DNA of 64,000 bases from a virus, in the IMG/VR virus record IMGVR_UViG_3300025113_000003, positions 1 through 64,000 of that record; one strand, 5' to 3'. The translations under genes and the position numbers were made by a program. Of the stretch, positions 1 to 64,000 are shown piece by piece. A model generated the notes under the pieces. It saw only the letters and a list, made by a program, of their open reading frames with translations, made no database searches and had not been told where the DNA came from. Numbering within the stretch: the first letter of the stretch is position 1; each line of letters begins with the position of its first letter.

Positions 1-22
1 TAACCTGTAACCTCTTTAGAGA

Positions 23-49
23 CACCCAGGGACACCCGGTCCCTGGGTG
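23..49 (-). terminator. Perfect 11-bp inverted repeat downstream of Thg1-like gene; probable terminator hairpin
   Basis: CACCCAGGGAC (23-33) / GTCCCTGGGTG (39-49), just past the stop at 62; weak U-tract. Confidence 0.5.
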
Positions 50-61
50 ATGGACCCTACA

Positions 62-892
62 TCAAGACCCCTGCAGGTCCTCCGGCGTCCAACCGGTGAC
101 TGGCGGAACGTCACCGAACAGCACCCCCACTGGATCCACCTGCTTCGACAGCCAGACGTCCATCGACTGGACTACCGTCCGCTCGATTGGGCCGGTGGGC
201 CGGTGAGCTTCCGGGATCCGCGCCAGCGCCTCGGGCTCCAGCTCCTTCAGGACCTTCTGGCGCTTCACGAAGACACCGCGCTTGAAGAAGGGCGGGTAGT
301 CGTTGAAGTTGATCCCTTTCTCGGTGAAGAGCCGCTCCTGCATCTCAGGACCATGCATGCCCTGCAGAGACTTGTGCGAGAAGTGGGACTGCGCCGCCAT
401 CGAGATGGCGTTCTTGGTCGCGTCCTGCTGGCGCCACAGGAAGGCGTGGTAGGCCTCCTTGATGGTCGGCACCACGAAGGCCCGGCTGTCGAAGATCGGC
501 TCGCCACCGTGACCGCCAAGGCGGAGCCCGGCGAAGTGGTTGAACTTCAGGGTGCAGTAGGCGGCAGTCAGGCTTTCCAGCTTCTGGAAGCGCCCGTCGA
601 ACGGGTATTCGGCCGTGTCATGCGGCTGGACGTACCAGCAGAGGGTGATCTCGTCGGACTGCGTGTAACCGACCTTGGCCTGAAAGCGCTCGACCAGCGC
701 GAGCGTCGTGTGCTCCATACACCAGGAGAGGCGCTCGTCGTAGGGACGTTGCAGGCCCTTCGTGTAGGTGTGGAAGCTCTTGCCGTCCAGGCGGACGATG
801 AGCGGCTGGCCCTTGAAGGCGCGGCGGCCGGTGGATGGCTGCTCGTACAGCTTCATTCTGTCCCCAAGGGACGTCTTGTCGGTTTCTGACAT
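62..892 (-). CDS. tRNA-His guanylyltransferase-like protein (Thg1/TLP)
   Basis: LGDRMKLYE, IVRLDGKSFH, GYTQSDEITL, FDGRFQKL, FDSRAF, WRQQDATKNAI motifs; start at 892 (MSETDK) preferred, 925 possible. Confidence 0.92.
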   Translation of the reverse strand: MSETDKTSLGDRMKLYEQPSTGRRAFKGQPLIVRLDGKSFHTYTKGLQRPYDERLSWCMEHTTLALVERFQAKVGYTQSDEITLCWYVQPHDTAEYPFDGRFQKLESLTAAYCTLKFNHFAGLRLGGHGGEPIFDSRAFVVPTIKEAYHAFLWRQQDATKNAISMAAQSHFSHKSLQGMHGPEMQERLFTEKGINFNDYPPFFKRGVFVKRQKVLKELEPEALARIPEAHRPTGPIERTVVQSMDVWLSKQVDPVGVLFGDVPPVTGWTPEDLQGS

Positions 893-988
893 GGTCTCGT
901 GCTCCGAGAAGTTGAGGGTAGCCACCTGTTACAGCGACATAGGAGCATTCTACCACACTATCAGGTCGACGTGTTGCCTTTGCGCAGG

Positions 989-1396
989 TTACAGCTTGCG
1001 GTTGGCCGCGACCAGCACCGTGAAGGCGTACCTGAACCGATCATGGTTGAAGGGCTCCAGGTCAATCTCGTGACTGGTTAGAAAGTAGATCAGCGCCATC
1101 ATATTTGCGTAGATCTCGTTGAGCACCGCGATCTCTGTTCCGAGCTTGGTCAGCAGGCGGTCCTCTCCGTGCTTCCAGCGCTTGATGACCTCGGCCAACT
1201 GGGATGAGAGTGTGGCCAGGTTCTTGATTGTTTTGTTCAGCTCTCGGCTCTTGAAGGTAGCTGAGATGGTGTCCATCGGGTAGCGATCAAGGTAGAAGCT
1301 CGTGTGGTCAAAGAGGCAGTCCAACTGAGTCATCAGTGAGATGAAGGCCTCTTCGGCCCTATAGATCAGGCTTCTGCGAAGCAGCTCAGGCGTCAT
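989..1396 (-). CDS. Hypothetical helical protein (late-promoted)
   Basis: Likely start MTPELL at 1396, 4 nt downstream of a TAAATA box. Confidence 0.6.
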   Translation of the reverse strand: MTPELLRRSLIYRAEEAFISLMTQLDCLFDHTSFYLDRYPMDTISATFKSRELNKTIKNLATLSSQLAEVIKRWKHGEDRLLTKLGTEIAVLNEIYANMMALIYFLTSHEIDLEPFNHDRFRYAFTVLVAANRKL

Positions 1397-1400
1397 GGCA

Positions 1401-1443
1401 TATTTAAGGATGGCGCCTGTCTTCTTACCCCGTGGCGTAAATA
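1401..1443. promoter_or_regulatory. Divergent pair of TAAATA late-promoter boxes
   Basis: tattta 1401-1406 (minus) and taaata 1438-1443 (plus) between divergent genes. Confidence 0.65.
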
Positions 1444-1469
1444 GCAGGTACACTCTGCAGAAGGCACTC

Positions 1470-1703
1470 ATGAAGCTGCACCATTTTGTCAACCAGGAAC
1501 CACCAGACACCGCGAAGCGACTGCGTGATCTCGGCAAGGCTCTAGCCGAGCTGGCTCCAGCTCCAGTTGCTGAGGCGCGCCGACCACGCAAGAAGGTGGA
1601 GGAGCCCACCGCTGATGACTCAGATGAGGGCATGGACGCCGCAATTATGGCGCTGACCTCAGGTCAGAAGCACATTCACAAGAAGATCAAGCACCACGAC
1701 TGA
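1470..1703 (+). CDS. Small hypothetical protein, first gene of the AAA-VWA operon
   Basis: ATG at 1470 downstream of TAAATA; phage-like codon usage; ends 8 nt before next gene. Confidence 0.6.
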   Translation: MKLHHFVNQEPPDTAKRLRDLGKALAELAPAPVAEARRPRKKVEEPTADDSDEGMDAAIMALTSGQKHIHKKIKHHD

Positions 1704-1711
1704 GGACGGTC

Positions 1712-4279
1712 ATGCCGAAAGTAAACGTTGAGAACCTCAGTCTGGATGCCAAGGTCCAGACGCTCGAGCACATCTTTGACAACATGCACGTCAAGGGAGC
1801 CGGTCTAGGACAGGCGGGCTACATGCTAGGTGGCGACACCGGTGTTGGCAAGACATCCTTCATCCGCGACCTGTCGGCCCTGCTGGGCATGCAGCTCGTG
1901 ATGGTGGAGACCCCGCACATCATCGAAGAGCACATCATCGACATCCCGTTCATCGTCGTCAAGCCGAACGGGACCTCGAAGACGGTGCACACGCAGGTGG
2001 ACACGAAGAGCTCTGATGTGCAGTTCGACATCAAGTTTGCGAAGTCGAACCTGCACTCGACCCTTGCCTCTGCCAAGAAGGTCCCTGACGCCGAGCTGCT
2101 GAAGATCGTCTACTCGCGCGGTGACCTGGCCCTCATCTGGGAAAAGATGGGCGGCTCCAAGACCACCATCCCACCCGAGATCGATGAGCTGCGCCAGAAG
2201 TACGACGTCATCCTCTTCCTGGACGAGTACTTCCGTCAGACCTCCAGCGCCATCCGCAACATGCTGCGCTCGATCCTCAACGGCCGCATCGGCTCCAATG
2301 AGCTGCCCGACAACGTCTACGTCATCTTCGCGTCGAACCTGGTGGACCAGGGCGTCGGCGACATCCTCGAGAACGAGGACTTCCGCCTGCTCAACTTCGA
2401 CAAGCCGAGCGTGGACGACTGGTTCGCCTACCTGCTCTCGAAGTACAAGAGCCACAAGAAGGTCAAGCTGGACCCCGACCTGGTGGACGGCATGTACGAC
2501 CTCCTCAAGAAGAAGGACGCGCTGTCGCACGACGACGCAGACGCCGACGTGCGCATCTCGCCGCGCCGCTGGGAACAGCTGATGCTCTACATCAGCGCCA
2601 ACCTACCAGTGGCGGACCAGAAGGCGGCCGACCTGCTGATGAAGAACCTCGAGGTCAGCTTCAAGAACTACCAGACCGGCGAGAAGGCCGAGCTGGCGAA
2701 GGACGTGCTGGACCTGGTGAAGGGCCTCATCGACAAGCAGTCGAAGGGCAAGATCGCCGGCAACGAGGGCAACGTTGACGACTCCGACTGGCGTGAGACG
2801 CTGAAGCACCAGGTCGAGACCCGCATGAAGATCGGACCGGACCGCAAGTACATCCCCGTCATCGGCGGCCTGCCTGGCTCTGGCAAGACCAAGCACATCT
2901 CCCAGCTGGCCCTCGAGCTCGGCATGATCCCAGTCTTCGTTGACGTCCAGAACCTCTCGCCTGAGGAGGTCATCGGCGTGCCGCTGTCCAAGACCAACAA
3001 GGACGGCGACATCGAGGTGTCGTTCTCTCGGCCCCCGCTCTACGACAACATCCAGGAGCAGATCAAGCGCGGTGAAAAGAACCTGCCGGCCGCCCTCGAG
3101 AAGGCCTTTGGCAAGGACGAGGCAGCCAAGAAGCTGGCGCAGCACAACAAGTCCGACTCCAAGTACCTTGTCTTCTTCGACGAGCTGAACCGCACCAACA
3201 CGAAGGTCTTCAACGCCATCCGCAAGGTGCTGCTCGAGAAGGAGTTCAACGAGGAGTACAAGCTGCCACCCGAGTCCGTCGTGGTGGCCGCCGTCAACCC
3301 CACCGGCAAGGGCACGCAGGAGCTGACAAAGCACGTGCGAGACGTGTTTGACGTCATCCCCGTCGGCATCAGCTGGAAGAAGTTCAACGACCACCTCGAC
3401 AAGATCGACGTCGTCAAGCAGCTGAAGGTAGACCCTGAGATCGCTGAGGTGTCCCGCCAGGCGCTCAGCGCCTTCGTCGACAACTTCCGCAGCAAGGCGC
3501 CAGGGCGTGAACAGGGAGCCGACCCGCACTTCTACCTGCAGATCGGCCCGACGCCGCTCTACATGTCCGCTCGTGAGTACACCGACGCCTACATCAACTC
3601 CGCCAAGACGCTGCAGCGCGCCTTCAGGAAGGAGATTGACAAGCTGTCTGATCCAGACCACGACGCCGGAGAGAGCGAGCTGCGGATCCGCGAGGCTCTC
3701 GCCCGCGCCTTCGCTCACTCGGTCGGCTACACGGTTGGAGTGAAGCACTCCGTCGACGCGCCTGAGTTCTCGAAGGACCTGGAGGACTGGTTCAAGTACA
3801 CCGACAAGTTCAGCCTCGGCAGCATGTTCAAGAAGAAGGTCTCGTCAGTCAAGAAGCTGGAGGACATCCTCGCCAAGCCGTTCGAGAACCAGAACGAGGA
3901 CCTCTTCAACGACCCCGAGTTCGTCAACTACATCACGTCGGTCGACCCAGTCGTCTTCAAGGAGGAGCTCGTTGAGTTTCTGACCAACTACGCGGTCAAG
4001 GACGCCAAGACCGCCTTCGCGCAGACCCACAAGCTGAAGAAGCTGGACGCCAAGAAGAAGGCAACCGCCTTCGCTGGTAAGGAGATCTCGAAGATTGAGT
4101 ACATCACCCGCGAGATCCTGCACTCCATCAAGCTGCACGACATCTCCAACAAGATGACGGACATGGTCAAGGGCGGCCTGCGCGAGGTGCTGGAGAAGAT
4201 CGCCGATGAGGACACCGACCTCATCGAACCTATCATGGACCTGGCACATGAGATGCAGGACTTCATCAAGAAGCTATAA
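1712..4279 (+). CDS. MoxR-like AAA+ ATPase with two AAA modules
   Basis: Walker A GDTGVGKT / Walker B ILFLDE, and Walker A GLPGSGKT / Walker B LVFFDELNR; ISPRRWE and SAREY helical-lid motifs; GAGG RBS. Confidence 0.88.
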   Translation: MPKVNVENLSLDAKVQTLEHIFDNMHVKGAGLGQAGYMLGGDTGVGKTSFIRDLSALLGMQLVMVETPHIIEEHIIDIPFIVVKPNGTSKTVHTQVDTKSSDVQFDIKFAKSNLHSTLASAKKVPDAELLKIVYSRGDLALIWEKMGGSKTTIPPEIDELRQKYDVILFLDEYFRQTSSAIRNMLRSILNGRIGSNELPDNVYVIFASNLVDQGVGDILENEDFRLLNFDKPSVDDWFAYLLSKYKSHKKVKLDPDLVDGMYDLLKKKDALSHDDADADVRISPRRWEQLMLYISANLPVADQKAADLLMKNLEVSFKNYQTGEKAELAKDVLDLVKGLIDKQSKGKIAGNEGNVDDSDWRETLKHQVETRMKIGPDRKYIPVIGGLPGSGKTKHISQLALELGMIPVFVDVQNLSPEEVIGVPLSKTNKDGDIEVSFSRPPLYDNIQEQIKRGEKNLPAALEKAFGKDEAAKKLAQHNKSDSKYLVFFDELNRTNTKVFNAIRKVLLEKEFNEEYKLPPESVVVAAVNPTGKGTQELTKHVRDVFDVIPVGISWKKFNDHLDKIDVVKQLKVDPEIAEVSRQALSAFVDNFRSKAPGREQGADPHFYLQIGPTPLYMSAREYTDAYINSAKTLQRAFRKEIDKLSDPDHDAGESELRIREALARAFAHSVGYTVGVKHSVDAPEFSKDLEDWFKYTDKFSLGSMFKKKVSSVKKLEDILAKPFENQNEDLFNDPEFVNYITSVDPVVFKEELVEFLTNYAVKDAKTAFAQTHKLKKLDAKKKATAFAGKEISKIEYITREILHSIKLHDISNKMTDMVKGGLREVLEKIADEDTDLIEPIMDLAHEMQDFIKKL

Positions 4280-4285
4280 TCAGCC

Positions 4286-6085
4286 ATGCCGCTTATCGAA
4301 AGCAACGTCAAGGCCAAGCTCGGGACGGTCGCTCCGCGATCAGACCTCAATGAGCCCCGCATCCAGAAGGCAATCGACTACCTGGTAAAGAACGGCGGGA
4401 AGACGAAGGCCGAGATCCTCACTCACCTCCAGGAGAAGGAGAAGGAGTTCAAGGACCTGGAGGCGAAGTCCCCGATCCTCTACTCCGCGATCGCCGCCAA
4501 CATCCACGAGCAGGAGCTCTACAAGCTCTTTCGTGAGCTGAAGATGCCCAACCCAAAGGGCGTCGCTGAGTTTGACCCAGTCACCTTCATGCAGCTGGTG
4601 CGTCGCGTCAAGGCTGAGAACCCGTCCATGTTCCCGCTGCGGAACTTCGCTGACAAGAAGCCGATCGCCTCGCCGCGGGTCATCCTTGTTCCGACGAAGG
4701 ACCCCAAGGACGCGCACTGGAACCGAGTCGAGACCGCCGCCGCCACCCCTCAGGGTGAGTTCATCTTCGACAAGAACACCGCCCAGCGCGACATGAACTT
4801 CGCGTACACCCAGGGCGTCAAGCCAAAGAGCAAGAAGTACAAGAGCAACGGCGGACCCTTCCCAGATGAGTGGGCCCCGGTCGAGTTCACCATCCTGCAT
4901 GAGTTCATGCACTACACCCACGGCGACTTCCACTACATGAAGACGATGGGCGGCAACCCGACCATCCACAACTGGGCCGGCGACTTCCGCTCCAACCACG
5001 ACCTCATCAAGGCAGGCCACCACCCCTACGCCGAGGGGCTCTACAGCGACTACGTCAACTACGACCAGTACGGGTCGTACAAGGAGATGTACGAGGCGGT
5101 ACTGAACGAGTTCAAGAAGCTCAACAAGGAACAGCAGCAGAAGGTCGAGAACCAGCTCGGTGAGCTCGGCGATGACCACGAGCCGCATGAAGGCGAGAAG
5201 CAGAAGCCGATGCCAGGACAGGGCGAGCCCACTGAAAAGGACCTCGAGGAGCACTCGAAGAACACCAGCAAGAAGCCAGGCAAGAAGGCCGACGACGCCG
5301 ACCCTGCGGCGGCAGAGGCAGCGGCAGCCGCGGCGGGCAAGGGCGCGAAGGGTGGCCGTGGCCACGGATCATCGTCTCCAACCCCAGTGGACTACAAGGG
5401 CGTCAGGCCGCGCTACAACTGGAAGACGCTGCTGGACAAGCTGGTCAAGTCAGCTGACACGACCGAGGTCACCTACCAGAAGGTGCACAAGCGCAACATC
5501 ACGGGCGTCCATCTCGCCGCCCAGACCGGTGCGGGCGTGGTTCGTCCTGGTGAGAAGGAGGTGCCAGCCAACCTCGTCAAGCTGGTCATCGTTGTCGACA
5601 GCTCCGGCTCAATGGCGTCAGCCATCGCCACCGTGCTGGCCAACGTGCAGAAGCTGCTCAACGAGACAGGCCGCGGCGTCGCTCGCAACCTCGTCTTCAT
5701 CGAGTTCTCGAACGACTACCACATGTACTCGGTGACCATGGTCGGCCAGTCTGGTACGGCCAAGGTCATCAAGACCCCACAGGAGGTCAAGCACGGTGGC
5801 GGCGGAAAGTCGGACTCGCTGGCGGCCATCCTCAACCGTCACCAGGGCGGCGCAACCAACTTCAGCGACGAGCTGGCAAGGGACCTAGCTACCTTCGCCG
5901 CCATGGGCTACAACATCCTCGTTCTGACGGACTCGGACATCGCGGGCAGCGGAAACAAGGAGGCCTTCCTGGACCTCTACTCCAAGCACCGCGACAAGGT
6001 GTACCTCATCCTCGACAGCGCCGACACCTTCCAGGCGATGGCGCAGACGATGAAGCAGGCGTCAGCTAACTTCAGCCACCTTTGA
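4286..6085 (+). CDS. HExxH metallopeptidase + VWA domain protein (DUF2201-like partner of MoxR ATPases)
   Basis: ILHEFMH zinc motif, low-complexity linker, VIVVDSSGSM MIDAS motif, GGATN, VLTD. Confidence 0.88.
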   Translation: MPLIESNVKAKLGTVAPRSDLNEPRIQKAIDYLVKNGGKTKAEILTHLQEKEKEFKDLEAKSPILYSAIAANIHEQELYKLFRELKMPNPKGVAEFDPVTFMQLVRRVKAENPSMFPLRNFADKKPIASPRVILVPTKDPKDAHWNRVETAAATPQGEFIFDKNTAQRDMNFAYTQGVKPKSKKYKSNGGPFPDEWAPVEFTILHEFMHYTHGDFHYMKTMGGNPTIHNWAGDFRSNHDLIKAGHHPYAEGLYSDYVNYDQYGSYKEMYEAVLNEFKKLNKEQQQKVENQLGELGDDHEPHEGEKQKPMPGQGEPTEKDLEEHSKNTSKKPGKKADDADPAAAEAAAAAAGKGAKGGRGHGSSSPTPVDYKGVRPRYNWKTLLDKLVKSADTTEVTYQKVHKRNITGVHLAAQTGAGVVRPGEKEVPANLVKLVIVVDSSGSMASAIATVLANVQKLLNETGRGVARNLVFIEFSNDYHMYSVTMVGQSGTAKVIKTPQEVKHGGGGKSDSLAAILNRHQGGATNFSDELARDLATFAAMGYNILVLTDSDIAGSGNKEAFLDLYSKHRDKVYLILDSADTFQAMAQTMKQASANFSHL

Positions 6086-6325
6086 CCGGGTCTCGACGAC
6101 CCGAACGCAGCCCAGCTCCACGACGCTGAGCGGACCGGTCAGCCCCGACCGCAGCAGGTCGTCCATGTCCAGCAGCGCCGATGCCTCGTTGCCGTAGCAC
6201 AGGATCTTGTGTACCACCAGGTTCCGCGCGTTCAGCCGTGCCCACCTCGGCGGGTTCATGGTCTCAAGGTACCACGGCTCCGGCCCCACGCCGTTGGAGA
6301 TGAGGAAGATGCCGGTGTCGGACAT
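6062..6325 (-). CDS. Hypothetical protein
   Basis: Part of a tightly packed minus-strand run of small ORFs. Confidence 0.5.
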   Translation of the reverse strand: MSDTGIFLISNGVGPEPWYLETMNPPRWARLNARNLVVHKILCYGNEASALLDMDDLLRSGLTGPLSVVELGCVRVVETRSKVAEVS

Positions 6326-6326
6326 G

Positions 6327-6503
6327 TCAGGCTCCCGGGATGGCGATCAGCCAACCAGCCAGGTGTAGGCTGACGACGACGCCATAGACGAACGAGGCGA
6401 TGAAGATCAGCTTGATGAGGATGTTGGGCCAGCCGTTCTTCGACCAGATGACCGAGATGAAGAGCAGCAGAACCGTGCTGAGAATGGCGTAGGTGAGAAT
6501 CAT
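6327..6503 (-). CDS. Small two-TM membrane protein
   Basis: MILTYAILSTVLLLFISVIW...LIFIASFVYGVVVSLHLAGWLIAI; AAGGAG RBS; ATGA overlap with upstream ORF. Confidence 0.6.
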   Translation of the reverse strand: MILTYAILSTVLLLFISVIWSKNGWPNILIKLIFIASFVYGVVVSLHLAGWLIAIPGA

Positions 6504-6682
6504 GTGGTGGGCTCCTTGTTGGTCCATACTCGGACGAAGTGCTTTCGAAAGGCGTTGACATCGGTGATGTAGCGACACAGGCTGCGCTCCTTGAGCGCCT
6601 CCAGCGCGATGACCGTCAGCGAGGGACCAGTTATCGCCAGCATCAAGCCACGCACCAGCAGAGTTTCGATTGTCTTCATCAC
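6500..6682 (-). CDS. Hypothetical protein
   Basis: Overlap-coupled small ORF. Confidence 0.5.
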   Translation of the reverse strand: MMKTIETLLVRGLMLAITGPSLTVIALEALKERSLCRYITDVNAFRKHFVRVWTNKEPTT

Positions 6683-6867
6683 TTCTCCAGTTGGTCCTTG
6701 AGGTCCGCGTGGATCTCAGCCACGGACCGATTGAAGGCCAGCGAGAGGGCGAAGGCCATCGAGGTGAGCGCCACGCCCTTGACGCTGCTGAAGTCACCAG
6801 CGACGGACTCGGCGCAGTGCACGATGCAGTCCTCGTAGGTGAAGGGACGGGGGTAGGGTGAGGTCAT
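6679..6867 (-). CDS. Hypothetical protein
   Basis: AAGGAG RBS before ATG. Confidence 0.65.
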   Translation of the reverse strand: MTSPYPRPFTYEDCIVHCAESVAGDFSSVKGVALTSMAFALSLAFNRSVAEIHADLKDQLEK

Positions 6868-6890
6868 AGTGGTCTCCTTTTCGGACTCGG

Positions 6891-7865
6891 TCAGGCGTTG
6901 ATCATCGCGTACAGGGCCAGCCGCTTCCAGTGGTCGGGCTTGGTGGAGCGGGCCTTGGTCACGTTGATCAGCGTGCGGAGGTTGATCTCCTTGATCTCGG
7001 GGCGGGCGCTGTTGGCGGCGATGAACTCGAGAGCTTCGAGCTTGTGGGCCAGCTCGTAGCCGACCAGGAAGTCGCCGGCCTTGACGATAGCGGTCATGCG
7101 CTCGATGATCTCCGAGCGGGTCATCGAGACATCTGCCGGCATCGAGCGCGAGATGATCGCCTGCGGGATCTTGTACATCGGCATGTTGCTGATGAAGATC
7201 ACGCCGCCGGTGAAGAGGAAGGACTTGGGCAGCTCGTCGTCGCCGCCGAAGCCGCCTTCCGCGTTCCAGGTGATGATGCGCTTGTCGTAGCTGTCCAGCG
7301 CCGCCTTCAGGAGGTTGCTCGCGACCGGGTCCTTCAGGACGCTGTCGCAGTCATCGAACACCACGAGCCGGTCCTTGTTCTCGTAGAGGGTGCGGAAGAG
7401 ACCCTTGGCGGTGGAGAAGCCCTTGACAACGACGTAGCCTTTCGAGGAGAGACCTTCGTCGAAGCGAGCGCCGATCTCGGCGTCGTCGAGGTTGAGCAGG
7501 CCGGCGCGCTTGAGAGCTGCGAAGACGGTGTGCGACTTGCCGAGACCGCCTTGGCCGGTGATGATCGCCGACGGGATGGTGCGCGAGGCGACCATGTCGA
7601 CGAAGTCCTCCAGAATCAGGAAGCGCTCGTTGATGCTGAAGACCAGCTCCGGGTCCACCGTCTTGACCGCGGTCAGCGGCTTGGCAGCAGAACCGAGTTC
7701 CTCAACCGCCGTCACGCCGAGGGCCTTGGCCTTGGCGCTGATCTGGTTGACGATCTTGTCGACGACGTAGTCCTTCGAGCTCGACTTCAAGAAGACGTGG
7801 CCGCCGAAGGAGGCTTCCCACTTGCTGGTCTTGTCGTTGTAGGAGAGGAGAGCTGTTTTGGACAT
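6891..7865 (-). CDS. P-loop (AAA-like) ATPase, early-promoted
   Basis: GQGGLGKS Walker A, LVVFDDCD Walker B, IFISN sensor; start MSKTALL at 7865 downstream of a promoter. Confidence 0.8.
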   Translation of the reverse strand: MSKTALLSYNDKTSKWEASFGGHVFLKSSSKDYVVDKIVNQISAKAKALGVTAVEELGSAAKPLTAVKTVDPELVFSINERFLILEDFVDMVASRTIPSAIITGQGGLGKSHTVFAALKRAGLLNLDDAEIGARFDEGLSSKGYVVVKGFSTAKGLFRTLYENKDRLVVFDDCDSVLKDPVASNLLKAALDSYDKRIITWNAEGGFGGDDELPKSFLFTGGVIFISNMPMYKIPQAIISRSMPADVSMTRSEIIERMTAIVKAGDFLVGYELAHKLEALEFIAANSARPEIKEINLRTLINVTKARSTKPDHWKRLALYAMINA

Positions 7866-7898
7866 TTGGCTTCCGTCAGGGTGTTTGTCGATAGGTGT

Positions 7899-7941
7899 AT
7901 TGTACATCATGTGCACATCTTGTACACACCTAAAGTGTAAC
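7899..7941 (-). promoter_or_regulatory. Early promoter GTTACA-N8-GTGTAC-N17-TACAAT
   Basis: Read directly on minus strand; same geometry at 10526-10568 and 43927-43969. Confidence 0.7.
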
Positions 7942-7962
7942 GGTTGGGCAGTCGTTACATGA

Positions 7963-8175
7963 TCACCAGCGACCACGCCAGCGCCGCTCGGGGGCCCAGC
8001 GCTCACGGAAGGCCTGGATGCGGTACGCCTGCGGTGTCAAGGAGTATCCCTCACAGTCCAGCGTCTGGATCTTCACCCAGCCACCTTCCACACCGAGCAC
8101 CCGACAGTGAATGTCACCGCTCAGGTAGCGAAAGAGAGCACCCGGTTCCAGCGGTCCCTCGTAGGTCTGATCCAT
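7963..8175 (-). CDS. Hypothetical protein
   Basis: Small ORF downstream of TATAAT promoter (8206-8211). Confidence 0.55.
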   Translation of the reverse strand: MDQTYEGPLEPGALFRYLSGDIHCRVLGVEGGWVKIQTLDCEGYSLTPQAYRIQAFRERWAPERRWRGRW

Positions 8176-8205
8176 GAAGGACTTTCCATTGAGTTGTCAT
8201 GATGC

Positions 8206-8248
8206 ATTATACACCAGGACCAACGACGCGAGCAGGTAGAAGGGTAAC
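8206..8248 (-). promoter_or_regulatory. Early promoter, TGGTG-TATAAT with upstream GTTAC box
   Basis: attata 8206-8211; ggtaac 8243-8248. Confidence 0.6.
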
Positions 8249-8250
8249 CG

Positions 8251-8439
8251 TTACAACCGCGCGTCGATCTTCTCAATGAGGCTCTTGATGTGGTCCATTC
8301 CTGTCCAGCCGACCTGGTCGTAGCTGTAGGTCTCGATGACCTCGCCGTCCAACCAGACCTCGAGAAGATCAGGATCGTCGTCGCTCATCTCAGCGAAGAT
8401 CCGAGGTTCATAGGTGGCCACTGCGTTTCTCCTTTTCAC
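8251..8439 (-). CDS. Small acidic hypothetical protein
   Basis: ORF track; AAGGAG RBS suggests internal GTG start near 8421. Confidence 0.55.
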   Translation of the reverse strand: MKRRNAVATYEPRIFAEMSDDDPDLLEVWLDGEVIETYSYDQVGWTGMDHIKSLIEKIDARL

Positions 8440-8597
8440 CTAGTGAGAAGAACTCCTCTAGGTCCTCTCGAAGCGTGAAGTCATCACTGAAGTCAATCGG
8501 CACGATCACCTCAACGGTCACCCGATACCAGCGTCCCTCGTGCCACCGCCAGCTGCCACCGCGTAGGCGGCGGTACCAGGCGAAGCGGCAGAGGAGC

Positions 8598-9374
8598 CTA
8601 GAGAGCTTCATAGGCCGTCTTGATCTCGTCCTTGAGCTGGTCCACGCGAGACGCGAGGTACCTGCCTGGCGAGTAGCCGTCTCGCTCGAGGTGCTCGATG
8701 AGGCTGAAGTTGATGCCCTCACCGGAGTGAACCGTCTGCGGGGCGACCAAGCGAAGGGCGACCTTGGTATACTCCGGCCCAAGTAGGCCGCCGAAGATCA
8801 ACAGGTTGCGGTGGAAGGCAATCTTCTTCTTCCACAGGTCCTCACGAAGAGCACCTGCACCTTCAGGAGCTTCACGCAGCTTGAGCAGCACGGTGACAGC
8901 GTCAAGGACCACGAGACGCGTGTCAGCACGACAGGCGTTGACGTAGGTTAGCTCGAAGGCTGAGAGCAGCGACCCCGAATCACCGATGTCCGGTGTAGCG
9001 ATGGTGCCCAGCCGTTGATGCAGCTTCTCGCTCAGCTTCTCGTCGCTAAGGTGGATCTGAGCTAGAGGTGGCAGCCTGCCACCCCAGCTTGCTTCCCTGA
9101 GAATAGTCGTAGCCAGCAGCTCAACGGTGTCGCTGGCAGGCTGCCATGACCGCTTTGGTAGCGGCTTCAGCATGCGGTTCTGGTTGCGTTCAAAGAGGGC
9201 GGCCTTGATGCTGATCTCATATCCCGCCACCGCCGAGTGAAACTTCGGAAGCCCACCCTGGTCACGCGCCCCCTCGCGAATGAAGCGGACAAGGTCTAGA
9301 ATGACGGTTGTCCGCTCGGTGTTGATCGCTGGATCGTACGTCCAGCTGATGAAGTCCTGCTGCTCAGCCATCAC
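8598..9374 (-). CDS. Hypothetical protein
   Basis: 258-aa ORF coupled to upstream stop. Confidence 0.7.
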   Translation of the reverse strand: MMAEQQDFISWTYDPAINTERTTVILDLVRFIREGARDQGGLPKFHSAVAGYEISIKAALFERNQNRMLKPLPKRSWQPASDTVELLATTILREASWGGRLPPLAQIHLSDEKLSEKLHQRLGTIATPDIGDSGSLLSAFELTYVNACRADTRLVVLDAVTVLLKLREAPEGAGALREDLWKKKIAFHRNLLIFGGLLGPEYTKVALRLVAPQTVHSGEGINFSLIEHLERDGYSPGRYLASRVDQLKDEIKTAYEAL

Positions 9375-9829
9375 CAGTCCTCTCCGTCTTCATCGATTTC
9401 AGGACCGACCCGGTCGTCCTCAACGTCTGGGTCGGTGTCGATGTCGATGTACCCGAAGGTGATGACGTCATCGTGCCAACGGCAGGTGAAGGGCGCCGTG
9501 AACTCGTGGACGTGCGCCAGCGAGAGGTCGAGGACGCCGGCGACGTCCTCCAGCGGGATGATGCCAATGAGCCCAGCGTCGACGGGGTACTCGCGCTTCG
9601 CGCCGTCCAGGTAGACCCCGTCACCGAGCGCCGGTGAGAAGGCGACCACGGTGCCGACTGTTCCCTGCTTCGTTGTGAAGTGGGCCCAGCACTGGCCGAT
9701 GAAGTAGTCGCTCTCGTCCAACACGCGGTCCCACTCCTCCTCGTGGATGTGGTAGCACGGGTCGCCGATGACGTAGCGGCCAGGCGGGAGGACGACGCTC
9801 TCGGCACCTAGCTCGAGGTCGATGCTCAT
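9371..9829 (-). CDS. Phage hypothetical protein (GDPCY / GDG / VDAGLIG motifs)
   Basis: 152-aa acidic ORF, overlap-coupled on both sides. Confidence 0.7.
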   Translation of the reverse strand: MSIDLELGAESVVLPPGRYVIGDPCYHIHEEEWDRVLDESDYFIGQCWAHFTTKQGTVGTVVAFSPALGDGVYLDGAKREYPVDAGLIGIIPLEDVAGVLDLSLAHVHEFTAPFTCRWHDDVITFGYIDIDTDPDVEDDRVGPEIDEDGEDW

Positions 9830-10053
9830 TCGGTTGTCCAGAAGGTCATGACGGACTGGCGCAGGATGGTTTCCTGCAGGGCGACGTAGCGACCCTCGAT
9901 GTCCACGAGAACGAGGCGATCGACGCTCTCGACGTTGCTGACCAAGGCCGCAACGGCGTCCTTTGCTTCCTCGGCTGTCAGCTCTCCAGTGGACTGCATG
10001 GTGCCGGCGAAGCTGCCGAGGGCGTTAACAACGATGACGTGAATTTGTGCCAT
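9826..10053 (-). CDS. Hypothetical protein
   Basis: Start MAQIHV with AAAGGA RBS. Confidence 0.6.
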   Translation of the reverse strand: MAQIHVIVVNALGSFAGTMQSTGELTAEEAKDAVAALVSNVESVDRLVLVDIEGRYVALQETILRQSVMTFWTTE

Positions 10054-10147
10054 GGGTGGTCCTTTAGTAGGTAGTTGATTGTAGTCTACCGCACCGCCGG
10101 TGTAAACTACCACTCTCAGGTCGAGGAGCTAATCCTGTGAATGAGCC

Positions 10148-10165
10148 AAGGGCCCGAAGGCCCTT
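10148..10165 (-). terminator. Hairpin with C(UUCG)G tetraloop
   Basis: Minus strand AAGGGCC-TTCG-GGCCCTT downstream of 10193 stop. Confidence 0.65.
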
Positions 10166-10192
10166 GTTCTTGCTTTTGTCTGGGGTGGATGC

Positions 10193-10465
10193 TCAGGCGG
10201 CGGAGACTTCGGCCGTCGGTGCAACGGCGGCGCCGGCTTCCAGCTTCGCGGCGACCTTGGCGCGCAGGGTGGCCAGCTTCAGCTTCTTCAGGTCGCTCTT
10301 GGCGCCGGCCTTCAGCTTGATGGCCTGCTCGAGCAACTTGGCCTGGTCAGTGGCGGTGCCGGCAAGGACTGCGGCGTTCCAGGTGGGGCCGAACGAGAAG
10401 CGCTTGCGTGCGGCACGCTGGGCGACTGACTTCGGGGTGGCTTGAACTTGAGTGGCTTCCGACAT
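10193..10465 (-). CDS. Small Lys/Ala-rich basic protein in its own early transcription unit
   Basis: GGAG RBS, start MSEATQ; promoter upstream, hairpin downstream. Confidence 0.75.
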   Translation of the reverse strand: MSEATQVQATPKSVAQRAARKRFSFGPTWNAAVLAGTATDQAKLLEQAIKLKAGAKSDLKKLKLATLRAKVAAKLEAGAAVAPTAEVSAA

Positions 10466-10525
10466 GATGTGCTCCAAAGGGTTGGGTTTCGGGAGAATTC
10501 GGCTGTTTGTTTAACCGATGATGCT

Positions 10526-10568
10526 ATTTTACATCAACCACCCACCATGTACACAACTAAACTGTAAC
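10526..10568 (-). promoter_or_regulatory. Early promoter GTTACA-N8-GTGTAC-N17-TAAAAT
   Basis: Read directly from sequence. Confidence 0.7.
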
Positions 10569-10588
10569 CACTCAACAGCTTGTAACCT

Positions 10589-11074
10589 CTAAGGCCACTG
10601 GTAGAAGCCGTGACCAGCGACCTCGTCGTAGAGCCGCCGCATGTCCACCAGAACCCGCTCCCGGTCACGCTCTGTCCAACCACCCGACATCGGAGAGCTG
10701 TCATCGGCGTCGATGCCGAAGTTGTGGTGCAGCCGCATCGCCATGGACCACAGCAGGCCAGGTGGCGGCTCCTTGGGAAGCTGGTTCAGCCGAAGCGCCA
10801 GCGCCTGAGAGTATGCTCGTCGCTGCTCGTCGCTGTAGAAGTCACCGCTCACCCTAAGCTGGACGTCGTGGTCGAAGTCGTCGGACGAAAGAACCCGCCC
10901 GTCAGGCGCCACTTCCCAGGGACCGGTATCCACCGTCTTCCCGATGCCGATGAGGGCCTCGGCGGCACACCGAATACGGGCCATCAGGTGGTGCTTTAGC
11001 CCGTGGTTAGCAGCACCGTCAGCAAGGGCCTCGATGTCCCGCAGCAGGTCCTCGATCAGGACTTCCTTGCTCAT
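10589..11074 (-). CDS. Hypothetical protein
   Basis: 161-aa ORF, ATGA-coupled. Confidence 0.65.
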   Translation of the reverse strand: MSKEVLIEDLLRDIEALADGAANHGLKHHLMARIRCAAEALIGIGKTVDTGPWEVAPDGRVLSSDDFDHDVQLRVSGDFYSDEQRRAYSQALALRLNQLPKEPPPGLLWSMAMRLHHNFGIDADDSSPMSGGWTERDRERVLVDMRRLYDEVAGHGFYQWP

Positions 11075-11547
11075 GCACCTAACCTCTGTTCAATCCAGCG
11101 GGTAATGGCCTCCCGTAGAAATGGCTTGATGTCCGCCTTGGTGAAGGTGATGCGCTCATCGAAGGACAGCTCACCGTCAGCGGTGACCTCAGCTGAGCCG
11201 CTGGCGGCGAAGCACTCCATCAGGTCGGTCGTGGCGTGGTCGAGGGCGTCGTCGTAGGAGACATCGCCGAGCAGGTTCTCGACGATGCTCTCGAGCTCGT
11301 CGACCTTTATCTCCAGCTGCGCTGCATCTAGCCGGGTGACTGCCAGGTCGATGGCGGCCCGCTGCAGCGTGGTGATCAAGCTGATCAGCAGAGCCTCGGT
11401 CTGTTCAACCAGACCAGGCAGATCGGGCGCCACCTGTATGATGCCGCTTTGGTCGTACGCGATGGCGCCGGTGCTGTTGTTCACCAGAACCTCCTGGAAG
11501 CGTTCCTCGACGGGTGAAGCAGTAGTACGGCTAACGATCTTGGCCAT
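11071..11547 (-). CDS. Hypothetical acidic protein
   Basis: GAGGAGG RBS. Confidence 0.7.
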   Translation of the reverse strand: MAKIVSRTTASPVEERFQEVLVNNSTGAIAYDQSGIIQVAPDLPGLVEQTEALLISLITTLQRAAIDLAVTRLDAAQLEIKVDELESIVENLLGDVSYDDALDHATTDLMECFAASGSAEVTADGELSFDERITFTKADIKPFLREAITRWIEQRLGA

Positions 11548-11548
11548 G

Positions 11549-11836
11549 TCAGTCCTCCTCTTTGATGAAGCCCAGCTTGAGCTTGGTTCCAGGAGCGCAG
11601 TACGAGGTGAGCTCGTCTTTTTCGCTCTGCGTTAGATCTACGGGGTCAACAGGTTGAAAGGTGACAGCAAACTCCTCGTCCTCCAGCATTCCACGAAAAC
11701 CAAGAACCTGGTTGAAGGCCTGCCCACGATACGTGACAACATCGCCGTTCTTCTTGATCACCACGAGGTAGGCGTTCTTTTCGGTGTCGTAGTAGACCTG
11801 ACCTTCGAGAATCAAGGGCGCGCGATGGTTCTGCAT
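11549..11836 (-). CDS. Hypothetical protein
   Basis: GGAGA RBS. Confidence 0.65.
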   Translation of the reverse strand: MQNHRAPLILEGQVYYDTEKNAYLVVIKKNGDVVTYRGQAFNQVLGFRGMLEDEEFAVTFQPVDPVDLTQSEKDELTSYCAPGTKLKLGFIKEED

Positions 11837-11909
11837 GTAGCTCTCCAGTTGTTGACGGTATGCTGCTACTGTAACACGCCGTCAACCACTTGTATACTGC
11901 GGACCTTCC

Positions 11910-14900
11910 TTACGTTACGGTCAATGTCATGTTGTAGGTTGATGTCAGCGGCGCGACGCAGCTGTTGGCGCTCCAGACAACTGACAGCGTGAAGTTGTAG
12001 GTTCCGGCGACTGTCACCGTACCACCGCCGATACGCACGCGTCCTGACCCTACTGCGTTGGTGTTGGCGGCGCCTGCGTTCCAGTCAGTCACTGAAACAA
12101 GGCTGAAGCCAGGTGGCACCGTACCTGCTGTTATGGCAATGGAGGTCGCGCGTGGGTTGCTTAGGTTGCCAGTTATCACTGATCTCAGCGTGACGACCGA
12201 GTTTCTAGCAATCGTAGCGGTTGCCGATCCTGATGACGCCCACACGAACTGCGATGGCTTGGTACGAGCAAGAACGTTTATCGTGAGCGTCCTGTTTACC
12301 GTACCTGCGGCATTGGCTGTTGTGATTACCATCGCCTGTCCGTTGTTGGACAGATAGGTAAGATTAGCTGGGATCGGAGATAGATTAAACCGGCTTGTGG
12401 CAACGGTATTCCATACCATGCTTGGTACCGGAACGCTGTTTACCGTCACCGTCAGCGATGATGGAGTTGGATACGCATAGGTTTCAACGACTGGAATCGA
12501 AGAGCTCACGTCTATTTCAGCTACAACGTTGTAGGAGATGGTGCTATAGGGTTCACCACCAAGAACGGTGATAGGAGTCAAGAAGACGGCCTGAACCACC
12601 GTGAGACGAGCGCTGTTGGAGTTCAAGAAACCAGTCGGGTTGGTCACCACCGCGCGGTAGTAGAAGCCGTTGTCAGCCAGCGTCGTGGCAAAGGTGTAGG
12701 TGGCTCCTGTGGCGCCGCCGATGTTGGTAAAGGTCGTGCCATCGCTTGACCGCTGCCACTGATAGGTGATAGGTGCTGTACCCATAACTGTGACCGTAAA
12801 GGTGACCGAGGCTCCTTCAGATACCGACTGAGTAGCTGGGTGCGTTGTGATAGATAGCGGCGCGGCGGCATTGCTTGGGTAGGACCTACCTGTGCCCCAG
12901 ATAATGCGCACACCACCGGTTGCACCGGTGGTAGTTCCACCGCCAGCACCACCACCTTGAGCCCCGCCGACGGCCGCGTTTATGGTCCCATACACGCCAT
13001 TGGTACCGCCAGAGCCACCTTGCCCGCTGGCGGTGCCATTGGGACCAATACCATAGAGTCCAACGCCGCCACCGCCCTGCGAATTGGCTAGCGAGCTACC
13101 GCCGCCGCCAGCAGCGCCGCCGCTGTTAGCCTCGGGGTGATAACCGATTGAGCCTGGACCAGCTGCTCCTGCACCACCATAGCCAGCGTAACCTGCCGTG
13201 CCACCACCGCAGCCGTACGAGATCTGTTCAGTCCAGAAGCCGGTTCCACCATTACCACCGATCCCACCACCGTCGTAGGTACCGCTTGGCGCGCCACCAA
13301 CACCACGTGTGTTGTCAACGGCGTTGGAGCCCCCTAGAGCGATAAGCGTCGTGTTGAAGGACGAGGTACCGGCGGTACCGCCAACGACAATTGGATATAC
13401 ATTGCCCGGAATGACAGGGATGTTGTTGCGCCACGCGAGGCCGCCACCGCCACCGCCTGCCTTAACCAAGGAAGTTCCTGTCCAGGCACCACCGCCACCG
13501 ATAACCACCGCGCTGACAGAGGTAACGCCAGCGGGAGCGGTCCATGAGAAGGAACCTGCGGTGGTGAAGAGCGCCTCACCATCAGGAATGACTGCGGCCG
13601 CAACGGTAACCGTGCGCGTCGTGGTGGCCGCACCGTGTATATTGGAGGCCTCCATGGTGATCACCTTGGTGCCAGTTGTACCGTACGTGACGGTAGTGGT
13701 GGCGCCAGTGGCGTCGTAGTTGCCATCACCATCGGTATCCCAGTTGATGAGGGTAGGTGAGTTGCTTGATGTATCAGTGAGCGTGATGATGGCCCCGACC
13801 GTGGCTGGGTTAGGCGAAACGGTGAAGCTCGGAACTGGAATAGGCGGTGGTGCAACTTCATCACCGGTGATGGAGAGATAGCCAACGCGCGTAAGAACGT
13901 CTTGTCCTCCGTCAGTCGTTGCTCTAACGCGTATCGTCTTCAGGCCTGGGCTGTAGTACTTGTTGGTGGGCGCAGGGCCAACAGTCGTATAGACGCCATC
14001 GCCGTCAAAGTCCCATTCAATGAGCGTGGGTGCCGCTGGGGTGCCGCTCCATTGGAAGCTAAACTCGGTGGCTGGATCGGTGACACCGACCCGAGGTGCC
14101 ACCGTAAAGTCAACGACTGGAGCAGGTGTCACCGGAACGTCGATAAACAGGGGAGATGTGCCAACGCCATCGGTGCTGTTGACCCAGGCAAAGGGAGCCG
14201 GGAAAAGGTCGACGTTGTCAGCCACCCCGTCGTTGAAGACGGTGCGGTCACGAATAAGGTTGTAGGTCACAGTGGTGGTGCCTGTAAGAACGCCTGCGGC
14301 TGTTTCTGACAGCGCGAGGTTGAGGTTCATCAGCCCAGAGGTGTTGCTGGCGGTGACCACTACTGTGCCGGTAACGGTCGAGTAGGTGGCGAGAGTCACC
14401 GTGCCGCTTGTATCTAGCAGGTACTTGAAGCCATTTGAAGATGGCGCGACCGCGAGCGTGATTGGCGTGGTGTTACCGAACGCAAAGATGCCATCACCGT
14501 TGATGCGTACCCGCTTGTAGGTGTTCACGAACGCCAGCCACGCCGTGTCGGAGGCGGTAGGTGCTCCTGGGATGGTGTAGTCCAGCACTATCTCGACGAT
14601 GCTGCCGCTGAACCAGAAGCGGTTGCGCTCGAGGTTGTCAGTCCAGCGGAGGGTAGCTGTGACGTCTACAGGTGTGCTGCCACCGGGCCAAACTGGACCC
14701 GATGGCGGACCCGCCCGGCGAATGCAGTGCTGCTGCCCCACAACATCAGAGCTGAAGGACGGGTTTGCCCCGCTCCCACCCATGGTCCCGCGCAGGGTAT
14801 AGCGCATAGAGCCCGCTGTCGACAGCACGTTCATCGTCTCAGCGAAGAGACGCGTGGTGGTAACTGACCCGTAGCGACGCACAGCTCGGCGATCGGCAGT

Positions 14901-15770
14901 TGGGTAGCGTGGGTCAGCGGTTGGATAGGAGGTCAGCAGCGGCGTTGGGGCCTGACGACCGTCCTGTACAAACGGAATGTCGCTGATGTCCTGCCAGGTA
15001 TCAGCAGGCAGGTCCAGTCGGTGAACACCCCAGCGAGCGGCAGAAAGGAAGTAGTCCCAGTCGTGTGAAAAAGGCTGCACCTCCACCTGAGCAAGCGCAT
15101 CAGCGCCTACCACAACATTCGGGTCAGATCCAAGGTCAACGATCTTGGTGCTCAGGTCGGCATCAAGCGTCGCGAAGTCAGTGATGTCGGGAAACAGCCG
15201 GCCAAAGGTGTCATTGCCATAGCTCGGGTCCGTTGTGGGACCAAGCAGCAAATCAGCAAGCAGCTTGGCCTCATCGTACTCTGCGCGAAGCGCGGAGTTG
15301 TCGACCTCTGGCCACACCTGGTTCCACCCACCATTGACACCAGGGGCCGCTGGAAAGCGACCGATGCCGTCAAAGACGTACATGATTCCGCTGCTGGTAC
15401 CTGTTCGCTGGAACCAAACTGACCCGAGCGCAGCGATCGCGGGTGGCGGCTCACCAGGTTCAGTGGTAGGAATACCAGACACGGGCTCCCAGATGATGTT
15501 CCCAATGATGTCAGAGATGCAGACCTTCAGCGTCTGCGCGAGGGAGTCGTACCAGATCTGGCCCAGAGTAGGGTACTCAGGTGAGGTCTCGCCTGAGAAG
15601 TTTTCAAGTAGCCACAGCAGGTTCTCCTGCTGAATCTCACCGTAGTTGGCAGCGCCCTTGCCAGTAAATTTCAGTGAGGCCTGCCCAGCAACGGTGGACC
15701 CGACTGGGACCGTGATGTCGACCTTTGGGTTGCTGGTACCAGGACGGTACCACTTGAGAACGTATGCCAC
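11910..15770 (-). CDS. Virion structural protein with PKD/Ig-like domains and Gly-rich domain
   Basis: N-terminal GKGAANYGEIQQENLLWLLENFS; two WDFDGDG/WDTDGDG PKD-like repeats; Gly-rich segment; Ig-like ITYQWQ...DNGFYYRAVVTN; TAAATA at 15844-15849. Confidence 0.8.
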   Translation of the reverse strand: MAYVLKWYRPGTSNPKVDITVPVGSTVAGQASLKFTGKGAANYGEIQQENLLWLLENFSGETSPEYPTLGQIWYDSLAQTLKVCISDIIGNIIWEPVSGIPTTEPGEPPPAIAALGSVWFQRTGTSSGIMYVFDGIGRFPAAPGVNGGWNQVWPEVDNSALRAEYDEAKLLADLLLGPTTDPSYGNDTFGRLFPDITDFATLDADLSTKIVDLGSDPNVVVGADALAQVEVQPFSHDWDYFLSAARWGVHRLDLPADTWQDISDIPFVQDGRQAPTPLLTSYPTADPRYPTADRRAVRRYGSVTTTRLFAETMNVLSTAGSMRYTLRGTMGGSGANPSFSSDVVGQQHCIRRAGPPSGPVWPGGSTPVDVTATLRWTDNLERNRFWFSGSIVEIVLDYTIPGAPTASDTAWLAFVNTYKRVRINGDGIFAFGNTTPITLAVAPSSNGFKYLLDTSGTVTLATYSTVTGTVVVTASNTSGLMNLNLALSETAAGVLTGTTTVTYNLIRDRTVFNDGVADNVDLFPAPFAWVNSTDGVGTSPLFIDVPVTPAPVVDFTVAPRVGVTDPATEFSFQWSGTPAAPTLIEWDFDGDGVYTTVGPAPTNKYYSPGLKTIRVRATTDGGQDVLTRVGYLSITGDEVAPPPIPVPSFTVSPNPATVGAIITLTDTSSNSPTLINWDTDGDGNYDATGATTTVTYGTTGTKVITMEASNIHGAATTTRTVTVAAAVIPDGEALFTTAGSFSWTAPAGVTSVSAVVIGGGGAWTGTSLVKAGGGGGGLAWRNNIPVIPGNVYPIVVGGTAGTSSFNTTLIALGGSNAVDNTRGVGGAPSGTYDGGGIGGNGGTGFWTEQISYGCGGGTAGYAGYGGAGAAGPGSIGYHPEANSGGAAGGGGSSLANSQGGGGVGLYGIGPNGTASGQGGSGGTNGVYGTINAAVGGAQGGGAGGGTTTGATGGVRIIWGTGRSYPSNAAAPLSITTHPATQSVSEGASVTFTVTVMGTAPITYQWQRSSDGTTFTNIGGATGATYTFATTLADNGFYYRAVVTNPTGFLNSNSARLTVVQAVFLTPITVLGGEPYSTISYNVVAEIDVSSSIPVVETYAYPTPSSLTVTVNSVPVPSMVWNTVATSRFNLSPIPANLTYLSNNGQAMVITTANAAGTVNRTLTINVLARTKPSQFVWASSGSATATIARNSVVTLRSVITGNLSNPRATSIAITAGTVPPGFSLVSVTDWNAGAANTNAVGSGRVRIGGGTVTVAGTYNFTLSVVWSANSCVAPLTSTYNMTLTVT

Positions 15771-15861
15771 TTAGATATCCCTTTCACCGGCTTGAAAGAA
15801 GAGCTACCACGGCCGGTTTCTTGATGCAGTAGTCCTGTAGCCCTATTTACGGACAAAATGG

Positions 15862-15886
15862 AAAAGGGACCTCAGCGAGGTCCCTT
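15862..15886 (-). terminator. Rho-independent terminator after phoH
   Basis: AAGGGACCTC-GCT-GAGGTCCCTT followed by further Ts on minus strand. Confidence 0.75.
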
Positions 15887-15908
15887 GAGGTCTGGCGTTG
15901 CCCTCCTC

Positions 15909-16679
15909 TTAGGCTGACAGCAGGGATGAGGCCGCGTGGTACCCGTTCGAGCGGCGGGCTACACGAGCATCAGGAACTTCTAGGTGCAGCAGCAGCTCTC
16001 TAACGATAGCTGAGCGCACGCAGTCGGTTGCTGAGAAGCGAATGACGTTGATGTTGGAGCTGACGCCGCTGAGGCGCCGCACGATCCACTCCAGCCCGTT
16101 CTCAGGAAGGCCACGGAGGTCGGACTGGCTCTCGTCGCCGTTGATAGCAAACTGGCTGCCCTCGCCGATGCGCGTGATGAACAGCTTCATCTGCTCGATG
16201 GTGGTGTTCTGCGCCTCGTCAAGAACCACATACGCGTTGTTGAACGTTCGACCTCGCATGTAGGCGAGAGGAGCAAACTCGATCTTGTCTGACTCGAGCA
16301 GCTTCTTGGCCATCGTCGGACCGACCAGGTCATTGATGGCGTCCAACAGGGGAAGCAGGTACGGGTGAATCTTCTCTTCGAAGGTACCAGGTAGGAAGCC
16401 GAGGTTCTCACCAGCCTCACAGACCGGGCGGGTGATGATGACTCTTGAGACCTCACCGTTAAGCAGCTTGGAGATGGCGACCGCCATCGCGAGGAAGGAC
16501 TTACCTGAGCCGGCAGGGCCGGTGCCGATGGTAAGGATGGTGTCCTCAAGCGACTCCTTGTACAGGCGCTGCGCCTCGCTCTTTGGACGGGGGTCAAATT
16601 TCAAGCGAATGATGCGGGCTCCTTCATCGTTGATTGGTTGTGGGTACTTCTGTTTTGCGAGTGCGAGTCGACGTCCCAT
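15909..16679 (-). CDS. phoH: PhoH-family ATPase
   Basis: GPAGSGKS, ITRP, LGFLPG, EFAPLAYMRGRTF, LDEAQN, GDESQSD, VRSAIV; start MGRRL with AGGAGG RBS. Confidence 0.95.
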   Translation of the reverse strand: MGRRLALAKQKYPQPINDEGARIIRLKFDPRPKSEAQRLYKESLEDTILTIGTGPAGSGKSFLAMAVAISKLLNGEVSRVIITRPVCEAGENLGFLPGTFEEKIHPYLLPLLDAINDLVGPTMAKKLLESDKIEFAPLAYMRGRTFNNAYVVLDEAQNTTIEQMKLFITRIGEGSQFAINGDESQSDLRGLPENGLEWIVRRLSGVSSNINVIRFSATDCVRSAIVRELLLHLEVPDARVARRSNGYHAASSLLSA

Positions 16680-16860
16680 GGGTTTCCTCCTACCGGAAAG
16701 GACGTGGCGGGGTCCGTGGGCAGAGCGCTCACGGGGCGAGGACAACCAGCGGGGCAGAGGAAGGGGTAACGAGCGGGCACAGGCCCGTCATCGAGCGTTG
16801 TGTAGGATAGGCCCTTGGTTGGACTCATTCTAGGGCGTGGTGCCTAGGATGCGTGCTTGG

Positions 16861-17268
16861 TCAGTCCTGATGCTTCAGGACGTAGTGGATCCAGTCGACG
16901 GCGCAGAGGTTCACTCCCCATGGGAGCTTCTCTGAGAACAGCACGCACTCCCTAAGGAACTGCGCGAGCTGGACCGCCTCTTCAGGGGTCAGCGCCTTGA
17001 TGGACTCAACGATCTCGGTGGAGGTGGCTCCAAGCTCACCTGGGTTGCGAAGACCGGGTGAGGCAGGTGGAATGCCGCTACGGTGCTGCGCACCGGCGGC
17101 GAGGCGGAAGTGCTCCGACAGCCAGCCTAGAATGAAGTTCTGGTAGGGATTGGTGACCTTACCGTCTCGAATGATCTCATCGAGGGTGAGGACGACGTTC
17201 TGCTCGCCAGCTTCCTCATTGACGATTGCGCGGTGAAGGTTCATAGATAGAATCTCAGGTTTGAGCAT
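16861..17268 (-). CDS. Hypothetical late protein
   Basis: TAAATA at 17274-17279, 5 nt before ATG. Confidence 0.65.
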   Translation of the reverse strand: MLKPEILSMNLHRAIVNEEAGEQNVVLTLDEIIRDGKVTNPYQNFILGWLSEHFRLAAGAQHRSGIPPASPGLRNPGELGATSTEIVESIKALTPEEAVQLAQFLRECVLFSEKLPWGVNLCAVDWIHYVLKHQD

Positions 17269-17319
17269 GATCCTATTTATGCCTGGATGCAGAATAGATA
17301 AAGCAGGAGGTCAAGCTAC

Positions 17320-17547
17320 ATGAATGACACCAGACCAGACGGCGAGTACTTTATCGACACCGCGGTGAAGCCGATTCCGCATAGAAACACCTGGGGCTCG
17401 CTCTCAGTCAACCAGCTCATCGAGACCAAGAACGACCTACAGCAGCAGCAGTTTAACAACCGCGCTCACCCGGTCATTTCGAAGGCGCTGCAGAGCGCGC
17501 TGGAGGAGCTGCAGCGGCTGATCGACCACCGCGTTTTACAGGGATAG
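17320..17547 (+). CDS. Hypothetical protein
   Basis: AGGAGG RBS; convergent with ClpP-like gene. Confidence 0.6.
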   Translation: MNDTRPDGEYFIDTAVKPIPHRNTWGSLSVNQLIETKNDLQQQQFNNRAHPVISKALQSALEELQRLIDHRVLQG

Positions 17548-18133
17548 GCGCCTCAGCGTACTCTACAACGCGGTCGACCAGCCCGTACTTCTTGAGCTCA
17601 GCTGGAGTGAGGTAGCGGTCCGACGGGCCAAACAGCACGTCGCGTACCTGCTTCTCAGACATACTTGAGTGGCGAATGAAGTGGCGAATGAAGCGCGCCT
17701 CAAGCAGGCGAAAGGACGTCTGCGTCGCGATCAGCTCGTGCTGCTTGCCCTCGAAGTAGCCGGCGAACTGGTGCGCCATGATTTCGGTGTTCTTGGTGAT
17801 CACGCGCCGGCCCTTGGTGCCTCCTGAAAGAAGCAGCACCCCCATCGACATGATGTTGCCGATGCCAACGGTTGAGATCGGGAGGCGCGACGCGTCCATC
17901 ACGTCGATGATGGCGAAGGCCTCGCCGCACTCACCACCGACCGTGTTAAGGATGATGGTCAGCGCCGAGAGGTCCTTCTTCAGGATGTTGGACTTGAGAA
18001 TGAACTCACACGCCGCCTTGGACTTCTCCTCATCCACCTCACCAAAGAACTGATGGACGCCTAGAGATTCTAGGGTAAGGTCATCGTAGGAGGAACCTGC
18101 TTCTGATGTCTGGTCTTCGGGCTTCTTCTGCAT
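17474..18133 (-). CDS. clpP: ClpP-like serine protease (S14)
   Basis: LNTVGG, AFAIIDVM, GNIMSMG (catalytic Ser), IMAHQ (His), DRYLT...YGLVD; TAAATA 18167-18172. Confidence 0.88.
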   Translation of the reverse strand: MQKKPEDQTSEAGSSYDDLTLESLGVHQFFGEVDEEKSKAACEFILKSNILKKDLSALTIILNTVGGECGEAFAIIDVMDASRLPISTVGIGNIMSMGVLLLSGGTKGRRVITKNTEIMAHQFAGYFEGKQHELIATQTSFRLLEARFIRHFIRHSSMSEKQVRDVLFGPSDRYLTPAELKKYGLVDRVVEYAEAPIPVKRGGRSAAAAPPARSAAPSK

Positions 18134-18184
18134 CTACCTGCTCCGGCGGGGCAACCGCTTACCAGGTATTTACTGCCCCGCCAG

Positions 18185-18209
18185 ACCACCTGGCTTTTCA
18201 CCAGGTGGT
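18185..18209. terminator. 9-bp inverted repeat hairpin
   Basis: ACCACCTGG-N7-CCAGGTGGT downstream of RNA ligase region. Confidence 0.45.
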
Positions 18210-18392
18210 ATGCAGGTCACCTCGGCGGGCGTAGGAGGTGTAGCGGGATCTGTTCCTCGTTCCAGTCAGCTGGCTTGAGTTCAGGCAACCCGCGCCACGG
18301 GTTAGGTGGAGCAGGGAAATCTCGGGAAATAGGCTGCAGCCAGTCAGTCGGCTGCAGCTCGGGAGGTCCATTCCAGGTACGGTAGCGATCCA

Positions 18393-19532
18393 TTAGGCGT
18401 TCACCTCCACGACTTCCAAGCCCCAGTCCTGCTCGAGGTGGTGCTTGACATACCATTCCATCCAGTTGACTTCCTGGCCACGGAACAACCGCATGATCTG
18501 GCCAAACAGCGGGTGCTCCTTGTTCAGCAGCGCCATCTCCTTGGCCGTCTTGTTTTGCTTCAGGCCTGCTTCAGCGTGCAGCTCGGCGGCACCACGAGCA
18601 GCGTCGATCTTCACCTTGATCGCGTGCTGCACGTCCTCGATCGGCTTGATGGCGCGGCCCGTCAACGCGAACGCGCCCTTCAGGTCGTCGGCCTTGTCGT
18701 CGCAGACCGTCCGCGCGATGTCACGCCAGCGCGTGAAGGTCACCGCGTGGTGCAGCTCGATATACCAGGCCGTCTTCAGCTTGACCATCTCGCCGCTCTC
18801 GAACTGGATCACCCAGCCCTCGATGCCGTGGGTGGCCTCAGCGGCCGCCTTCAGCTTCTCCCACGAGACCAGGTTGGCTGGCAGGCCGTCACCGAAGAAC
18901 TGCTCCATCAGGTTCTCGACAAGCGGGAAGGGCGGCGTGAAGCTCTGCAGCTCACGCTCCGTGAGGTAGCGACCCGTGATGTTCTCGCGCACGTGCAGGA
19001 GCGTCAGCTCGTCGGTGTCGTACTTCAGCACGATCGGGAACCGCGGCGAGGTCACCTCGAAGGTCGGCGTGAAGCCGTCCAGCAGGAGCTTCTTGACCCA
19101 GCTGTAGCGAACCGAATCCGAGCAGAGCTCGTCGGCCAGCGCGGCCTCCTTCGTGCTGAAGGACTTCTTCGTCTTGAACTTGAAGCTGCCGTACTGGTCG
19201 ATCGCCACAGGCGTGACCATTGAACCGTCGCGCTTCTCCATGATGCGCGTCACGCGCTGCCACTGGAGAGCGTGCGGCTGCGTGTCCTCGCGCTCGCCGA
19301 CGTTGAAGAACTTGTGAAGACACCGAGCGGCAATGGTGCCGTTCGCGTGGAACGTGATGCCGCGGCACTCGCGCTCGACGTGCTCGTGAGGGCCAGCGAA
19401 CGTGTCCTCGTCCTGGATCATGTAGCAGACGACCGTCAGGCCGGTGCTCTCATCCGGCTTGACGCGAATGGTGGAGTTGCCCTGCACGAACGGCAGGACA
19501 TCGTCGAGGGTCTTGATGATGTGGAAGTTCAT
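18393..19532 (-). CDS. RNA ligase 1 (T4 Rnl1-like)
   Basis: ECRGITF, KFFNVGE, motif I EKRDGS, TFEVTSP...IVL.Y, EGWVI, MVKLKT.WY...H. Confidence 0.92.
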   Translation of the reverse strand: MNFHIIKTLDDVLPFVQGNSTIRVKPDESTGLTVVCYMIQDEDTFAGPHEHVERECRGITFHANGTIAARCLHKFFNVGEREDTQPHALQWQRVTRIMEKRDGSMVTPVAIDQYGSFKFKTKKSFSTKEAALADELCSDSVRYSWVKKLLLDGFTPTFEVTSPRFPIVLKYDTDELTLLHVRENITGRYLTERELQSFTPPFPLVENLMEQFFGDGLPANLVSWEKLKAAAEATHGIEGWVIQFESGEMVKLKTAWYIELHHAVTFTRWRDIARTVCDDKADDLKGAFALTGRAIKPIEDVQHAIKVKIDAARGAAELHAEAGLKQNKTAKEMALLNKEHPLFGQIMRLFRGQEVNWMEWYVKHHLEQDWGLEVVEVNA

Positions 19533-19537
19533 GGTGC

Positions 19538-19579
19538 ATTATACACCACAACCGCCAGGTTGGACGACTAAAGTGTAAC
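19538..19579 (-). promoter_or_regulatory. Early promoter TGGTG-TATAAT with GTTACA box; 5 nt before rnl ATG
   Basis: attata 19538-19543; tgtaac 19574-19579. Confidence 0.7.
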
Positions 19580-19752
19580 CGTTACACGAGGTGAAAGATC
19601 GCTGTAACCGCGGCCGTGATGGCCAGGTTGACTGCAAAGGAGATGTAGATCAGGGAGCGCAGCTTTCTGTGCTCTTCAACCTGTTGAGCACCAAGATCGA
19701 TAAGGTGCTGCTTTGTAACGGCGTCGCTGCTGTAGACCTTCATATGCGTATC

Positions 19753-20595
19753 TCACTCATAGATGATGGGACCCTTGACCAGGGTAACGGGAAGCTCCTG
19801 CTTGATCTCCATGACACGCGCCTCTTTCTTGGCACGGCGTGGCTTCTTTGCGGTTGGTTCCATGCACTCCGCCTGACGGTTGACGTCGCTCAGCGTGACC
19901 TGGACTGGCTTCACTTGAACTGCACCTGGCTTCGGAAGCGGGGTCTCGACGCGCGGGTAGATCTTTGGTCGGTTCTCGACCGCCTTCGAGATTGCCTTGA
20001 GCTCAGGGCGCGGCGGGTTAAAATCGACGACTGCAGGCTTGGTAGCCGGTTTGGCTACCACAGGTGGCGCCATTGTCACAAATGGGGCTACCTCAGGGCG
20101 GCGAATGACCTGCGGCGGTGGCTCTCGCTCAGCGGCCAGCTGGAAGACGCCCGAGGACTGCTTCGGCACCGTGAAGCTGAGAGTGGCTGGTGGCGGAGGT
20201 GTAAGCGGCGCGCTGACAGTTGGCTCAACGCTGGCCTGCGTGGCGACTGGTGGTGGAATTTCTGCTGGCAGCTCAACCACCTCAGGCGGCGCATTGGTCG
20301 CCACGGTCACGACCTCTGCTTCTGGCTGGGGACCAGCGTAGCTGACCACCTCGACCTGCTTCTTGACCGGCACGAAGTACCGGTTGTTGAGGAGGACCTC
20401 TACTCGCAGCGGGTAGACGCCAGGCTCAATGCCAGTAGGAACGCGTAAAGGTGCCGACCAGGCATCGCCTTTGCGGTCCGCCTGGAAGCTTAGCTCAGGT
20501 GACGTCCCCAGGACCAGGCGCACCGCAGGCTCGGCGTTGGAGCCCATCACGTTGACCTTGAAGGTCACGTCATGCGGGTGGTTGATGGTAAACAT
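19753..20595 (-). CDS. Pro-rich hypothetical late protein
   Basis: Beta-rich N-terminus then Pro-rich linker; TAAATA 20623-20628. Confidence 0.7.
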   Translation of the reverse strand: MFTINHPHDVTFKVNVMGSNAEPAVRLVLGTSPELSFQADRKGDAWSAPLRVPTGIEPGVYPLRVEVLLNNRYFVPVKKQVEVVSYAGPQPEAEVVTVATNAPPEVVELPAEIPPPVATQASVEPTVSAPLTPPPPATLSFTVPKQSSGVFQLAAEREPPPQVIRRPEVAPFVTMAPPVVAKPATKPAVVDFNPPRPELKAISKAVENRPKIYPRVETPLPKPGAVQVKPVQVTLSDVNRQAECMEPTAKKPRRAKKEARVMEIKQELPVTLVKGPIIYE

Positions 20596-20599
20596 GTGC

Positions 20600-20995
20600 T
20601 TACGAGATGTTGAAGTCAGTGATATTTACAGCAACGACGGGTGGGAGGTCGGCATCGTCGACCTTGAGTCCAACCACCACCACGAAGTCCAGCTGCTGCT
20701 TCATCTCGAGCGTCTGTGCTCCCGAGGCGCCAAGCAGCTGCGCCGAGACGGTGACGAACGGCTGCTCGAGAGGCAGCTGCAGGTCGTCCTCTTCGCGCTC
20801 GGTCGGTGGCTGGAAGGGAGTGTGGTACGGGAACGACCAGCCTGGGCGGGTGCCTGCACCACCGCCACCGCCATGTGGCGGGACCGGGATGTCGGGGTAC
20901 TTCTCATCAATGAGACGGTCGAGCACCTTCTGCCGGATGTTGCCGCAGAAGGTATCAAGCGTGTAGCCGCTCAGCGTGCAGTAGTTGATCGCCAT
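20600..20995 (-). CDS. Hypothetical (probably virion-associated) protein
   Basis: Directly downstream of fibre gene. Confidence 0.65.
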   Translation of the reverse strand: MAINYCTLSGYTLDTFCGNIRQKVLDRLIDEKYPDIPVPPHGGGGGAGTRPGWSFPYHTPFQPPTEREEDDLQLPLEQPFVTVSAQLLGASGAQTLEMKQQLDFVVVVGLKVDDADLPPVVAVNITDFNIS

Positions 20996-20998
20996 AGA

Positions 20999-23900
20999 TC
21001 ACACCGCGATTTCCTGAATTATGAAGGTTCCGGTAACTGCTGCTCCGAATGTTGCTGTTACTCCCTGACCATAGAAAACAGTGACACCCGAATTTGGTCC
21101 TGCTCTAAAGGAGTACGTTCTTGCTGCAGTTGAACCGGATATCTCAGTCGCTGTAACGCTGTACTGATTGCCTGCACCAGAAGTGGTTCCAAATCCCAGT
21201 ACCTGAGCATTGATATTCGTGGTTCCGTTGAACGTTGCACAGGAAACAATAACGTCGGCTGCCGAGTTTATGATGAAGAAGGAGTTTGTTGTGATGAGAA
21301 TTCGACTTGTGGCAAGGATAGGCGTGAAGGACTGCGTCCACAGCTGAAAGCCCTCTCCGCTTGTAGGGATGCTGGTGTCATACGGTATCTGAAGGTTTGA
21401 GCTCGCTTTTGCTACAGTTCCGACGACCGTCTGAATTACTGAACCGCTTGGCACCCATGCGGTTCCGGTATACGTTTCAGTTCTGCTAGTGGTCGTGTTG
21501 AACCGCGTCATCCCTGCCGTTGGTGTTCCCGGCCGCTGAGCGGTCGTACCGCTTGGAATGCGCAGGAACTGGCTGTCCAGCTCAGCGATGGTGGTGAAGG
21601 CAGAGCCACTGGCGCTTACGCTCCACGCGAAACCGGTTGTTCCATTTGCATTAGGCCCACGGCTGCCAAAGCGATTTATGATCGATGGGGCGGCGAAGGT
21701 CCCAGCCGTCTGACCAATAGCCGCTACGGTGCTGAACTCAATGTACGTTGGGTCATCGTCACCGTCAACGACGCGGATGATTGGTTGAGAGCCGTTGTAC
21801 GCGTACGAGATAAGCGCGCTCGACGCCGGCGTGCCGCTGTTGAAGTATGCCAGGAGGCCGTCCTGGCTCGCGTTGTTAGACTCGATGTACAGAGTGGCCG
21901 TGCCGACCTGCGCTGACCCACCGACGCGCAGCTGGTTGGTCGCTACAGTGCCGGTGATAGCGACGTGCGGGTTGGCACCTGCAACGAAGTTGAAGGCTGG
22001 GTCGCCACCGAAGGCACCCGCGTTGTTGTACTGAACGTTGGTAGTGGCACCGCCAGGGGCGGTACCCGCGGCTGCCGCGTTGACCCACTGCGTGCCATTG
22101 AACTGCAGGACCTGGTTGGTGGCTGGCGCCGAAACGGTGACGTCGCTGAGGTCAGTAAGCGCGATGCTCTCAGGCTGCCCACCGGCAAAGACATAGCCAA
22201 GCGTCAGCTGCTGGTTGTTGGTGAACGCCGCGCCACCGCTGCTCAGCAGCTGGATAGTCCAGGTGAAGTAGCTGTTGGCGACATCCTCAGCCACCGCGGT
22301 GATGAACCACTGCTGGAACTGGTCCGCGTCGTTGCGCGCCTGGACCCAGAGCACTGTGTTGGGCGTGATCTTGCGGTAGTAGTTCGTGAGGTCCGTCGCG
22401 GGGGCACCGGTGGACGCATCCACAAAGACCTGGGTCGCCGTGGTCTGTCCCGCGGTGTTGTAGCGAATGGTGCCATTCGCTGGCGGCGGTGTTGTTACCG
22501 TCCCAAAGTTGTAGTTGAACAGCTGAGCCGCCCGCATCGTTGGCTGGCCCCAGTAGGCGGCAGTGCCGTCGGTCAGCAGCGCCGCCCCATCGAGACCCGT
22601 CTGCGCCGGCAGCAGGGCGTTAAGGGCGGCGCTGGCGGTCGTCTGACCGGTGCCGCCGCTGGTGATTGCGAGGGTGCCGCCAGCGGTGATGGTGCCCGCT
22701 GTGGTGACTGGCCCACCCACAAAGGTGAGCCCAGTGGTGCCACCAGCGACGTTGACCGACGTGACAGTCCCTGTGCTGGCGCTCGTCGAGGCCCACGTGC
22801 CGTCAGCCCGAAGGAAGTTGGTGGTGCCGCCGCCTGAGGCTGGGACGATGCCTTCAGTTGAAGAGGTGAAAGGCACCAGGTCAAACTCGAGGGTGCCCGA
22901 GGTGGTGATTGGGCTGCCAACGATGGTCAGCCCAGGCGAGGTGGAGGTCGCCTCGACCATGACGACGGTGCCGGCACCGGCGCTCGCACCACCCCCACCC
23001 CCACCGGCGTACGCGAAGACCGCCTGCGTTGAAAGGTTGGTGGTGCCCTGTTCAACGGCGAAGCGGCAGACCTCAACGGTGGTACCCGCTGGGAAGATGG
23101 TCGTGAAGGGGGCGAAGTTGATGTTGTCAACCGCTGTGTCTAGGTCGTTGTACTGTACCTCACCCACCTGCACGAGCGCGTTGCCGCGCAGCGAGATCAG
23201 GATGCGCTGCACCGTCGCGCGGTTGTTGCCGAGGTTTACCATCGCGGTGCCGTTCCAGTACTGGTTTACCTGGACGTTGGTGGACGCGCTTGGGAACACC
23301 CCTGAGGCAAGGGTGCCGGGGTTGAAGATGCCGAAGACGAGCGGGTCCTCAGCGGGGATCGGGCGCACGTTGACGTCAGCGCCGCCCCAGTTGGCTGACT
23401 CGCCCTTGACGACGCCCTCAGTTGAGCGCAGCGTCAGGTTGGTGTTTGGCTGAATGAAGACGTCCGAGGTGATCTCGGCGTACGCCTCCAGCAGCTCGGT
23501 GTTGCCCGCGAACTCAGGCTGTGAGACGGCGTTGCGGGGGCCTGCCGCTCCGTCAATGAAGGAGGTGACCCCGCCGTTGACCTTGACCATGACGTAGCCG
23601 ACCTGCAGCAGGCCCGGGTTGTTCGTCTGGCTGTCAGCGGTGACAGTGAGGACGCCGTTCTCGCCGTAGCCGAAGTAGCGGATGTAGAGCCCGTCTACCG
23701 TGATGCCGAGGTTGGCGAGCGGGTAGACCTGCTGAGGGAAGGTTCGAATGGCGTTCTCGATGCCTTGACCCAGCTGATCGTGGAAGATAGCCTGTCCAAC
23801 CTCGTTCACCTGCACCGTGAAGTCGTCAATGGGAGTTAGGCCCGCCGAGTCGGTGGTGGTCGTCACACCTGTGCTGACGGCGACGTTCCCCAGCAGGGTA

Positions 23901-26563
23901 AGCACGGTGTCAAGGTCGCTCTGGTTGGTCATGTCCCCTGTGATGAGACCCCAGGTACCCGTGGGCTGCGCGTCAACCCATTCGGAGCCGTTGAAGGTGA
24001 GCACGTGACCAATGGCTGGCGTGGTGAGGGTGACATCGGTGAGGTCATCAAGCGCTGGGGACGGGATGTCCGTCGGGACCCACGTGGACCCATTGTAGGT
24101 AAGGACCTGGTCAGGGACGGCGGTGGTCACCGCGACGTTGCTGAGCTGGTCAAGGGAGTAGTCACCTTCAGTGGCAACGATGTTGCCGGTGCGGCCGAAG
24201 ACGGTGGTGACTGGGAAGGCGATCGACGTCGGTGTCACCGCTGTAACCCGACCATACGCGTCAGTCGTGAAGGTCGGGACGGAGATGGCGCTGCCGTGCG
24301 TACCTGCCGAGCCCGCAAGGGCGAGATCGATGCTGTCCGGGTTGACGACGATGCGACCTACGTCGGCAGTGACGACGTCGAGCTGGTTGCCGGTCTTCGT
24401 GAGGCCGGCACCGGCGGCCACCTGACCCAGGCCCGTGAACTGCACGAACGCCAGCGGCGTGGTGTCGACGACGATGGGGTCAGGGGTAGACAGGACCCAG
24501 CCGCTGTCGGCGTTGAGGGTACCGTCGGTGACAAAGACGTAGAGCCCAGCGGTGACCTCGACGTCCTCATCGGCATCAGGAACTCGCACCAGCCCGGTGG
24601 CGCTGTAGGTGTAGATGCCGTTCTCAGCGCCTGCCGCCTGGTTCTTGACCAGGATGCGGTCGCCTTCCGTCAGCGTGACGCCATCGATGACAGCAGGCGG
24701 GGTAGCGAGCGTGATGGCCGCTGTGGTGGCGGCGATGGCCGATGGCTTGAAGTCCAGGCCCGTGATGAAGTTGTCGACGTACTGCTTGGTCGCGACCTGC
24801 TGGGCTGAAACCGGGTCGGCGCCGACCGTCACCTGCGCGAAGGACGGTGTGGCGCCGGTGTGGATGTCCTGCGGGGTCGAGAGGGTCACAGCACCAGTGG
24901 CCGCTGAGACGAGGACCTGGTTGGATGTTCCTGCTAGACTGACAACGCCGGTGTTGGTGATGACCGGGTTGGTGATGACGCCGTCGCCGTTGGAGATGCT
25001 GACGCCGGTTCCAGCGATGAGGGTCCTAGCCGCCGAGACGTTGAGCGCGGTGCGCACGACGAAGCCGTTGGCGCCTGGGTCGGCGACGACCGCCGGTGGG
25101 GTGGAGTTGACCCACTCCGCTCCGTTGAAGCGCAGCAGATCGCCGGTAGCAGGGGCGGTGAGCGTGACGTCGCTAAGGAGGTCCAGCGAGTAGTCGCCTT
25201 CAGCGGCGACAACGGCGCCTGAGCGGCCGAAGACGGTGGTGACAGGGAAGGTGATGGCGGTCTCGACGACCGTGACCACCCGGCCCTTGGCATCGGTGGT
25301 GAGGACTGGAACGGTGAGCGTGTCACCATACGTACCAGGCGTTCCTGCGTCAGCGAGGTCAATGGTTGGGTTGCCGGTGCTGCCGCTGCCGTTGGTAACG
25401 CTGATGTTGGCGACGGTGCCGGTGATCGTACGCACCGCCCAGAGGTCGGCGCCGGTGCGCGCAGAGAACCCAGTTCCGGTAAGCCCCTCGATACCAGCGA
25501 GGTCGTTGGCGAGCGTTAGCACGAACGTGCCACTGGATGTAATTGGCCCACCGCTGACGGAGATGCCTGCCACTGGAGGTGTGATGTCCACCGAGGTGAC
25601 GGTACCGAGCGTTGGCACGGTGTTGGCCCAAAGGGTGCCGTTGAACTGCAGGACCTCTCCGGCGGCAGGAGCAGTCAAGAGAACATCGCCGAGCAGGTCA
25701 AGGACGTAGTCGCCCTTCACCGCTGAGACGACCCCTACCCTGCTGAAGACGCTGGTAACAGGAGCAGGTGCGACGGCGGCGGGGGCCCAGGTGCCCGCGC
25801 TGAACGTGAGCACCATTCCATTAGCTGCACCGGTCGTTGAAACGTCGCCAAGCAGGTCGAGGGTGTAGTCGCCTTCGACGGCGACTACGTCGCCGGTACG
25901 GGTGAAGACACTGGTGACCGACGCCGGTGGGAAGGTGATGGGGGTCGAGACTACCGAGGTGACCCTGCCCTTGGCGTCAGTGGTGATGACTGGCACCGAG
26001 GTCGCCGACCCGTAGGTGCCAGCGGTGCCAGCGTCAGCGAGGTCGATCGTCGGGTTGCCTGCGACGCCGGTGCCGCTTGTGACGACGATGGTTCCAGCGG
26101 TTCCAAGGATGGTGCGGGTGACCCAGGTGTCCACGGCAACGCGCGTCGCAATACCCGTTGAAGCGAGCCCTTCAAGAGCGGCTAGGTCATTGGCCAGTGC
26201 GAACGTTGGAGCATTGGCGACGCCATCTGGGTTGGTGATGGTGAGGCCGGCGGCGGGAGCTACCAGCGTACGGGTCACGACCGCTCCCTCACCTGAGCGA
26301 ATGACGAGTCCGTTCGTCCCAAGCGCAGCAAACGCGGTTAGATCGGCGTCGAGCGGCTGGGCGTCGGTGATGCCGACGCCCGCGAGCGTCGTCTCAAGAG
26401 TGGCGGAGGTCACCCGTCCTTTGGCTGAAACGACGACCTTGTTGTATGTGCCGCCTGTTACGCCAGTATCACTTAACTTTGGTTCGGTAACCGCACCATC
26501 CAGTAGATCGCTGGTCTCAACGCTGCTATCTAGGATCTGCTTACCGGGTAGTTGTGTCCTCAC
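20999..26563 (-). CDS. Long repetitive fibre-like virion protein (1854 aa)
   Basis: Repeats VTxVFxRxGxVxAxEGDYxLDxLxDV..VLxFNGxxW and GTYGSA..VP..TTDAKGRV; ATKQYVD..GLD..DGV.L..GDRILV domain; Thr/Gly/Ala-rich. Confidence 0.85.
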   Translation of the reverse strand: MRTQLPGKQILDSSVETSDLLDGAVTEPKLSDTGVTGGTYNKVVVSAKGRVTSATLETTLAGVGITDAQPLDADLTAFAALGTNGLVIRSGEGAVVTRTLVAPAAGLTITNPDGVANAPTFALANDLAALEGLASTGIATRVAVDTWVTRTILGTAGTIVVTSGTGVAGNPTIDLADAGTAGTYGSATSVPVITTDAKGRVTSVVSTPITFPPASVTSVFTRTGDVVAVEGDYTLDLLGDVSTTGAANGMVLTFSAGTWAPAAVAPAPVTSVFSRVGVVSAVKGDYVLDLLGDVLLTAPAAGEVLQFNGTLWANTVPTLGTVTSVDITPPVAGISVSGGPITSSGTFVLTLANDLAGIEGLTGTGFSARTGADLWAVRTITGTVANISVTNGSGSTGNPTIDLADAGTPGTYGDTLTVPVLTTDAKGRVVTVVETAITFPVTTVFGRSGAVVAAEGDYSLDLLSDVTLTAPATGDLLRFNGAEWVNSTPPAVVADPGANGFVVRTALNVSAARTLIAGTGVSISNGDGVITNPVITNTGVVSLAGTSNQVLVSAATGAVTLSTPQDIHTGATPSFAQVTVGADPVSAQQVATKQYVDNFITGLDFKPSAIAATTAAITLATPPAVIDGVTLTEGDRILVKNQAAGAENGIYTYSATGLVRVPDADEDVEVTAGLYVFVTDGTLNADSGWVLSTPDPIVVDTTPLAFVQFTGLGQVAAGAGLTKTGNQLDVVTADVGRIVVNPDSIDLALAGSAGTHGSAISVPTFTTDAYGRVTAVTPTSIAFPVTTVFGRTGNIVATEGDYSLDQLSNVAVTTAVPDQVLTYNGSTWVPTDIPSPALDDLTDVTLTTPAIGHVLTFNGSEWVDAQPTGTWGLITGDMTNQSDLDTVLTLLGNVAVSTGVTTTTDSAGLTPIDDFTVQVNEVGQAIFHDQLGQGIENAIRTFPQQVYPLANLGITVDGLYIRYFGYGENGVLTVTADSQTNNPGLLQVGYVMVKVNGGVTSFIDGAAGPRNAVSQPEFAGNTELLEAYAEITSDVFIQPNTNLTLRSTEGVVKGESANWGGADVNVRPIPAEDPLVFGIFNPGTLASGVFPSASTNVQVNQYWNGTAMVNLGNNRATVQRILISLRGNALVQVGEVQYNDLDTAVDNINFAPFTTIFPAGTTVEVCRFAVEQGTTNLSTQAVFAYAGGGGGGASAGAGTVVMVEATSTSPGLTIVGSPITTSGTLEFDLVPFTSSTEGIVPASGGGTTNFLRADGTWASTSASTGTVTSVNVAGGTTGLTFVGGPVTTAGTITAGGTLAITSGGTGQTTASAALNALLPAQTGLDGAALLTDGTAAYWGQPTMRAAQLFNYNFGTVTTPPPANGTIRYNTAGQTTATQVFVDASTGAPATDLTNYYRKITPNTVLWVQARNDADQFQQWFITAVAEDVANSYFTWTIQLLSSGGAAFTNNQQLTLGYVFAGGQPESIALTDLSDVTVSAPATNQVLQFNGTQWVNAAAAGTAPGGATTNVQYNNAGAFGGDPAFNFVAGANPHVAITGTVATNQLRVGGSAQVGTATLYIESNNASQDGLLAYFNSGTPASSALISYAYNGSQPIIRVVDGDDDPTYIEFSTVAAIGQTAGTFAAPSIINRFGSRGPNANGTTGFAWSVSASGSAFTTIAELDSQFLRIPSGTTAQRPGTPTAGMTRFNTTTSRTETYTGTAWVPSGSVIQTVVGTVAKASSNLQIPYDTSIPTSGEGFQLWTQSFTPILATSRILITTNSFFIINSAADVIVSCATFNGTTNINAQVLGFGTTSGAGNQYSVTATEISGSTAARTYSFRAGPNSGVTVFYGQGVTATFGAAVTGTFIIQEIAV

Positions 26564-26612
26564 TCTGCACCTTTACCTGATTGGTGAGGACCGGGACCCT
26601 CACCAATTCCAA

Positions 26613-28238
26613 TCACTTGAAGTAGGAAACACGGATCTTGTCGCCTACGGCTGGAACGAACTCGAACGTGATCACGGCACCAGCAATCGTGTAGTCATTG
26701 CCAGTCCCTACGTCCTGTAGCAGGCCGTTCAAGTACACGTGTTCGGTCCCAACCTTCGGGGTGTTTGCCAGCGTGAATATTGCGTTGAGGCCATCAATCA
26801 AACCGACTGGCGTTTCACGCGTGATCACATCCGCCACGCTGACGACCGTTGCTGGGTTGATCGTGACAACCCCGCCCTCGGTCATCGTGACGTCGCCTGA
26901 GAGCGCCACTGAGACGTTGCCTGCGCCGGAGCCGACGATGATCTGCGCCGGAGCAAGGGCTACGATCTTAGGTAGCGTGACGGCGCCGACGCCTATCGTG
27001 GCTGCCCCGGTCTCAGCCAGCGTGATGTCGCCCGAGACCACAACTGCTGCATTGCCGGCGGCGGTACCGATGATGATCTCGGTAGAGGCCAGCGGAGCAA
27101 GTGCGTCAAAGTCAATCTCCGCCAGAGTGATCGTACCGTCTGACGCGATCGTGGCGTCACCACTGGCGGTCACATAGGTCGGAACGCCAAGAGCGTCGTT
27201 GACGATGATCTGAGCGGCAGTCCCTGGAACGAGCTTGGTGAGCGCGATCGGTGCAAGGGTGATGGCCCCGCTTGGTGCAATCGTGGCGTCGCCTGAGGCG
27301 GTCACGTAGGTCGGAACACCGGTGGTGGCCGCCGTGACGATGATCTGCCCGGCTGGCAGACCTGCCGCCAGCTTCACAAGAGGCACCGAGCCGTCAGGAA
27401 TGTCAGCGGCTGAGATAGCTCCTGGGGTGATTGACGCTACGCCCAGCTCATCGATGGTGATGTCACCCGAGATGGTCTGCGGAGTAGCAACGTTTGTGGC
27501 GCTACCGATCAGGAACTGAGCCTGTGGTAGAGCGGCAAGGCTGAGACCACCTGCGCCAATGGCCAGCGTGGCATTTGCAAGGGTCAGCGCGATGTTGTCG
27601 GGATTGACAACGATGCCGCCGTTGGCTGAAACAACGTCAAGCGTGCTGCCGACCTTAACAAGACCCCCACCAGCTTCGATTTCGCCAGCTGACGAGAACT
27701 GTGAGAAGCTTAGCGGCGTGACGTCAAGATCGATTGGGTTAGGAGTTGACAGGACCCAGCCCGAATCTCCGTTTGCCAGGCCTTCCTCGACGAAGACGAA
27801 CATGCCTGAGTTGACCTCGCCATCTGCATCTGCATCCGCAGAGCGTACCCAGGCGCCGGCGCCAACAACGTAGATGCCGTTCGTTTCCCCCAGGGTCTGT
27901 CCGGCGACCAGCACACGGTCGCCCGCTACCAGCGAGACACCGTCAACGGTCTGGATACCAGTTAGCGGGATATCAGTGAGCGAGATGACCCGAACGGCGT
28001 CCTTGACATCGAGACCGGTTGAAACGGCATCAACGTAGCCCTTTGTGGCTAGGTCATTGGGGGTAATTGGCGCAACGCCGCCCTGCGGGGCGGTAAACGG
28101 AACTGACCCGTCGCTCTTTACGAGTAGGTCGCCATCCTCGATCTTGGAGAGCTCGATACCTGCGGCGGTAGCGATCTGCGCGTTGCCGATGGTGAGATCG
28201 ATGATTTGCGTGTTACCGCGGATTTTGGTGAGAGCCAT
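26613..28238 (-). CDS. Fibre/whisker-like virion protein with internal repeats
   Basis: ATKGYVD..GLDVK..GDRVLV domain; ~40-aa SGD(A/I)TI repeats; C-terminal VYLNGLLQ..GNDYTI domain; TAAATA 28263-28268. Confidence 0.82.
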   Translation of the reverse strand: MALTKIRGNTQIIDLTIGNAQIATAAGIELSKIEDGDLLVKSDGSVPFTAPQGGVAPITPNDLATKGYVDAVSTGLDVKDAVRVISLTDIPLTGIQTVDGVSLVAGDRVLVAGQTLGETNGIYVVGAGAWVRSADADADGEVNSGMFVFVEEGLANGDSGWVLSTPNPIDLDVTPLSFSQFSSAGEIEAGGGLVKVGSTLDVVSANGGIVVNPDNIALTLANATLAIGAGGLSLAALPQAQFLIGSATNVATPQTISGDITIDELGVASITPGAISAADIPDGSVPLVKLAAGLPAGQIIVTAATTGVPTYVTASGDATIAPSGAITLAPIALTKLVPGTAAQIIVNDALGVPTYVTASGDATIASDGTITLAEIDFDALAPLASTEIIIGTAAGNAAVVVSGDITLAETGAATIGVGAVTLPKIVALAPAQIIVGSGAGNVSVALSGDVTMTEGGVVTINPATVVSVADVITRETPVGLIDGLNAIFTLANTPKVGTEHVYLNGLLQDVGTGNDYTIAGAVITFEFVPAVGDKIRVSYFK

Positions 28239-28276
28239 GAAGTCCTCCTAAGGGTGTCGCTATATTTAGGTACGGG

Positions 28277-29128
28277 TCACGAAGCGATGAAGTCAATCGT
28301 GATATCCTGGCCCTCGTCGATCATTGCCTGCGTTAGAACGTATGGCAGCGTCAGCTGATTAGGCGCTGATTCTGTATATGATGAACCGAGCTTCTGGCGA
28401 AGGCCGCCGACGTACAGGGACGTGCTGCCAGCGATGAAGCTCTGCGTTGTTTGAAGGACCGTGTCAGGGTCGGCTGGGATCAAGGTGTACGCTGCGTTGA
28501 ACACCGGAGCGGTGCCACCAGGTCCTCCGATGTTGTCGTTACCTGGAACCCAGTTGGTGCCGTCCCACTTCAGCGTCTGCCCGATCGAGGGTGGCGCGGT
28601 GACCGTGTCAACGTCGGTTAGGTCGTCGATTGACAGGGTGGGTGCAGGTGGAGCCGGAATGGTGACCGTCTTGGCAGGACCGGCGCCGGAGACGGTGACC
28701 CCGCCGCCTACAAAGTCCAGGCTGGTTGCAGAGCCAAGTGATGTGCCCTCGTCCAAGATGTCGATGACACCGACCTCGTCCGTTCCTTGCTCCAGCGCGT
28801 TGAACATCGTCCGCGCGGTGATGCGGTGATCGACCAGCGTGTCGCTGCCTGCCGAGGCGGACCAGGCGCGAGGAGGCATGCCCTCCAGGTCCTGTTCCTG
28901 TCCGCGTACCAGACCGGTGAAGGTGTCGCCAGTCCGGCCGTTGACGCGAATGATCTCGCGAACCGTGGAGGCCTGGTCTTCGAGCGTGACAAGAAAGTAC
29001 TCACCTGCCGCGGGGGACGGGAACATCTGCCCGTTGCCTGCCATCACCGTCAGGGTGGTAGCGGTGGCGGTGATTGGGGCCGCCAGCAGCGTGACGGCGT
29101 TGTTCGTAAAGAGCTGGCGATCTGCCAT
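28277..29128 (-). CDS. Virion structural protein
   Basis: FTNNAVTLLA..RGQE..AW N-terminal domain; DDLTDVD..GQTLKWDGTNW repeat shared with fibre genes. Confidence 0.75.
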   Translation of the reverse strand: MADRQLFTNNAVTLLAAPITATATTLTVMAGNGQMFPSPAAGEYFLVTLEDQASTVREIIRVNGRTGDTFTGLVRGQEQDLEGMPPRAWSASAGSDTLVDHRITARTMFNALEQGTDEVGVIDILDEGTSLGSATSLDFVGGGVTVSGAGPAKTVTIPAPPAPTLSIDDLTDVDTVTAPPSIGQTLKWDGTNWVPGNDNIGGPGGTAPVFNAAYTLIPADPDTVLQTTQSFIAGSTSLYVGGLRQKLGSSYTESAPNQLTLPYVLTQAMIDEGQDITIDFIAS

Positions 29129-29349
29129 CAGGCCGCTCCTCGCGTAGCAGGCAGCACCGAGCCACCGTGCTCAGCTAGCACCTGCAGAATTGCTGGCTTG
29201 TCCTTCTGAGAGAGCGCCTCAAAGGCCTGTTGAAAGGCGTCCGCCTGCGCCAGCGGCACCTTGAGATCAATGACCTCAATCCCGTGCGTGACCTTGAAGA
29301 CCTGAAAGGGCCTCTTCTGCGGCTTGCTAAGCGCGTTCAGCAGCTCCAT
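29128..29349 (-). CDS. Hypothetical protein
   Basis: TGATG-coupled ORF. Confidence 0.6.
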   Translation of the reverse strand: MELLNALSKPQKRPFQVFKVTHGIEVIDLKVPLAQADAFQQAFEALSQKDKPAILQVLAEHGGSVLPATRGAA

Positions 29350-29843
29350 CAGGACCCCGTGTAGTCGTCATAGTACCGTAGAAACTTGTCCCGGGAGAAG
29401 AGGTCGTTGCCGATGTCGCGCTCGATGTCGATGATCTGATTGAGGCGGACCTCGTTCTTGTCATCCTCGTCATCCTCTACCTTGCCAACGACCAGGAGCC
29501 CCTTGGCCAGCTCGTTGCGCTTGTGCAGCTTCACTCCCGTAACTCGAATGATCTCGTTGCCAGCCTTACCCTTGTAGGTCACGGTGTCATTGATCTGTGG
29601 CAGGTGAAACTTCCGCCTCACCTCGCCGGCGGCCTTGAAGACCTTGGCACCTGTCACGTACTCCATGACCTTGCCGTTGATCTTGTTGATGTCGAAGAAG
29701 TAGACAGGGTCAGACGGCACGCCGGTGGTGTGCTCGACGTAGACAGCGGGACCCTTGTCACGGTAATTGGTGTACGAAAGGACGGTAAACGTGACGCCGT
29801 CCTTCGTTTCAATCTTGTCACCCTTTAGCGGCACGACGATCAT
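29349..29843 (-). CDS. Hypothetical late protein
   Basis: TAAATA 29867-29872 upstream. Confidence 0.7.
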   Translation of the reverse strand: MIVVPLKGDKIETKDGVTFTVLSYTNYRDKGPAVYVEHTTGVPSDPVYFFDINKINGKVMEYVTGAKVFKAAGEVRRKFHLPQINDTVTYKGKAGNEIIRVTGVKLHKRNELAKGLLVVGKVEDDEDDKNEVRLNQIIDIERDIGNDLFSRDKFLRYYDDYTGS

Positions 29844-29897
29844 TTGTAGCTTTCTGGTTGCACTGGTATTTATCCCAGGCTGAGCTGGTTAAAGCTA

Positions 29898-30092
29898 CTA
29901 GCGCTGGTCGTCGTCAAGTGGAGCCTCCAGCTCCTCCTCTAGCTCCGCTTGGCGCACGTTCTGCACGTACTTCTTGAAGGAGACACGAGCTAACCGGTCA
30001 ATCCGGTCGCTCTTGTCCGACCCCTTCTTCTTGGGTTTGCGCGCGGCCTTGCGGCGGTCGTCGTGCTTGTCGTAGATCTCAGAGTGCTTCAC
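29898..30092 (-). CDS. Small basic/acidic hypothetical protein
   Basis: GTGA-coupled to upstream gene. Confidence 0.6.
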   Translation of the reverse strand: MKHSEIYDKHDDRRKAARKPKKKGSDKSDRIDRLARVSFKKYVQNVRQAELEEELEAPLDDDQR

Positions 30093-31060
30093 TTGGGCGT
30101 ATCCTCTTTTTCCTTGGACTTCTTCGGCGCCAAGTAGACCTTTGCGTAGGGCTGGTTGCGGTTGGTGTAGTCCAGGTCCAGCATGTCCTTCGTCATCTCT
30201 CCAACGAAGCGGATCTTCATGCTTCCAGTTTCGATGAAGATGAACTTCTTTCCGGTGATGTAGTCGGTGAAGGCCTGGTCCACCCAGCGCTGGATGATCT
30301 TGTCAACCGTGCTGATCGCGGCGTCCACGGTCACCGACCCGCCGGTATCCAGCAGGTTCTTGATGGGTGCGACCGACTTGGCCTTCTTGACGTTGAGGAT
30401 CAGGTCGTCCTCTCCCTTCTTCAGCAGGTCGCCGTCCTTCTTGAGAATGAGGTCGATTGACTTCTTGGAGCCGCCTGAGCTCTCGCCTGCCAGCTTCTTG
30501 AGGTCCAGCTTGCGCCAGTCCTTGATTGGGTTGGTGTTGGCCTTGCCTGATCCAAGCCAGCCTTCAAGCTTGTCTCCCGTGATGTCCACGTAGGTGTCGT
30601 TGAAGTCAGACAGGTCCTTCAGGAGCTGCGTAACGGCCTTGTCCCCGTCCTTGGTGACCTTGAAGTTGTTGATGGCGTCTGGGCCGTTCTTTCTACCTGC
30701 CTTCACCTCGGCGTATGGCTTGCCGTTCATGAAGACGTCGATGGGCGAGTTCTTTCCACCGATGCCGAGGTTGTCAAAGACGAAGTAGAGCACCAGCTCA
30801 CCTGGTCCGACCCCATCTGACTTTGCTCGATTGATCGCCTTGGACTCCTTAGGGAAGGCGTCGACGAAGCTGTTGTATGCCGCCATGAGATTGGAGTCCG
30901 CCGCCTTCTTGAAGTACGGCTGCATCTTCTGCAGCGTGGCGGCGTCGATACCCGCGGCGGCAGCGATGGCGGCACGCCCCTTTTCCTTAGCGGCGGGGCT
31001 GCTATCTGAGGACACCGAGCTAAGGTCAGCCTCAACGAGGAACTGCTTAAAGGTGATCAT
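30089..31060 (-). CDS. Putative head-packaged protein, possible PD-(D/E)xK nuclease fold
   Basis: N-terminus MITFKQFLVE; GVGPGE...IDV...AEVKA; TAAATA 31082-31087. Confidence 0.55.
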   Translation of the reverse strand: MITFKQFLVEADLSSVSSDSSPAAKEKGRAAIAAAAGIDAATLQKMQPYFKKAADSNLMAAYNSFVDAFPKESKAINRAKSDGVGPGELVLYFVFDNLGIGGKNSPIDVFMNGKPYAEVKAGRKNGPDAINNFKVTKDGDKAVTQLLKDLSDFNDTYVDITGDKLEGWLGSGKANTNPIKDWRKLDLKKLAGESSGGSKKSIDLILKKDGDLLKKGEDDLILNVKKAKSVAPIKNLLDTGGSVTVDAAISTVDKIIQRWVDQAFTDYITGKKFIFIETGSMKIRFVGEMTKDMLDLDYTNRNQPYAKVYLAPKKSKEKEDTPK

Positions 31061-31084
31061 ATGGAAGAACAGACATCGAGCTAT

Positions 31085-32761
31085 TTACTCCGCCAGGCCT
31101 GAGGCAGCTGCCTTTATCTTCTGCAGGAAGGTAGCAGCTGCAGCGGTACGGGAGGCCTCGTTGGCCACCTCTCGAATGCGCTTGGCCTGCTCGGCATGGG
31201 TAGCTGGCACCGGCTCGTCAATGAGCTGAAAGAAGCCAGTGACGGCGTCCGCCAGCAGCGGGCCCTGCACCTTCCAGCCGGTGAGGTGCAGCTTCTCAGG
31301 TAGCTTCAGCCCTGGGCGCACCACCCTAGCCAGGTCGCCAACGACGCCGTTGATGTTCCATTGAGTCCAGCGCTTCTGGCGGGCCACGATGTCCGCCAGC
31401 TCATTGGCTCGCATGTCGTAGGCACGAGAGGTCAGCAGCTGGTCCCCAGAGGCGAGGTCCTTGATCTTGACGTAGCCTGCCTCACGGCCGCGCCGCTGTG
31501 GAGAGTTGGGGTCGGCGTAGGCTGGGTGGGCGATGCCCTCATCAAAGATCGCGTGCAGCTGCTTGATAACGTTGTAGGCCTCTGAGTTGGCACCTGCGGC
31601 GGCGGTCAGCTGTGCCAGGTCGAGATCTGCCAGGTACTTCTTGAAGTAGCTGAGCGCTGAGTTCAGCAGCTTCCCGATCTTCTCCTTGATGGCCGGGTCC
31701 AGCAGCAGCTTGATCTGCTCCAGGCGCCCCTGGGCTCCGGTGCCCCAGCTCAGGTCACGGTAGTCGATCTCGGCGAAGGGCAGCTTCAGCACCTTCGCGA
31801 AGAGCGAGAGCTGGTCCTGCAGCGCGTCGAGGTTGGCGGCGCCCTGCTCGGTAGCGGTGGGGTCCACCTCGCCGGCCTTGGTGTGCTTGCTGACGACGCG
31901 AGCTAGGCGCTTGCCTGGCTTGAGAATGACGGTGTTGTAGGAGTGGTGCGCCTCCTGCGGCCAGTAGTTCTTCTCACCAAACTTCTGCATGTCAACGACT
32001 ACGTCCTCAGGCTCCGCCAGCGTCGACACGACGAAGCCCAGCTCAGCGCCGTGCCTGCTCAGCTTCTTCTCTGGGTTGCTGTCCATCCCTCGCCATGAGT
32101 CATCTCGCCCGTAGAGCGCTGATCTAAGCGCTGAGTCGCGGTCCTTCGTCCACGCGGTGTAGTCATCGAGATCGAGGTCGACGACCCGCGTGCCTTCACG
32201 GATGGACTTCAGGAACTTCAGACCGGTGCCGTAGGACAGGAAGTTGTCACCTGCCTTCAGGGACCGCTCATCGAAGTGGAAGCCGTGATAGACGGTGATG
32301 GGGCGGGACGGCTTGAGGTTCAGGCTGCCCAGCTCGCGGGCGGTGTAGGCATCGATGTGAAAGTGGCGGCTGAACGCGACGTGCAGCACGTCGTGGGCGC
32401 GCTTGCTGAGGTCGCCCTTCTGCACCTGCCCGACGTCCTTGAAGATGTCCTTGACCAGGTTCTGCAGCCAGTCAAGGTCAATCTGCTTGAGCTCGTCGGT
32501 CGGCTTGGTGGCGGCTATCCGCTTCCACCAGTGCTTACTGACGTCGCGCGCGTCGGCGCGCTGGTCAACGTGGGCGCGGACCTGGGGATTGCTGAAGATG
32601 TAGTAGCGGAGGGTCCGGATAAACTCCGCGGGGTCCTTGAGCTCATCGACGTTCAGGGCGCGCTGGAAGACCTGCTTGACGCGCGGGTCCTTCTTCATCT
32701 TGTCCTTGAGGACGTCAACGGGGATGTTCGCGGCCTCGTCGAGCTGCTGGAGAAACTGCAT
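31085..32761 (-). CDS. Putative head-packaged protein, possible ADP-ribosyltransferase-like domain
   Basis: N-terminus MQFLQQLDE; ITVYHG...YTAWT...VIL strand pattern; TAAATA 32785-32790. Confidence 0.5.
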   Translation of the reverse strand: MQFLQQLDEAANIPVDVLKDKMKKDPRVKQVFQRALNVDELKDPAEFIRTLRYYIFSNPQVRAHVDQRADARDVSKHWWKRIAATKPTDELKQIDLDWLQNLVKDIFKDVGQVQKGDLSKRAHDVLHVAFSRHFHIDAYTARELGSLNLKPSRPITVYHGFHFDERSLKAGDNFLSYGTGLKFLKSIREGTRVVDLDLDDYTAWTKDRDSALRSALYGRDDSWRGMDSNPEKKLSRHGAELGFVVSTLAEPEDVVVDMQKFGEKNYWPQEAHHSYNTVILKPGKRLARVVSKHTKAGEVDPTATEQGAANLDALQDQLSLFAKVLKLPFAEIDYRDLSWGTGAQGRLEQIKLLLDPAIKEKIGKLLNSALSYFKKYLADLDLAQLTAAAGANSEAYNVIKQLHAIFDEGIAHPAYADPNSPQRRGREAGYVKIKDLASGDQLLTSRAYDMRANELADIVARQKRWTQWNINGVVGDLARVVRPGLKLPEKLHLTGWKVQGPLLADAVTGFFQLIDEPVPATHAEQAKRIREVANEASRTAAAATFLQKIKAAASGLAE

Positions 32762-32794
32762 AGGTGGGCACCTGTGGTACCCCCTATTTACGGG

Positions 32795-33268
32795 TTAGTC
32801 GAGTGACCAGAGCGTGGTGTCAGGCCCAATGTGATGCTCGATAAGAGCGGCCACGACTGGCCAGTACCCGCCCCCGAGGCCGCAGCCCATGTACGGGTGG
32901 TGAAAGTCGTAGTGGAAGAGGCCCGTCAGCCGGGCGATCTGACCGGCACGGGCCAGCGCGGTGTCCAGCGCGTCGTACGAGGTGTAGCGCCGCTCGTCGC
33001 GCCCGTAGAACTGCTGACCGACCAGGTTGTAGACCCAGAGGTCCGGTTCTACCTGCACTGGAATCACCTTACCCAGGTGCTCAGCTCCACGCCCTGGTGA
33101 AACGGATCTAGGTGGCTGCACCTCAGCGGAGTAGGCCTCCCATACCGCTGGCCAGCGCTCACGGATGTCCTTGGCGATGCCGGACCCCATCACGCCCTGC
33201 GCGTTGACCTGCTGCAGGATGACGCCGCGTCGGACGTAGCTTACCAGGTTGCCCTTCTGGTGATTCAC
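32795..33268 (-). CDS. Macrodomain (ADP-ribose binding/hydrolase) protein
   Basis: GNL, QQVNAQGVMGSGIA, NLVGQ, MGCGLGGGYW. Confidence 0.88.
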   Translation of the reverse strand: MNHQKGNLVSYVRRGVILQQVNAQGVMGSGIAKDIRERWPAVWEAYSAEVQPPRSVSPGRGAEHLGKVIPVQVEPDLWVYNLVGQQFYGRDERRYTSYDALDTALARAGQIARLTGLFHYDFHHPYMGCGLGGGYWPVVAALIEHHIGPDTTLWSLD

Positions 33269-33756
33269 CTGGACAGCTCCGCGTAGGTGCCTTCAAGCAG
33301 GTCGGCGTTCACGCGCTTCCACGACTCGCACCGACGTGCCTCGCGAAGATTGGTGAGATAGAGGTCCTCCAGCACGTCAGCGAAGCCTGCGTACTCGATC
33401 TCCATGTACCGCTCGATGAGCAGGTGGTCGGTACCCGTCGGGCTCTCGCGAGCCCGTATGACGACGGTGGGCACCAGCACCCCAGTGCTCTGCATGTTTG
33501 GGAGGTAGCGCAGCCGCTCCAGCACGCGGGGCTCCTCCAGCGCCAGCTTGGCGCGGTCATCAGCGATGACCCGTGCCACATCTCTGCTGAAGTGGTCATC
33601 AGGGTGGCAGCGCGCGTAGGTGAAGAAGAGGTCGCCTTCAGGTAGCTCACCGAAGCGGAGGCAGATGCCGCCGGTGGGAAGGGTCACCAGCTCCACTCGC
33701 TTCTCGTCAAAGCGCTGCGGGCGGATGTAGCGGTAGAAGTGGCTTACCTCTTCCAT
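33265..33756 (-). CDS. Hypothetical protein
   Basis: 163-aa ORF in operon. Confidence 0.65.
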   Translation of the reverse strand: MEEVSHFYRYIRPQRFDEKRVELVTLPTGGICLRFGELPEGDLFFTYARCHPDDHFSRDVARVIADDRAKLALEEPRVLERLRYLPNMQSTGVLVPTVVIRARESPTGTDHLLIERYMEIEYAGFADVLEDLYLTNLREARRCESWKRVNADLLEGTYAELSR

Positions 33757-34049
33757 GGTTGGTCCTTCAGAGTTTCAACCAGCTCCTTGAGGCTGGTTCC
33801 AGCGGCTGCGATTGCCTCCAGGCAGAGGTGCTCTGCTTCACTTTCAGCGTCCTCGCGCTTCTCGTGGTGCTTCTTCTGCATGCGCTCCATGTAGGCCAGG
33901 CGGCCAGACCCGCAGGAGCGCTCGAAGTCGATTGCCGTCTGCACCACAAAGTCATCACCGACCACCCAGTGGTAGTCGGTGGAGGCTGGCTCATGAAGCG
34001 GCCCCTCACCAAACCACTCAGGGTGCATGTCGCAGGCGTAGTGACCCAT
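33744..34049 (-). CDS. Hypothetical protein
   Basis: Starts 1 nt after thyA stop. Confidence 0.55.
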   Translation of the reverse strand: MGHYACDMHPEWFGEGPLHEPASTDYHWVVGDDFVVQTAIDFERSCGSGRLAYMERMQKKHHEKREDAESEAEHLCLEAIAAAGTSLKELVETLKDQPWKR

Positions 34050-34050
34050 G

Positions 34051-34992
34051 TCAGGCGCTCATCTTGGCTGGGATGGCGGCCTGCGGGTTGTAGCCGACCA
34101 GCTGGAAGTCATCGACGGTGTACTCATCCACCTCCTTGCGCTCCGATGTGATGCGCAGCCGAGGCAGCTCAGTCGGCTCGCGCAGCAGCTGCTTCTCAAC
34201 GGCGACGACGTGGTCCTTGTAGATGTGCGTATCACCAAGCACCATCGACAGGGTGCCCGCCTCAGCGCCAACGGTGTACGCAAGCAGGTGCGTCAGCAGC
34301 GCATAGGACGCGATGTTGAACGGCAGCCCGAGAAAGCTGTCAACGCTGCGCTGGTACATCTGGCAGCTCAGCTTGCTGTCGTTGCTGAGGTAGAACTGCG
34401 CGAACATGTGGCACGGCGGAAGCGCCATCTGGTTCAGCTCACCTGGGTTCCAGGCGGTGAGGATGATGCGGCGGTCGGTTGGGTTGGTGCGCAGCTTGTG
34501 GACCACCTGAGCGAGCTGATCGATCTGTGTCTGCTGGACCTTCGCACCGAAGTATGTCGTGCCGCCAGACCCGTCGTGGTGGTTCAGGTAGTCCTCATAG
34601 CTCTCGACCTTGGCGCTGCGCCAGGCGCGCCACTGCACCCCGTAGATGCGTCCCAGGTCACCCTCAAAGGAAGGCTTGAAGCTGGAACCGCTCGTCGCCT
34701 TTGCGTTGGCAGTCCAGATGGTCTCCTTGGCGGGGTCGCGGGTACCGTGGGTCAGCTCAGCGAGCCGGCGCTCGTCCTCCGAGCCCTCGATGAACCACAG
34801 CAGCTCAGCGACGATGGAGCGCCAAGGTAGCTTCTTGGTGGTCAGAAGCGGGAAGCCATCAGCGAGGTCGATGTTCAGCGAGGTGGCGAAGATGGCACGG
34901 GTACCGGTACCCGTGCGGTCGGCGCGGTCCTCACCCTTGTCGAGGATGTAGTGCAGCAGGTCGAGGTACTCGTGCTCGAAGGTGTAGTCCAT
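34051..34992 (-). CDS. thyA: Thymidylate synthase
   Basis: DRTGTGT, FPLLTTKK, ELLWF, ALPPCH, QRSVDSFLGLPFNIASY (dUMP-specifying Asn), GDTHIY. Confidence 0.97.
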   Translation of the reverse strand: MDYTFEHEYLDLLHYILDKGEDRADRTGTGTRAIFATSLNIDLADGFPLLTTKKLPWRSIVAELLWFIEGSEDERRLAELTHGTRDPAKETIWTANAKATSGSSFKPSFEGDLGRIYGVQWRAWRSAKVESYEDYLNHHDGSGGTTYFGAKVQQTQIDQLAQVVHKLRTNPTDRRIILTAWNPGELNQMALPPCHMFAQFYLSNDSKLSCQMYQRSVDSFLGLPFNIASYALLTHLLAYTVGAEAGTLSMVLGDTHIYKDHVVAVEKQLLREPTELPRLRITSERKEVDEYTVDDFQLVGYNPQAAIPAKMSA

Positions 34993-35054
34993 GTTGGGTC
35001 CTTTCAGCTCTAGCTGTCATTCTACTCTACTTACGCGGCTCCGTAGGGTAAGGC

Positions 35055-35594
35055 TCAGGTTACCCGGACCAGCAGCTCCCGCTCAGCAAGCAGCTCCAGC
35101 GCCTGAGCTACGTAGCGCAGGGTCTGGTGGTAGTTCGGCAGGGCGTCGTCGCTATCGCGGTTACCGGCGACGTTGAGGACCTCAACCTGGTGCTGAATGA
35201 TGAAGCTGACTATGGTCTCGATCAAGGTGATCTCAACTGCTACGGTGCTCCGGCTTCCCTGTGGAAACTGCACCTGCAGGCAGGGCTTGCCCACGCGGGC
35301 ACACTCAGCGGCGGTCAGGCGGCTGCCAGCTGAGTTCAGGTTGAAGCCGAGAAGCAAGGTGGCGTCTGCTGTCTCTATGTTGAGGACCGTTCGTGGTGGA
35401 TAGCTGGAGCTGGGGTGCTCAGTGAGCCCCAGCACCGCCAGCAGCGGGTTAGGACCAGCGGTCGTGCGCCAGCCCGCTGGGCAGAAGCCACCAGTGGCTA
35501 CGCCTGCTGCCCACGCCGCCATCAGCCCGCCTTGGTCAACGCCAGTCTGACCGCCTGAGATGACCTTCGAAAGTCCGCGGTAGGACGTCGTCAT
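35055..35594 (-). CDS. SLOG-superfamily / putative molybdenum-carrier-like protein
   Basis: [45 protein letters not shown]. Confidence 0.8.
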
Positions 35595-36529
35595 ACCTTG
35601 ACATCAATAGTTGGATGGTAGATCTTCACCGCGTCGTAGAGCGCCTTCACCTTCGCTGGGTCCAGGTTCTTTGGGGCGGCGAAGACGGGGCTGAGCCGCA
35701 CGAAGATGTCTCCTCGCTCACCAGGCTTGTTGAGGTCGTGGATCCAGTGGTAGTAGCCCTTGCCCTTGACGCGCAGCCGTGAGGTCACGGCGTCGAAACC
35801 CGCTGGCACGCGCACCTCCAGCTTCTCACCATCGAAGCCAGTAACGACTGTCCAACCGCCGATCAAGAGGTCCAGCGCATCCACGGTGGCGGTGGTCTCG
35901 ATGTGGCCTGTTTCGACGACCACCACCTGCTTGCCGTCCAGCTGTTCAGGGTGCCACGAGCACTCGGAGGCGGTGCGCACCGTGAAGTTAGGGTCATGGA
36001 TGCGGGTGATGACAATGGCGGTCAGATTGGGCGTCAGATCGTGGCGGCTCTGGTAGCCGTCGGGGGTGCCAGGAGGCACCTTGAGAACCTCGACCCCGCC
36101 GCCAGGCAGCTGCATGTCAATGGTGAAGCCCGCGAAGGCCTCCTTCAGCGTGATCCCCGCCTGGAACTGAACGGTTTGGCGGAAGTTGCTGCTTCCCTTA
36201 AAGCTAGGGCCAAAGCCGCGTGAGCGACGCAGAGCCTCCAGGATCTGATCTGTTTCCGACCCACTTGAGGCGGTGTGCCAACCCTGAAATCCACCCGCAG
36301 GGCCGTGTGGGTCACCACCCTGGTCGTAGATGGCCCGCTTCTGCGGGTCAGTGAGGATCTCGTACGCCTCCTTGACCTCCTTGAACTTCTCCTCGACCTT
36401 CTTCTTCTCGGCCTCGTCAGGCTGCTTGTCAGGGTGCCACTTGCTGGCAAGAACGCGATAGGCCTTCTTGAGGTCGTCGTCGGTGGCGTCCTTCGGAACG
36501 CCTAGAATTGAGTAGTAGTCCTTTTTCAT
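35591..36529 (-). CDS. DnaJ/CbpA-like co-chaperone
   Basis: [29 protein letters not shown]; C-terminal LRVKGKG..GDIFV; no Zn finger; start MKKDYY. Confidence 0.9.
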
Positions 36530-37056
36530 GTGACATCCAGTTGAACGAGAATAGTTACATGGCGGCCCCATGTCGCCCCGATAACCTGGCTCTCGGGCAC
36601 GGTAATCTCCCGTGTGTGAGCTCGCGTTCCTGAACGGACGTCGTAGGTCATGACCTCACCGCCATGAAGATACGGCACGGTGCAGCCCTTCGCTGCCTGC
36701 TGCGCTGTGATCTGCAGCTGCACCTGGTAGGCCATCTTCCCACGCTGCCAGTTGGGCGTCGTTGCTGGCAGCCGAGGACCGGCTGCCTTCCCGTACGGTC
36801 TGCTTCTCGCGCCAGCGCTGGAGCGCGAGGGCGGAACCGGATCGAACGAGGAAGCATAGACCGGTCTCGTCGCTTCCGGTGGGGGTACCTGGTATCCAGC
36901 CTGAATGAATTCCCATGCTTCCTTGAACTCCTTGAACTTCGCCTCATTTCCACCTATGTCAGGGTGGTACTTCCCCCGCAGCGCACGCCACACCTTTCTA
37001 GCGTCCTCAATGGACGAGTTATCGGCGAGGCCAAGCACTCTAAACGGGTTCATCAC
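36526..37056 (-). CDS. J-domain protein
   Basis: [25 protein letters not shown]. Confidence 0.82.
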
Positions 37057-37457
37057 GCAGCGGTCAGGTTCTCCGCATCAATAGTCAGATCCAGCGGGTC
37101 ATTGAAGTCAACCTCTACCCATTTGCCGTCAACGCGAACCTCGAGGCGAAGGTTGCGCATGGTCATGCCCTCAGCGACCGCGCGATCAATCTGCTCAAGG
37201 ACGCCCATCTTCTTCCAGACCTCGCGCTGGTGCCAGGCCTTGAACTCCTTCGTACCGCACATCTTGACGAAGGCATCGGACTTGTTGCTCTGCTGGCTGC
37301 GCCCGTCCTGGGAGTAGGCATGGGCACCGCTGTCCCGATGGGTGCAGTGCACCGCTGTCAGGCTCTTGTTGCGCGCCTGCCCACCTGCCCCTTGGCCGTG
37401 ACTGAACTTCCAGTCGCAGTCAGCGGCGGTGACAGAGAAGAGAAGCTCACGCGGCAT
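37053..37457 (-). CDS. Stand-alone RF-1 domain (GGQ) peptidyl-tRNA hydrolase, ArfB/PrfH-like
   Basis: GQGAGGQARNKSLTAVHCTH..SG.....QDGRSQQSNK..AF; no codon-recognition domain. Confidence 0.88.
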   Translation of the reverse strand: MPRELLFSVTAADCDWKFSHGQGAGGQARNKSLTAVHCTHRDSGAHAYSQDGRSQQSNKSDAFVKMCGTKEFKAWHQREVWKKMGVLEQIDRAVAEGMTMRNLRLEVRVDGKWVEVDFNDPLDLTIDAENLTAA

Positions 37458-37608
37458 AGATCGCCATGAAGACTAGGAGTAGAAAGAGGTCAATCCAGAA
37501 GACCACGGTCATGCCGTTGGCGATGGGCCGGCGCCAGCTGTCTGGCACCATCAGCGCGTCGTAGGCGATCCAGTCGGCAATGAAGCGTGGAAGTTGAGTC
37601 CAGTGCAT
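37447..37608 (-). CDS. Small membrane protein
   Basis: 53-aa ORF with hydrophobic C-terminus, 5 nt downstream of GTG-TAAAAT. Confidence 0.45.
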   Translation of the reverse strand: MHWTQLPRFIADWIAYDALMVPDSWRRPIANGMTVVFWIDLFLLLVFMAIYAA

Positions 37609-37837
37609 GGTCTATTTTACACCAACCCCGTGTGGACATCGCACCAAACACAGGACTGAATGCAGCAGAGGAGCTGTATTTAATCTCCTACGGTGTGGGT
37701 GAAGGTGGTGCGCAGAGGGTTGACGAGATCGGACCCGTTCTGCCAGTCAATGTTGCCGCTCAGCGTGTCAAGCAGCAGCCCAACTAACGAGTAGATCAAG
37801 GTCCCCAGACCCAGGGCGCCAAGGACCCAGAGCACGA

Positions 37838-38098
37838 TCACTGCAGGTTCGGCGGACCGCCGTCCGTGGTGATGACTGGGGGCACCTGGCTCCTTGGCAG
37901 CGGAAGGTAGATGTCAGAGGTCACCTCCTTGATCATCGCCTGCACGTCCTCCACCTTCATGGCGCCAGCTGAGTGACACGCGCGTAGCACGACAGTGGAC
38001 TTCACCAGCATCGCCGCTGCCAGGACCCGAGTGTCAAAGGTGGCGTACAGCCGGTCAAGCTCGATGGAGATCGCGCTGATGATGTCGTCTTGGCTCAT
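37838..38098 (-). CDS. Hypothetical protein
   Basis: TAGGAA RBS. Confidence 0.6.
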   Translation of the reverse strand: MSQDDIISAISIELDRLYATFDTRVLAAAMLVKSTVVLRACHSAGAMKVEDVQAMIKEVTSDIYLPLPRSQVPPVITTDGGPPNLQ

Positions 38099-38109
38099 GG
38101 TGCGGGTTC

Positions 38110-38553
38110 CTACGCAAGGTGCTTGCGGATGACGGCGTAGATCTCAGGCTCAACCGCCTTCCACTTCTGCCAGGTCTCGATGAGCTTCTCAACCTGGCGC
38201 TCCATGTTGATAAGCCCAAGCGGGCGACCGGACTCCTCGTCGTGAATGACGATGTAGCTAAACGCAGCGTTCGGTCCGGTTTTCTCTTGATTGTAGATGA
38301 TGTAGAGCTCCTCACCTAGGGTATCCAGCTCCTGCGATGGGTTGCGCAGCGACATATCTGGGTTGCGCCACGGACCGTCGCGCAGCGGCCGCTCAAAGTG
38401 CAGGTACTCCTTGGCTGGAGCAGCAGCGTAGCGATAGTAGAAACCGACCTTGTGGTGGCTCTCGTCAATGTAGGCGTCGCCCACCTCCACCAGCTGGCTG
38501 AGGTCGATCGTCCGACCCAGCAGCTTGTCGTAGTGGAGCGGACTCGAGAGCAT
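38110..38553 (-). CDS. Hypothetical protein
   Basis: Start MLSSPL coupled to topoisomerase stop (TGATG). Confidence 0.6.
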   Translation of the reverse strand: MLSSPLHYDKLLGRTIDLSQLVEVGDAYIDESHHKVGFYYRYAAAPAKEYLHFERPLRDGPWRNPDMSLRNPSQELDTLGEELYIIYNQEKTGPNAAFSYIVIHDEESGRPLGLINMERQVEKLIETWQKWKAVEPEIYAVIRKHLA

Positions 38554-39917
38554 CAGACCTCCAGCGCCTTCAGCTCGCGGCGGTACATGTCCATGGCGGT
38601 GTCGGCCTCGATCTTCGCCAGGGCGGCCTTGAGCGCGGCGAGCTTTTCCTCCAGCTCGGCGATGCGGTCCTTCGTCAGCGACCAGATCTGCATCGCGAGC
38701 AGCCGCTCGTAGTCGACGAAGTGATGCTCGAGAAGCGTGGCGATCAGCTCCTTCTTGCTCGTGTCGCGGAAGAGCGCCACGTTCTTGAGGTAGAACTTGA
38801 TGAAGCGAATGACCTCGCTCGCGAAGCGAACCTGCTCCTTGAGGTCGGCGATGAGGAACTGCCGACGGGTCTCCATCACCGCCAGCCGCCATGGCACGAA
38901 GGCATCTATGAGCGCCTCAGCGGACTCGAACCGCTGGAGGGTGCCGCCGATGTTCCACACCGTGAAGTTCTCGGTGTCGCGGCTGATGAGGCCGAACTTC
39001 TTGTAGAGCTCCTCGGTCGAGAGCGCCGTCGTGCTGCGTGGTACCGTGATCGTGAAGTCGAAGCCCTGCTCGGTGGAGCGGTCCTCGTAGTCCTTGATGA
39101 ACTCGGCGTCCTCGAGCTTGTTGAGGCGGTCCTTGTACTGGTCGAGGTAGGTGCCGATCGGCAGCTCAGTGACCTTGATGGTGGTGCTGTTCACCACCTC
39201 CAGCTTGCCGGTGACCACGACCTGGCCGGTCTCGGGGTTGCGCTCGACGGTGCCGTTGAAGCCGTTGAACCATGGAGTCAGGGTGCCTGGCTTGAGGCGC
39301 TTGCCGGCGAGGACCGCCAGACAGGCGTCGCGGACCTGGCCCGGGTGGTAGGAGAGGATGAGACACGCGTGGCCAGTGCCGGTGCCCTGAGCCCCGTTGA
39401 CGAGAACCAGCGGGAGCAGGGGCGCGTAGGTCTTGGGCTCGATCTTCTCGCCGTCGGTCTCATGGTGCTCGAGGATCGCGTCGTCGGCCTTCGGGAAGAG
39501 AGCGCGAAACCAGGGTGAGAGCTTCGTCTCGATGTAGCGGTGAGCGGCGGACTCGGCCGTCAGGCGCGATCCGAACTGACCTTCAGGCACGAAGAGGTTG
39601 CAGTTGTTGGAGCCTGGGTAGGCGTTCGCCATACCGACGATCGTCGAGGCGAGAGAGCCGGTGCCGTGGTGGTAGTCAGTGGAAGCTGCGACCGCTGAGG
39701 CGAGGCGCTCGACCTGGATCAGTCCCGCGTTCTCGCCGCGGAGCTGCGTGCCGTAGATAGCCTTGCGCTGCGCCGGCTTGAGGCCGTCGGTCAGCTTCGG
39801 GATGGAGCGGACGTTGTCGTAGAGCGAGAAGTCCTTGAAGGCCGTGTTGAAGAAGTGCCGAGCGGGAATACGCCGAGCATGAACGCTACCGGTTGGAGCA
39901 GGTTTGGTTTGTTTCAT
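38553..39917 (-). CDS. Type II DNA topoisomerase, breakage-reunion subunit (T4 gp52/GyrA-like)
   Basis: RSIP..DGLKPAQRK, YHHG..SL, GQFGSR, SAAHRYI (catalytic Tyr), LVNGAQG, ELP. Confidence 0.95.
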   Translation of the reverse strand: MKQTKPAPTGSVHARRIPARHFFNTAFKDFSLYDNVRSIPKLTDGLKPAQRKAIYGTQLRGENAGLIQVERLASAVAASTDYHHGTGSLASTIVGMANAYPGSNNCNLFVPEGQFGSRLTAESAAHRYIETKLSPWFRALFPKADDAILEHHETDGEKIEPKTYAPLLPLVLVNGAQGTGTGHACLILSYHPGQVRDACLAVLAGKRLKPGTLTPWFNGFNGTVERNPETGQVVVTGKLEVVNSTTIKVTELPIGTYLDQYKDRLNKLEDAEFIKDYEDRSTEQGFDFTITVPRSTTALSTEELYKKFGLISRDTENFTVWNIGGTLQRFESAEALIDAFVPWRLAVMETRRQFLIADLKEQVRFASEVIRFIKFYLKNVALFRDTSKKELIATLLEHHFVDYERLLAMQIWSLTKDRIAELEEKLAALKAALAKIEADTAMDMYRRELKALEV

Positions 39918-39923
39918 ACTGCT

Positions 39924-39967
39924 ATTGTATCACGCTGGCGACCCGCGTGTTGATGAAAATGTGTAAC
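39924..39967 (-). promoter_or_regulatory. Early promoter TGA-TACAAT with GTTACA box; 6 nt before ATG
   Basis: attgta 39924-39929; tgtaac 39962-39967. Confidence 0.6.
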
Positions 39968-40116
39968 GCGTGTTACAGCAGGGACCTCACGAGATAGCCG
40001 AAGGCGAAGCTGATGACCATGAGAACGAGCAGTAGCGGGGCCAAGGTGCGGTGGGCACCGGTCATCCAGATCAGAATGAGCGCCCCCTTCAGGCTGTCAA
40101 TGAAGTGTCTCATGGG

Positions 40117-40323
40117 TCACCAGGTGGAGTAGTCCGTGACGTCCATCTCGAGGACCTCGCCCTTCGGCCCCTTCACAGTGACGGTGACCGAGCGGCCAAT
40201 GCCTGAGCTTGCCCTGAAGACGAGAGCGTAGTCGGCACCCGCCTCCATCAGCTCACGGGCCTTGCCTTCTAGGAAGCGCTTAACGCCCTTCTTCTCTTCC
40301 TTGGAAAGGGAAACGTAGCTCAC
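40117..40323 (-). CDS. Hypothetical protein
   Basis: GTG start (VSYVSL) coupled to upstream stop. Confidence 0.55.
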   Translation of the reverse strand: MSYVSLSKEEKKGVKRFLEGKARELMEAGADYALVFRASSGIGRSVTVTVKGPKGEVLEMDVTDYSTW

Positions 40324-40673
40324 GTGATGTCCCCTTCCAACATTCCGGTATCGACCATGCCCTCGCCCGGCGCACCCGCCGCAAAGATGCGCCCGTTCCA
40401 CAGCGCGTACTGATAGCCGGTCTGCATGCAGGTGGTGTACAGGTCCTGCGGCGTTGTAAGGAGCTTTGGCACGAAGACCAACTTCCAGGTAGGTGGGTCG
40501 AGGATCAGCTTCCTCTCTGCCTCTGCCCGAAGAAGCGCCCGTTTGGCGTCACTCAAGGCCTCCTCACACTGCCACACGTGCTGCTTTGCCGCCTCAACCG
40601 TCGCGGTGGCCTGGCTCAGCTTGGTCGATTGGGTTTCAGCGCTCATCTTTGGTTCCTTCTGGTCAGTCGACAT
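40320..40673 (-). CDS. Hypothetical protein
   Basis: ORF in operon between topoisomerase subunits. Confidence 0.6.
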   Translation of the reverse strand: MSTDQKEPKMSAETQSTKLSQATATVEAAKQHVWQCEEALSDAKRALLRAEAERKLILDPPTWKLVFVPKLLTTPQDLYTTCMQTGYQYALWNGRIFAAGAPGEGMVDTGMLEGDIT

Positions 40674-40959
40674 TGATGGTAACCCGGCGCTCGACCTTCG
40701 CCGGGATCACCTTGATGATGCGGTAGCTCTTTCGCGAGTAGCTGGCGTCGGTCTCCAGCAGCCACTTCTGTAGGACATCCTCGGCCTCGAACGCGATGTA
40801 GCTGATCACATTCGCGGACTCGGACGGATCTCCCTGGTCGTAACCAGGCACCATCACCGTGTCAGAGACAAGGGCAGCGAAGTGCGGAACCGAGGGAACA
40901 TCCTCTGCCGAGTGCACGTAGATGATGCCGTCTTGATTGAACTGCCCTGGCTGCCTCAT
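40663..40959 (-). CDS. Hypothetical protein
   Basis: ATGA-coupled to topoisomerase B subunit. Confidence 0.6.
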   Translation of the reverse strand: MRQPGQFNQDGIIYVHSAEDVPSVPHFAALVSDTVMVPGYDQGDPSESANVISYIAFEAEDVLQKWLLETDASYSRKSYRIIKVIPAKVERRVTINVD

Positions 40960-42932
40960 GCTGCCTCCATGATGTGATCTTCGAAGTTGTCAGCCGGCGT
41001 CTCGAGCCAGCGCTTGCGGTCATCAGCTCGTTCGCCGTTGAAGGCGAGGTCGATGGCGGACTTGTCCTCGTCGCCATCCATGGTGATCTCGAACAGGTAC
41101 CTGTCGAGGTCCTCCATGTACGGGATGAAGTCGGGGGTCTTGGTGGTGCCGAGGCCCTTGAAGTAGCGGTGCGTCCAGCCCTTCGTCTTCTCGCCAGTCC
41201 TGTGGACCCACTCCTTGAACTCGCGCTCGGTGAAGAACTCGATAACGGTCTTGTCCTTGAGATAGACCTTCACGGTCGGCGTACGCAGGAGATTGACGAA
41301 GCCCATGGTGAAGAGCTCCGGCCAGAAGGTGTCGATCACGTTCATCAGCAGGCCGGCGATGTGCGAGCCGTCGACGTCGGCGTCGGTGGCGAAGGCGACC
41401 TTGCCGAAGTTGAGCTCGTGGACGGACTTCACCGGCACACCGATCTGGAGGCCGATGATCGTGAGGATCTTCTGGATCTCATTGGGCTCGGTCTTGCCTT
41501 CCTTCTTCTTGTCGAGGCCGAGGACGCGGGCGATGTCCTTCTCACGCACGTTGAGCGGCTTGCCCTTGAGAGGGAAGGTACCGATGAACGGGTTGGCACC
41601 GCGCGCCGCGAAGAGAGACTTGGCCGCCGAGTCTCCTTCGGCGAGGAAGAGGATGCACTGGTGCCGCTTGTGCTTCTCGAGCGCGTCCGCGAACTTGTCG
41701 ACGCGCCGGTAGTTGACCTTCGCGGTGTCCTTGTTCAGCCGACGGAGGTCAGCGAGGACCTGTGCCTGCTCCTTGGCCTGCACCCAGTCGAGGATGGACT
41801 TGACCACCTCGGTCTGCAGGAGCTTCTTGATGAACTTCTCGGGCACCGCCCAGGTGCGGCCGTAGGCGCTCGGCTCGGTGATGAGCTCGTCCTTCGTCTG
41901 CGAGGAGTAGCGCGGGTTGACGATCGTGGCGTCCACAAAGAGGTGCAGGTGGTTGCGCACATCCGCCGGCTTGACCTCGACCTTGTGCTTCTTCTTGATG
42001 AAGGCGCGGACCTCGTCGACGATCTGGTTCACCACGTAGGTGATGTGGGTGCCGCCGATCTTGGTGCGGCTCGTGTTGACGAACGAGGTGTGGGTGAAGC
42101 CGTCATCGGACTTCGCCACGCCGACCTTGAAGCTCTCACCTTCGTCGAAGACGTACTCGCCGTCCTTGCCGACGAACATCTCGATGTAGTCCTTGAACGA
42201 CCGCGTCATCACACGGGTGCCGTTGAAGTAGACCTTGAGGTGCGTGTTGGTCGCCGCCACCTCGTAGACCCGAGCGAGCAGCATGTTCATGGTATCGCCG
42301 TCGATGCCGGTCATACCGAGCTTCTCGAAGTCGGGGACGTACGTGATGCGGGTGTAGCCCTTGTCGCCCTTTGCCGGCTCGACCTTCGGGTTCCGACCGC
42401 CCTGCGAGTTGTCGGTAAAGGTCATCAGGAAGCGGTTCTTGCCGTCGCAGGTCTCGACGCGAAACTTGGTGGAGAAGATGCACGTGAGCGCCGCGCCCTC
42501 GCCGTTCTGACCGGTCAGAACGGACTGGTCGCTGTCGTCGAAGTTGGTACCGGCGCGGAGCTCGAAGATCATCTCCGGGACCCACTGGTCGTACTCGGCG
42601 TGCTTGACGACGGGGATGCCGCCGTTGTCGTAGATGGAGATCTCGCCCTTGGCCTGGTCGACCTCGACGCGGATGGTGTCGAGGTGCTTTCCTTCAGGCC
42701 GCTTCGAGTGGTCCGCCGAGTTGGAGATGACCTCGTCGAAGAGCTTCAGGAAGCCAGGGTTGAACGTGACCTGCACGCGCTTCATCTCGACGTCGGTCGC
42801 GGACCTGACGTTGGGAATGAACTCGGTGCTGGTGTGCGGGGCGATAGCACCGATGTAGCGACCGGGGCGAAGCAGAACATGTTCTACTTCGTTCAGCTTG
42901 CGGAACTTCTGTTCGATTGACTTGGGGGCCAT
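40956..42932 (-). CDS. Type II DNA topoisomerase, ATPase/TOPRIM subunit (T4 gp39+gp60/GyrB-like)
   Basis: EHVLLRPGRYIG, FDEVISNSAD, DNGGIP, GQNGEGA, EGDSA, PLKGKPLN, DADVDGSHI, YFKGLG. Confidence 0.96.
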   Translation of the reverse strand: MAPKSIEQKFRKLNEVEHVLLRPGRYIGAIAPHTSTEFIPNVRSATDVEMKRVQVTFNPGFLKLFDEVISNSADHSKRPEGKHLDTIRVEVDQAKGEISIYDNGGIPVVKHAEYDQWVPEMIFELRAGTNFDDSDQSVLTGQNGEGAALTCIFSTKFRVETCDGKNRFLMTFTDNSQGGRNPKVEPAKGDKGYTRITYVPDFEKLGMTGIDGDTMNMLLARVYEVAATNTHLKVYFNGTRVMTRSFKDYIEMFVGKDGEYVFDEGESFKVGVAKSDDGFTHTSFVNTSRTKIGGTHITYVVNQIVDEVRAFIKKKHKVEVKPADVRNHLHLFVDATIVNPRYSSQTKDELITEPSAYGRTWAVPEKFIKKLLQTEVVKSILDWVQAKEQAQVLADLRRLNKDTAKVNYRRVDKFADALEKHKRHQCILFLAEGDSAAKSLFAARGANPFIGTFPLKGKPLNVREKDIARVLGLDKKKEGKTEPNEIQKILTIIGLQIGVPVKSVHELNFGKVAFATDADVDGSHIAGLLMNVIDTFWPELFTMGFVNLLRTPTVKVYLKDKTVIEFFTEREFKEWVHRTGEKTKGWTHRYFKGLGTTKTPDFIPYMEDLDRYLFEITMDGDEDKSAIDLAFNGERADDRKRWLETPADNFEDHIMEAA

Positions 42933-43167
42933 AGGTCTCTTGGTGAGTTGCTGGTGCTATTATACACCACTGGCCACCGCAGGTTGTAACAGAGGGTGGC
43001 CTGTTACTTTCTCTCGCACGTGAGCAAGATGAACTTGCCACCTGTCGCCTTCTCGCGAATGCTCTCTTTGGCGGTCTCACAGGTACCTTGGGTGAGGAAC
43101 TCCTGTGAGAAGGAGGTAGCCGTGTTCGACGGATAGACGAACACGGCTATCAGCACCCAGATGGTGT

Positions 43168-43680
43168 TCACTCCCAGACCGCCTTCTGCACCTTGACCTT
43201 GCCGACGATGCGCAGCAGCACGACCTCGATTCCGCTCTCTGCAGCGATACGCTCCGCCTCAGCCCTTACCGTGGCCTCAGTTAGGTGAAACACCGGGTTC
43301 GTGCCGAAGGCCAGCTTGTCGGTGGGGGTCAGCGTCGCCAGCAGGAAGCCACGAGCCCCGGCGGCCGTCCTGGCGGACTGGGTCCGACCTTGCAGCGGCG
43401 CTGGGGGCGTCGCCTTGGCGACGGCCAACTCGATGGTCTTGGCGGTCTCGGACGCAAAGGTCTTGTGTGCACGGGCCAGGTAGACCAGCTGATCCGCCCG
43501 GTGCGAGCGCTTGTTCAGCGTGTAGTAGCGTCCAGACGGGGTACTCGAGCCCGTCAGGCGGGCAGGGACCCGGCCCCTGGTGGACCAGACGCCGCCGTCG
43601 GCGTCCATGTAGTAGCCGTCCATGTAGGTGTCGATGGTCTTCAGCGAGAAGACGCGAACGGGGATTCCGAGAATGTTCAT
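43168..43680 (-). CDS. Hypothetical protein (NUMOD4-like N-terminus possible)
   Basis: AAGGA RBS; YYMDADGGVWS segment. Confidence 0.6.
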   Translation of the reverse strand: MNILGIPVRVFSLKTIDTYMDGYYMDADGGVWSTRGRVPARLTGSSTPSGRYYTLNKRSHRADQLVYLARAHKTFASETAKTIELAVAKATPPAPLQGRTQSARTAAGARGFLLATLTPTDKLAFGTNPVFHLTEATVRAEAERIAAESGIEVVLLRIVGKVKVQKAVWE

Positions 43681-43692
43681 GGTGATGTCCTT

Positions 43693-43920
43693 TCAGTCGT
43701 GATCGTTGCTGTCGTACTGGGCGTCCATGTAGCCTTGCGCGCGGCCACCTGCCCAGAGAAATTCAACCTCGGTCTTGGCCGCAGCCGGGGTCAGGCCGCC
43801 CTTGATGAGGGCGTCCATGATGGTCTCGGCTCGCTCGTGGTTAGCGAGCTTGAAGTTCTCACGCTCGTTCCAGAAGTGATCTAGCGAGGTGCGAAAGACC
43901 GGGGTGCGAGGGTTCTTCAT
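43693..43920 (-). CDS. Hypothetical early protein
   Basis: 6 nt downstream of TAGAAT. Confidence 0.6.
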   Translation of the reverse strand: MKNPRTPVFRTSLDHFWNERENFKLANHERAETIMDALIKGGLTPAAAKTEVEFLWAGGRAQGYMDAQYDSNDHD

Positions 43921-43926
43921 GTAGTC

Positions 43927-43969
43927 ATTCTATCACAGCAGGCTGGGATGTACATCGCGTGCGTGTAAC
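43927..43969 (-). promoter_or_regulatory. Early promoter GTTACA-N8-ATGTAC-N17-TAGAAT
   Basis: Read directly from sequence. Confidence 0.7.
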
Positions 43970-43992
43970 CTGGTATACCACCTGGTGGTATG

Positions 43993-44508
43993 TTACGCCA
44001 GGCGATACTGCTTGATGTGCGAGATGAACTGGCCGGCGGGACTCGTGAGCGGGTATCGCACCTGCTGCAGCTGCCCACCCACTTCGTAGCCGTGCTCCCA
44101 GTACGGGTCGACGAACTTCACCGTCTTGCCGTCCTGATCCTGCGTGGCGCCGCCCTCAAAGAACTCGACGTTCCAGTACTTCTCTGGCACGATGACGCCG
44201 CACGCCGTGGCCATGCAGTTCATCGACTCGAGGTCCTCATGAAAGATAGCCACCTGCAACGCGAGCTCCGTGAACCCCAGCATGTACAGCTGATCGTAGC
44301 AGTCACGCACCCCTTTGTGGTTACCCGCACCACAGATGATGATCGTCTTGTCCTCACGTGCCCATGTGTGAAAATCCGTTGTGGCAGGTGAAGCTGGGCT
44401 GCAGGAAGCGGCAGTCGCCATCTCGCTGACGACGTGGGCCGTCTGGAGCCCGCACTGCAGCGGCGAGATGTAGTGGTTGGCAACAAAGGAGTAGAGGCGG
44501 TAGTTCAT
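43993..44508 (-). CDS. Pth2-like peptidyl-tRNA hydrolase fold protein
   Basis: ISPLQCGLQTAHVV, W...KTIII, FHED......TACGVIVP resemble the Pth2 QxxH / KxVL / D / T pattern. Confidence 0.5.
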   Translation of the reverse strand: MNYRLYSFVANHYISPLQCGLQTAHVVSEMATAASCSPASPATTDFHTWAREDKTIIICGAGNHKGVRDCYDQLYMLGFTELALQVAIFHEDLESMNCMATACGVIVPEKYWNVEFFEGGATQDQDGKTVKFVDPYWEHGYEVGGQLQQVRYPLTSPAGQFISHIKQYRLA

Positions 44509-44789
44509 GGGGCTTTCACGGTGATACGAGGTTTGACGGTGACCTGCGGCGGTGCCACGTTGACAACGGGAGCTGGCACGTTGACCGTTACGGTGCCTTC
44601 CTTAGGCACCCATTTTGCGACCTGGGTGCATGCACCGGCGACGTAGACGTGCCCATCGCTTCGATTGGATACCTGTGAGCGCAAGCGCAGCCGCTCACAG
44701 TCCTCCCAGTTATCGAGGTTGTCGACAACTACCATTCCACCGGCACTGGAGTTCAACACGAGTATCCAGACCAGAATCTTGATCATCAC
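44505..44789 (-). CDS. Small signal-peptide-containing protein
   Basis: Hydrophobic N-terminus, two Cys, VNVxxP repeats; GAGGGAG RBS. Confidence 0.55.
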   Translation of the reverse strand: MMIKILVWILVLNSSAGGMVVVDNLDNWEDCERLRLRSQVSNRSDGHVYVAGACTQVAKWVPKEGTVTVNVPAPVVNVAPPQVTVKPRITVKAP

Positions 44790-44929
44790 AGCTCCCTCAC
44801 CAACGCGCGCGAATTATAGCATTAGCGCACAGATAGCGCGCGCTGCTTCATGGTGTATTGTAGCTTGAGTGCCCCACAAAGTACACAGGGCAACCTGAGC
44901 TGCCCTGTAACAGCTGTTACAGGCCTGTC

Positions 44930-45664
44930 TTAGGCGGCGAGCAACGTGTGAGTGTAGGTGGTTGGTGGTGCGACCCTGGTGTTGCGCCACCTAATGGCGA
45001 TCTGAATGTCAGCGATGGCCTTTTCAGTGTTTTCACCTGTAACGATGGCGTCCCATGAAGAGGTGTTCTGCCAGCGGCGCTCGTCTCCAACGATAGACAG
45101 CAACCGACGGTGGTGCTCGGTGATAGCCGTGGCCACCTTCTTCTGTGCCGAGTCAGTTGACACACCGGCGAAGGCCCCCGAATAGCGGCTGCCTGAGGAG
45201 CTTGACACCTTGTCAATTGCATGCCATGAGTCATTGAGAGTGCGGTTAAGTAGGCGCTCCAACCGAAGGCTCTCCACTGCGTGAACGTAGATCTTGAAGA
45301 TGTCCCATCCATGTTCGTGGCACTTCTGCTCGTAGATGGCCAGGCCCTGCGGCTCAAGCACCACTATCGGCGCTACTGCTCCAGCCATCTTGTCAGCCAT
45401 CTCCTCATGCGTGACGCCGTAGCGGGTGCCGTTGAACTCGATGAGCTCAAAGAACTGACCGAGCTGCTCAAGGTTGTGCGACTGCGACTCGTTGATGAAG
45501 TAGTAGTCGACGCCTTCCTGTTCGCCTGGGCGAGGAACCCGCGTCGTCGTGCTCACGATGCGGCTGAAGATGTTCTGCTTTACCAGCTCATTGAGCAGGT
45601 AGGACTTGCCGCTGCAGGTGGGGGCTGTGATGGTGACGAGAGTGGGGTTGGTGAACTGACTCAT
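44930..45664 (-). CDS. gmk: Guanylate kinase-like nucleotide kinase
   Basis: TAPTCSGKS, IVSTTTRVPRPGEQEGVDYYF, FNGTRYG, LEPQG. Confidence 0.85.
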   Translation of the reverse strand: MSQFTNPTLVTITAPTCSGKSYLLNELVKQNIFSRIVSTTTRVPRPGEQEGVDYYFINESQSHNLEQLGQFFELIEFNGTRYGVTHEEMADKMAGAVAPIVVLEPQGLAIYEQKCHEHGWDIFKIYVHAVESLRLERLLNRTLNDSWHAIDKVSSSSGSRYSGAFAGVSTDSAQKKVATAITEHHRRLLSIVGDERRWQNTSSWDAIVTGENTEKAIADIQIAIRWRNTRVAPPTTYTHTLLAA

Positions 45665-46260
45665 GGATGTTTCCTTTTGCTTCTACCTTGATACCAATCC
45701 TCTCCAGGACTGGTGACGGTTCTTTGGTTGTTTGTTCCATTGGTCCACCACTTTGTTCCTGCTGTGGCAAGACCTGCTTTCATCTTAGTTTCTGCTGTAT
45801 GATATGAAAGTCGTCCGTCAATCCATCCTTCTGGACATGAGATAAATCGCTTGCTCACTGTGCCGTTGTTGCACCAAATTAACCTGCGCTCTTTCCATTT
45901 ACGACGTTGTCCTTCTGAAATATCCGGCCTAATACGTCCTTTCAATTTGGCGCTGTTTATCTTCCCAAGTCTCTGATAGAAACCGTTTTCTTGCTTCACT
46001 CGATGAGCCTCTTCAGCGCCCCTAGCACACATATCTCTAAACAGCTGCTGCTTTACTTCGTCAAAGTTCACGTAGAGACTTGCGTGAAGGAAATTTGCAG
46101 AAGCAAGATCCGCTTTCTTTCCATACGTTTCATAGAGCCGACGATGTGCAGCAATATGCTCTTCGATAGTTACGTATTCGATGTTGTCATCATCGTCTGT
46201 TCCACCTGCGTGTTTTGGAGTTTTGTGATGACGATGATAGCCTTTTATTGGTTTCTTCAT
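45661..46260 (-). mobile_element. Free-standing HNH homing endonuclease gene
   Basis: HRHHKTPKHAGG..DNI....EEHIAAH HNH motif; W.NNG..GW..GR and HTAETK NUMOD-like repeats; AT-rich relative to flanks; own TATAAATA. Confidence 0.85.
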
Positions 46261-46278
46261 AGCCCACCTCTTGCGGGC

Positions 46279-46286
46279 TATTTATA
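46279..46286 (-). promoter_or_regulatory. Perfect T4-type late promoter TATAAATA for the HNH gene
   Basis: tatttata on plus strand. Confidence 0.7.
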
Positions 46287-46289
46287 TGT

Positions 46290-47546
46290 CTATGTTGACA
46301 CACTCTTCAGGTTAAGCCAATCACGGGCTATTTTCAATGATTGAGCAATAACAATCCACATATCGAGATATTGATAGGTGCCGCAGCGGCCGATGAAGGT
46401 GACATGGTGCAGCGCCTCGGCCTTCTCCTTGTAGCGCTGGTAGAGCGCGCGGTGCGGGCAGTCAGGTAGGGACGTCTTGACTGGGTAGTACCGCTCCAGG
46501 TCGTTGTCCTTGTAGTCGCACGGCTCCTCGACCGTTAGCGTCGTCCAGTAGGGGTTGTCGCCGTGCACCGGCAGGTTCTTCCACTCGGTGACGCGCGTGT
46601 GCGGCCCGTCATGCGTGAAGTTAACGACTGGGGCTCCCTGAAAGGTAGGGACCGGCAGTGAGAAGGTGTGCATCTTGATGGACCGCCAGGGTAGCTCGCC
46701 AAGCTCGCAGTTGAAGTAGGTGTCGATCGGCTCAGAGGTGAAGACGTGATCAAACACCCGGTCCTTGATGCCGCACCGCGCGCACAGCCAGGCCTCGATG
46801 TCGGCTCCTGGCTGAACCAGCAGCTGACGAGAGAGCTCCAACCGTACAGTGATGTTCGGGTGATCCAGAATTCGACTGACCATCGCCGTGTAGCCGTCCT
46901 TAGGCAGGTACTGGTGCTTGTCCTTCGGAAAGTAGTGCCAGCTGCCGCTCTCAACGTTCGTCGGGATACGCGCAGCTACCGAGGCAGGTAGCTCCTCGAG
47001 CTCAAGGCCCCACATCTTCTTGGTATAGGGCGCGAAGAGGAGGTCACAGAGCTCCTTGCCAACGGAGTTCTCGACGTGTTGACGGGAGTTGGTGACCGGG
47101 TCGTGGTGAGTGACCAGAGTTTCAAGGAAGGCGGAATGGGCGCCCCGCCGAGCGCCAAAGCCACCGATGTCGTTGTGCCGCTCAGCGTACCACTGGGGGT
47201 GATCTTCTAACCACTCCTCGAACTGAATGTCCAGCACCTCCTCTACGGTGTCGTGGTTGATAGGCAGCGGAACGGTGATGCCATCCTTGAGCAGCGCCAG
47301 CACCCAGTGGTGATACGGTTCCCACTCGGTGAATCGAGACGCCCACTCTTGGACATCGTCGTTGGAGGTGTGCCAGAGGTGCGGTCCGTAGCGGTGTACC
47401 CGGATACCGTGCTCATTGACGTAGTCAAAGGCGTTACCAGCCACGTGGTCCCGCCTGTCGATGACCAGCACCGTGTGACCCGCCTCAGCAAGCTCGCGTG
47501 CCACAGTTGCACCGGCGAAGCCGGCACCTACCACAAGTACCTTCAT
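46290..47546 (-). CDS. glf: UDP-galactopyranose mutase
   Basis: VVGAGFAG, RDHVAGNAFD, HRYGPHLWHT, YTKKMWG, LPKDGYTAM, LPWRS, TRVTEWK, RYYPV, FIGRCGTYQYLDM. Confidence 0.95.
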   Translation of the reverse strand: MKVLVVGAGFAGATVARELAEAGHTVLVIDRRDHVAGNAFDYVNEHGIRVHRYGPHLWHTSNDDVQEWASRFTEWEPYHHWVLALLKDGITVPLPINHDTVEEVLDIQFEEWLEDHPQWYAERHNDIGGFGARRGAHSAFLETLVTHHDPVTNSRQHVENSVGKELCDLLFAPYTKKMWGLELEELPASVAARIPTNVESGSWHYFPKDKHQYLPKDGYTAMVSRILDHPNITVRLELSRQLLVQPGADIEAWLCARCGIKDRVFDHVFTSEPIDTYFNCELGELPWRSIKMHTFSLPVPTFQGAPVVNFTHDGPHTRVTEWKNLPVHGDNPYWTTLTVEEPCDYKDNDLERYYPVKTSLPDCPHRALYQRYKEKAEALHHVTFIGRCGTYQYLDMWIVIAQSLKIARDWLNLKSVST

Positions 47547-47854
47547 TCTTCTTCTCCGCAGAGCTTCACTATGGTCATTGTATCTGCTACGTACCACAGA
47601 CCGCCCTGACTTGCAGGTCGAGCGTGCCTGGTGTAGCCGTCAAACCTGACTCGAGCCCAGACCCGCCCCTTCTTACTGAGATGCGGTGCTAGCTTTCGGG
47701 CGCAGATGTGCCAGCCAGGTCGAAAGGCGTAGCCCTTCGTGGGGTGGCTCTCCGCCTGGTAGGTCTCACCGACCTCTAGCCGCTGGGATCGGTTGATGAA
47801 GAGAGGCCCCAGCGACCCGTCCCGGCGACGCCGGAGCAGCTTGTAGCCGAACAC
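47543..47854 (-). CDS. Hypothetical basic protein
   Basis: YKLLRRR.DGSLGPLFIN..HPTKGYAFRPGWH; coupled to glf. Confidence 0.65.
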   Translation of the reverse strand: MFGYKLLRRRRDGSLGPLFINRSQRLEVGETYQAESHPTKGYAFRPGWHICARKLAPHLSKKGRVWARVRFDGYTRHARPASQGGLWYVADTMTIVKLCGEEE

Positions 47855-48091
47855 TCAGATATCCTCGACCGCGTGCTCGATCTCCGCCTCGGTCAGCGGC
47901 ACCCCCAGCGCCGCCTGCAGCGCCGTGCAGACCATTCGGGCGGTGGCCAGCTCCCCGTGCTCGAGCAGGTAGTCATCGACGACGTTGAGGTCGAAGTTGA
48001 TGTAGGCCTTGCCGGTGTCGTGCTCGAAGAAGCCGAGCGTACGGACGCCGTCCTCGTCGTTGTAGACCTCTTTGTAGAACCGGTAGCTCAT
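47855..48091 (-). CDS. Hypothetical protein
   Basis: GGAGG RBS, ATGA-coupled. Confidence 0.6.
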   Translation of the reverse strand: MSYRFYKEVYNDEDGVRTLGFFEHDTGKAYINFDLNVVDDYLLEHGELATARMVCTALQAALGVPLTEAEIEHAVEDI

Positions 48092-49338
48092 TTTGATGCC
48101 TCCAGGACGAGTTGAAGCTCAGCGCGCTGTACAGATCTATCTAGTGGGTGGAGCTCGTATAGGCAGAATCGCTGCGTTGCAGCGATCTCCTTCAGCTCCG
48201 GGTCAGTCGCCACTGTCAGGTCGGTAGCCTTCAGGCCAAAGAACGGGTAGTCGACTCCATAGTAGACCCGCAGCTCCTTGTCGTCACCAATGAGGATTGA
48301 CCCCGCGTCGGCGCACTGCAGCGGTCGGGCCCGCCACCAGCCTGAACCGGCATGCTCGTAGCCCGGCATCAGGCAACCCCAGTCACGGGTAATGGTGATC
48401 ACCATGTCGTCCTCAGTCAGGCGCTTCTGGCTCTCGGCCTTTGAGCCGTAGAGGTCCACTGGCCAGGTGCCGATGAAGCCCTGCTCATCGTCCTTCGGGT
48501 TGCTCGTGTAGCCCTGCTTCTTCAACCACTTTTGGGTCTTCGACTGGACAAGGCTGGCGAAGTTGAAGCGGCGCTCCTTTTCAGGACGCGGGGACTGGGT
48601 GACGCTGAGAAGACTTGCCTTGAACGTCGGGTCCTCGGCGCCTTCATGACCTTCGTCGTTCCACATGCGGTTGCGGTGATACGGGTTCGGATTGTAGACA
48701 AAGAGGCGGCTGCGTGGGTAGCTGATCTTGTCGAACAGCAGGTGCGGGCCGTAGGCCTCGTTGTCGCCGAGGTGCTCAGTACGGAAGGCGCTGATGAGCA
48801 TGCGGTTCTTCATCGTCGTGATCGTCTTGATGGCGGCCATGTAGGCGTTGATATGCGGTACCTGCTCCTCGTACGTCGTCTTGTTCACGTCCAGAATGAA
48901 CTGCGCTAGCAGCTCCTTCGCGTCTGCGCACTTGGCCACACCTTTGAAGAGGTCAGGTACCTGCCAGTCGTCGAAGGCCAGGATGCAGTTGGGTCGATCA
49001 GCGATGGCCCACAGCCCGTTGAAGACGGTCGTGGCCACCAGCTGCCGCGGTCCGGCGATGAAGACGATCACCTCGTCGTAGCCGCTGAGGTCCTCGCCAA
49101 TGGTCACCTTGCGCTGCTCAACCTCGTAGCCCATGTCGGTCAGGCAGTTGAAGAGCGAGTAGTGCGACGGCACCACCTTCAGCTGCTGGCGCAGGTAGAA
49201 CTTGCGGGTGCACTGGTTGGCGTTGAAGCCGGTGATGAGGATCTTTGGCTTGGTCATGATCAGCTCCTGGGCTCGTTCTTCAATTGCGGTGCGTCGCCCT
49301 TCAGGCAGCGCGTCAAGGACGTCGGTCAGCGTTCTCAT
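48088..49338 (-). CDS. Putative GT-B glycosyltransferase (candidate DNA hmC glycosyltransferase)
   Basis: Two Rossmann-like halves: KILITG..L.DMGYEV..DLSGYDEVIVF..AFDDWQ, and VDLYG..WGCLMPGY..GSGWWRAR..Q.ADAGSIL; lies between galE and glf; alternative start 49257. Confidence 0.6.
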   Translation of the reverse strand: MRTLTDVLDALPEGRRTAIEERAQELIMTKPKILITGFNANQCTRKFYLRQQLKVVPSHYSLFNCLTDMGYEVEQRKVTIGEDLSGYDEVIVFIAGPRQLVATTVFNGLWAIADRPNCILAFDDWQVPDLFKGVAKCADAKELLAQFILDVNKTTYEEQVPHINAYMAAIKTITTMKNRMLISAFRTEHLGDNEAYGPHLLFDKISYPRSRLFVYNPNPYHRNRMWNDEGHEGAEDPTFKASLLSVTQSPRPEKERRFNFASLVQSKTQKWLKKQGYTSNPKDDEQGFIGTWPVDLYGSKAESQKRLTEDDMVITITRDWGCLMPGYEHAGSGWWRARPLQCADAGSILIGDDKELRVYYGVDYPFFGLKATDLTVATDPELKEIAATQRFCLYELHPLDRSVQRAELQLVLEASK

Positions 49339-50222
49339 ACGTTACGGAAAGCTGAGAGGCACATGTCAGAGAGGGTACGGGTGATGGCGGCGTGGGGGTA
49401 CAGGGACCTCGCATGGCAGATCATGATGTCGTCATCACCAGCGCGCCGGTCAGTGATGACGACCGGGAAGCTGGTGTTGGTCACGTGCTTCATCTCGTGG
49501 ATGACCTCCAGCACGCTGTAGCCCATGCCGGTGCCTAGGCATTCAAATGGCGTGTTGACTGGCCCGACCTCAACGGCGTTGGCGATGGAGGCGGCGATGT
49601 CCTGCACGTGGACGTAGTCACGAACGGCGGTACCGTCCTTGGTCGCGTAGTCGGTACCGAAGACCTTGACATCTCCGCGCTTACCACGCGCCGCCTCAGC
49701 GCAGATGCGAATGAGGTGCGTCGGCTGCCCTGTTGGTCGAATGCCAGGCGCCAGCCCTGACACGTTGTAGAAGCGGAAGATGGTGTGCCCGTCAAACCAG
49801 CGGGGCGTTGCCGCCGCCACGTCGGTGATGTAGCTCTCGCAGGCCACCTTGGTGCGCGCGTAGGGTGACGTGGGGTTGAAGGCGGTACCAGTCGAGGCGA
49901 AGATGAGGTGCGGTGTCCGCAGCTGCTCCAGCTCCATGAGCGAGGTCAGGTTGTTGTGCCAGTAGGTGTGTGGTTCCCGCGTGCTCAGCTCCACTGAGAT
50001 AAACGCCGCGAGGTGCACGATGGCGTCGTACTCGCTGCACAGCTCACCAAGCCCGCTCTGCACCGCGCGGTTAAGCAGCCGTCCCACGCGCTGGTGCACG
50101 AAGTCAAAGTTGACGTGGTCGCTTGAACCGTCGACCACGTCGACGCTGTGCCCACGGTTGACCAGCTCATCCACCACGTGCGCGCCGATGTAGCCCAGTC
50201 CACCTGTAACCAGTACCTTCAT
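49335..50222 (-). CDS. galE: UDP-glucose 4-epimerase-like SDR enzyme
   Basis: VLVTGGLGYIG, HLAAFISV, YARTK (YxxxK), FRFYNV, VFGTDYATKDGTAVRDYVHV. Confidence 0.9.
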   Translation of the reverse strand: MKVLVTGGLGYIGAHVVDELVNRGHSVDVVDGSSDHVNFDFVHQRVGRLLNRAVQSGLGELCSEYDAIVHLAAFISVELSTREPHTYWHNNLTSLMELEQLRTPHLIFASTGTAFNPTSPYARTKVACESYITDVAAATPRWFDGHTIFRFYNVSGLAPGIRPTGQPTHLIRICAEAARGKRGDVKVFGTDYATKDGTAVRDYVHVQDIAASIANAVEVGPVNTPFECLGTGMGYSVLEVIHEMKHVTNTSFPVVITDRRAGDDDIMICHARSLYPHAAITRTLSDMCLSAFRNV

Positions 50223-50305
50223 GTCATCTCCTTAGAGCCCAAACCCGGGCCCGCGCACCTACTTATCGCATTCTAAGCGAAAACCAATCTGACTGAGGCA
50301 CCATT

Positions 50306-50821
50306 TTATAGGTCGAGCGCCAGCTGCAGTACTCCCATTAGCTGGTATGGTTCCTTCGCGTGAAAGCGCTTGTGTGCCTGTGGGTGGTAGACAGTGGAAA
50401 CAGGAGCGTACTCGCTGAAGTTCCTGCTGAACCACTTGTTCGCATTACCACCGAGACAGACCACCAGCACTCCAGGATTGGCGTTCAGCTGAAGCTCCAC
50501 CAGCTTGGGATCCAGCGCAGTGCCATCCGCCAGCTTTGTGTTGAACCACAGCAGCACCGTCTCAGGTATGTGGTGCTCCACCAGCAGCTTGTTCAGCCAC
50601 AGGCTGCTGTTCTTCGTGCTGTAGAACGGCGTGTGGTGATAGCCAGGGGTGTTGGGCCGACCTGGCCCAGGCGTGTCCCCTAGCAGGATGACCTCAGTTG
50701 ACCGCTTTACGCCCTTCATCGCCTCGATGTAGCGCTTACGCCGGTGCTGCAGGCGCTTCGAGATGCCGGTCTGGATCTCACGGTCAAGCTTGTCAAAGGC
50801 AGCACCAAACAGCGAGGCCAT
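50306..50821 (-). CDS. Uracil-DNA-glycosylase-superfamily-like protein
   Basis: VILLGDTPG, PF..S..WL, WFN, VVCLG..A, VYHPQ match the UDG-fold motif order. Confidence 0.6.
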   Translation of the reverse strand: MASLFGAAFDKLDREIQTGISKRLQHRRKRYIEAMKGVKRSTEVILLGDTPGPGRPNTPGYHHTPFYSTKNSSLWLNKLLVEHHIPETVLLWFNTKLADGTALDPKLVELQLNANPGVLVVCLGGNANKWFSRNFSEYAPVSTVYHPQAHKRFHAKEPYQLMGVLQLALDL

Positions 50822-51039
50822 CAGAGCCGCCCCACCTCATCGGCGACCGATTGGTCAGCCTGGATGAAGGCGATCTTTTCACGCATCTCGTCATCGCTGT
50901 AGATGTACATGAACTTGTCCTGCTTCAGCTGCCGCTTGGGGTCAGCGTGATCGTAGATGAAGGTGATGTAGCCCTGCTCCTTCGCCGCATGCATCCGCAG
51001 CGCCGTGTCATCATGAGTGGAGATGATGACTACCTTCAC
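50821..51039 (-). CDS. Hypothetical protein
   Basis: Overlap-coupled on both sides. Confidence 0.6.
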   Translation of the reverse strand: MKVVIISTHDDTALRMHAAKEQGYITFIYDHADPKRQLKQDKFMYIYSDDEMREKIAFIQADQSVADEVGRL

Positions 51040-51611
51040 TCGAGCGCTTCAGCGAGGACCCAGTCCCTGGGCTTGAAGCCACCAAGCGCGGGGTCCGTGA
51101 CGCAGATGATCCGTTTGTCGCGGATGATGGAGCGCCTGAATGCAGCTAGAAAGCGGTTCTGCTCCTCTTCGCGCTGCTGCAGCTCGCCTAGACTCTGCCC
51201 GTCGTCGACGAAGTGGCTAGAGACATGGAAGTCCTCAGTCAGCAGGATGAGCCGTATGTCGGCTGCGTCAAGGTGGTGCCGTTCTTCGAAGTCAAAGACG
51301 TACTCACCGCTGTACGCACGGTACATGGGCGCGTACACCATCTCACCTAGGTGCCAGCGATCAAAGATGAGACGGGCACCCGAGCGCGCCATGATCATCG
51401 AGTTGCGGAAGCCCTCCTGCTGGTAGTGGTAGGCAGCTAGACTACCAGGCGGCACCCCTTCGATCGGCGAGGTACCAGCGTAGGCATCTAGCTTCTTCGG
51501 CTTGGAGAAGTGGATGACCTGGTAGTAGCCAAGGCGATTGATGATGCCCTCGATGAGGGTGCTCTTACCGAGGCGGTCGATTCCCTCGATGGCGTAGACG
51601 GCGTGGGCCAT
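51036..51611 (-). CDS. dNMP (thymidylate-kinase-like) kinase, candidate hm-dCMP kinase
   Basis: IEGIDRLGKST P-loop; IFDRWHLGEMVYAPMYR. Confidence 0.82.
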   Translation of the reverse strand: MAHAVYAIEGIDRLGKSTLIEGIINRLGYYQVIHFSKPKKLDAYAGTSPIEGVPPGSLAAYHYQQEGFRNSMIMARSGARLIFDRWHLGEMVYAPMYRAYSGEYVFDFEERHHLDAADIRLILLTEDFHVSSHFVDDGQSLGELQQREEEQNRFLAAFRRSIIRDKRIICVTDPALGGFKPRDWVLAEALE

Positions 51612-51613
51612 GC

Positions 51614-51922
51614 TTAGACCTCGATCGTGATGTAGTGATCGCCAGGGGTGCTCTTGAAGACAATCATGCCACGATCATCCTCAACAGTTACGTGCGGATC
51701 AACGGTGTCGTAGGCATCACCTAAGAAGTCAGAGCCGTACACATCTTCGATCTGCGTAATGATCTCGAAGGCGGCGTTGGCGTATGTGCCCTTCCCGAGG
51801 CGGCAGGAAGATACCAGGGCGGCGATCAGCTCAAGCTGCTCATCGGTAAGATTGAGCTGGCTTCCACCAGTACCGATGATCACTGTGTCGCTGTCCTCAT
51901 CAGGGCGTGATTGGATCTTCAT
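51614..51922 (-). CDS. Acidic hypothetical protein
   Basis: ATGA-coupled. Confidence 0.6.
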   Translation of the reverse strand: MKIQSRPDEDSDTVIIGTGGSQLNLTDEQLELIAALVSSCRLGKGTYANAAFEIITQIEDVYGSDFLGDAYDTVDPHVTVEDDRGMIVFKSTPGDHYITIEV

Positions 51923-52932
51923 ACGAATCCTACTCCTCGTCGGTTCTTGTTACTAGAAGGCTGAGAGTTGAAGAGCTCAGCCAAAGTAAACTCACTGCCA
52001 TCTGGCAGCTCACGGTCAGATCCCAGCTCCGCGTAGACGGCCTGCGCCTCCACTCGGGTCAGGGGGCGGAACTGCTGCACATCGAAGCAGCGACCCTCGC
52101 GCAGCAGCGCGGGATCGATATCGTGGATGTTGGGTAGGTTGGTGGAGAAGACCAGCTTCTTGTCGGCCGCTGAGATGAGGCCGTCCGACAGGTTCAGGAA
52201 CCGGTGCATCATCGTGTTGCCGTCCTGACGGCTGTCGAGGAAGCTGTCGGCGTCCTCCATGATGAGGAAGCGGCACTCGTCCTCGATGAAGCCAGCGAAG
52301 AAGTCGTCGGCACCCAGGACCTTCTCGTCGTAGGCCACCTTCGCGTTGCCGCCGGCCTGGTGGATCAGGTTCTTGATGAAGGTCGTCTTGCCAGTCCCGG
52401 GTGGGCCGATGAGGATGAGGACGTTGGCCTCGCTGTTCAGGTAGTCGTCGATGTACTGGCTCATCGAGCGATCGAGCCAGGGGTAGGCCGCCTGAACCGC
52501 CGCGCGGTAGTTCAGCGGCACCGAGATGGTATCGCCGCGGGTGTTGTAGACCCATTCGATCAGGTTCTCGGCGCGCTTGAAGTTGGCGTCGAAGTAGGTC
52601 TCCCACTTCTTGACCCAGGCGACGTCACCGGTAAAGGTCACCAGCACCTTGCCGCGAGAGGCCTCAACCACCAGGTTGCCCTCTCGACAGGGGACGAGAA
52701 CCTTCAGGTGCCCGAAGAAGGTATACGACGGAAAGCGCATGCGCTCGATCCAGTCAGCCAGCTTGAACTCAGCTGGCGTGATCCAGGTGTTGTGCTTCTC
52801 CAGGGTCTGCCGCCCGGCCAGGTGGCGGGTACGAAGCAGGTCGGCGTTGATCCAGTCCTCAGACCCGTACACCCCAAGGATTACTTCATTCTTAGGCGTG
52901 ATTTCCGGTTTGAAGAGCGGGTAGTCATCCAT
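51919..52932 (-). CDS. AAA+ ATPase
   Basis: LIGPPGTGKT, LIMEDAD, FLNLSDG, STN..IDPALLREGR; start 52932 or 53043. Confidence 0.88.
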   Translation of the reverse strand: MDDYPLFKPEITPKNEVILGVYGSEDWINADLLRTRHLAGRQTLEKHNTWITPAEFKLADWIERMRFPSYTFFGHLKVLVPCREGNLVVEASRGKVLVTFTGDVAWVKKWETYFDANFKRAENLIEWVYNTRGDTISVPLNYRAAVQAAYPWLDRSMSQYIDDYLNSEANVLILIGPPGTGKTTFIKNLIHQAGGNAKVAYDEKVLGADDFFAGFIEDECRFLIMEDADSFLDSRQDGNTMMHRFLNLSDGLISAADKKLVFSTNLPNIHDIDPALLREGRCFDVQQFRPLTRVEAQAVYAELGSDRELPDGSEFTLAELFNSQPSSNKNRRGVGFV

Positions 52933-53067
52933 TGGGTGTTCCCATTTTCTCTGGTTATGGCGGCGCGTGCGACGAGTGCGGCGCGAGCTCCTTACGAGGC
53001 GCCTGGTGTCAAAGTCAATCAGTGGCTTGGCTCCAAACGGCATATGTCCTATTCTAATTTATTGGGC

Positions 53068-54825
53068 TCAGTCGGCGTCAGTCGAATTGAGGTTGGAGGT
53101 GTAGGAGGTCTGGAACTCGTTCGCCCAGACGTTGTCCTTCCCGGTCCAGAGCCGCTGGATGCCGGTGTCCAAGGCGTAGGTAACCGCATGGTCTTCCGAG
53201 GATCGCACTGACCGACCAGCTCCCTGCACGATCTTCATGAGGGTGGTCAGCGAGTAGATGTCAGGGTACCGGTCAAGGATGACCTTGATGCGCTTGTCGC
53301 CCAGCGAGGCGAAGGGCGCCTTCACGATGACCTGGAAGCGGCTCAGGTCGCCAGGCAGGTCGATGCCCTCAAAGCCGGAGGGCGTCAGCATGACCGCTGG
53401 CCCAGCGGTGTAGGCCTTGAAGTCAGCGAGCACGTCGGCCAGCTTCTCGCCGCGCAGGTGCTCGAAGATGCGGTAGGACGGGCTCATTCCGCGCAGAGTA
53501 GCAGCGACGCTCTCGACGACCGCGAAGCTAGGCGCCAGCACGATGCCGCGGTGCCCCTGTTTCACGTGGTGGTCCACGATCTGCCAGGCAGTGGCGCACA
53601 GCTTCTTCACCGTTTCGGGCTGCTTCATGCTGCTGTAGTTGAGGGCCTGCGGCTTGAAGAAGACCATCCGCTTGCTCTCACGCGGAAACGACGGCTCTAA
53701 GCGGATGCCGATGGTGTCGCCCGGCAGCGTCATCGTGCGCTTGGCGTACGCCTCGCTCACCGTTGCCGACATCAGGAGGTTGTGCTCAGCGTTGTCAAGC
53801 GCCTCGAACATGTCACCCACGAAGATGGGCTTGACGCTGAGCTCATCCTCCGCCTGCCCCTTCTTGACGTCACGCGGCTTGTGTTCGAAGACATGTGGGT
53901 ACTCGAAGAGGAAGAGGTCGTCGATCTTGCAGCCCAGGTTGTAGAACTTCTTCGAGAGCCGCTGAAGCTTGATGAACTTAGCCGGCTGCCGGATGCTCCG
54001 CTCCGCCGCCTGCTTAGCCGCCTCGCTGATCGCGGTGTAGGTGTCAAGCAGGACCTGCAGCCACTTCAGGTACGACCCGTCCTCGTCGCTGATCTTCCCT
54101 CGAACGAGAGCCTCACGCACCGCCTTCAGGTTGCGGAAGACGTCGGTGTGTCCCAACGTCAGGTGCTCGTTGACCTCCTCAGCGAACTGGTTGAGCCGCT
54201 TCTCAGAGACGTAGATGGCGTTGTGCTCAACGAAGAGGTCGTTCAGCAGGTGCGCCTCATCGAAGACCGTCAGGGTGCGCCGCGGCATCGGTGTCGTCGA
54301 GTACATGCGATCGATGAAGTAGAACGCGTAGTTGGTGATGATGTGCCGCGCCCCCGCCTTCCGAGCCCGTGAGACCTGGTACTCGCACCCACCGCAGTAG
54401 AGGTCGATGAGGTCCTGCGCACCGGTCTTGCGGAAGATGGGAATGGCGCAGGCCTCAGCGGTCTGCGGCTCCTCAGGGGTCGAGAGGGCCTTGCACTCGT
54501 AGTTGCCGGCGCCCTTCAGGAGCAGGAAGCCGTTCTCGGCGCGGTCACCGAACGTCTGGAAGTACTGGTCCAGCAGGACGTTGGTGGCCGACAGGAGGAA
54601 GGTCGCGTTGGCCTTGGTATCTGGGTAGCGAATGGAGTGCAGGACCTCACCGACCACGGTGCCGATGATGGACTTGCCGGTGCCGGTGGGAGCGGAGAGC
54701 ACCACGTTCTTGGCCTTGTCGTCCAGGAAGGCGGACACCACGCGGTCCACGCGCTCGGCCTGGTGGTCGCGTGGCGTGAAGCCGAGGCGGGTGAAGGCCT
54801 CGTGGATGGGCTGCTCGTATCTCAC
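53068..54825 (-). CDS. DinG/XPD-family SF2 helicase
   Basis: APTGTGKS, four Cys (Fe-S), ITNY, DEAH, MSAT, EGIDL, QGAGRSVRS; GTG start coupled to upstream TGA. Confidence 0.9.
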   Translation of the reverse strand: MRYEQPIHEAFTRLGFTPRDHQAERVDRVVSAFLDDKAKNVVLSAPTGTGKSIIGTVVGEVLHSIRYPDTKANATFLLSATNVLLDQYFQTFGDRAENGFLLLKGAGNYECKALSTPEEPQTAEACAIPIFRKTGAQDLIDLYCGGCEYQVSRARKAGARHIITNYAFYFIDRMYSTTPMPRRTLTVFDEAHLLNDLFVEHNAIYVSEKRLNQFAEEVNEHLTLGHTDVFRNLKAVREALVRGKISDEDGSYLKWLQVLLDTYTAISEAAKQAAERSIRQPAKFIKLQRLSKKFYNLGCKIDDLFLFEYPHVFEHKPRDVKKGQAEDELSVKPIFVGDMFEALDNAEHNLLMSATVSEAYAKRTMTLPGDTIGIRLEPSFPRESKRMVFFKPQALNYSSMKQPETVKKLCATAWQIVDHHVKQGHRGIVLAPSFAVVESVAATLRGMSPSYRIFEHLRGEKLADVLADFKAYTAGPAVMLTPSGFEGIDLPGDLSRFQVIVKAPFASLGDKRIKVILDRYPDIYSLTTLMKIVQGAGRSVRSSEDHAVTYALDTGIQRLWTGKDNVWANEFQTSYTSNLNSTDAD

Positions 54826-54977
54826 AGGTGCTTCCCGAACCAGCAGTAGACCGCGAACCACTTGAAGCCAGGGCCACGCGTATCATACACGCGGTTGTGG
54901 AACCAGTACAGCTTCCAGTCACGCGAGAGCTGAATGTGCTTCGACCCGAAGCGGATGTTGAACAGCAGGTTGCTCAT
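54822..54977 (-). CDS. Small aromatic-rich hypothetical protein
   Basis: MSNLLFNIRFG...; bridges the hydroxymethylase stop and helicase start. Confidence 0.5.
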   Translation of the reverse strand: MSNLLFNIRFGSKHIQLSRDWKLYWFHNRVYDTRGPGFKWFAVYCWFGKHL

Positions 54978-55954
54978 TCGTGCTCGGCCTGGTCGAAGAT
55001 GGTGTGGAAGGCTTTCTCGTCGTTCCCGAAGAAGGCCCGCACGAGGGTACGCCAGTACGGGGACAGCATCTGGAAGCTCATGCACTCGTAGAAGTCGAAG
55101 TCCTCAGGAGCGCCGGCTGCCTGCCACGCGGCCTCGGTGCCCACCAACCCAGTGAGAATTCGGTCATTGAACGCGTCCATCGGGATCATGCTGACGTCGA
55201 TGGCACGCTCAGTCGCGATGATCTTCTCAGCCATCTCGAAGTGGCGGTCGTAGATGTGCATCGACCCGGCGTTGTGGAAGTAGAAGCCCAGCTTGAGGTC
55301 GGGGTAGGTCGCCTTCAGCTGCAGCAGCATCGCTTCCTGCAGCATCGTGAACTGGAAGACGTCGTTCGTGAAGCCTAGGATGACGTCGTTGGACCGCATG
55401 CTGACGATCAGGTGCAGGCGGCTGTCGCGGATCAACCACTGCAGCGTCAGCGTGCAGGGCACGTCCTTGTTGCCGGCATGGCGATCATGCGGCACGTGGA
55501 TGTTCATGATCGCCTGGCGGGTGTCCTTGTCGCGTTCGAGCAGCGCCGCTGTCTCGTTCCACTGGTTGATCGGTTCTGACTGTGGACCAATGTACCGGTC
55601 TGTGCCTACGAAAGCAGGGGCCTTGGAATGGCCGAAGAGCCGGTGCCCGTAGTTGGAGTTCACGGTGCCGTCGGAGTTGCGGATGCTGTCCCAGAACTTG
55701 GCGTACGGCAGGATGCCCTTGGGGTCCGCAGAGCCTGAGATGTACCAGATGAACTCGCCAAGCAGGTACTTGGTGCTGGTCTTTCGCGCCGGGAAGGTGA
55801 TGACCCGGTTGCGGGGGTCGGTCAGCGTGATGTTGTAGTTGATGAGCTCCCGGGTCGTGGTGCCGCGCGGGTGGGCGACCGAACCGTTGGTCATCAGGTT
55901 GGATAGACAGAGCCTGAAGTCGTTGTTCAGGTAGAAGGTCGGGACTTGCTCCAT
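54974..55954 (-). CDS. dCMP hydroxymethylase-type thymidylate synthase paralogue
   Basis: PRG..TRE, E.IWY, VNSNYG, D.DTRQA, DVPCT, MRSNDVILGFTNDV (Asp at the specificity position), GSMHIY. Confidence 0.85.
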   Translation of the reverse strand: MEQVPTFYLNNDFRLCLSNLMTNGSVAHPRGTTTRELINYNITLTDPRNRVITFPARKTSTKYLLGEFIWYISGSADPKGILPYAKFWDSIRNSDGTVNSNYGHRLFGHSKAPAFVGTDRYIGPQSEPINQWNETAALLERDKDTRQAIMNIHVPHDRHAGNKDVPCTLTLQWLIRDSRLHLIVSMRSNDVILGFTNDVFQFTMLQEAMLLQLKATYPDLKLGFYFHNAGSMHIYDRHFEMAEKIIATERAIDVSMIPMDAFNDRILTGLVGTEAAWQAAGAPEDFDFYECMSFQMLSPYWRTLVRAFFGNDEKAFHTIFDQAEHE

Positions 55955-56029
55955 GTGGGCTCCTGTAGTGATAGGCTATTTTAGCCCACCGGGGAGGTGA
56001 CCTCTGGGCAAAAGGAGGTAGAAGAAAAG

Positions 56030-56051
56030 GTGGGACCCCGAGAGGTCCCAC
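56030..56051 (-). terminator. Rho-independent terminator
   Basis: GTGGGACC-N6-GGTCCCAC followed by CTTTTCTT on minus strand. Confidence 0.65.
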
Positions 56052-56122
56052 TAAAGCGGGTCTTAGGAGAGACACCGTGCAACTAAGTACATTCTACACT
56101 GGCTGCCGACCAGCTGCGCCCA

Positions 56123-56128
56123 TAAATA
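56123..56128 (+). promoter_or_regulatory. Late promoter TAAATA
   Basis: cataaatagg upstream of tail fibre gene. Confidence 0.65.
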
Positions 56129-56159
56129 GGTTGAAGCGGAACCTGCTAGGACAATACCC

Positions 56160-58391
56160 ATGACAACCAAGAACTTCTTCGGCGGTGCCATCATCAACTA
56201 CGGTTCGGTACTACCGTCCGTTGGCGGTGTTCCTGACGGCGCGCTGTTCTTCAAGACCGGCACCAGCCCGGGCATCTACATCTTCAGCCTCAACATAGAT
56301 GCCAACAGCACCAACCTAGGCAACCAGCCTGCGCAGACCTGGCAGCAGCTCGTTTCAACCGCTTCCAGCGGTTCAGATGCTGCCTCGCTCGGTGGTCAAC
56401 CAGCCAGCGCCTACTACCGCAACAACCTGTCAGGACTGAGCCCCACAACCGCTGACCCAACGGCAAGCTTCTGGATCGATACGACGTCTCCAGCCATCAA
56501 GTCCACCGTAAACACGGCCAGCCTTCCTGGCAATTTCCCATCAACGACAGGGGCAACCTGGACCTTCCTGTCAAGCATGAATCTTGGCGGTACGGTTGAT
56601 AACTACCAGCGCGCCCTTGACCTGCACAAGAGCTATGCTGGTGCTGCACACGGTTTCTACCTGCGTTCCTACAGCAGCGCTGGTATCCCAAACAACTGGG
56701 AACGCATCATCACCGACGCCACCATGGGTCCTGGGTCAGGACTTGACGCTGACCTGCTCGACGGCGAGGACGGGCTCTTCTACCGCAACGCCAGCAACAT
56801 CAACGCCGGCACTCTAGCCACCGCGCGTGGTGGCACTGGGGTCAGTCACACCTCGCTGACGCAGGGTGCGGTCATGTATGCCGCGTCGGCCACCACCATT
56901 CAGGACTCTGCCGTTGGCGCAGCAACCTCAGGATCAGGCACCAACCAGAACTGGCAGGTGCTGACCTCAGGGGGTGGAGCCGCTCCAGCGTGGGTGAACT
57001 CCACAGGGCTAAACGTAGCATTTGCCACCAACGCTGCCTTTGCCAGCTCAGCGACGACCGCGACGACCGCCACAACGGCGCTAACAGCCAACGCAGTCGC
57101 GTGGACAGGTATCACAGGTCTACCTTCTGCTCAGCAGAGCTGGACAGATTTGCCGGCTGCTGGTTTCGACACCCGAGCCGGTGCGGCGCTGTTCTATGAC
57201 ATGGGCAACATCGCTGCTCTGTCAATGAACCCATCGCAGTTTGTACCTGGAACCCTGAGTGGCTTTGATGCCTACAGCACCTCAGATATGGGCCAATACC
57301 AGGTCGGCCTAACAGTCGTTGGACTGGGCGGCGCCGGGCGCCGGGCGGTGCAGCTTGCTGCCAACTGGAACTTCGAAGAAGCGGCACCAAGCGGGCTTCG
57401 CTTCCGTGTCAACGACGACACAGGAACCGCTGGGGCGTGGGGAGCGTTTAGAACGCTTTGGGACAACGGTAACTTGAACGCCCTCTCACAGCTGACCAAC
57501 GACCAAGGGTTCATAACCGGAGCATCTCTGGCAAACTACCTTGACAAGACGACGGCAACGGCGCAGTCGGTCGTCAGCAACGTCACGTTCAATAACGACA
57601 TCAGCGTTGGTGATCGCGCCACTGCTAACAGCTTGGCGGTGACTGGCGGTGCGGGAATTGGTGGAGTTTCAATACCTGGTGTTGGTAGCTTGAACGTGGG
57701 AGCAAACATTCTTGCTTTCGGCAACATCAGCGCTCAGGGGAACCTAAACACAACTGACAACGTATACGCCAGCGGTGGATCAAGCGGTATAGTTGCCTAC
57801 GGGGCAAGCGGGATGGTGCACGCAGGCGTTTCAGCCGCGCACGGCGGTGGCGGAGGCTCAGGAGCCATCCGTATGCAGGGGTCAGGGTCAGCGAACTCAG
57901 GATATATCGAGTTCTATGCCTCCAATGGCACCTCACAGACGCGCACCAGCTACATCGGAACCTCAACGTTTTCCACTCAAGATGCTGGTACGTTGACCTA
58001 CTCAGCTGGGCTCCACAGCTTCGCTGGAGATATCTCTACCAACGGCAACGTCACCGCCTACTCCTCTGACGCCCGCCTGAAGGAAAACGTGACGGTCATC
58101 CCAGACGCCATCAAGAAGGTAAAGAAGCTAGGTGGCTACGAGTTTGATTGGAAGGAGCGCCTCTGCGAGCAGGTCGGTTTTCAACCAGCGCAGCGGCACG
58201 AGCACGGGCTGCTGGCGCAGGAAGTTGAGCAGGTAATGCCTGACGCGGTGACAGCTGCAGCGTTCAACTCTGACTACAAGACGGTGCGCTATGAGCGGCT
58301 CGTGGCGCTACTGGTCGCCGCCATCAATGAGCAACAGGAGCAGATAGCTGCGCTTCAGCAGCAGGTAACTGAGCTGGCGAATGGCGACTAA
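56160..58391 (+). CDS. Tail fibre protein with C-terminal intramolecular chaperone (peptidase S74)
   Basis: GSGLDADLLDG motif; YSSDARLKENV..HGLLAQEVEQVMPDAV..YERLVALL then coiled coil. Confidence 0.9.
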   Translation: MTTKNFFGGAIINYGSVLPSVGGVPDGALFFKTGTSPGIYIFSLNIDANSTNLGNQPAQTWQQLVSTASSGSDAASLGGQPASAYYRNNLSGLSPTTADPTASFWIDTTSPAIKSTVNTASLPGNFPSTTGATWTFLSSMNLGGTVDNYQRALDLHKSYAGAAHGFYLRSYSSAGIPNNWERIITDATMGPGSGLDADLLDGEDGLFYRNASNINAGTLATARGGTGVSHTSLTQGAVMYAASATTIQDSAVGAATSGSGTNQNWQVLTSGGGAAPAWVNSTGLNVAFATNAAFASSATTATTATTALTANAVAWTGITGLPSAQQSWTDLPAAGFDTRAGAALFYDMGNIAALSMNPSQFVPGTLSGFDAYSTSDMGQYQVGLTVVGLGGAGRRAVQLAANWNFEEAAPSGLRFRVNDDTGTAGAWGAFRTLWDNGNLNALSQLTNDQGFITGASLANYLDKTTATAQSVVSNVTFNNDISVGDRATANSLAVTGGAGIGGVSIPGVGSLNVGANILAFGNISAQGNLNTTDNVYASGGSSGIVAYGASGMVHAGVSAAHGGGGGSGAIRMQGSGSANSGYIEFYASNGTSQTRTSYIGTSTFSTQDAGTLTYSAGLHSFAGDISTNGNVTAYSSDARLKENVTVIPDAIKKVKKLGGYEFDWKERLCEQVGFQPAQRHEHGLLAQEVEQVMPDAVTAAAFNSDYKTVRYERLVALLVAAINEQQEQIAALQQQVTELANGD

Positions 58392-58393
58392 AC

Positions 58394-59572
58394 ATGACGG
58401 TGCAAACAAGCGGAGCAATAAGCCTCCTGAACCTCCAAACTGAGTTTGGCGGAACAAGCCCAATCTCCATCGCGGAGTACTACCGTGGTGCTGGGCTGGT
58501 CCCAGCCGGCACCGCCGCTGGAACTGGATCCTCTCAGACCGCGCCGCTTCCACCAGCTGCACCTGCTCAGATCTCTACATCACCGGCGCCTATTCAGCTG
58601 TCGATGTTCTATGGGACCAGCGCGGCAATTACACCAAATCAGGCGCTTAGCTTCTTCTACACCAATACGCTTCGGCTGATGTCATACGATCTCGATGACA
58701 ACCCGGACTGGGCACCACGCGGGCGCTTTTGGGTAGAGGACGCAAACGACAACGGTGATTGGATAAACCGCACTGAGCTGTTTGACTACACAACAGGGGC
58801 ACTAACTGGCGCCGGCGCTGACACCGCCTCCTCAACCGTATTCATCATTGCTATGGGTCCCGACGACTACGCTGACGCTCCCGGTGGTAATGAAAAGGAG
58901 TTCTCCAACATGGTGCTGGCACGAACTAGCGGCGGCACCATTAACCTGGCGGTGCCTACCTATTTTGGGTGGTATCTGCCAGATGGCAAAGATCACGGAG
59001 ACGGCTGGGGGATCTTTCACGTCAATACAAATGTGACAGACGTCAACAACGTCATGATCACCATGTCCAAGGACTCCAGAGACGATGCCAACGTGTATCA
59101 CACGGCGCTCTTTCCTGGAAAGTGGAAGTTTGGATTTCAACAGACCGTGGCCGTCGATGTAGTTGGACAAGGACTATGGCCAACCGTACCTGTACCAGGT
59201 ACTCAGGTAACAAGGTATCGAGAATGGACGGTGACAATGCCTCCTGCCAGCTTCCTGCTGTATAACTTTGCGTCAGATCTGGGTTACGACGTCTTTTCCC
59301 TGAATGGTGGCGGTTACGTCTGGCAGTATTCGGTAATACCCGCTGGTGTCCAGGTTGCCTATGGCCGAGTGGCGGTAGCTGATGGAGTAACAGAGGACTT
59401 CATGCTGGTAAACCCAACCACATCATCGCGCCAGGTACACATTCGGGTACCAGCAGAGTATCGCTACACCACTACTGACCCCGAGTCGGGCACCTCGTCA
59501 GAGGGTCTCGCATCCATGAGCGTGCGCCCGTCCATCTACGTATTCATTGCTGAGACCAGCTTCGGTGGTTAA
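58394..59572 (+). CDS. Fibre-tip/adhesin-like virion protein
   Basis: N-terminus SGAISL..LQTEFGG..PISIAEYYRG..LSMFYG, a pattern seen in genes following S74 fibres. Confidence 0.7.
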   Translation: MTVQTSGAISLLNLQTEFGGTSPISIAEYYRGAGLVPAGTAAGTGSSQTAPLPPAAPAQISTSPAPIQLSMFYGTSAAITPNQALSFFYTNTLRLMSYDLDDNPDWAPRGRFWVEDANDNGDWINRTELFDYTTGALTGAGADTASSTVFIIAMGPDDYADAPGGNEKEFSNMVLARTSGGTINLAVPTYFGWYLPDGKDHGDGWGIFHVNTNVTDVNNVMITMSKDSRDDANVYHTALFPGKWKFGFQQTVAVDVVGQGLWPTVPVPGTQVTRYREWTVTMPPASFLLYNFASDLGYDVFSLNGGGYVWQYSVIPAGVQVAYGRVAVADGVTEDFMLVNPTTSSRQVHIRVPAEYRYTTTDPESGTSSEGLASMSVRPSIYVFIAETSFGG

Positions 59573-60456
59573 GCGAACTTCTTGATCTCGTCGGGGACAG
59601 GAAGGTCCTTCTTCTCGATACCTTCAGCTGCGTCCTTGAAGATGGCCGCGTGATCAGGCCGCTTGAAGATCAGCTTGATGACCTGCTCAGCTGACAGCGC
59701 GTCCTTGGCTCTGACCCCCTTGCCAAACATGAACTCGGCTGCCTTGTCGGGGCTGAAGATTGGGTCAGCGTCCTTCGTGAACTTACCGTGGTGCCCAAGC
59801 TTCTTAAGCTCCGCCTCCACCTCATCTGGTGTGGCCTTACGCAGCGCGACGCGCCCCTTGCCGTCCTTGCGCATAGGGGCCGCTCGAAAGTTACGAGCTA
59901 GACCCTCAGCGCGACCAAACCCTCGGCGCACCCGCACTATGACGTTGCCGTCGTCGTCCTTCACCTGCAGGTCCTTGCCTGGCTCAAAGGTGAACTTCAT
60001 CAAGCTGTCAATGAGAGCGTTGCGCACCGCGCCCTTGTGAGCGCTGTCAACCGCTGAGTGAAAGCCAAACTTGGCCCACTCGGCTGACGGCACGAACATC
60101 AGGTCAACCTGAACTCGACGATCAGGGCCAGTTGGCACAGCGAACGAGAAGGTGCCACCACCGATCTGCTTCACCTTGTCCATGCCGGTGGCTGCCTTCA
60201 TTTTCTCGACGAGGTCCTGCCGATCGTAGCGGCCCTCTTCGATGGCGATGTCCAGGTCACCGCTGTCCTTGCGCTTTCCAGCCAGTGTGTGACCGGTTGA
60301 GCCAAGCAGGTTGTCGGCCAGCTGCGCATAGGGAATGCCGGTGTGCTCCTCAACGAAGCGCAGCGCGATCTCCATGTCCTGCTTGTTGGCGCGTACCGTG
60401 TTGAAGGCGGCCGTGGCGGCGCCGCCCTCCAGAAGAAACTGCTTGAAGGTCATCAT
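59569..60456 (-). CDS. Pol-beta-superfamily nucleotidyltransferase with capsid-targeting-like N-terminus
   Basis: MMTFKQFLLE; LLGSTG...DSGDLDIAI; RVQVDLMF (third Asp). Confidence 0.75.
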   Translation of the reverse strand: MMTFKQFLLEGGAATAAFNTVRANKQDMEIALRFVEEHTGIPYAQLADNLLGSTGHTLAGKRKDSGDLDIAIEEGRYDRQDLVEKMKAATGMDKVKQIGGGTFSFAVPTGPDRRVQVDLMFVPSAEWAKFGFHSAVDSAHKGAVRNALIDSLMKFTFEPGKDLQVKDDDGNVIVRVRRGFGRAEGLARNFRAAPMRKDGKGRVALRKATPDEVEAELKKLGHHGKFTKDADPIFSPDKAAEFMFGKGVRAKDALSAEQVIKLIFKRPDHAAIFKDAAEGIEKKDLPVPDEIKKFA

Positions 60457-61088
60457 CGAATGTATTCCTTTGGGTCCTTACCTTGCTGCCTGATGAGGTC
60501 GGCTACCTCGTCCTGAACGTAGTCCTCGTAGCTCATACCTGGATGCCTGACCTTGCTGACCGCCTCGGGGTCCCAGCGTGCGATGATCGGGTTGCGTGAC
60601 GTGGGTTTAATGTCGCGAAAGTCTCGGTCACCAGTGAACCAGACAGCCAGCTCCTTGGCCTGCTCCCTGGTAGCCTGGAACTCCCGTCGGAAGAACATCT
60701 CCAGCCAGAGATCGTCTAGGTCCGTCTCCACCCCCTCCTCGGTATACTCAGGGATGTCAGCGATCTCCAACCGGTACTTCTCACGAGCTACTCGAGCGAT
60801 GAGTCCCTTGACAACCAGCTCAGGTGACAGCGGCATGGAGTAGATGCTCTTTCCTTCCTTGCTCAGCTGGGCCTCAGCCCAGTCAATGATGTGGTCCCAG
60901 CCATCCTCAGCGATGAACTGAGGGTCGGGAGCCGTTGTCGTACCAGCGCGCCTTACCCAGTCCACGGCATCAACCGCTGCCTCTCTGGTCAGGTGCAGCT
61001 CCTTGCGAAAGAAGAGCACCCATGGCAGCCATCCTAGCGGGATGGAGGCAGCTTCTACCTCTTCAAGAAAGCGCTTAAAGGTCAGCAA
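60453..61088 (-). CDS. Putative internal head protein with two repeated domains
   Basis: TTG start after GGAG giving MLTFKRFLEE; repeats shared with upstream gene. Confidence 0.65.
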   Translation of the reverse strand: MLTFKRFLEEVEAASIPLGWLPWVLFFRKELHLTREAAVDAVDWVRRAGTTTAPDPQFIAEDGWDHIIDWAEAQLSKEGKSIYSMPLSPELVVKGLIARVAREKYRLEIADIPEYTEEGVETDLDDLWLEMFFRREFQATREQAKELAVWFTGDRDFRDIKPTSRNPIIARWDPEAVSKVRHPGMSYEDYVQDEVADLIRQQGKDPKEYIR

Positions 61089-61749
61089 AGCCGCTCCCCA
61101 TGTCAAGTGGGATGTTGAAGTGCTGGCGCACGCGGTGCGCTACTCGGCGCATCCGTACCGGCGCGCCTTGATCGTGGTCCTTCAAGAACGTGTCAAACAC
61201 CTTCTGTCCTGACTCGTTACTCATCTCAAAGAAGAGGTCAGATGTATCGGGGTCCTCATGAGCCCAGCGCACCAGCAGGGCGGCGTCGCGACGCGGAATC
61301 TCCAGCTCCTTCGCTACCTTGAGCGCGTAGCCCAGCTCGTCAAGCTCTTCCATCGACTCATAGGCGGCGTCAGGCCCGTAGTAGTCATCATAATCACGAT
61401 GCGGCATCGGGTCGCTGGAGTCGCGGGGGCGGTGCTGCTTGGTCGACTTGAAGTGCGTGTCAATGCCGGCGTCCTGCAGGTCATGCAGGACCATCTCATA
61501 GACCCATTCCTCAGTGGAGTAGTCAGGTGCATCAGCTTTCGCTACATCATAGGGCATCGTGTCAGAGTAGTGATCGTACAGCTTTGTCCAAACAGGGTGC
61601 TGCTCAATGTCTGCTATCTCGCCGTCAACCCAGTCAGCGACAAGCTGTCGCTCCTCCTTGGAGAGGTCGAACTGCTTCTGCAGGAAGAGCTGCATCCGAA
61701 GGTCCTCAAGGGCGTCGGTTTCAGCTAGAAAGGCTTTAAATGTCAGCAT
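61075..61749 (-). CDS. Putative internal head protein with two repeated domains
   Basis: MLTFKAFLAE; TAAATA 61757-61762. Confidence 0.7.
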   Translation of the reverse strand: MLTFKAFLAETDALEDLRMQLFLQKQFDLSKEERQLVADWVDGEIADIEQHPVWTKLYDHYSDTMPYDVAKADAPDYSTEEWVYEMVLHDLQDAGIDTHFKSTKQHRPRDSSDPMPHRDYDDYYGPDAAYESMEELDELGYALKVAKELEIPRRDAALLVRWAHEDPDTSDLFFEMSNESGQKVFDTFLKDHDQGAPVRMRRVAHRVRQHFNIPLDMGSGFADL

Positions 61750-61756
61750 GGCTTGT

Positions 61757-61788
61757 TATTTAGGACCGGAAACCGGTGCCCATAAATA
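61757..61788. promoter_or_regulatory. Divergent pair of TAAATA late promoters
   Basis: tattta 61757-61762 and taaata 61783-61788. Confidence 0.65.
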
Positions 61789-61814
61789 TCACTACGACCT
61801 AACGGGAAAAATTC

Positions 61815-64000
61815 ATGAAGTTTCACGGTATCACGTTGGAACAGGGCAGCAGCGTAGCCAACCTTACGGTGTCCTCTGGAACTGCCTTCCCAACTTCCCC
61901 AGATGAAGGTGAGCTATTCTTCCGCTCAGACACCGATCTACGGCTCAAGGGGCTGTACCTCTACGTTGGTGGTAGCTGGGACCGCATCGCCAGCACCGAC
62001 TCGCTGACGTTGCCCAACGGCGCGGTGCTGCCAACGCAGGCCAATGAGGGAGATGTCTTCTATCTCAGCTCAGGGGATGCCAGCGAGGGGATCTACGTCT
62101 TCCGAAACGACAGCTGGGTGGCCGCATCAGGTGAGGGTACCGCGCCTATCTTTGACGTCACAGGTGACGTCACTGGTACCATTGACGGCGGCACGGATGT
62201 TCTCACGTTGGTTTCAACGACTGTCACTCCCGGATCATACGGTTCTGCTACCCAAGCGGGTACCTTTGCAGTTGACGCAAAAGGGCGCCTCACAGGTGCT
62301 GCCGATGTGTTGGTCACTCCTGCTTGGTCCTCTGTAACGGGAACCCCGACAACCCTGGCTGGCTATGGTATCACCAACGCTGTACTGAAGACCGGTGACA
62401 CGATGACAGGTCCGCTGGCAATCACCGGAACTGGCAGCGGGCTGACCATTGCTGACGGTAACCTGCTCCTCACACGCGCCATTGATAACATCGCTGGTGC
62501 TCAGTTCACGAACACAAGCACCGGCGGTGACGCTGAAACGGCGCTGTATCTCACCAACGACGCTGGTGATTACTTTACTGTGTCAATTAGCGGTTCAGGC
62601 TTTACGCCTGTCGCTCAAGCCTCAACTGCCTATGTCTGGACAGATGCGGCAGCTATCAGCTTTGGTACGAACAGCATCGAGCGCCTGCGCATCTCCAATG
62701 GTGCCTTCGGTCTAGGGGGCGCCAACTACGGTACCAGTGGACAGGTGCTGACTTCAGCCGGTTCCGCAGCTGTTCCAACCTGGACCACGCCTCTAGGCGG
62801 TACGGTAACCTCTGTTGCCACGGTGCAACCCACAGAAGGTCTCACCATCACTGGTGGACCAATCACTTCTAGTGGAACGCTTACGTTCGAGCTGGCTAAT
62901 GACCTTGCTGCGCTTGAAGAACTCACGACCACTGGGCTGGCGACACGGACAGCAGCCGATACCTGGGTTTCCAGGTCGATCGCTGTCGTTGGATCTGGAA
63001 TCTCTGTCGCTGATGGCGGTGGGGTTGCCGGCAACCCCACCATCACTCTGGTTTCTGCTACAGCCGCAACGCCCTCAACGCTGGTCTTCCGTGATGCCAG
63101 CGGTAACTTCAGCGCAGGCACGATTACGGCAGCCCTGACCGGCAACGCCACGACTGCCACTACGCTTGCGACTGGGCGTACCTTCTCCATCACTGGAGAT
63201 GTCACTGCCAGCGGCATCAGCTTTGATGGTAGCGCCAACGTAGCTCTAGCCTCTACGCTTGGCACCACCGCCGTTGCTCCTGGTTCCTACGGCTCTACCA
63301 CCCAGGTAGGCACCTTCACCGTGAGCGGTCAGGGGCGCCTCACCGCCGCTGCCAACGCCGCTATCGCCTTTCCCGTAACCTCGGTCGCCGGTCAGACCGG
63401 AGCTGTCACGCTGACCACCGCCAACATCACTGGTTACGGCACCGTTACCGACGCGGTCTTCACGCTGACCGACGACGGGGACCCCACCAAGGTCGCCAAG
63501 TTTGAGGCGTCAGGTATCACCACCGCCACTACCCGTACCTATACGCTGCCCAACGCTGACGGAACCATCGCCATCACGGGTGCCTTGGCGCAGACCTTCT
63601 CGGGCGCGCTGACCTTCTCCAACGCGGCGCTGACAGTTGGTTCGGCGACCACTGCCGCCACCTACAACCTTGGTACCGGCGCGACAACCAGCGGTAACAC
63701 CAAGACCATCAACCTCGGCACGGCTGGCGTGGCGGGTTCCACTACCGTGGTAAATGTCGGTTCCAGCACCAGTAACACCACCATCAACCTCACTGGAAAA
63801 GTCGTTCTAGCAGGCGACCCAGCGACCAGCCTTGAGGCAGCCACCAAGTCCTACGTGGACGCCATCAAGGAAGGGCTCAATGTCCACGCTGCCTCGCAGG
63901 TGGGGTCTGCTGTCAACCTTCCAGCTACCTACGCGAACGGCACCGCTGGTGAAGGAGCTACCTTAACTGCCTCCGCTAACGGTGTCCTCGTTGTGGACGG
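61815..64000 (+). CDS. Fibre-like virion protein, truncated by window end
   Basis: Absent from ORF track because it has no stop in the window; MKFHGITLEQGS...; GSYGSATQ..DAKGRLT, LANDLAALE, AATKSYVD motifs shared with 20999-26563. Confidence 0.85.
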   Translation, partial: MKFHGITLEQGSSVANLTVSSGTAFPTSPDEGELFFRSDTDLRLKGLYLYVGGSWDRIASTDSLTLPNGAVLPTQANEGDVFYLSSGDASEGIYVFRNDSWVAASGEGTAPIFDVTGDVTGTIDGGTDVLTLVSTTVTPGSYGSATQAGTFAVDAKGRLTGAADVLVTPAWSSVTGTPTTLAGYGITNAVLKTGDTMTGPLAITGTGSGLTIADGNLLLTRAIDNIAGAQFTNTSTGGDAETALYLTNDAGDYFTVSISGSGFTPVAQASTAYVWTDAAAISFGTNSIERLRISNGAFGLGGANYGTSGQVLTSAGSAAVPTWTTPLGGTVTSVATVQPTEGLTITGGPITSSGTLTFELANDLAALEELTTTGLATRTAADTWVSRSIAVVGSGISVADGGGVAGNPTITLVSATAATPSTLVFRDASGNFSAGTITAALTGNATTATTLATGRTFSITGDVTASGISFDGSANVALASTLGTTAVAPGSYGSTTQVGTFTVSGQGRLTAAANAAIAFPVTSVAGQTGAVTLTTANITGYGTVTDAVFTLTDDGDPTKVAKFEASGITTATTRTYTLPNADGTIAITGALAQTFSGALTFSNAALTVGSATTAATYNLGTGATTSGNTKTINLGTAGVAGSTTVVNVGSSTSNTTINLTGKVVLAGDPATSLEAATKSYVDAIKEGLNVHAASQVGSAVNLPATYANGTAGEGATLTASANGVLVVD

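Follow-up and report, generated by a model that had tools for sequence, protein, structure and literature searches.

A candidate pathway for glycosylated 5-hydroxymethylcytosine, with galactofuranose as the predicted sugar, in an uncultured giant phage

Introduction

The nearest precedent for the gene run described here is the galactosyl-5-hydroxycytosine of Rhizobium phage RL38J1, which encodes a UDP-galactopyranose mutase (Glf) and in which galactose adjoins the base; RB69 and DLP3 carry furanose sugars (Lee et al., NAR 2026, PMC13326640). The same study analysed the active sites of thymidylate synthase (TS) paralogues: N177D confers dCMP specificity, L143D/E leads to hydroxymethyl rather than methyl transfer, and D169N is diagnostic of 5-hydroxycytosine synthases, all nine D169N enzymes tested having yielded 5-hydroxycytosine (5hoC). 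The MT/5mYOX(TET)/GT metavirome clusters of Pyle et al. (bioRxiv 10.1101/2023.12.21.572611) put hexoses on 5-hydroxymethylcytosine (5hmC) in DNA; neither a mutase nor a furanose donor is mentioned there. Aeromonas phage 25 possesses gene 42 and lacks a glucosyltransferase (Petrov et al. 2010), and in an earlier genome paper a phage Glf was interpreted as a host-benefit gene (PMC6630229).

Here we analyse a run of genes that probably constitutes a pathway for glycosylated 5hmC in phage DNA, the sugar nearest the base being galactofuranose. The proposal is chemically untested, and no chemical data stand behind the galactofuranosyl-5hmC reading as regards sugar identity, ring form, anomeric linkage or degree of substitution. 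The first-pass annotation from which it stems knew of no galactofuranosylated phage base. In part this has to be revised, as a phage Glf feeding a galactose-modified cytosine had already been proposed for RL38J1 (PMC13326640), but the base in that phage is 5-hydroxycytosine and not 5hmC.

Results

The window, a stretch of 64,000 nt, belongs to the incomplete genome of an uncultured giant phage, the contig covering ~26% of a genome of ~350 kb, so that the extent of cytosine replacement (full or not) cannot be inferred from it. The run occupies the minus strand from position 55954 to 44930 and has terminator-like hairpins at both ends, one upstream (56030..56051, minus strand; a T run follows the 9-pair stem) and one directly after the last gene (44884..44909, minus strand; 11-pair stem). 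All seven genes on which the initial proposal was built (TS paralogue, two kinases, UDG-fold protein, epimerase, transferase and glf) were recovered there, co-oriented, and the canonical thymidylate synthase ThyA indeed lies apart from them at 34 kb (34051..34992, minus strand; PF00303, 325.6 bits; Leu143, Asp169 and Asn177).

The run also contains genes that had gone unmentioned. These include a DinG/YoaA-like helicase (53068..54861, minus strand; PF13307, PF04851; NF053712, 80.9 bits), which keeps the same position in close relatives and probably serves replication or repair and not the modification chemistry, and an AAA+ ATPase to which no role is assigned (51919..53043, minus strand; PF00004; phrog_14322, E 7e-62). 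An HNH homing-type endonuclease (45661..46260, minus strand; phrog_655, E 4e-7) is inserted between glf and the guanylate kinase gene and is absent from that junction in the relatives L014, L026 and L050. Four small ORFs, all on the minus strand, complete the run. Three of them are without family match, that is, a 102-aa ORF (51614..51922) conserved in L014, L015, L026 and L050, a 72-aa ORF (50821..51039) weakly conserved in relatives, and a 78-aa ORF (47855..48091); the fourth, of 103 aa (47543..47854), belongs to phrog_12224 (E 3e-33) and has a 73% identical copy at the same place in L014 and L050.

The TS-family paralogue (54974..55954, minus strand; PF00303, 91.5 bits) is predicted to be a dCMP hydroxymethylase (5hm-dCMP synthase). 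Its best PDB matches are the CMP hydroxymethylase MilA (E 1.6e-29) and T4 dCMP hydroxymethylase (E 3.7e-20), with true TS ranking behind, and it carries Asp143, Cys146, Asp169 and Asp177, the signature of the T4 gp42/MilA type. The Asn169 of 5-hydroxycytosine synthases is absent from it, Asp169 being kept. The dCMP-hydroxymethylase type initially ascribed to the protein thus holds, with Asp143, Asp169 and Asp177 as in T4 gp42, and these active-site residues suggest that it would make 5-hydroxymethyl-dCMP from dCMP. As a caveat on the dCMP reading, the paralogue scores higher against MilA, which hydroxymethylates CMP and not dCMP, than against T4 gp42. A product other than 5-hydroxymethyl-dCMP, namely 5-hydroxy-dCMP or 5-methyl-dCMP, might be considered because the D169N rule is based on one recent study and because Xanthomonas phages are the closest cultured relatives by topoisomerase; Xanthomonas phage XP12 uses 5-methylcytosine. 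We regard this as very improbable, since Asp169 and Asp143 are exactly those of T4 gp42 and MilA, the D169N enzymes of Lee et al. gave 5hoC without exception, and the transferase would have no acceptor if the paralogue made 5-methyl-dCMP.

Two nucleotide kinases are encoded. The first is a TMK-like P-loop kinase of the RB69p045 family (51036..51611, minus strand; phrog_761, E 1.2e-10), whose Pfam match is weak; its profile A3 aligned with RB69p045 (hhalign probability 92, E 6e-7), and the PDB thymidylate kinase 1tmk was matched with E 6e-4. The second, of the guanylate-kinase family (44930..45664, minus strand; PF00625, 61.9 bits; PDB guanylate kinases from E 4e-15), comes after glf in relatives too. 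The partner of the TMK-like kinase (50306..50821, minus strand) had no Pfam match with its own sequence; its homologues (50-56% identity) carry PF03167. Its AF2 model (pLDDT 92.2) has a UDG-superfamily fold: the top Foldseek matches are family-4 UDG, UdgX and SMUG1, only UDG-superfamily chains occupying the top ranks, and in VIA comparisons seven chains with this fold scored Z 8.4-8.8, namely five glycosylases, vaccinia D4 and a phage DNA polymerase through its N-terminal domain, against about 5 for unrelated folds.

This pair could conceivably act on DNA, phosphorylating flipped-out 5hmC much as the 5-hydroxymethyluracil DNA kinase of thymidine hypermodification does with its own base, in which case some 5hmC would receive a non-sugar group, in addition to glycosylation or in its place. 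UDG folds serve as DNA modules that flip bases, the kinase and the UDG-fold protein are fused in phage DSL-LC01, immediately upstream of its hydroxymethylase, and Atlas structural neighbours include viral proteins of 311-340 aa with a thymidylate-kinase domain. We nevertheless consider such an activity improbable. No aGPT-Pplase, PLP enzyme or radical-SAM enzyme was seen in the run, and the pair is restricted to jumbo-phage relatives and DSL-LC01, being missing from most loci with transferase and glf. Moreover, RB69, with purely glycosylated cytosines, has the same kinase family. Homology of the TMK-like kinase to RB69p045, a member of the arabinosyl-5-hydroxycytosine cluster, means that the architecture of the run parallels that of known cytosine-glycosylation clusters, as expected if the run is a glycosylation pathway.

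The predicted DNA 5hmC galactofuranosyltransferase is an orphan protein of 389 aa (48088..49257, minus strand; phrog_14998) that we assign to a new family of GT-B glycosyltransferases on the basis of its AF2 fold, Foldseek and VIA comparisons, synteny and domain fusions; starting from an alternative upstream ATG at 49338, it would be 27 residues longer. Its model (pLDDT 95.6, pTM 0.93) is a confident GT-B fold. No sequence similarity to any solved glycosyltransferase was detectable, and the best solved structural match is T4 beta-glucosyltransferase (Foldseek E 5.7e-7; VIA Z 17.2), with T4 alpha-glucosyltransferase among the top four. The tentative GT-B assignment of the first-pass annotation is therefore confirmed at the level of fold, the closest solved structure being a DNA glucosyltransferase. 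Other GT-B enzymes follow T4 beta-glucosyltransferase at a short distance (Z 15.9 versus 17.2). Some relatives of the transferase are fused to C5 DNA methylase domains and to UDG domains, and the fusions with C5 cytosine DNA methylases tie the family to C5 of cytosine in DNA.

The neighbourhood of the transferase was compared across 39 IMG/VR loci encoding a relative (41-80% identity). In 37 of them glf lies directly next to the transferase gene, 1.0-1.7 kb downstream; 35/39 also have a co-oriented TS paralogue 1-7.6 kb upstream, and each of these 35 upstream paralogues has the gp42-type signature. With glf in any form occurring in only 89 of 50,697 phage records, this arrangement is far beyond chance. 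The pair of transferase and glf is likewise adjacent in Erwinia phage FBB1, in Actinomycetia phage DSL-LC01, and in Aeromonas phage 25 together with its relatives; all of these encode a gp42-type paralogue. Phage C48C1 is without a TS paralogue and has a Tet/JBP dioxygenase directly upstream of the pair. A failure of glf to co-occur with the hydroxymethylase would have told against the original proposal; instead, the pair was found with 5-hydroxymethylpyrimidine-making enzymes in many unrelated phages.

These observations also bear on the possibility that the sugar genes do not serve DNA at all: transferase, epimerase and Glf would then modify virion proteins or glycans of the host surface, and bare 5hmC would be all that the TS paralogue leads to. 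Cell-envelope glycans are the normal use of Glf, and the host-benefit interpretation cited above (PMC6630229) points the same way. However, family and profile matches among the scanned genes of the run revealed no lipid-carrier transferase, flippase or polymerase, and in many lineages the pair is set among genes of nucleotide and DNA metabolism. Together with the Tet/JBP DNA oxygenase preceding the pair in C48C1 and the methylase fusions, this makes a target other than DNA hardly credible.

The donor is less constrained. The GalE-type UDP-hexose 4-epimerase (49335..50222, minus strand; PF01370; Y-x3-K motif kept) scores 193 bits against TIGR01179 (GalE), short of the 262-bit cut-off, and Glf (46290..47597, minus strand; PF03275, 171.6 bits; PDB UGMs from E 3e-66) reaches 293.8 bits against TIGR00031, slightly under the cut-off of 303.75. 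The family assignments of both enzymes are established, and their substrates are inferred. Some bacterial Glf homologues also act on UDP-GalNAc or UDP-L-arabinose. The same pathway and DNA target with a different sugar, in which Glf would give UDP-GalNAcf or UDP-L-Araf, or the transferase would take the epimerase's pyranose product, leaving Glf to a second step, is unlikely but deserves some weight. The substrate of the epimerase is not fixed, its score being under the GalE equivalog cut-off, further glycosyltransferases are present in relatives, and a true transferase homologue in Morganella phage Rgz1 sits within a D-arabinose-5-phosphate isomerase and NDP-sugar cluster, indicating that donors vary within the family. 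On the other hand, hexose enzymes are the best matches of both Glf and the epimerase, all 30 best PDB matches of the epimerase being UDP-Glc/Gal 4-epimerases, and the epimerase adjoins the transferase in only 21/39 loci, so that the tighter adjacency of glf points to the product of Glf as the donor.

Discussion

In the galactofuranosyl-5hmC pathway that we favour, the TS paralogue would convert dCMP to 5-hydroxymethyl-dCMP, as its active-site residues suggest; by T4 precedent, one or both phage kinases and the host NDP kinase may then produce the triphosphate, to be incorporated by the phage polymerase. In parallel, if the substrates are inferred correctly, the epimerase would convert UDP-glucose to UDP-galactopyranose, the ring of which Glf would contract to give UDP-galactofuranose. 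Finally, judging from fold, neighbourhood and fusions, the GT-B enzyme is predicted to attach the furanose to 5hmC in DNA through the hydroxymethyl group. If this is true, the modified DNA would, by analogy with T4, be shielded from restriction enzymes and CRISPR nucleases. Every in-silico test run (TS type, GT-B structure and co-occurrence) supports this interpretation, as first put forward from the sequence alone.

As in the T-even glucosyl-5hmC pathway (T4 gp42, gp1, gp56 and alpha-/beta-glucosyltransferase), a predicted dCMP hydroxymethylase of the TS family, sharing the T4 active-site signature, is encoded together with the phage's own nucleotide kinases and a GT-B transferase, for which T4 beta-glucosyltransferase is the closest structure solved, and a canonical ThyA is retained as well. 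Unlike T4, which draws on host UDP-glucose, the phage would make its own donor, predicted to be UDP-galactofuranose, with a GalE-type epimerase and Glf. Furthermore, at the sequence level no similarity of the transferase to GT63 or GT72 enzymes can be detected, the kinases are of the TMK and guanylate-kinase families and not of the gp1 family, and the run adds a UDG-fold partner. A dCTPase was not found in the contig, an absence that is uninformative given the small part of the genome covered.

The run also resembles the 5-hydroxycytosine clusters of RB69, DLP3 and RL38J1 (Lee et al., PMC13326640) in combining a TS paralogue, a TMK-like kinase, a GT-B transferase and sugar-nucleotide enzymes. 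It differs from them in keeping Asp169, hence the predicted acceptor is 5hmC rather than 5-hydroxycytosine, and in the absence of an arabinose pathway; no similarity of the transferase to RB69 gp46:47 was detected, and no Rhizobium or Agrobacterium phage was matched in a tblastn search with it. With the MT/5mYOX(TET)/GT clusters (Pyle et al.) the run shares a glycosyltransferase and a sugar epimerase. C48C1 and the methylase-fused relatives of the transferase fit that scheme, whereas the 5hmC of the phage described here would be made before replication by the TS paralogue.

Source genome and layout of the gene run

All sizeable ORFs between positions 55954 and 44930 lie on the minus strand, and the run that they form has a terminator-like hairpin, also on the minus strand, close to either end, at 56051-56030 on the upstream side and at 44909-44884 on the downstream side. 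The seven genes that the first-pass annotation had named, from a thymidylate synthase (TS) paralogue to a guanylate-kinase-like gene, were all recovered in this run, and the separate ThyA was located at 34051-34992. Beyond these, the run has genes for a DinG/YoaA-like helicase, an AAA ATPase and an HNH endonuclease, together with four small ORFs. The HNH gene (45661-46260) sits between glf, the UDP-galactopyranose mutase gene, and the guanylate-kinase-like gene; it is missing there in close relatives, where the guanylate-kinase-like gene comes after glf. Phage C48C1 too has an HNH gene after glf (L001:11103-11732), and so does the comparison locus L031, whose HNH gene is 65% identical. Outside the run, the window encodes a double AAA MoxR-like ATPase with a DUF2201 metallopeptidase-like partner (1712-6085), a T4-type RNA ligase (18393-19532), a DnaJ homologue (35591-36571), both subunits of topoisomerase II (38553-42932) and a 743-aa tail fibre with an S74 chaperone domain (56160-58391).

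The IMG/VR record, whose first 64 kb are the window, measures 92,868 bp at 60% G+C and is about 26% complete according to CheckV. The gene block is shared by relatives about 350 kb long (L026, 349,660 bp and 97% complete; L017, 358,444 bp with terminal repeats and 100% complete), and the record is accordingly one piece of a jumbo phage genome. No DNA-level relative of the whole run was found by megablast against 50,697 phage records, and the large subunit of topoisomerase II is at most 53% identical to that of Xanthomonas phages. Searches of the contig for a dCTPase (MazG, dUTPase and dUTPase_2 families) were empty, which is uninformative given its low completeness, and the complete relatives gave only sub-threshold MazG matches. 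Because the contig is a fragment, neither the presence of a dCTPase nor the degree of cytosine replacement can be judged. Family searches with GT1 and GT2 revealed no further glycosyltransferase in the contig.

The TS paralogue has the signature of a dCMP hydroxymethylase

The TS paralogue has the TS fold (PF00303, 91.5 bits), and the catalytic cysteine, residue 146 in the numbering of E. coli ThyA, is aligned in a DVPC motif. Its best solved relatives are the CMP hydroxymethylase MilA (E 1.6e-29) and, after it, T4 dCMP hydroxymethylase (E 3.7e-20); true thymidylate synthases all rank below these two. Besides Cys146 it carries Asp143, Asp169 and Asp177, and the phage's own ThyA has Leu143, Asp169 and Asn177 at the corresponding positions. 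According to the rule set out by Lee et al. (NAR 2026; PMC13326640), specificity for cytosine (dCMP) results from N177D, and replacement of Leu143 by an acidic residue accompanies a hydroxymethyl rather than a methyl product. The paralogue, having Asp at both 177 and 143, shows the residues expected of an enzyme of the T4 gp42 type. The dCMP-hydroxymethylase-type paralogue proposed in the first-pass annotation is thus supported by both the Asp143/Asp177 signature and the matches to MilA and the T4 enzyme. As the CMP-specific MilA outscores T4 gp42, the sugar specificity of the paralogue has to be inferred from its context.

Two other assignments were considered. In RB69, DLP3 and RL38J1, D169N marks 5-hydroxy-dCMP synthases that depend on flavin, and all nine of the D169N enzymes assayed by Lee et al. 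made 5-hydroxycytosine (PMC13326640). A synthase of this RB69 gp48 type is not indicated here, since Asp169 is kept in an RSND motif at the place where RB69 gp48 and the paralogue of Morganella phage Rgz1 both have RSQN. A thymidine hypermodification system, with a dUMP hydroxymethylase, 5-HMUDK and aGPT-Pplase, was rejected, the paralogue having Asp177 instead of the Asn177 of an enzyme that uses dUMP; moreover, no family match to aGPT-Pplase was found among the genes of the run. Because Asp169 is retained, the product is predicted to be 5-hydroxymethyl-dCMP and not 5-hydroxy-dCMP, its formation from dCMP and methylene-tetrahydrofolate being inferred.

An orphan GT-B protein related by fold to DNA glucosyltransferases

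The predicted transferase of the run (389 aa; 48088-49257, minus strand) has no Pfam or NCBIfam match, and a search of PDB sequences with its family profile was empty at E values up to 1. With an E threshold of 1e-5, a collection of 90%-identity clusters contains 712 homologues of the protein, which also matches 455 representative clusters in a 50%-identity library. An AlphaFold2 model built on a 111-sequence alignment reached a pLDDT of 95.6 and a pTM of 0.93. When this model was compared with the PDB by Foldseek, T4 beta-glucosyltransferase (BGT) came first (E 5.7e-7), and it also came first in an independent VIA comparison (all versus representatives), with a Z score of 17.2 and an rmsd of 3.6 Å over 291 residues. 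The confident model and these matches show that the protein, as modelled, adopts the GT-B fold with its two Rossmann-like domains. The next VIA ranks were taken by PimA (15.9), SenB (15.3) and T4 alpha-glucosyltransferase (15.2), and more than 40 GT-B chains had Z scores above 10; in this model the preference for DNA glucosyltransferases is real but narrow. Transferase and T4 BGT (CAZy family GT63) are alike in fold alone, with 12% identity. A nearly invariant DDWQ motif lies where the fourth strand of the N-domain ends, and it may correspond in position to the general base Asp100 of T4 BGT.

A link to DNA comes from domain fusions. Among the matches listed (150 representatives of the 455), 15 are 750 to 1,409 residues long, and in all seven of these that were scanned (the metagenomic proteins P0156, P0159, P0167, P0169, P0171, P0198 and P0216) a C5 cytosine DNA methylase domain lies N-terminal to the transferase. 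The transferase part of one fusion matched the family profile at E 1e-64, and two of the seven have a UDG domain between methylase and transferase. An intein with a LAGLIDADG endonuclease was observed inside the methylase of two of the seven. The methylase fusions tie the family to the C5 position of cytosine in DNA independently of gene order. Transfer of a sugar to the hydroxymethyl group of 5-hydroxymethylcytosine (5hmC) in duplex DNA remains an inferred activity, supported indirectly by these fusions and by synteny.

Predicted donor enzymes and conserved gene neighbourhoods

The glf product (46290-47597) matched PF03275 with 171.6 bits and PF13450, the N-terminal FAD-binding Rossmann motif, with 63 bits; all 13 of its PDB matches, from E 3e-66, are UDP-galactopyranose mutases, and its score against TIGR00031 was 293.8 for a cut-off of 303.75. 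The epimerase (49335-50222) keeps the Tyr-x3-Lys motif, and its best 30 PDB matches are GalE. It scored 193 bits against TIGR01179, below the equivalog cut-off of 262, so that a hexose and an N-acetylhexosamine substrate cannot be told apart. The proposed identity of the donor sugar as galactofuranose (Galf) rests on the gene neighbourhood.

A tblastn survey of cultured phages with the transferase covered 40 records. A transferase homologue adjoins glf in Aeromonas phage 25 and its relatives, Erwinia phage FBB1, Actinomycetia phage DSL-LC01 and phage C48C1. Aeromonas phages Aes508 and phiAS4 are also carriers of the transferase-glf pair, whereas the record of phage 25 marks both genes as not conserved in Aeromonas phage 44RR2.8t. 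Phage C48C1 (Kyanoviridae) has no TS paralogue, and a Tet/JBP-family dioxygenase is encoded directly upstream of its transferase-glf pair (L001:7580-8998). Apart from TS paralogues, Tet/JBP dioxygenases are the known means by which 5-hydroxymethylpyrimidines arise in DNA. Phage 25, FBB1 and DSL-LC01 each have a gp42-type TS paralogue, and phage 25 was listed by Petrov et al. (2010) with the phages that lack a glucosyltransferase although they possess genes 42 and 56.

The same arrangement recurred in uncultured viruses, for which a single transferase protein was used as query and 39 IMG/VR loci with transferases 41-80% identical to it were surveyed. The co-occurrence of glf with Asp-type TS paralogues, which the first-pass annotation had put forward as a check, was searched for and is present: glf lies immediately downstream of the transferase in 37 of the 39 loci, and 35 loci have a same-strand TS paralogue at a distance of 1-7.6 kb upstream, all of these paralogues being gp42-type with Asp143, Cys146, Asp169 and Asp177. 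An epimerase stands beside the transferase in 21 of the 39. One locus has the order hydroxymethylase, dCMP deaminase, transferase, glf, epimerase, C5 DNA methylase, UvsX and gp41-type helicase. This comparative evidence, together with the domain fusions, is the core of the case for a putative glycosylated 5hmC.

The kinase and the UDG-fold protein

The run's TMK-like kinase (191 aa) has a family profile that aligns (probability 92, E 6e-7) with RB69p045, the unassigned 'nucleotide kinase' of the arabinosylation cluster. For the neighbouring 171-aa protein, the model (pLDDT 92.2) had family-4 UDG, UdgX and SMUG1 as top Foldseek matches, and in VIA seven UDG-fold chains reached Z scores of 8.4-8.8, one of them being the N-terminal domain of a phage DNA polymerase; the top matches of both comparisons all have UDG-superfamily folds. 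Two UDG motifs are conserved in its family, GDTPG (motif A, G-x-x-P-G) and HPQ (motif B, H-P-x). Membership of the UDG superfamily is thus met by modelled fold and by motifs, without any data on glycosylase activity. The family profile matched no PDB sequence and showed only marginal similarity (probability 21) to the UDG domain of the methylase fusion P0167; phmmer found no match to the fusion UDG domains in the comparison loci. In DSL-LC01 kinase and UDG-fold protein form one 331-aa protein (L007:182-1174), encoded directly upstream of the hydroxymethylase, and the two genes of the window (50306-51611) are therefore a split pair. The pair may phosphorylate 5hm-dCMP with the aid of a nucleotide-binding domain, may serve in the repair of deaminated 5hmC, or may phosphorylate at the level of DNA, in the manner of thymidine hypermodification.

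Transferase homologues in Gualtarvirus and Gordonia phages

Morganella phage Rgz1 (Gualtarvirus) encodes a full-length homologue of the transferase, gp40 (L005:5995-7062; hhalign E 3e-41), flanked by genes for an arabinose-5-phosphate isomerase and an NDP-sugar transferase. Its TS paralogue has the Asn169 signature, as in RB69, and its product is likely arabinofuranosyl-5-hydroxycytosine. The transferase family profile showed no similarity by hhalign to either half of RB69 gp46:47, and BLASTP gave no match between the Rgz1 homologue and the N-terminal half, RB69p047; for this reason homology with the RB69-type first arabinosyltransferase is not claimed. In Gordonia phages, e.g. Phendrix (L053, L054), the transferase occurs together with a gp42-type TS paralogue, and in Phendrix it adjoins two more glycosyltransferases and a MazG-like gene. 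No Gordonia phage is among the glf matches listed. Gordonia hosts make UDP-galactofuranose for arabinogalactan. What is seen in Rgz1 and in the Gordonia phages is compatible, by inference only, with a transferase family whose donors are furanoses.

A wider proposal, which we advance as a tentative and still rather doubtful possibility, is that the transferase family consists of widespread, undescribed DNA furanosyltransferases, which would place Galf on 5hmC where glf adjoins. In Gualtarvirus phages, whose homologue lies in the arabinose cluster, the sugar would probably be D-Araf and the acceptor 5-hydroxycytosine. The partner UDG-fold module, fused in other phages to the transferase or to the TMK-like kinase, would flip out or read the modified cytosine without base excision.

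Comparison with known DNA modification systems

Whether a phage evades or sets off a given restriction, CRISPR or type IV defence system is decided by glycosylated cytosines. A protective function of the modification proposed here is inferred by analogy with T4. To our knowledge, the genetic basis has so far been resolved only for glucose on 5hmC and for arabinose or galactose-glucose on 5-hydroxycytosine. The statement in the first-pass annotation that no Galf-modified phage base was known agrees with our full-text literature searches, in which no description of galactofuranosyl-hydroxymethylcytosine was found. The galactofuranosyl-5hmC reading of the run is supported in silico and has not yet been shown chemically.

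Pyle et al. (bioRxiv 10.1101/2023.12.21.572611) described metavirome glycosyltransferases with epimerase-dependent transfer of hexose to 5hmC, with no mention of a mutase, and Duerkop et al. (2016) speculated on a WbbI-like galactofuranosyltransferase in Enterococcus phages. The nearest precedent is RL38J1, whose DNA bears galactose-glucose chains on 5-hydroxycytosine and for which the phage Glf was proposed by the authors as the source of UDP-galactofuranose (Lee et al. 2026; PMC13326640). If true, a furanose on 5hmC would be a new base made by a new DNA glycosyltransferase family, of use to enzymology and as an epigenetic tool, and it would explain an old gap, that is, the T4-like Aeromonas phages that have gene 42 without a glucosyltransferase (Petrov et al. 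2010).
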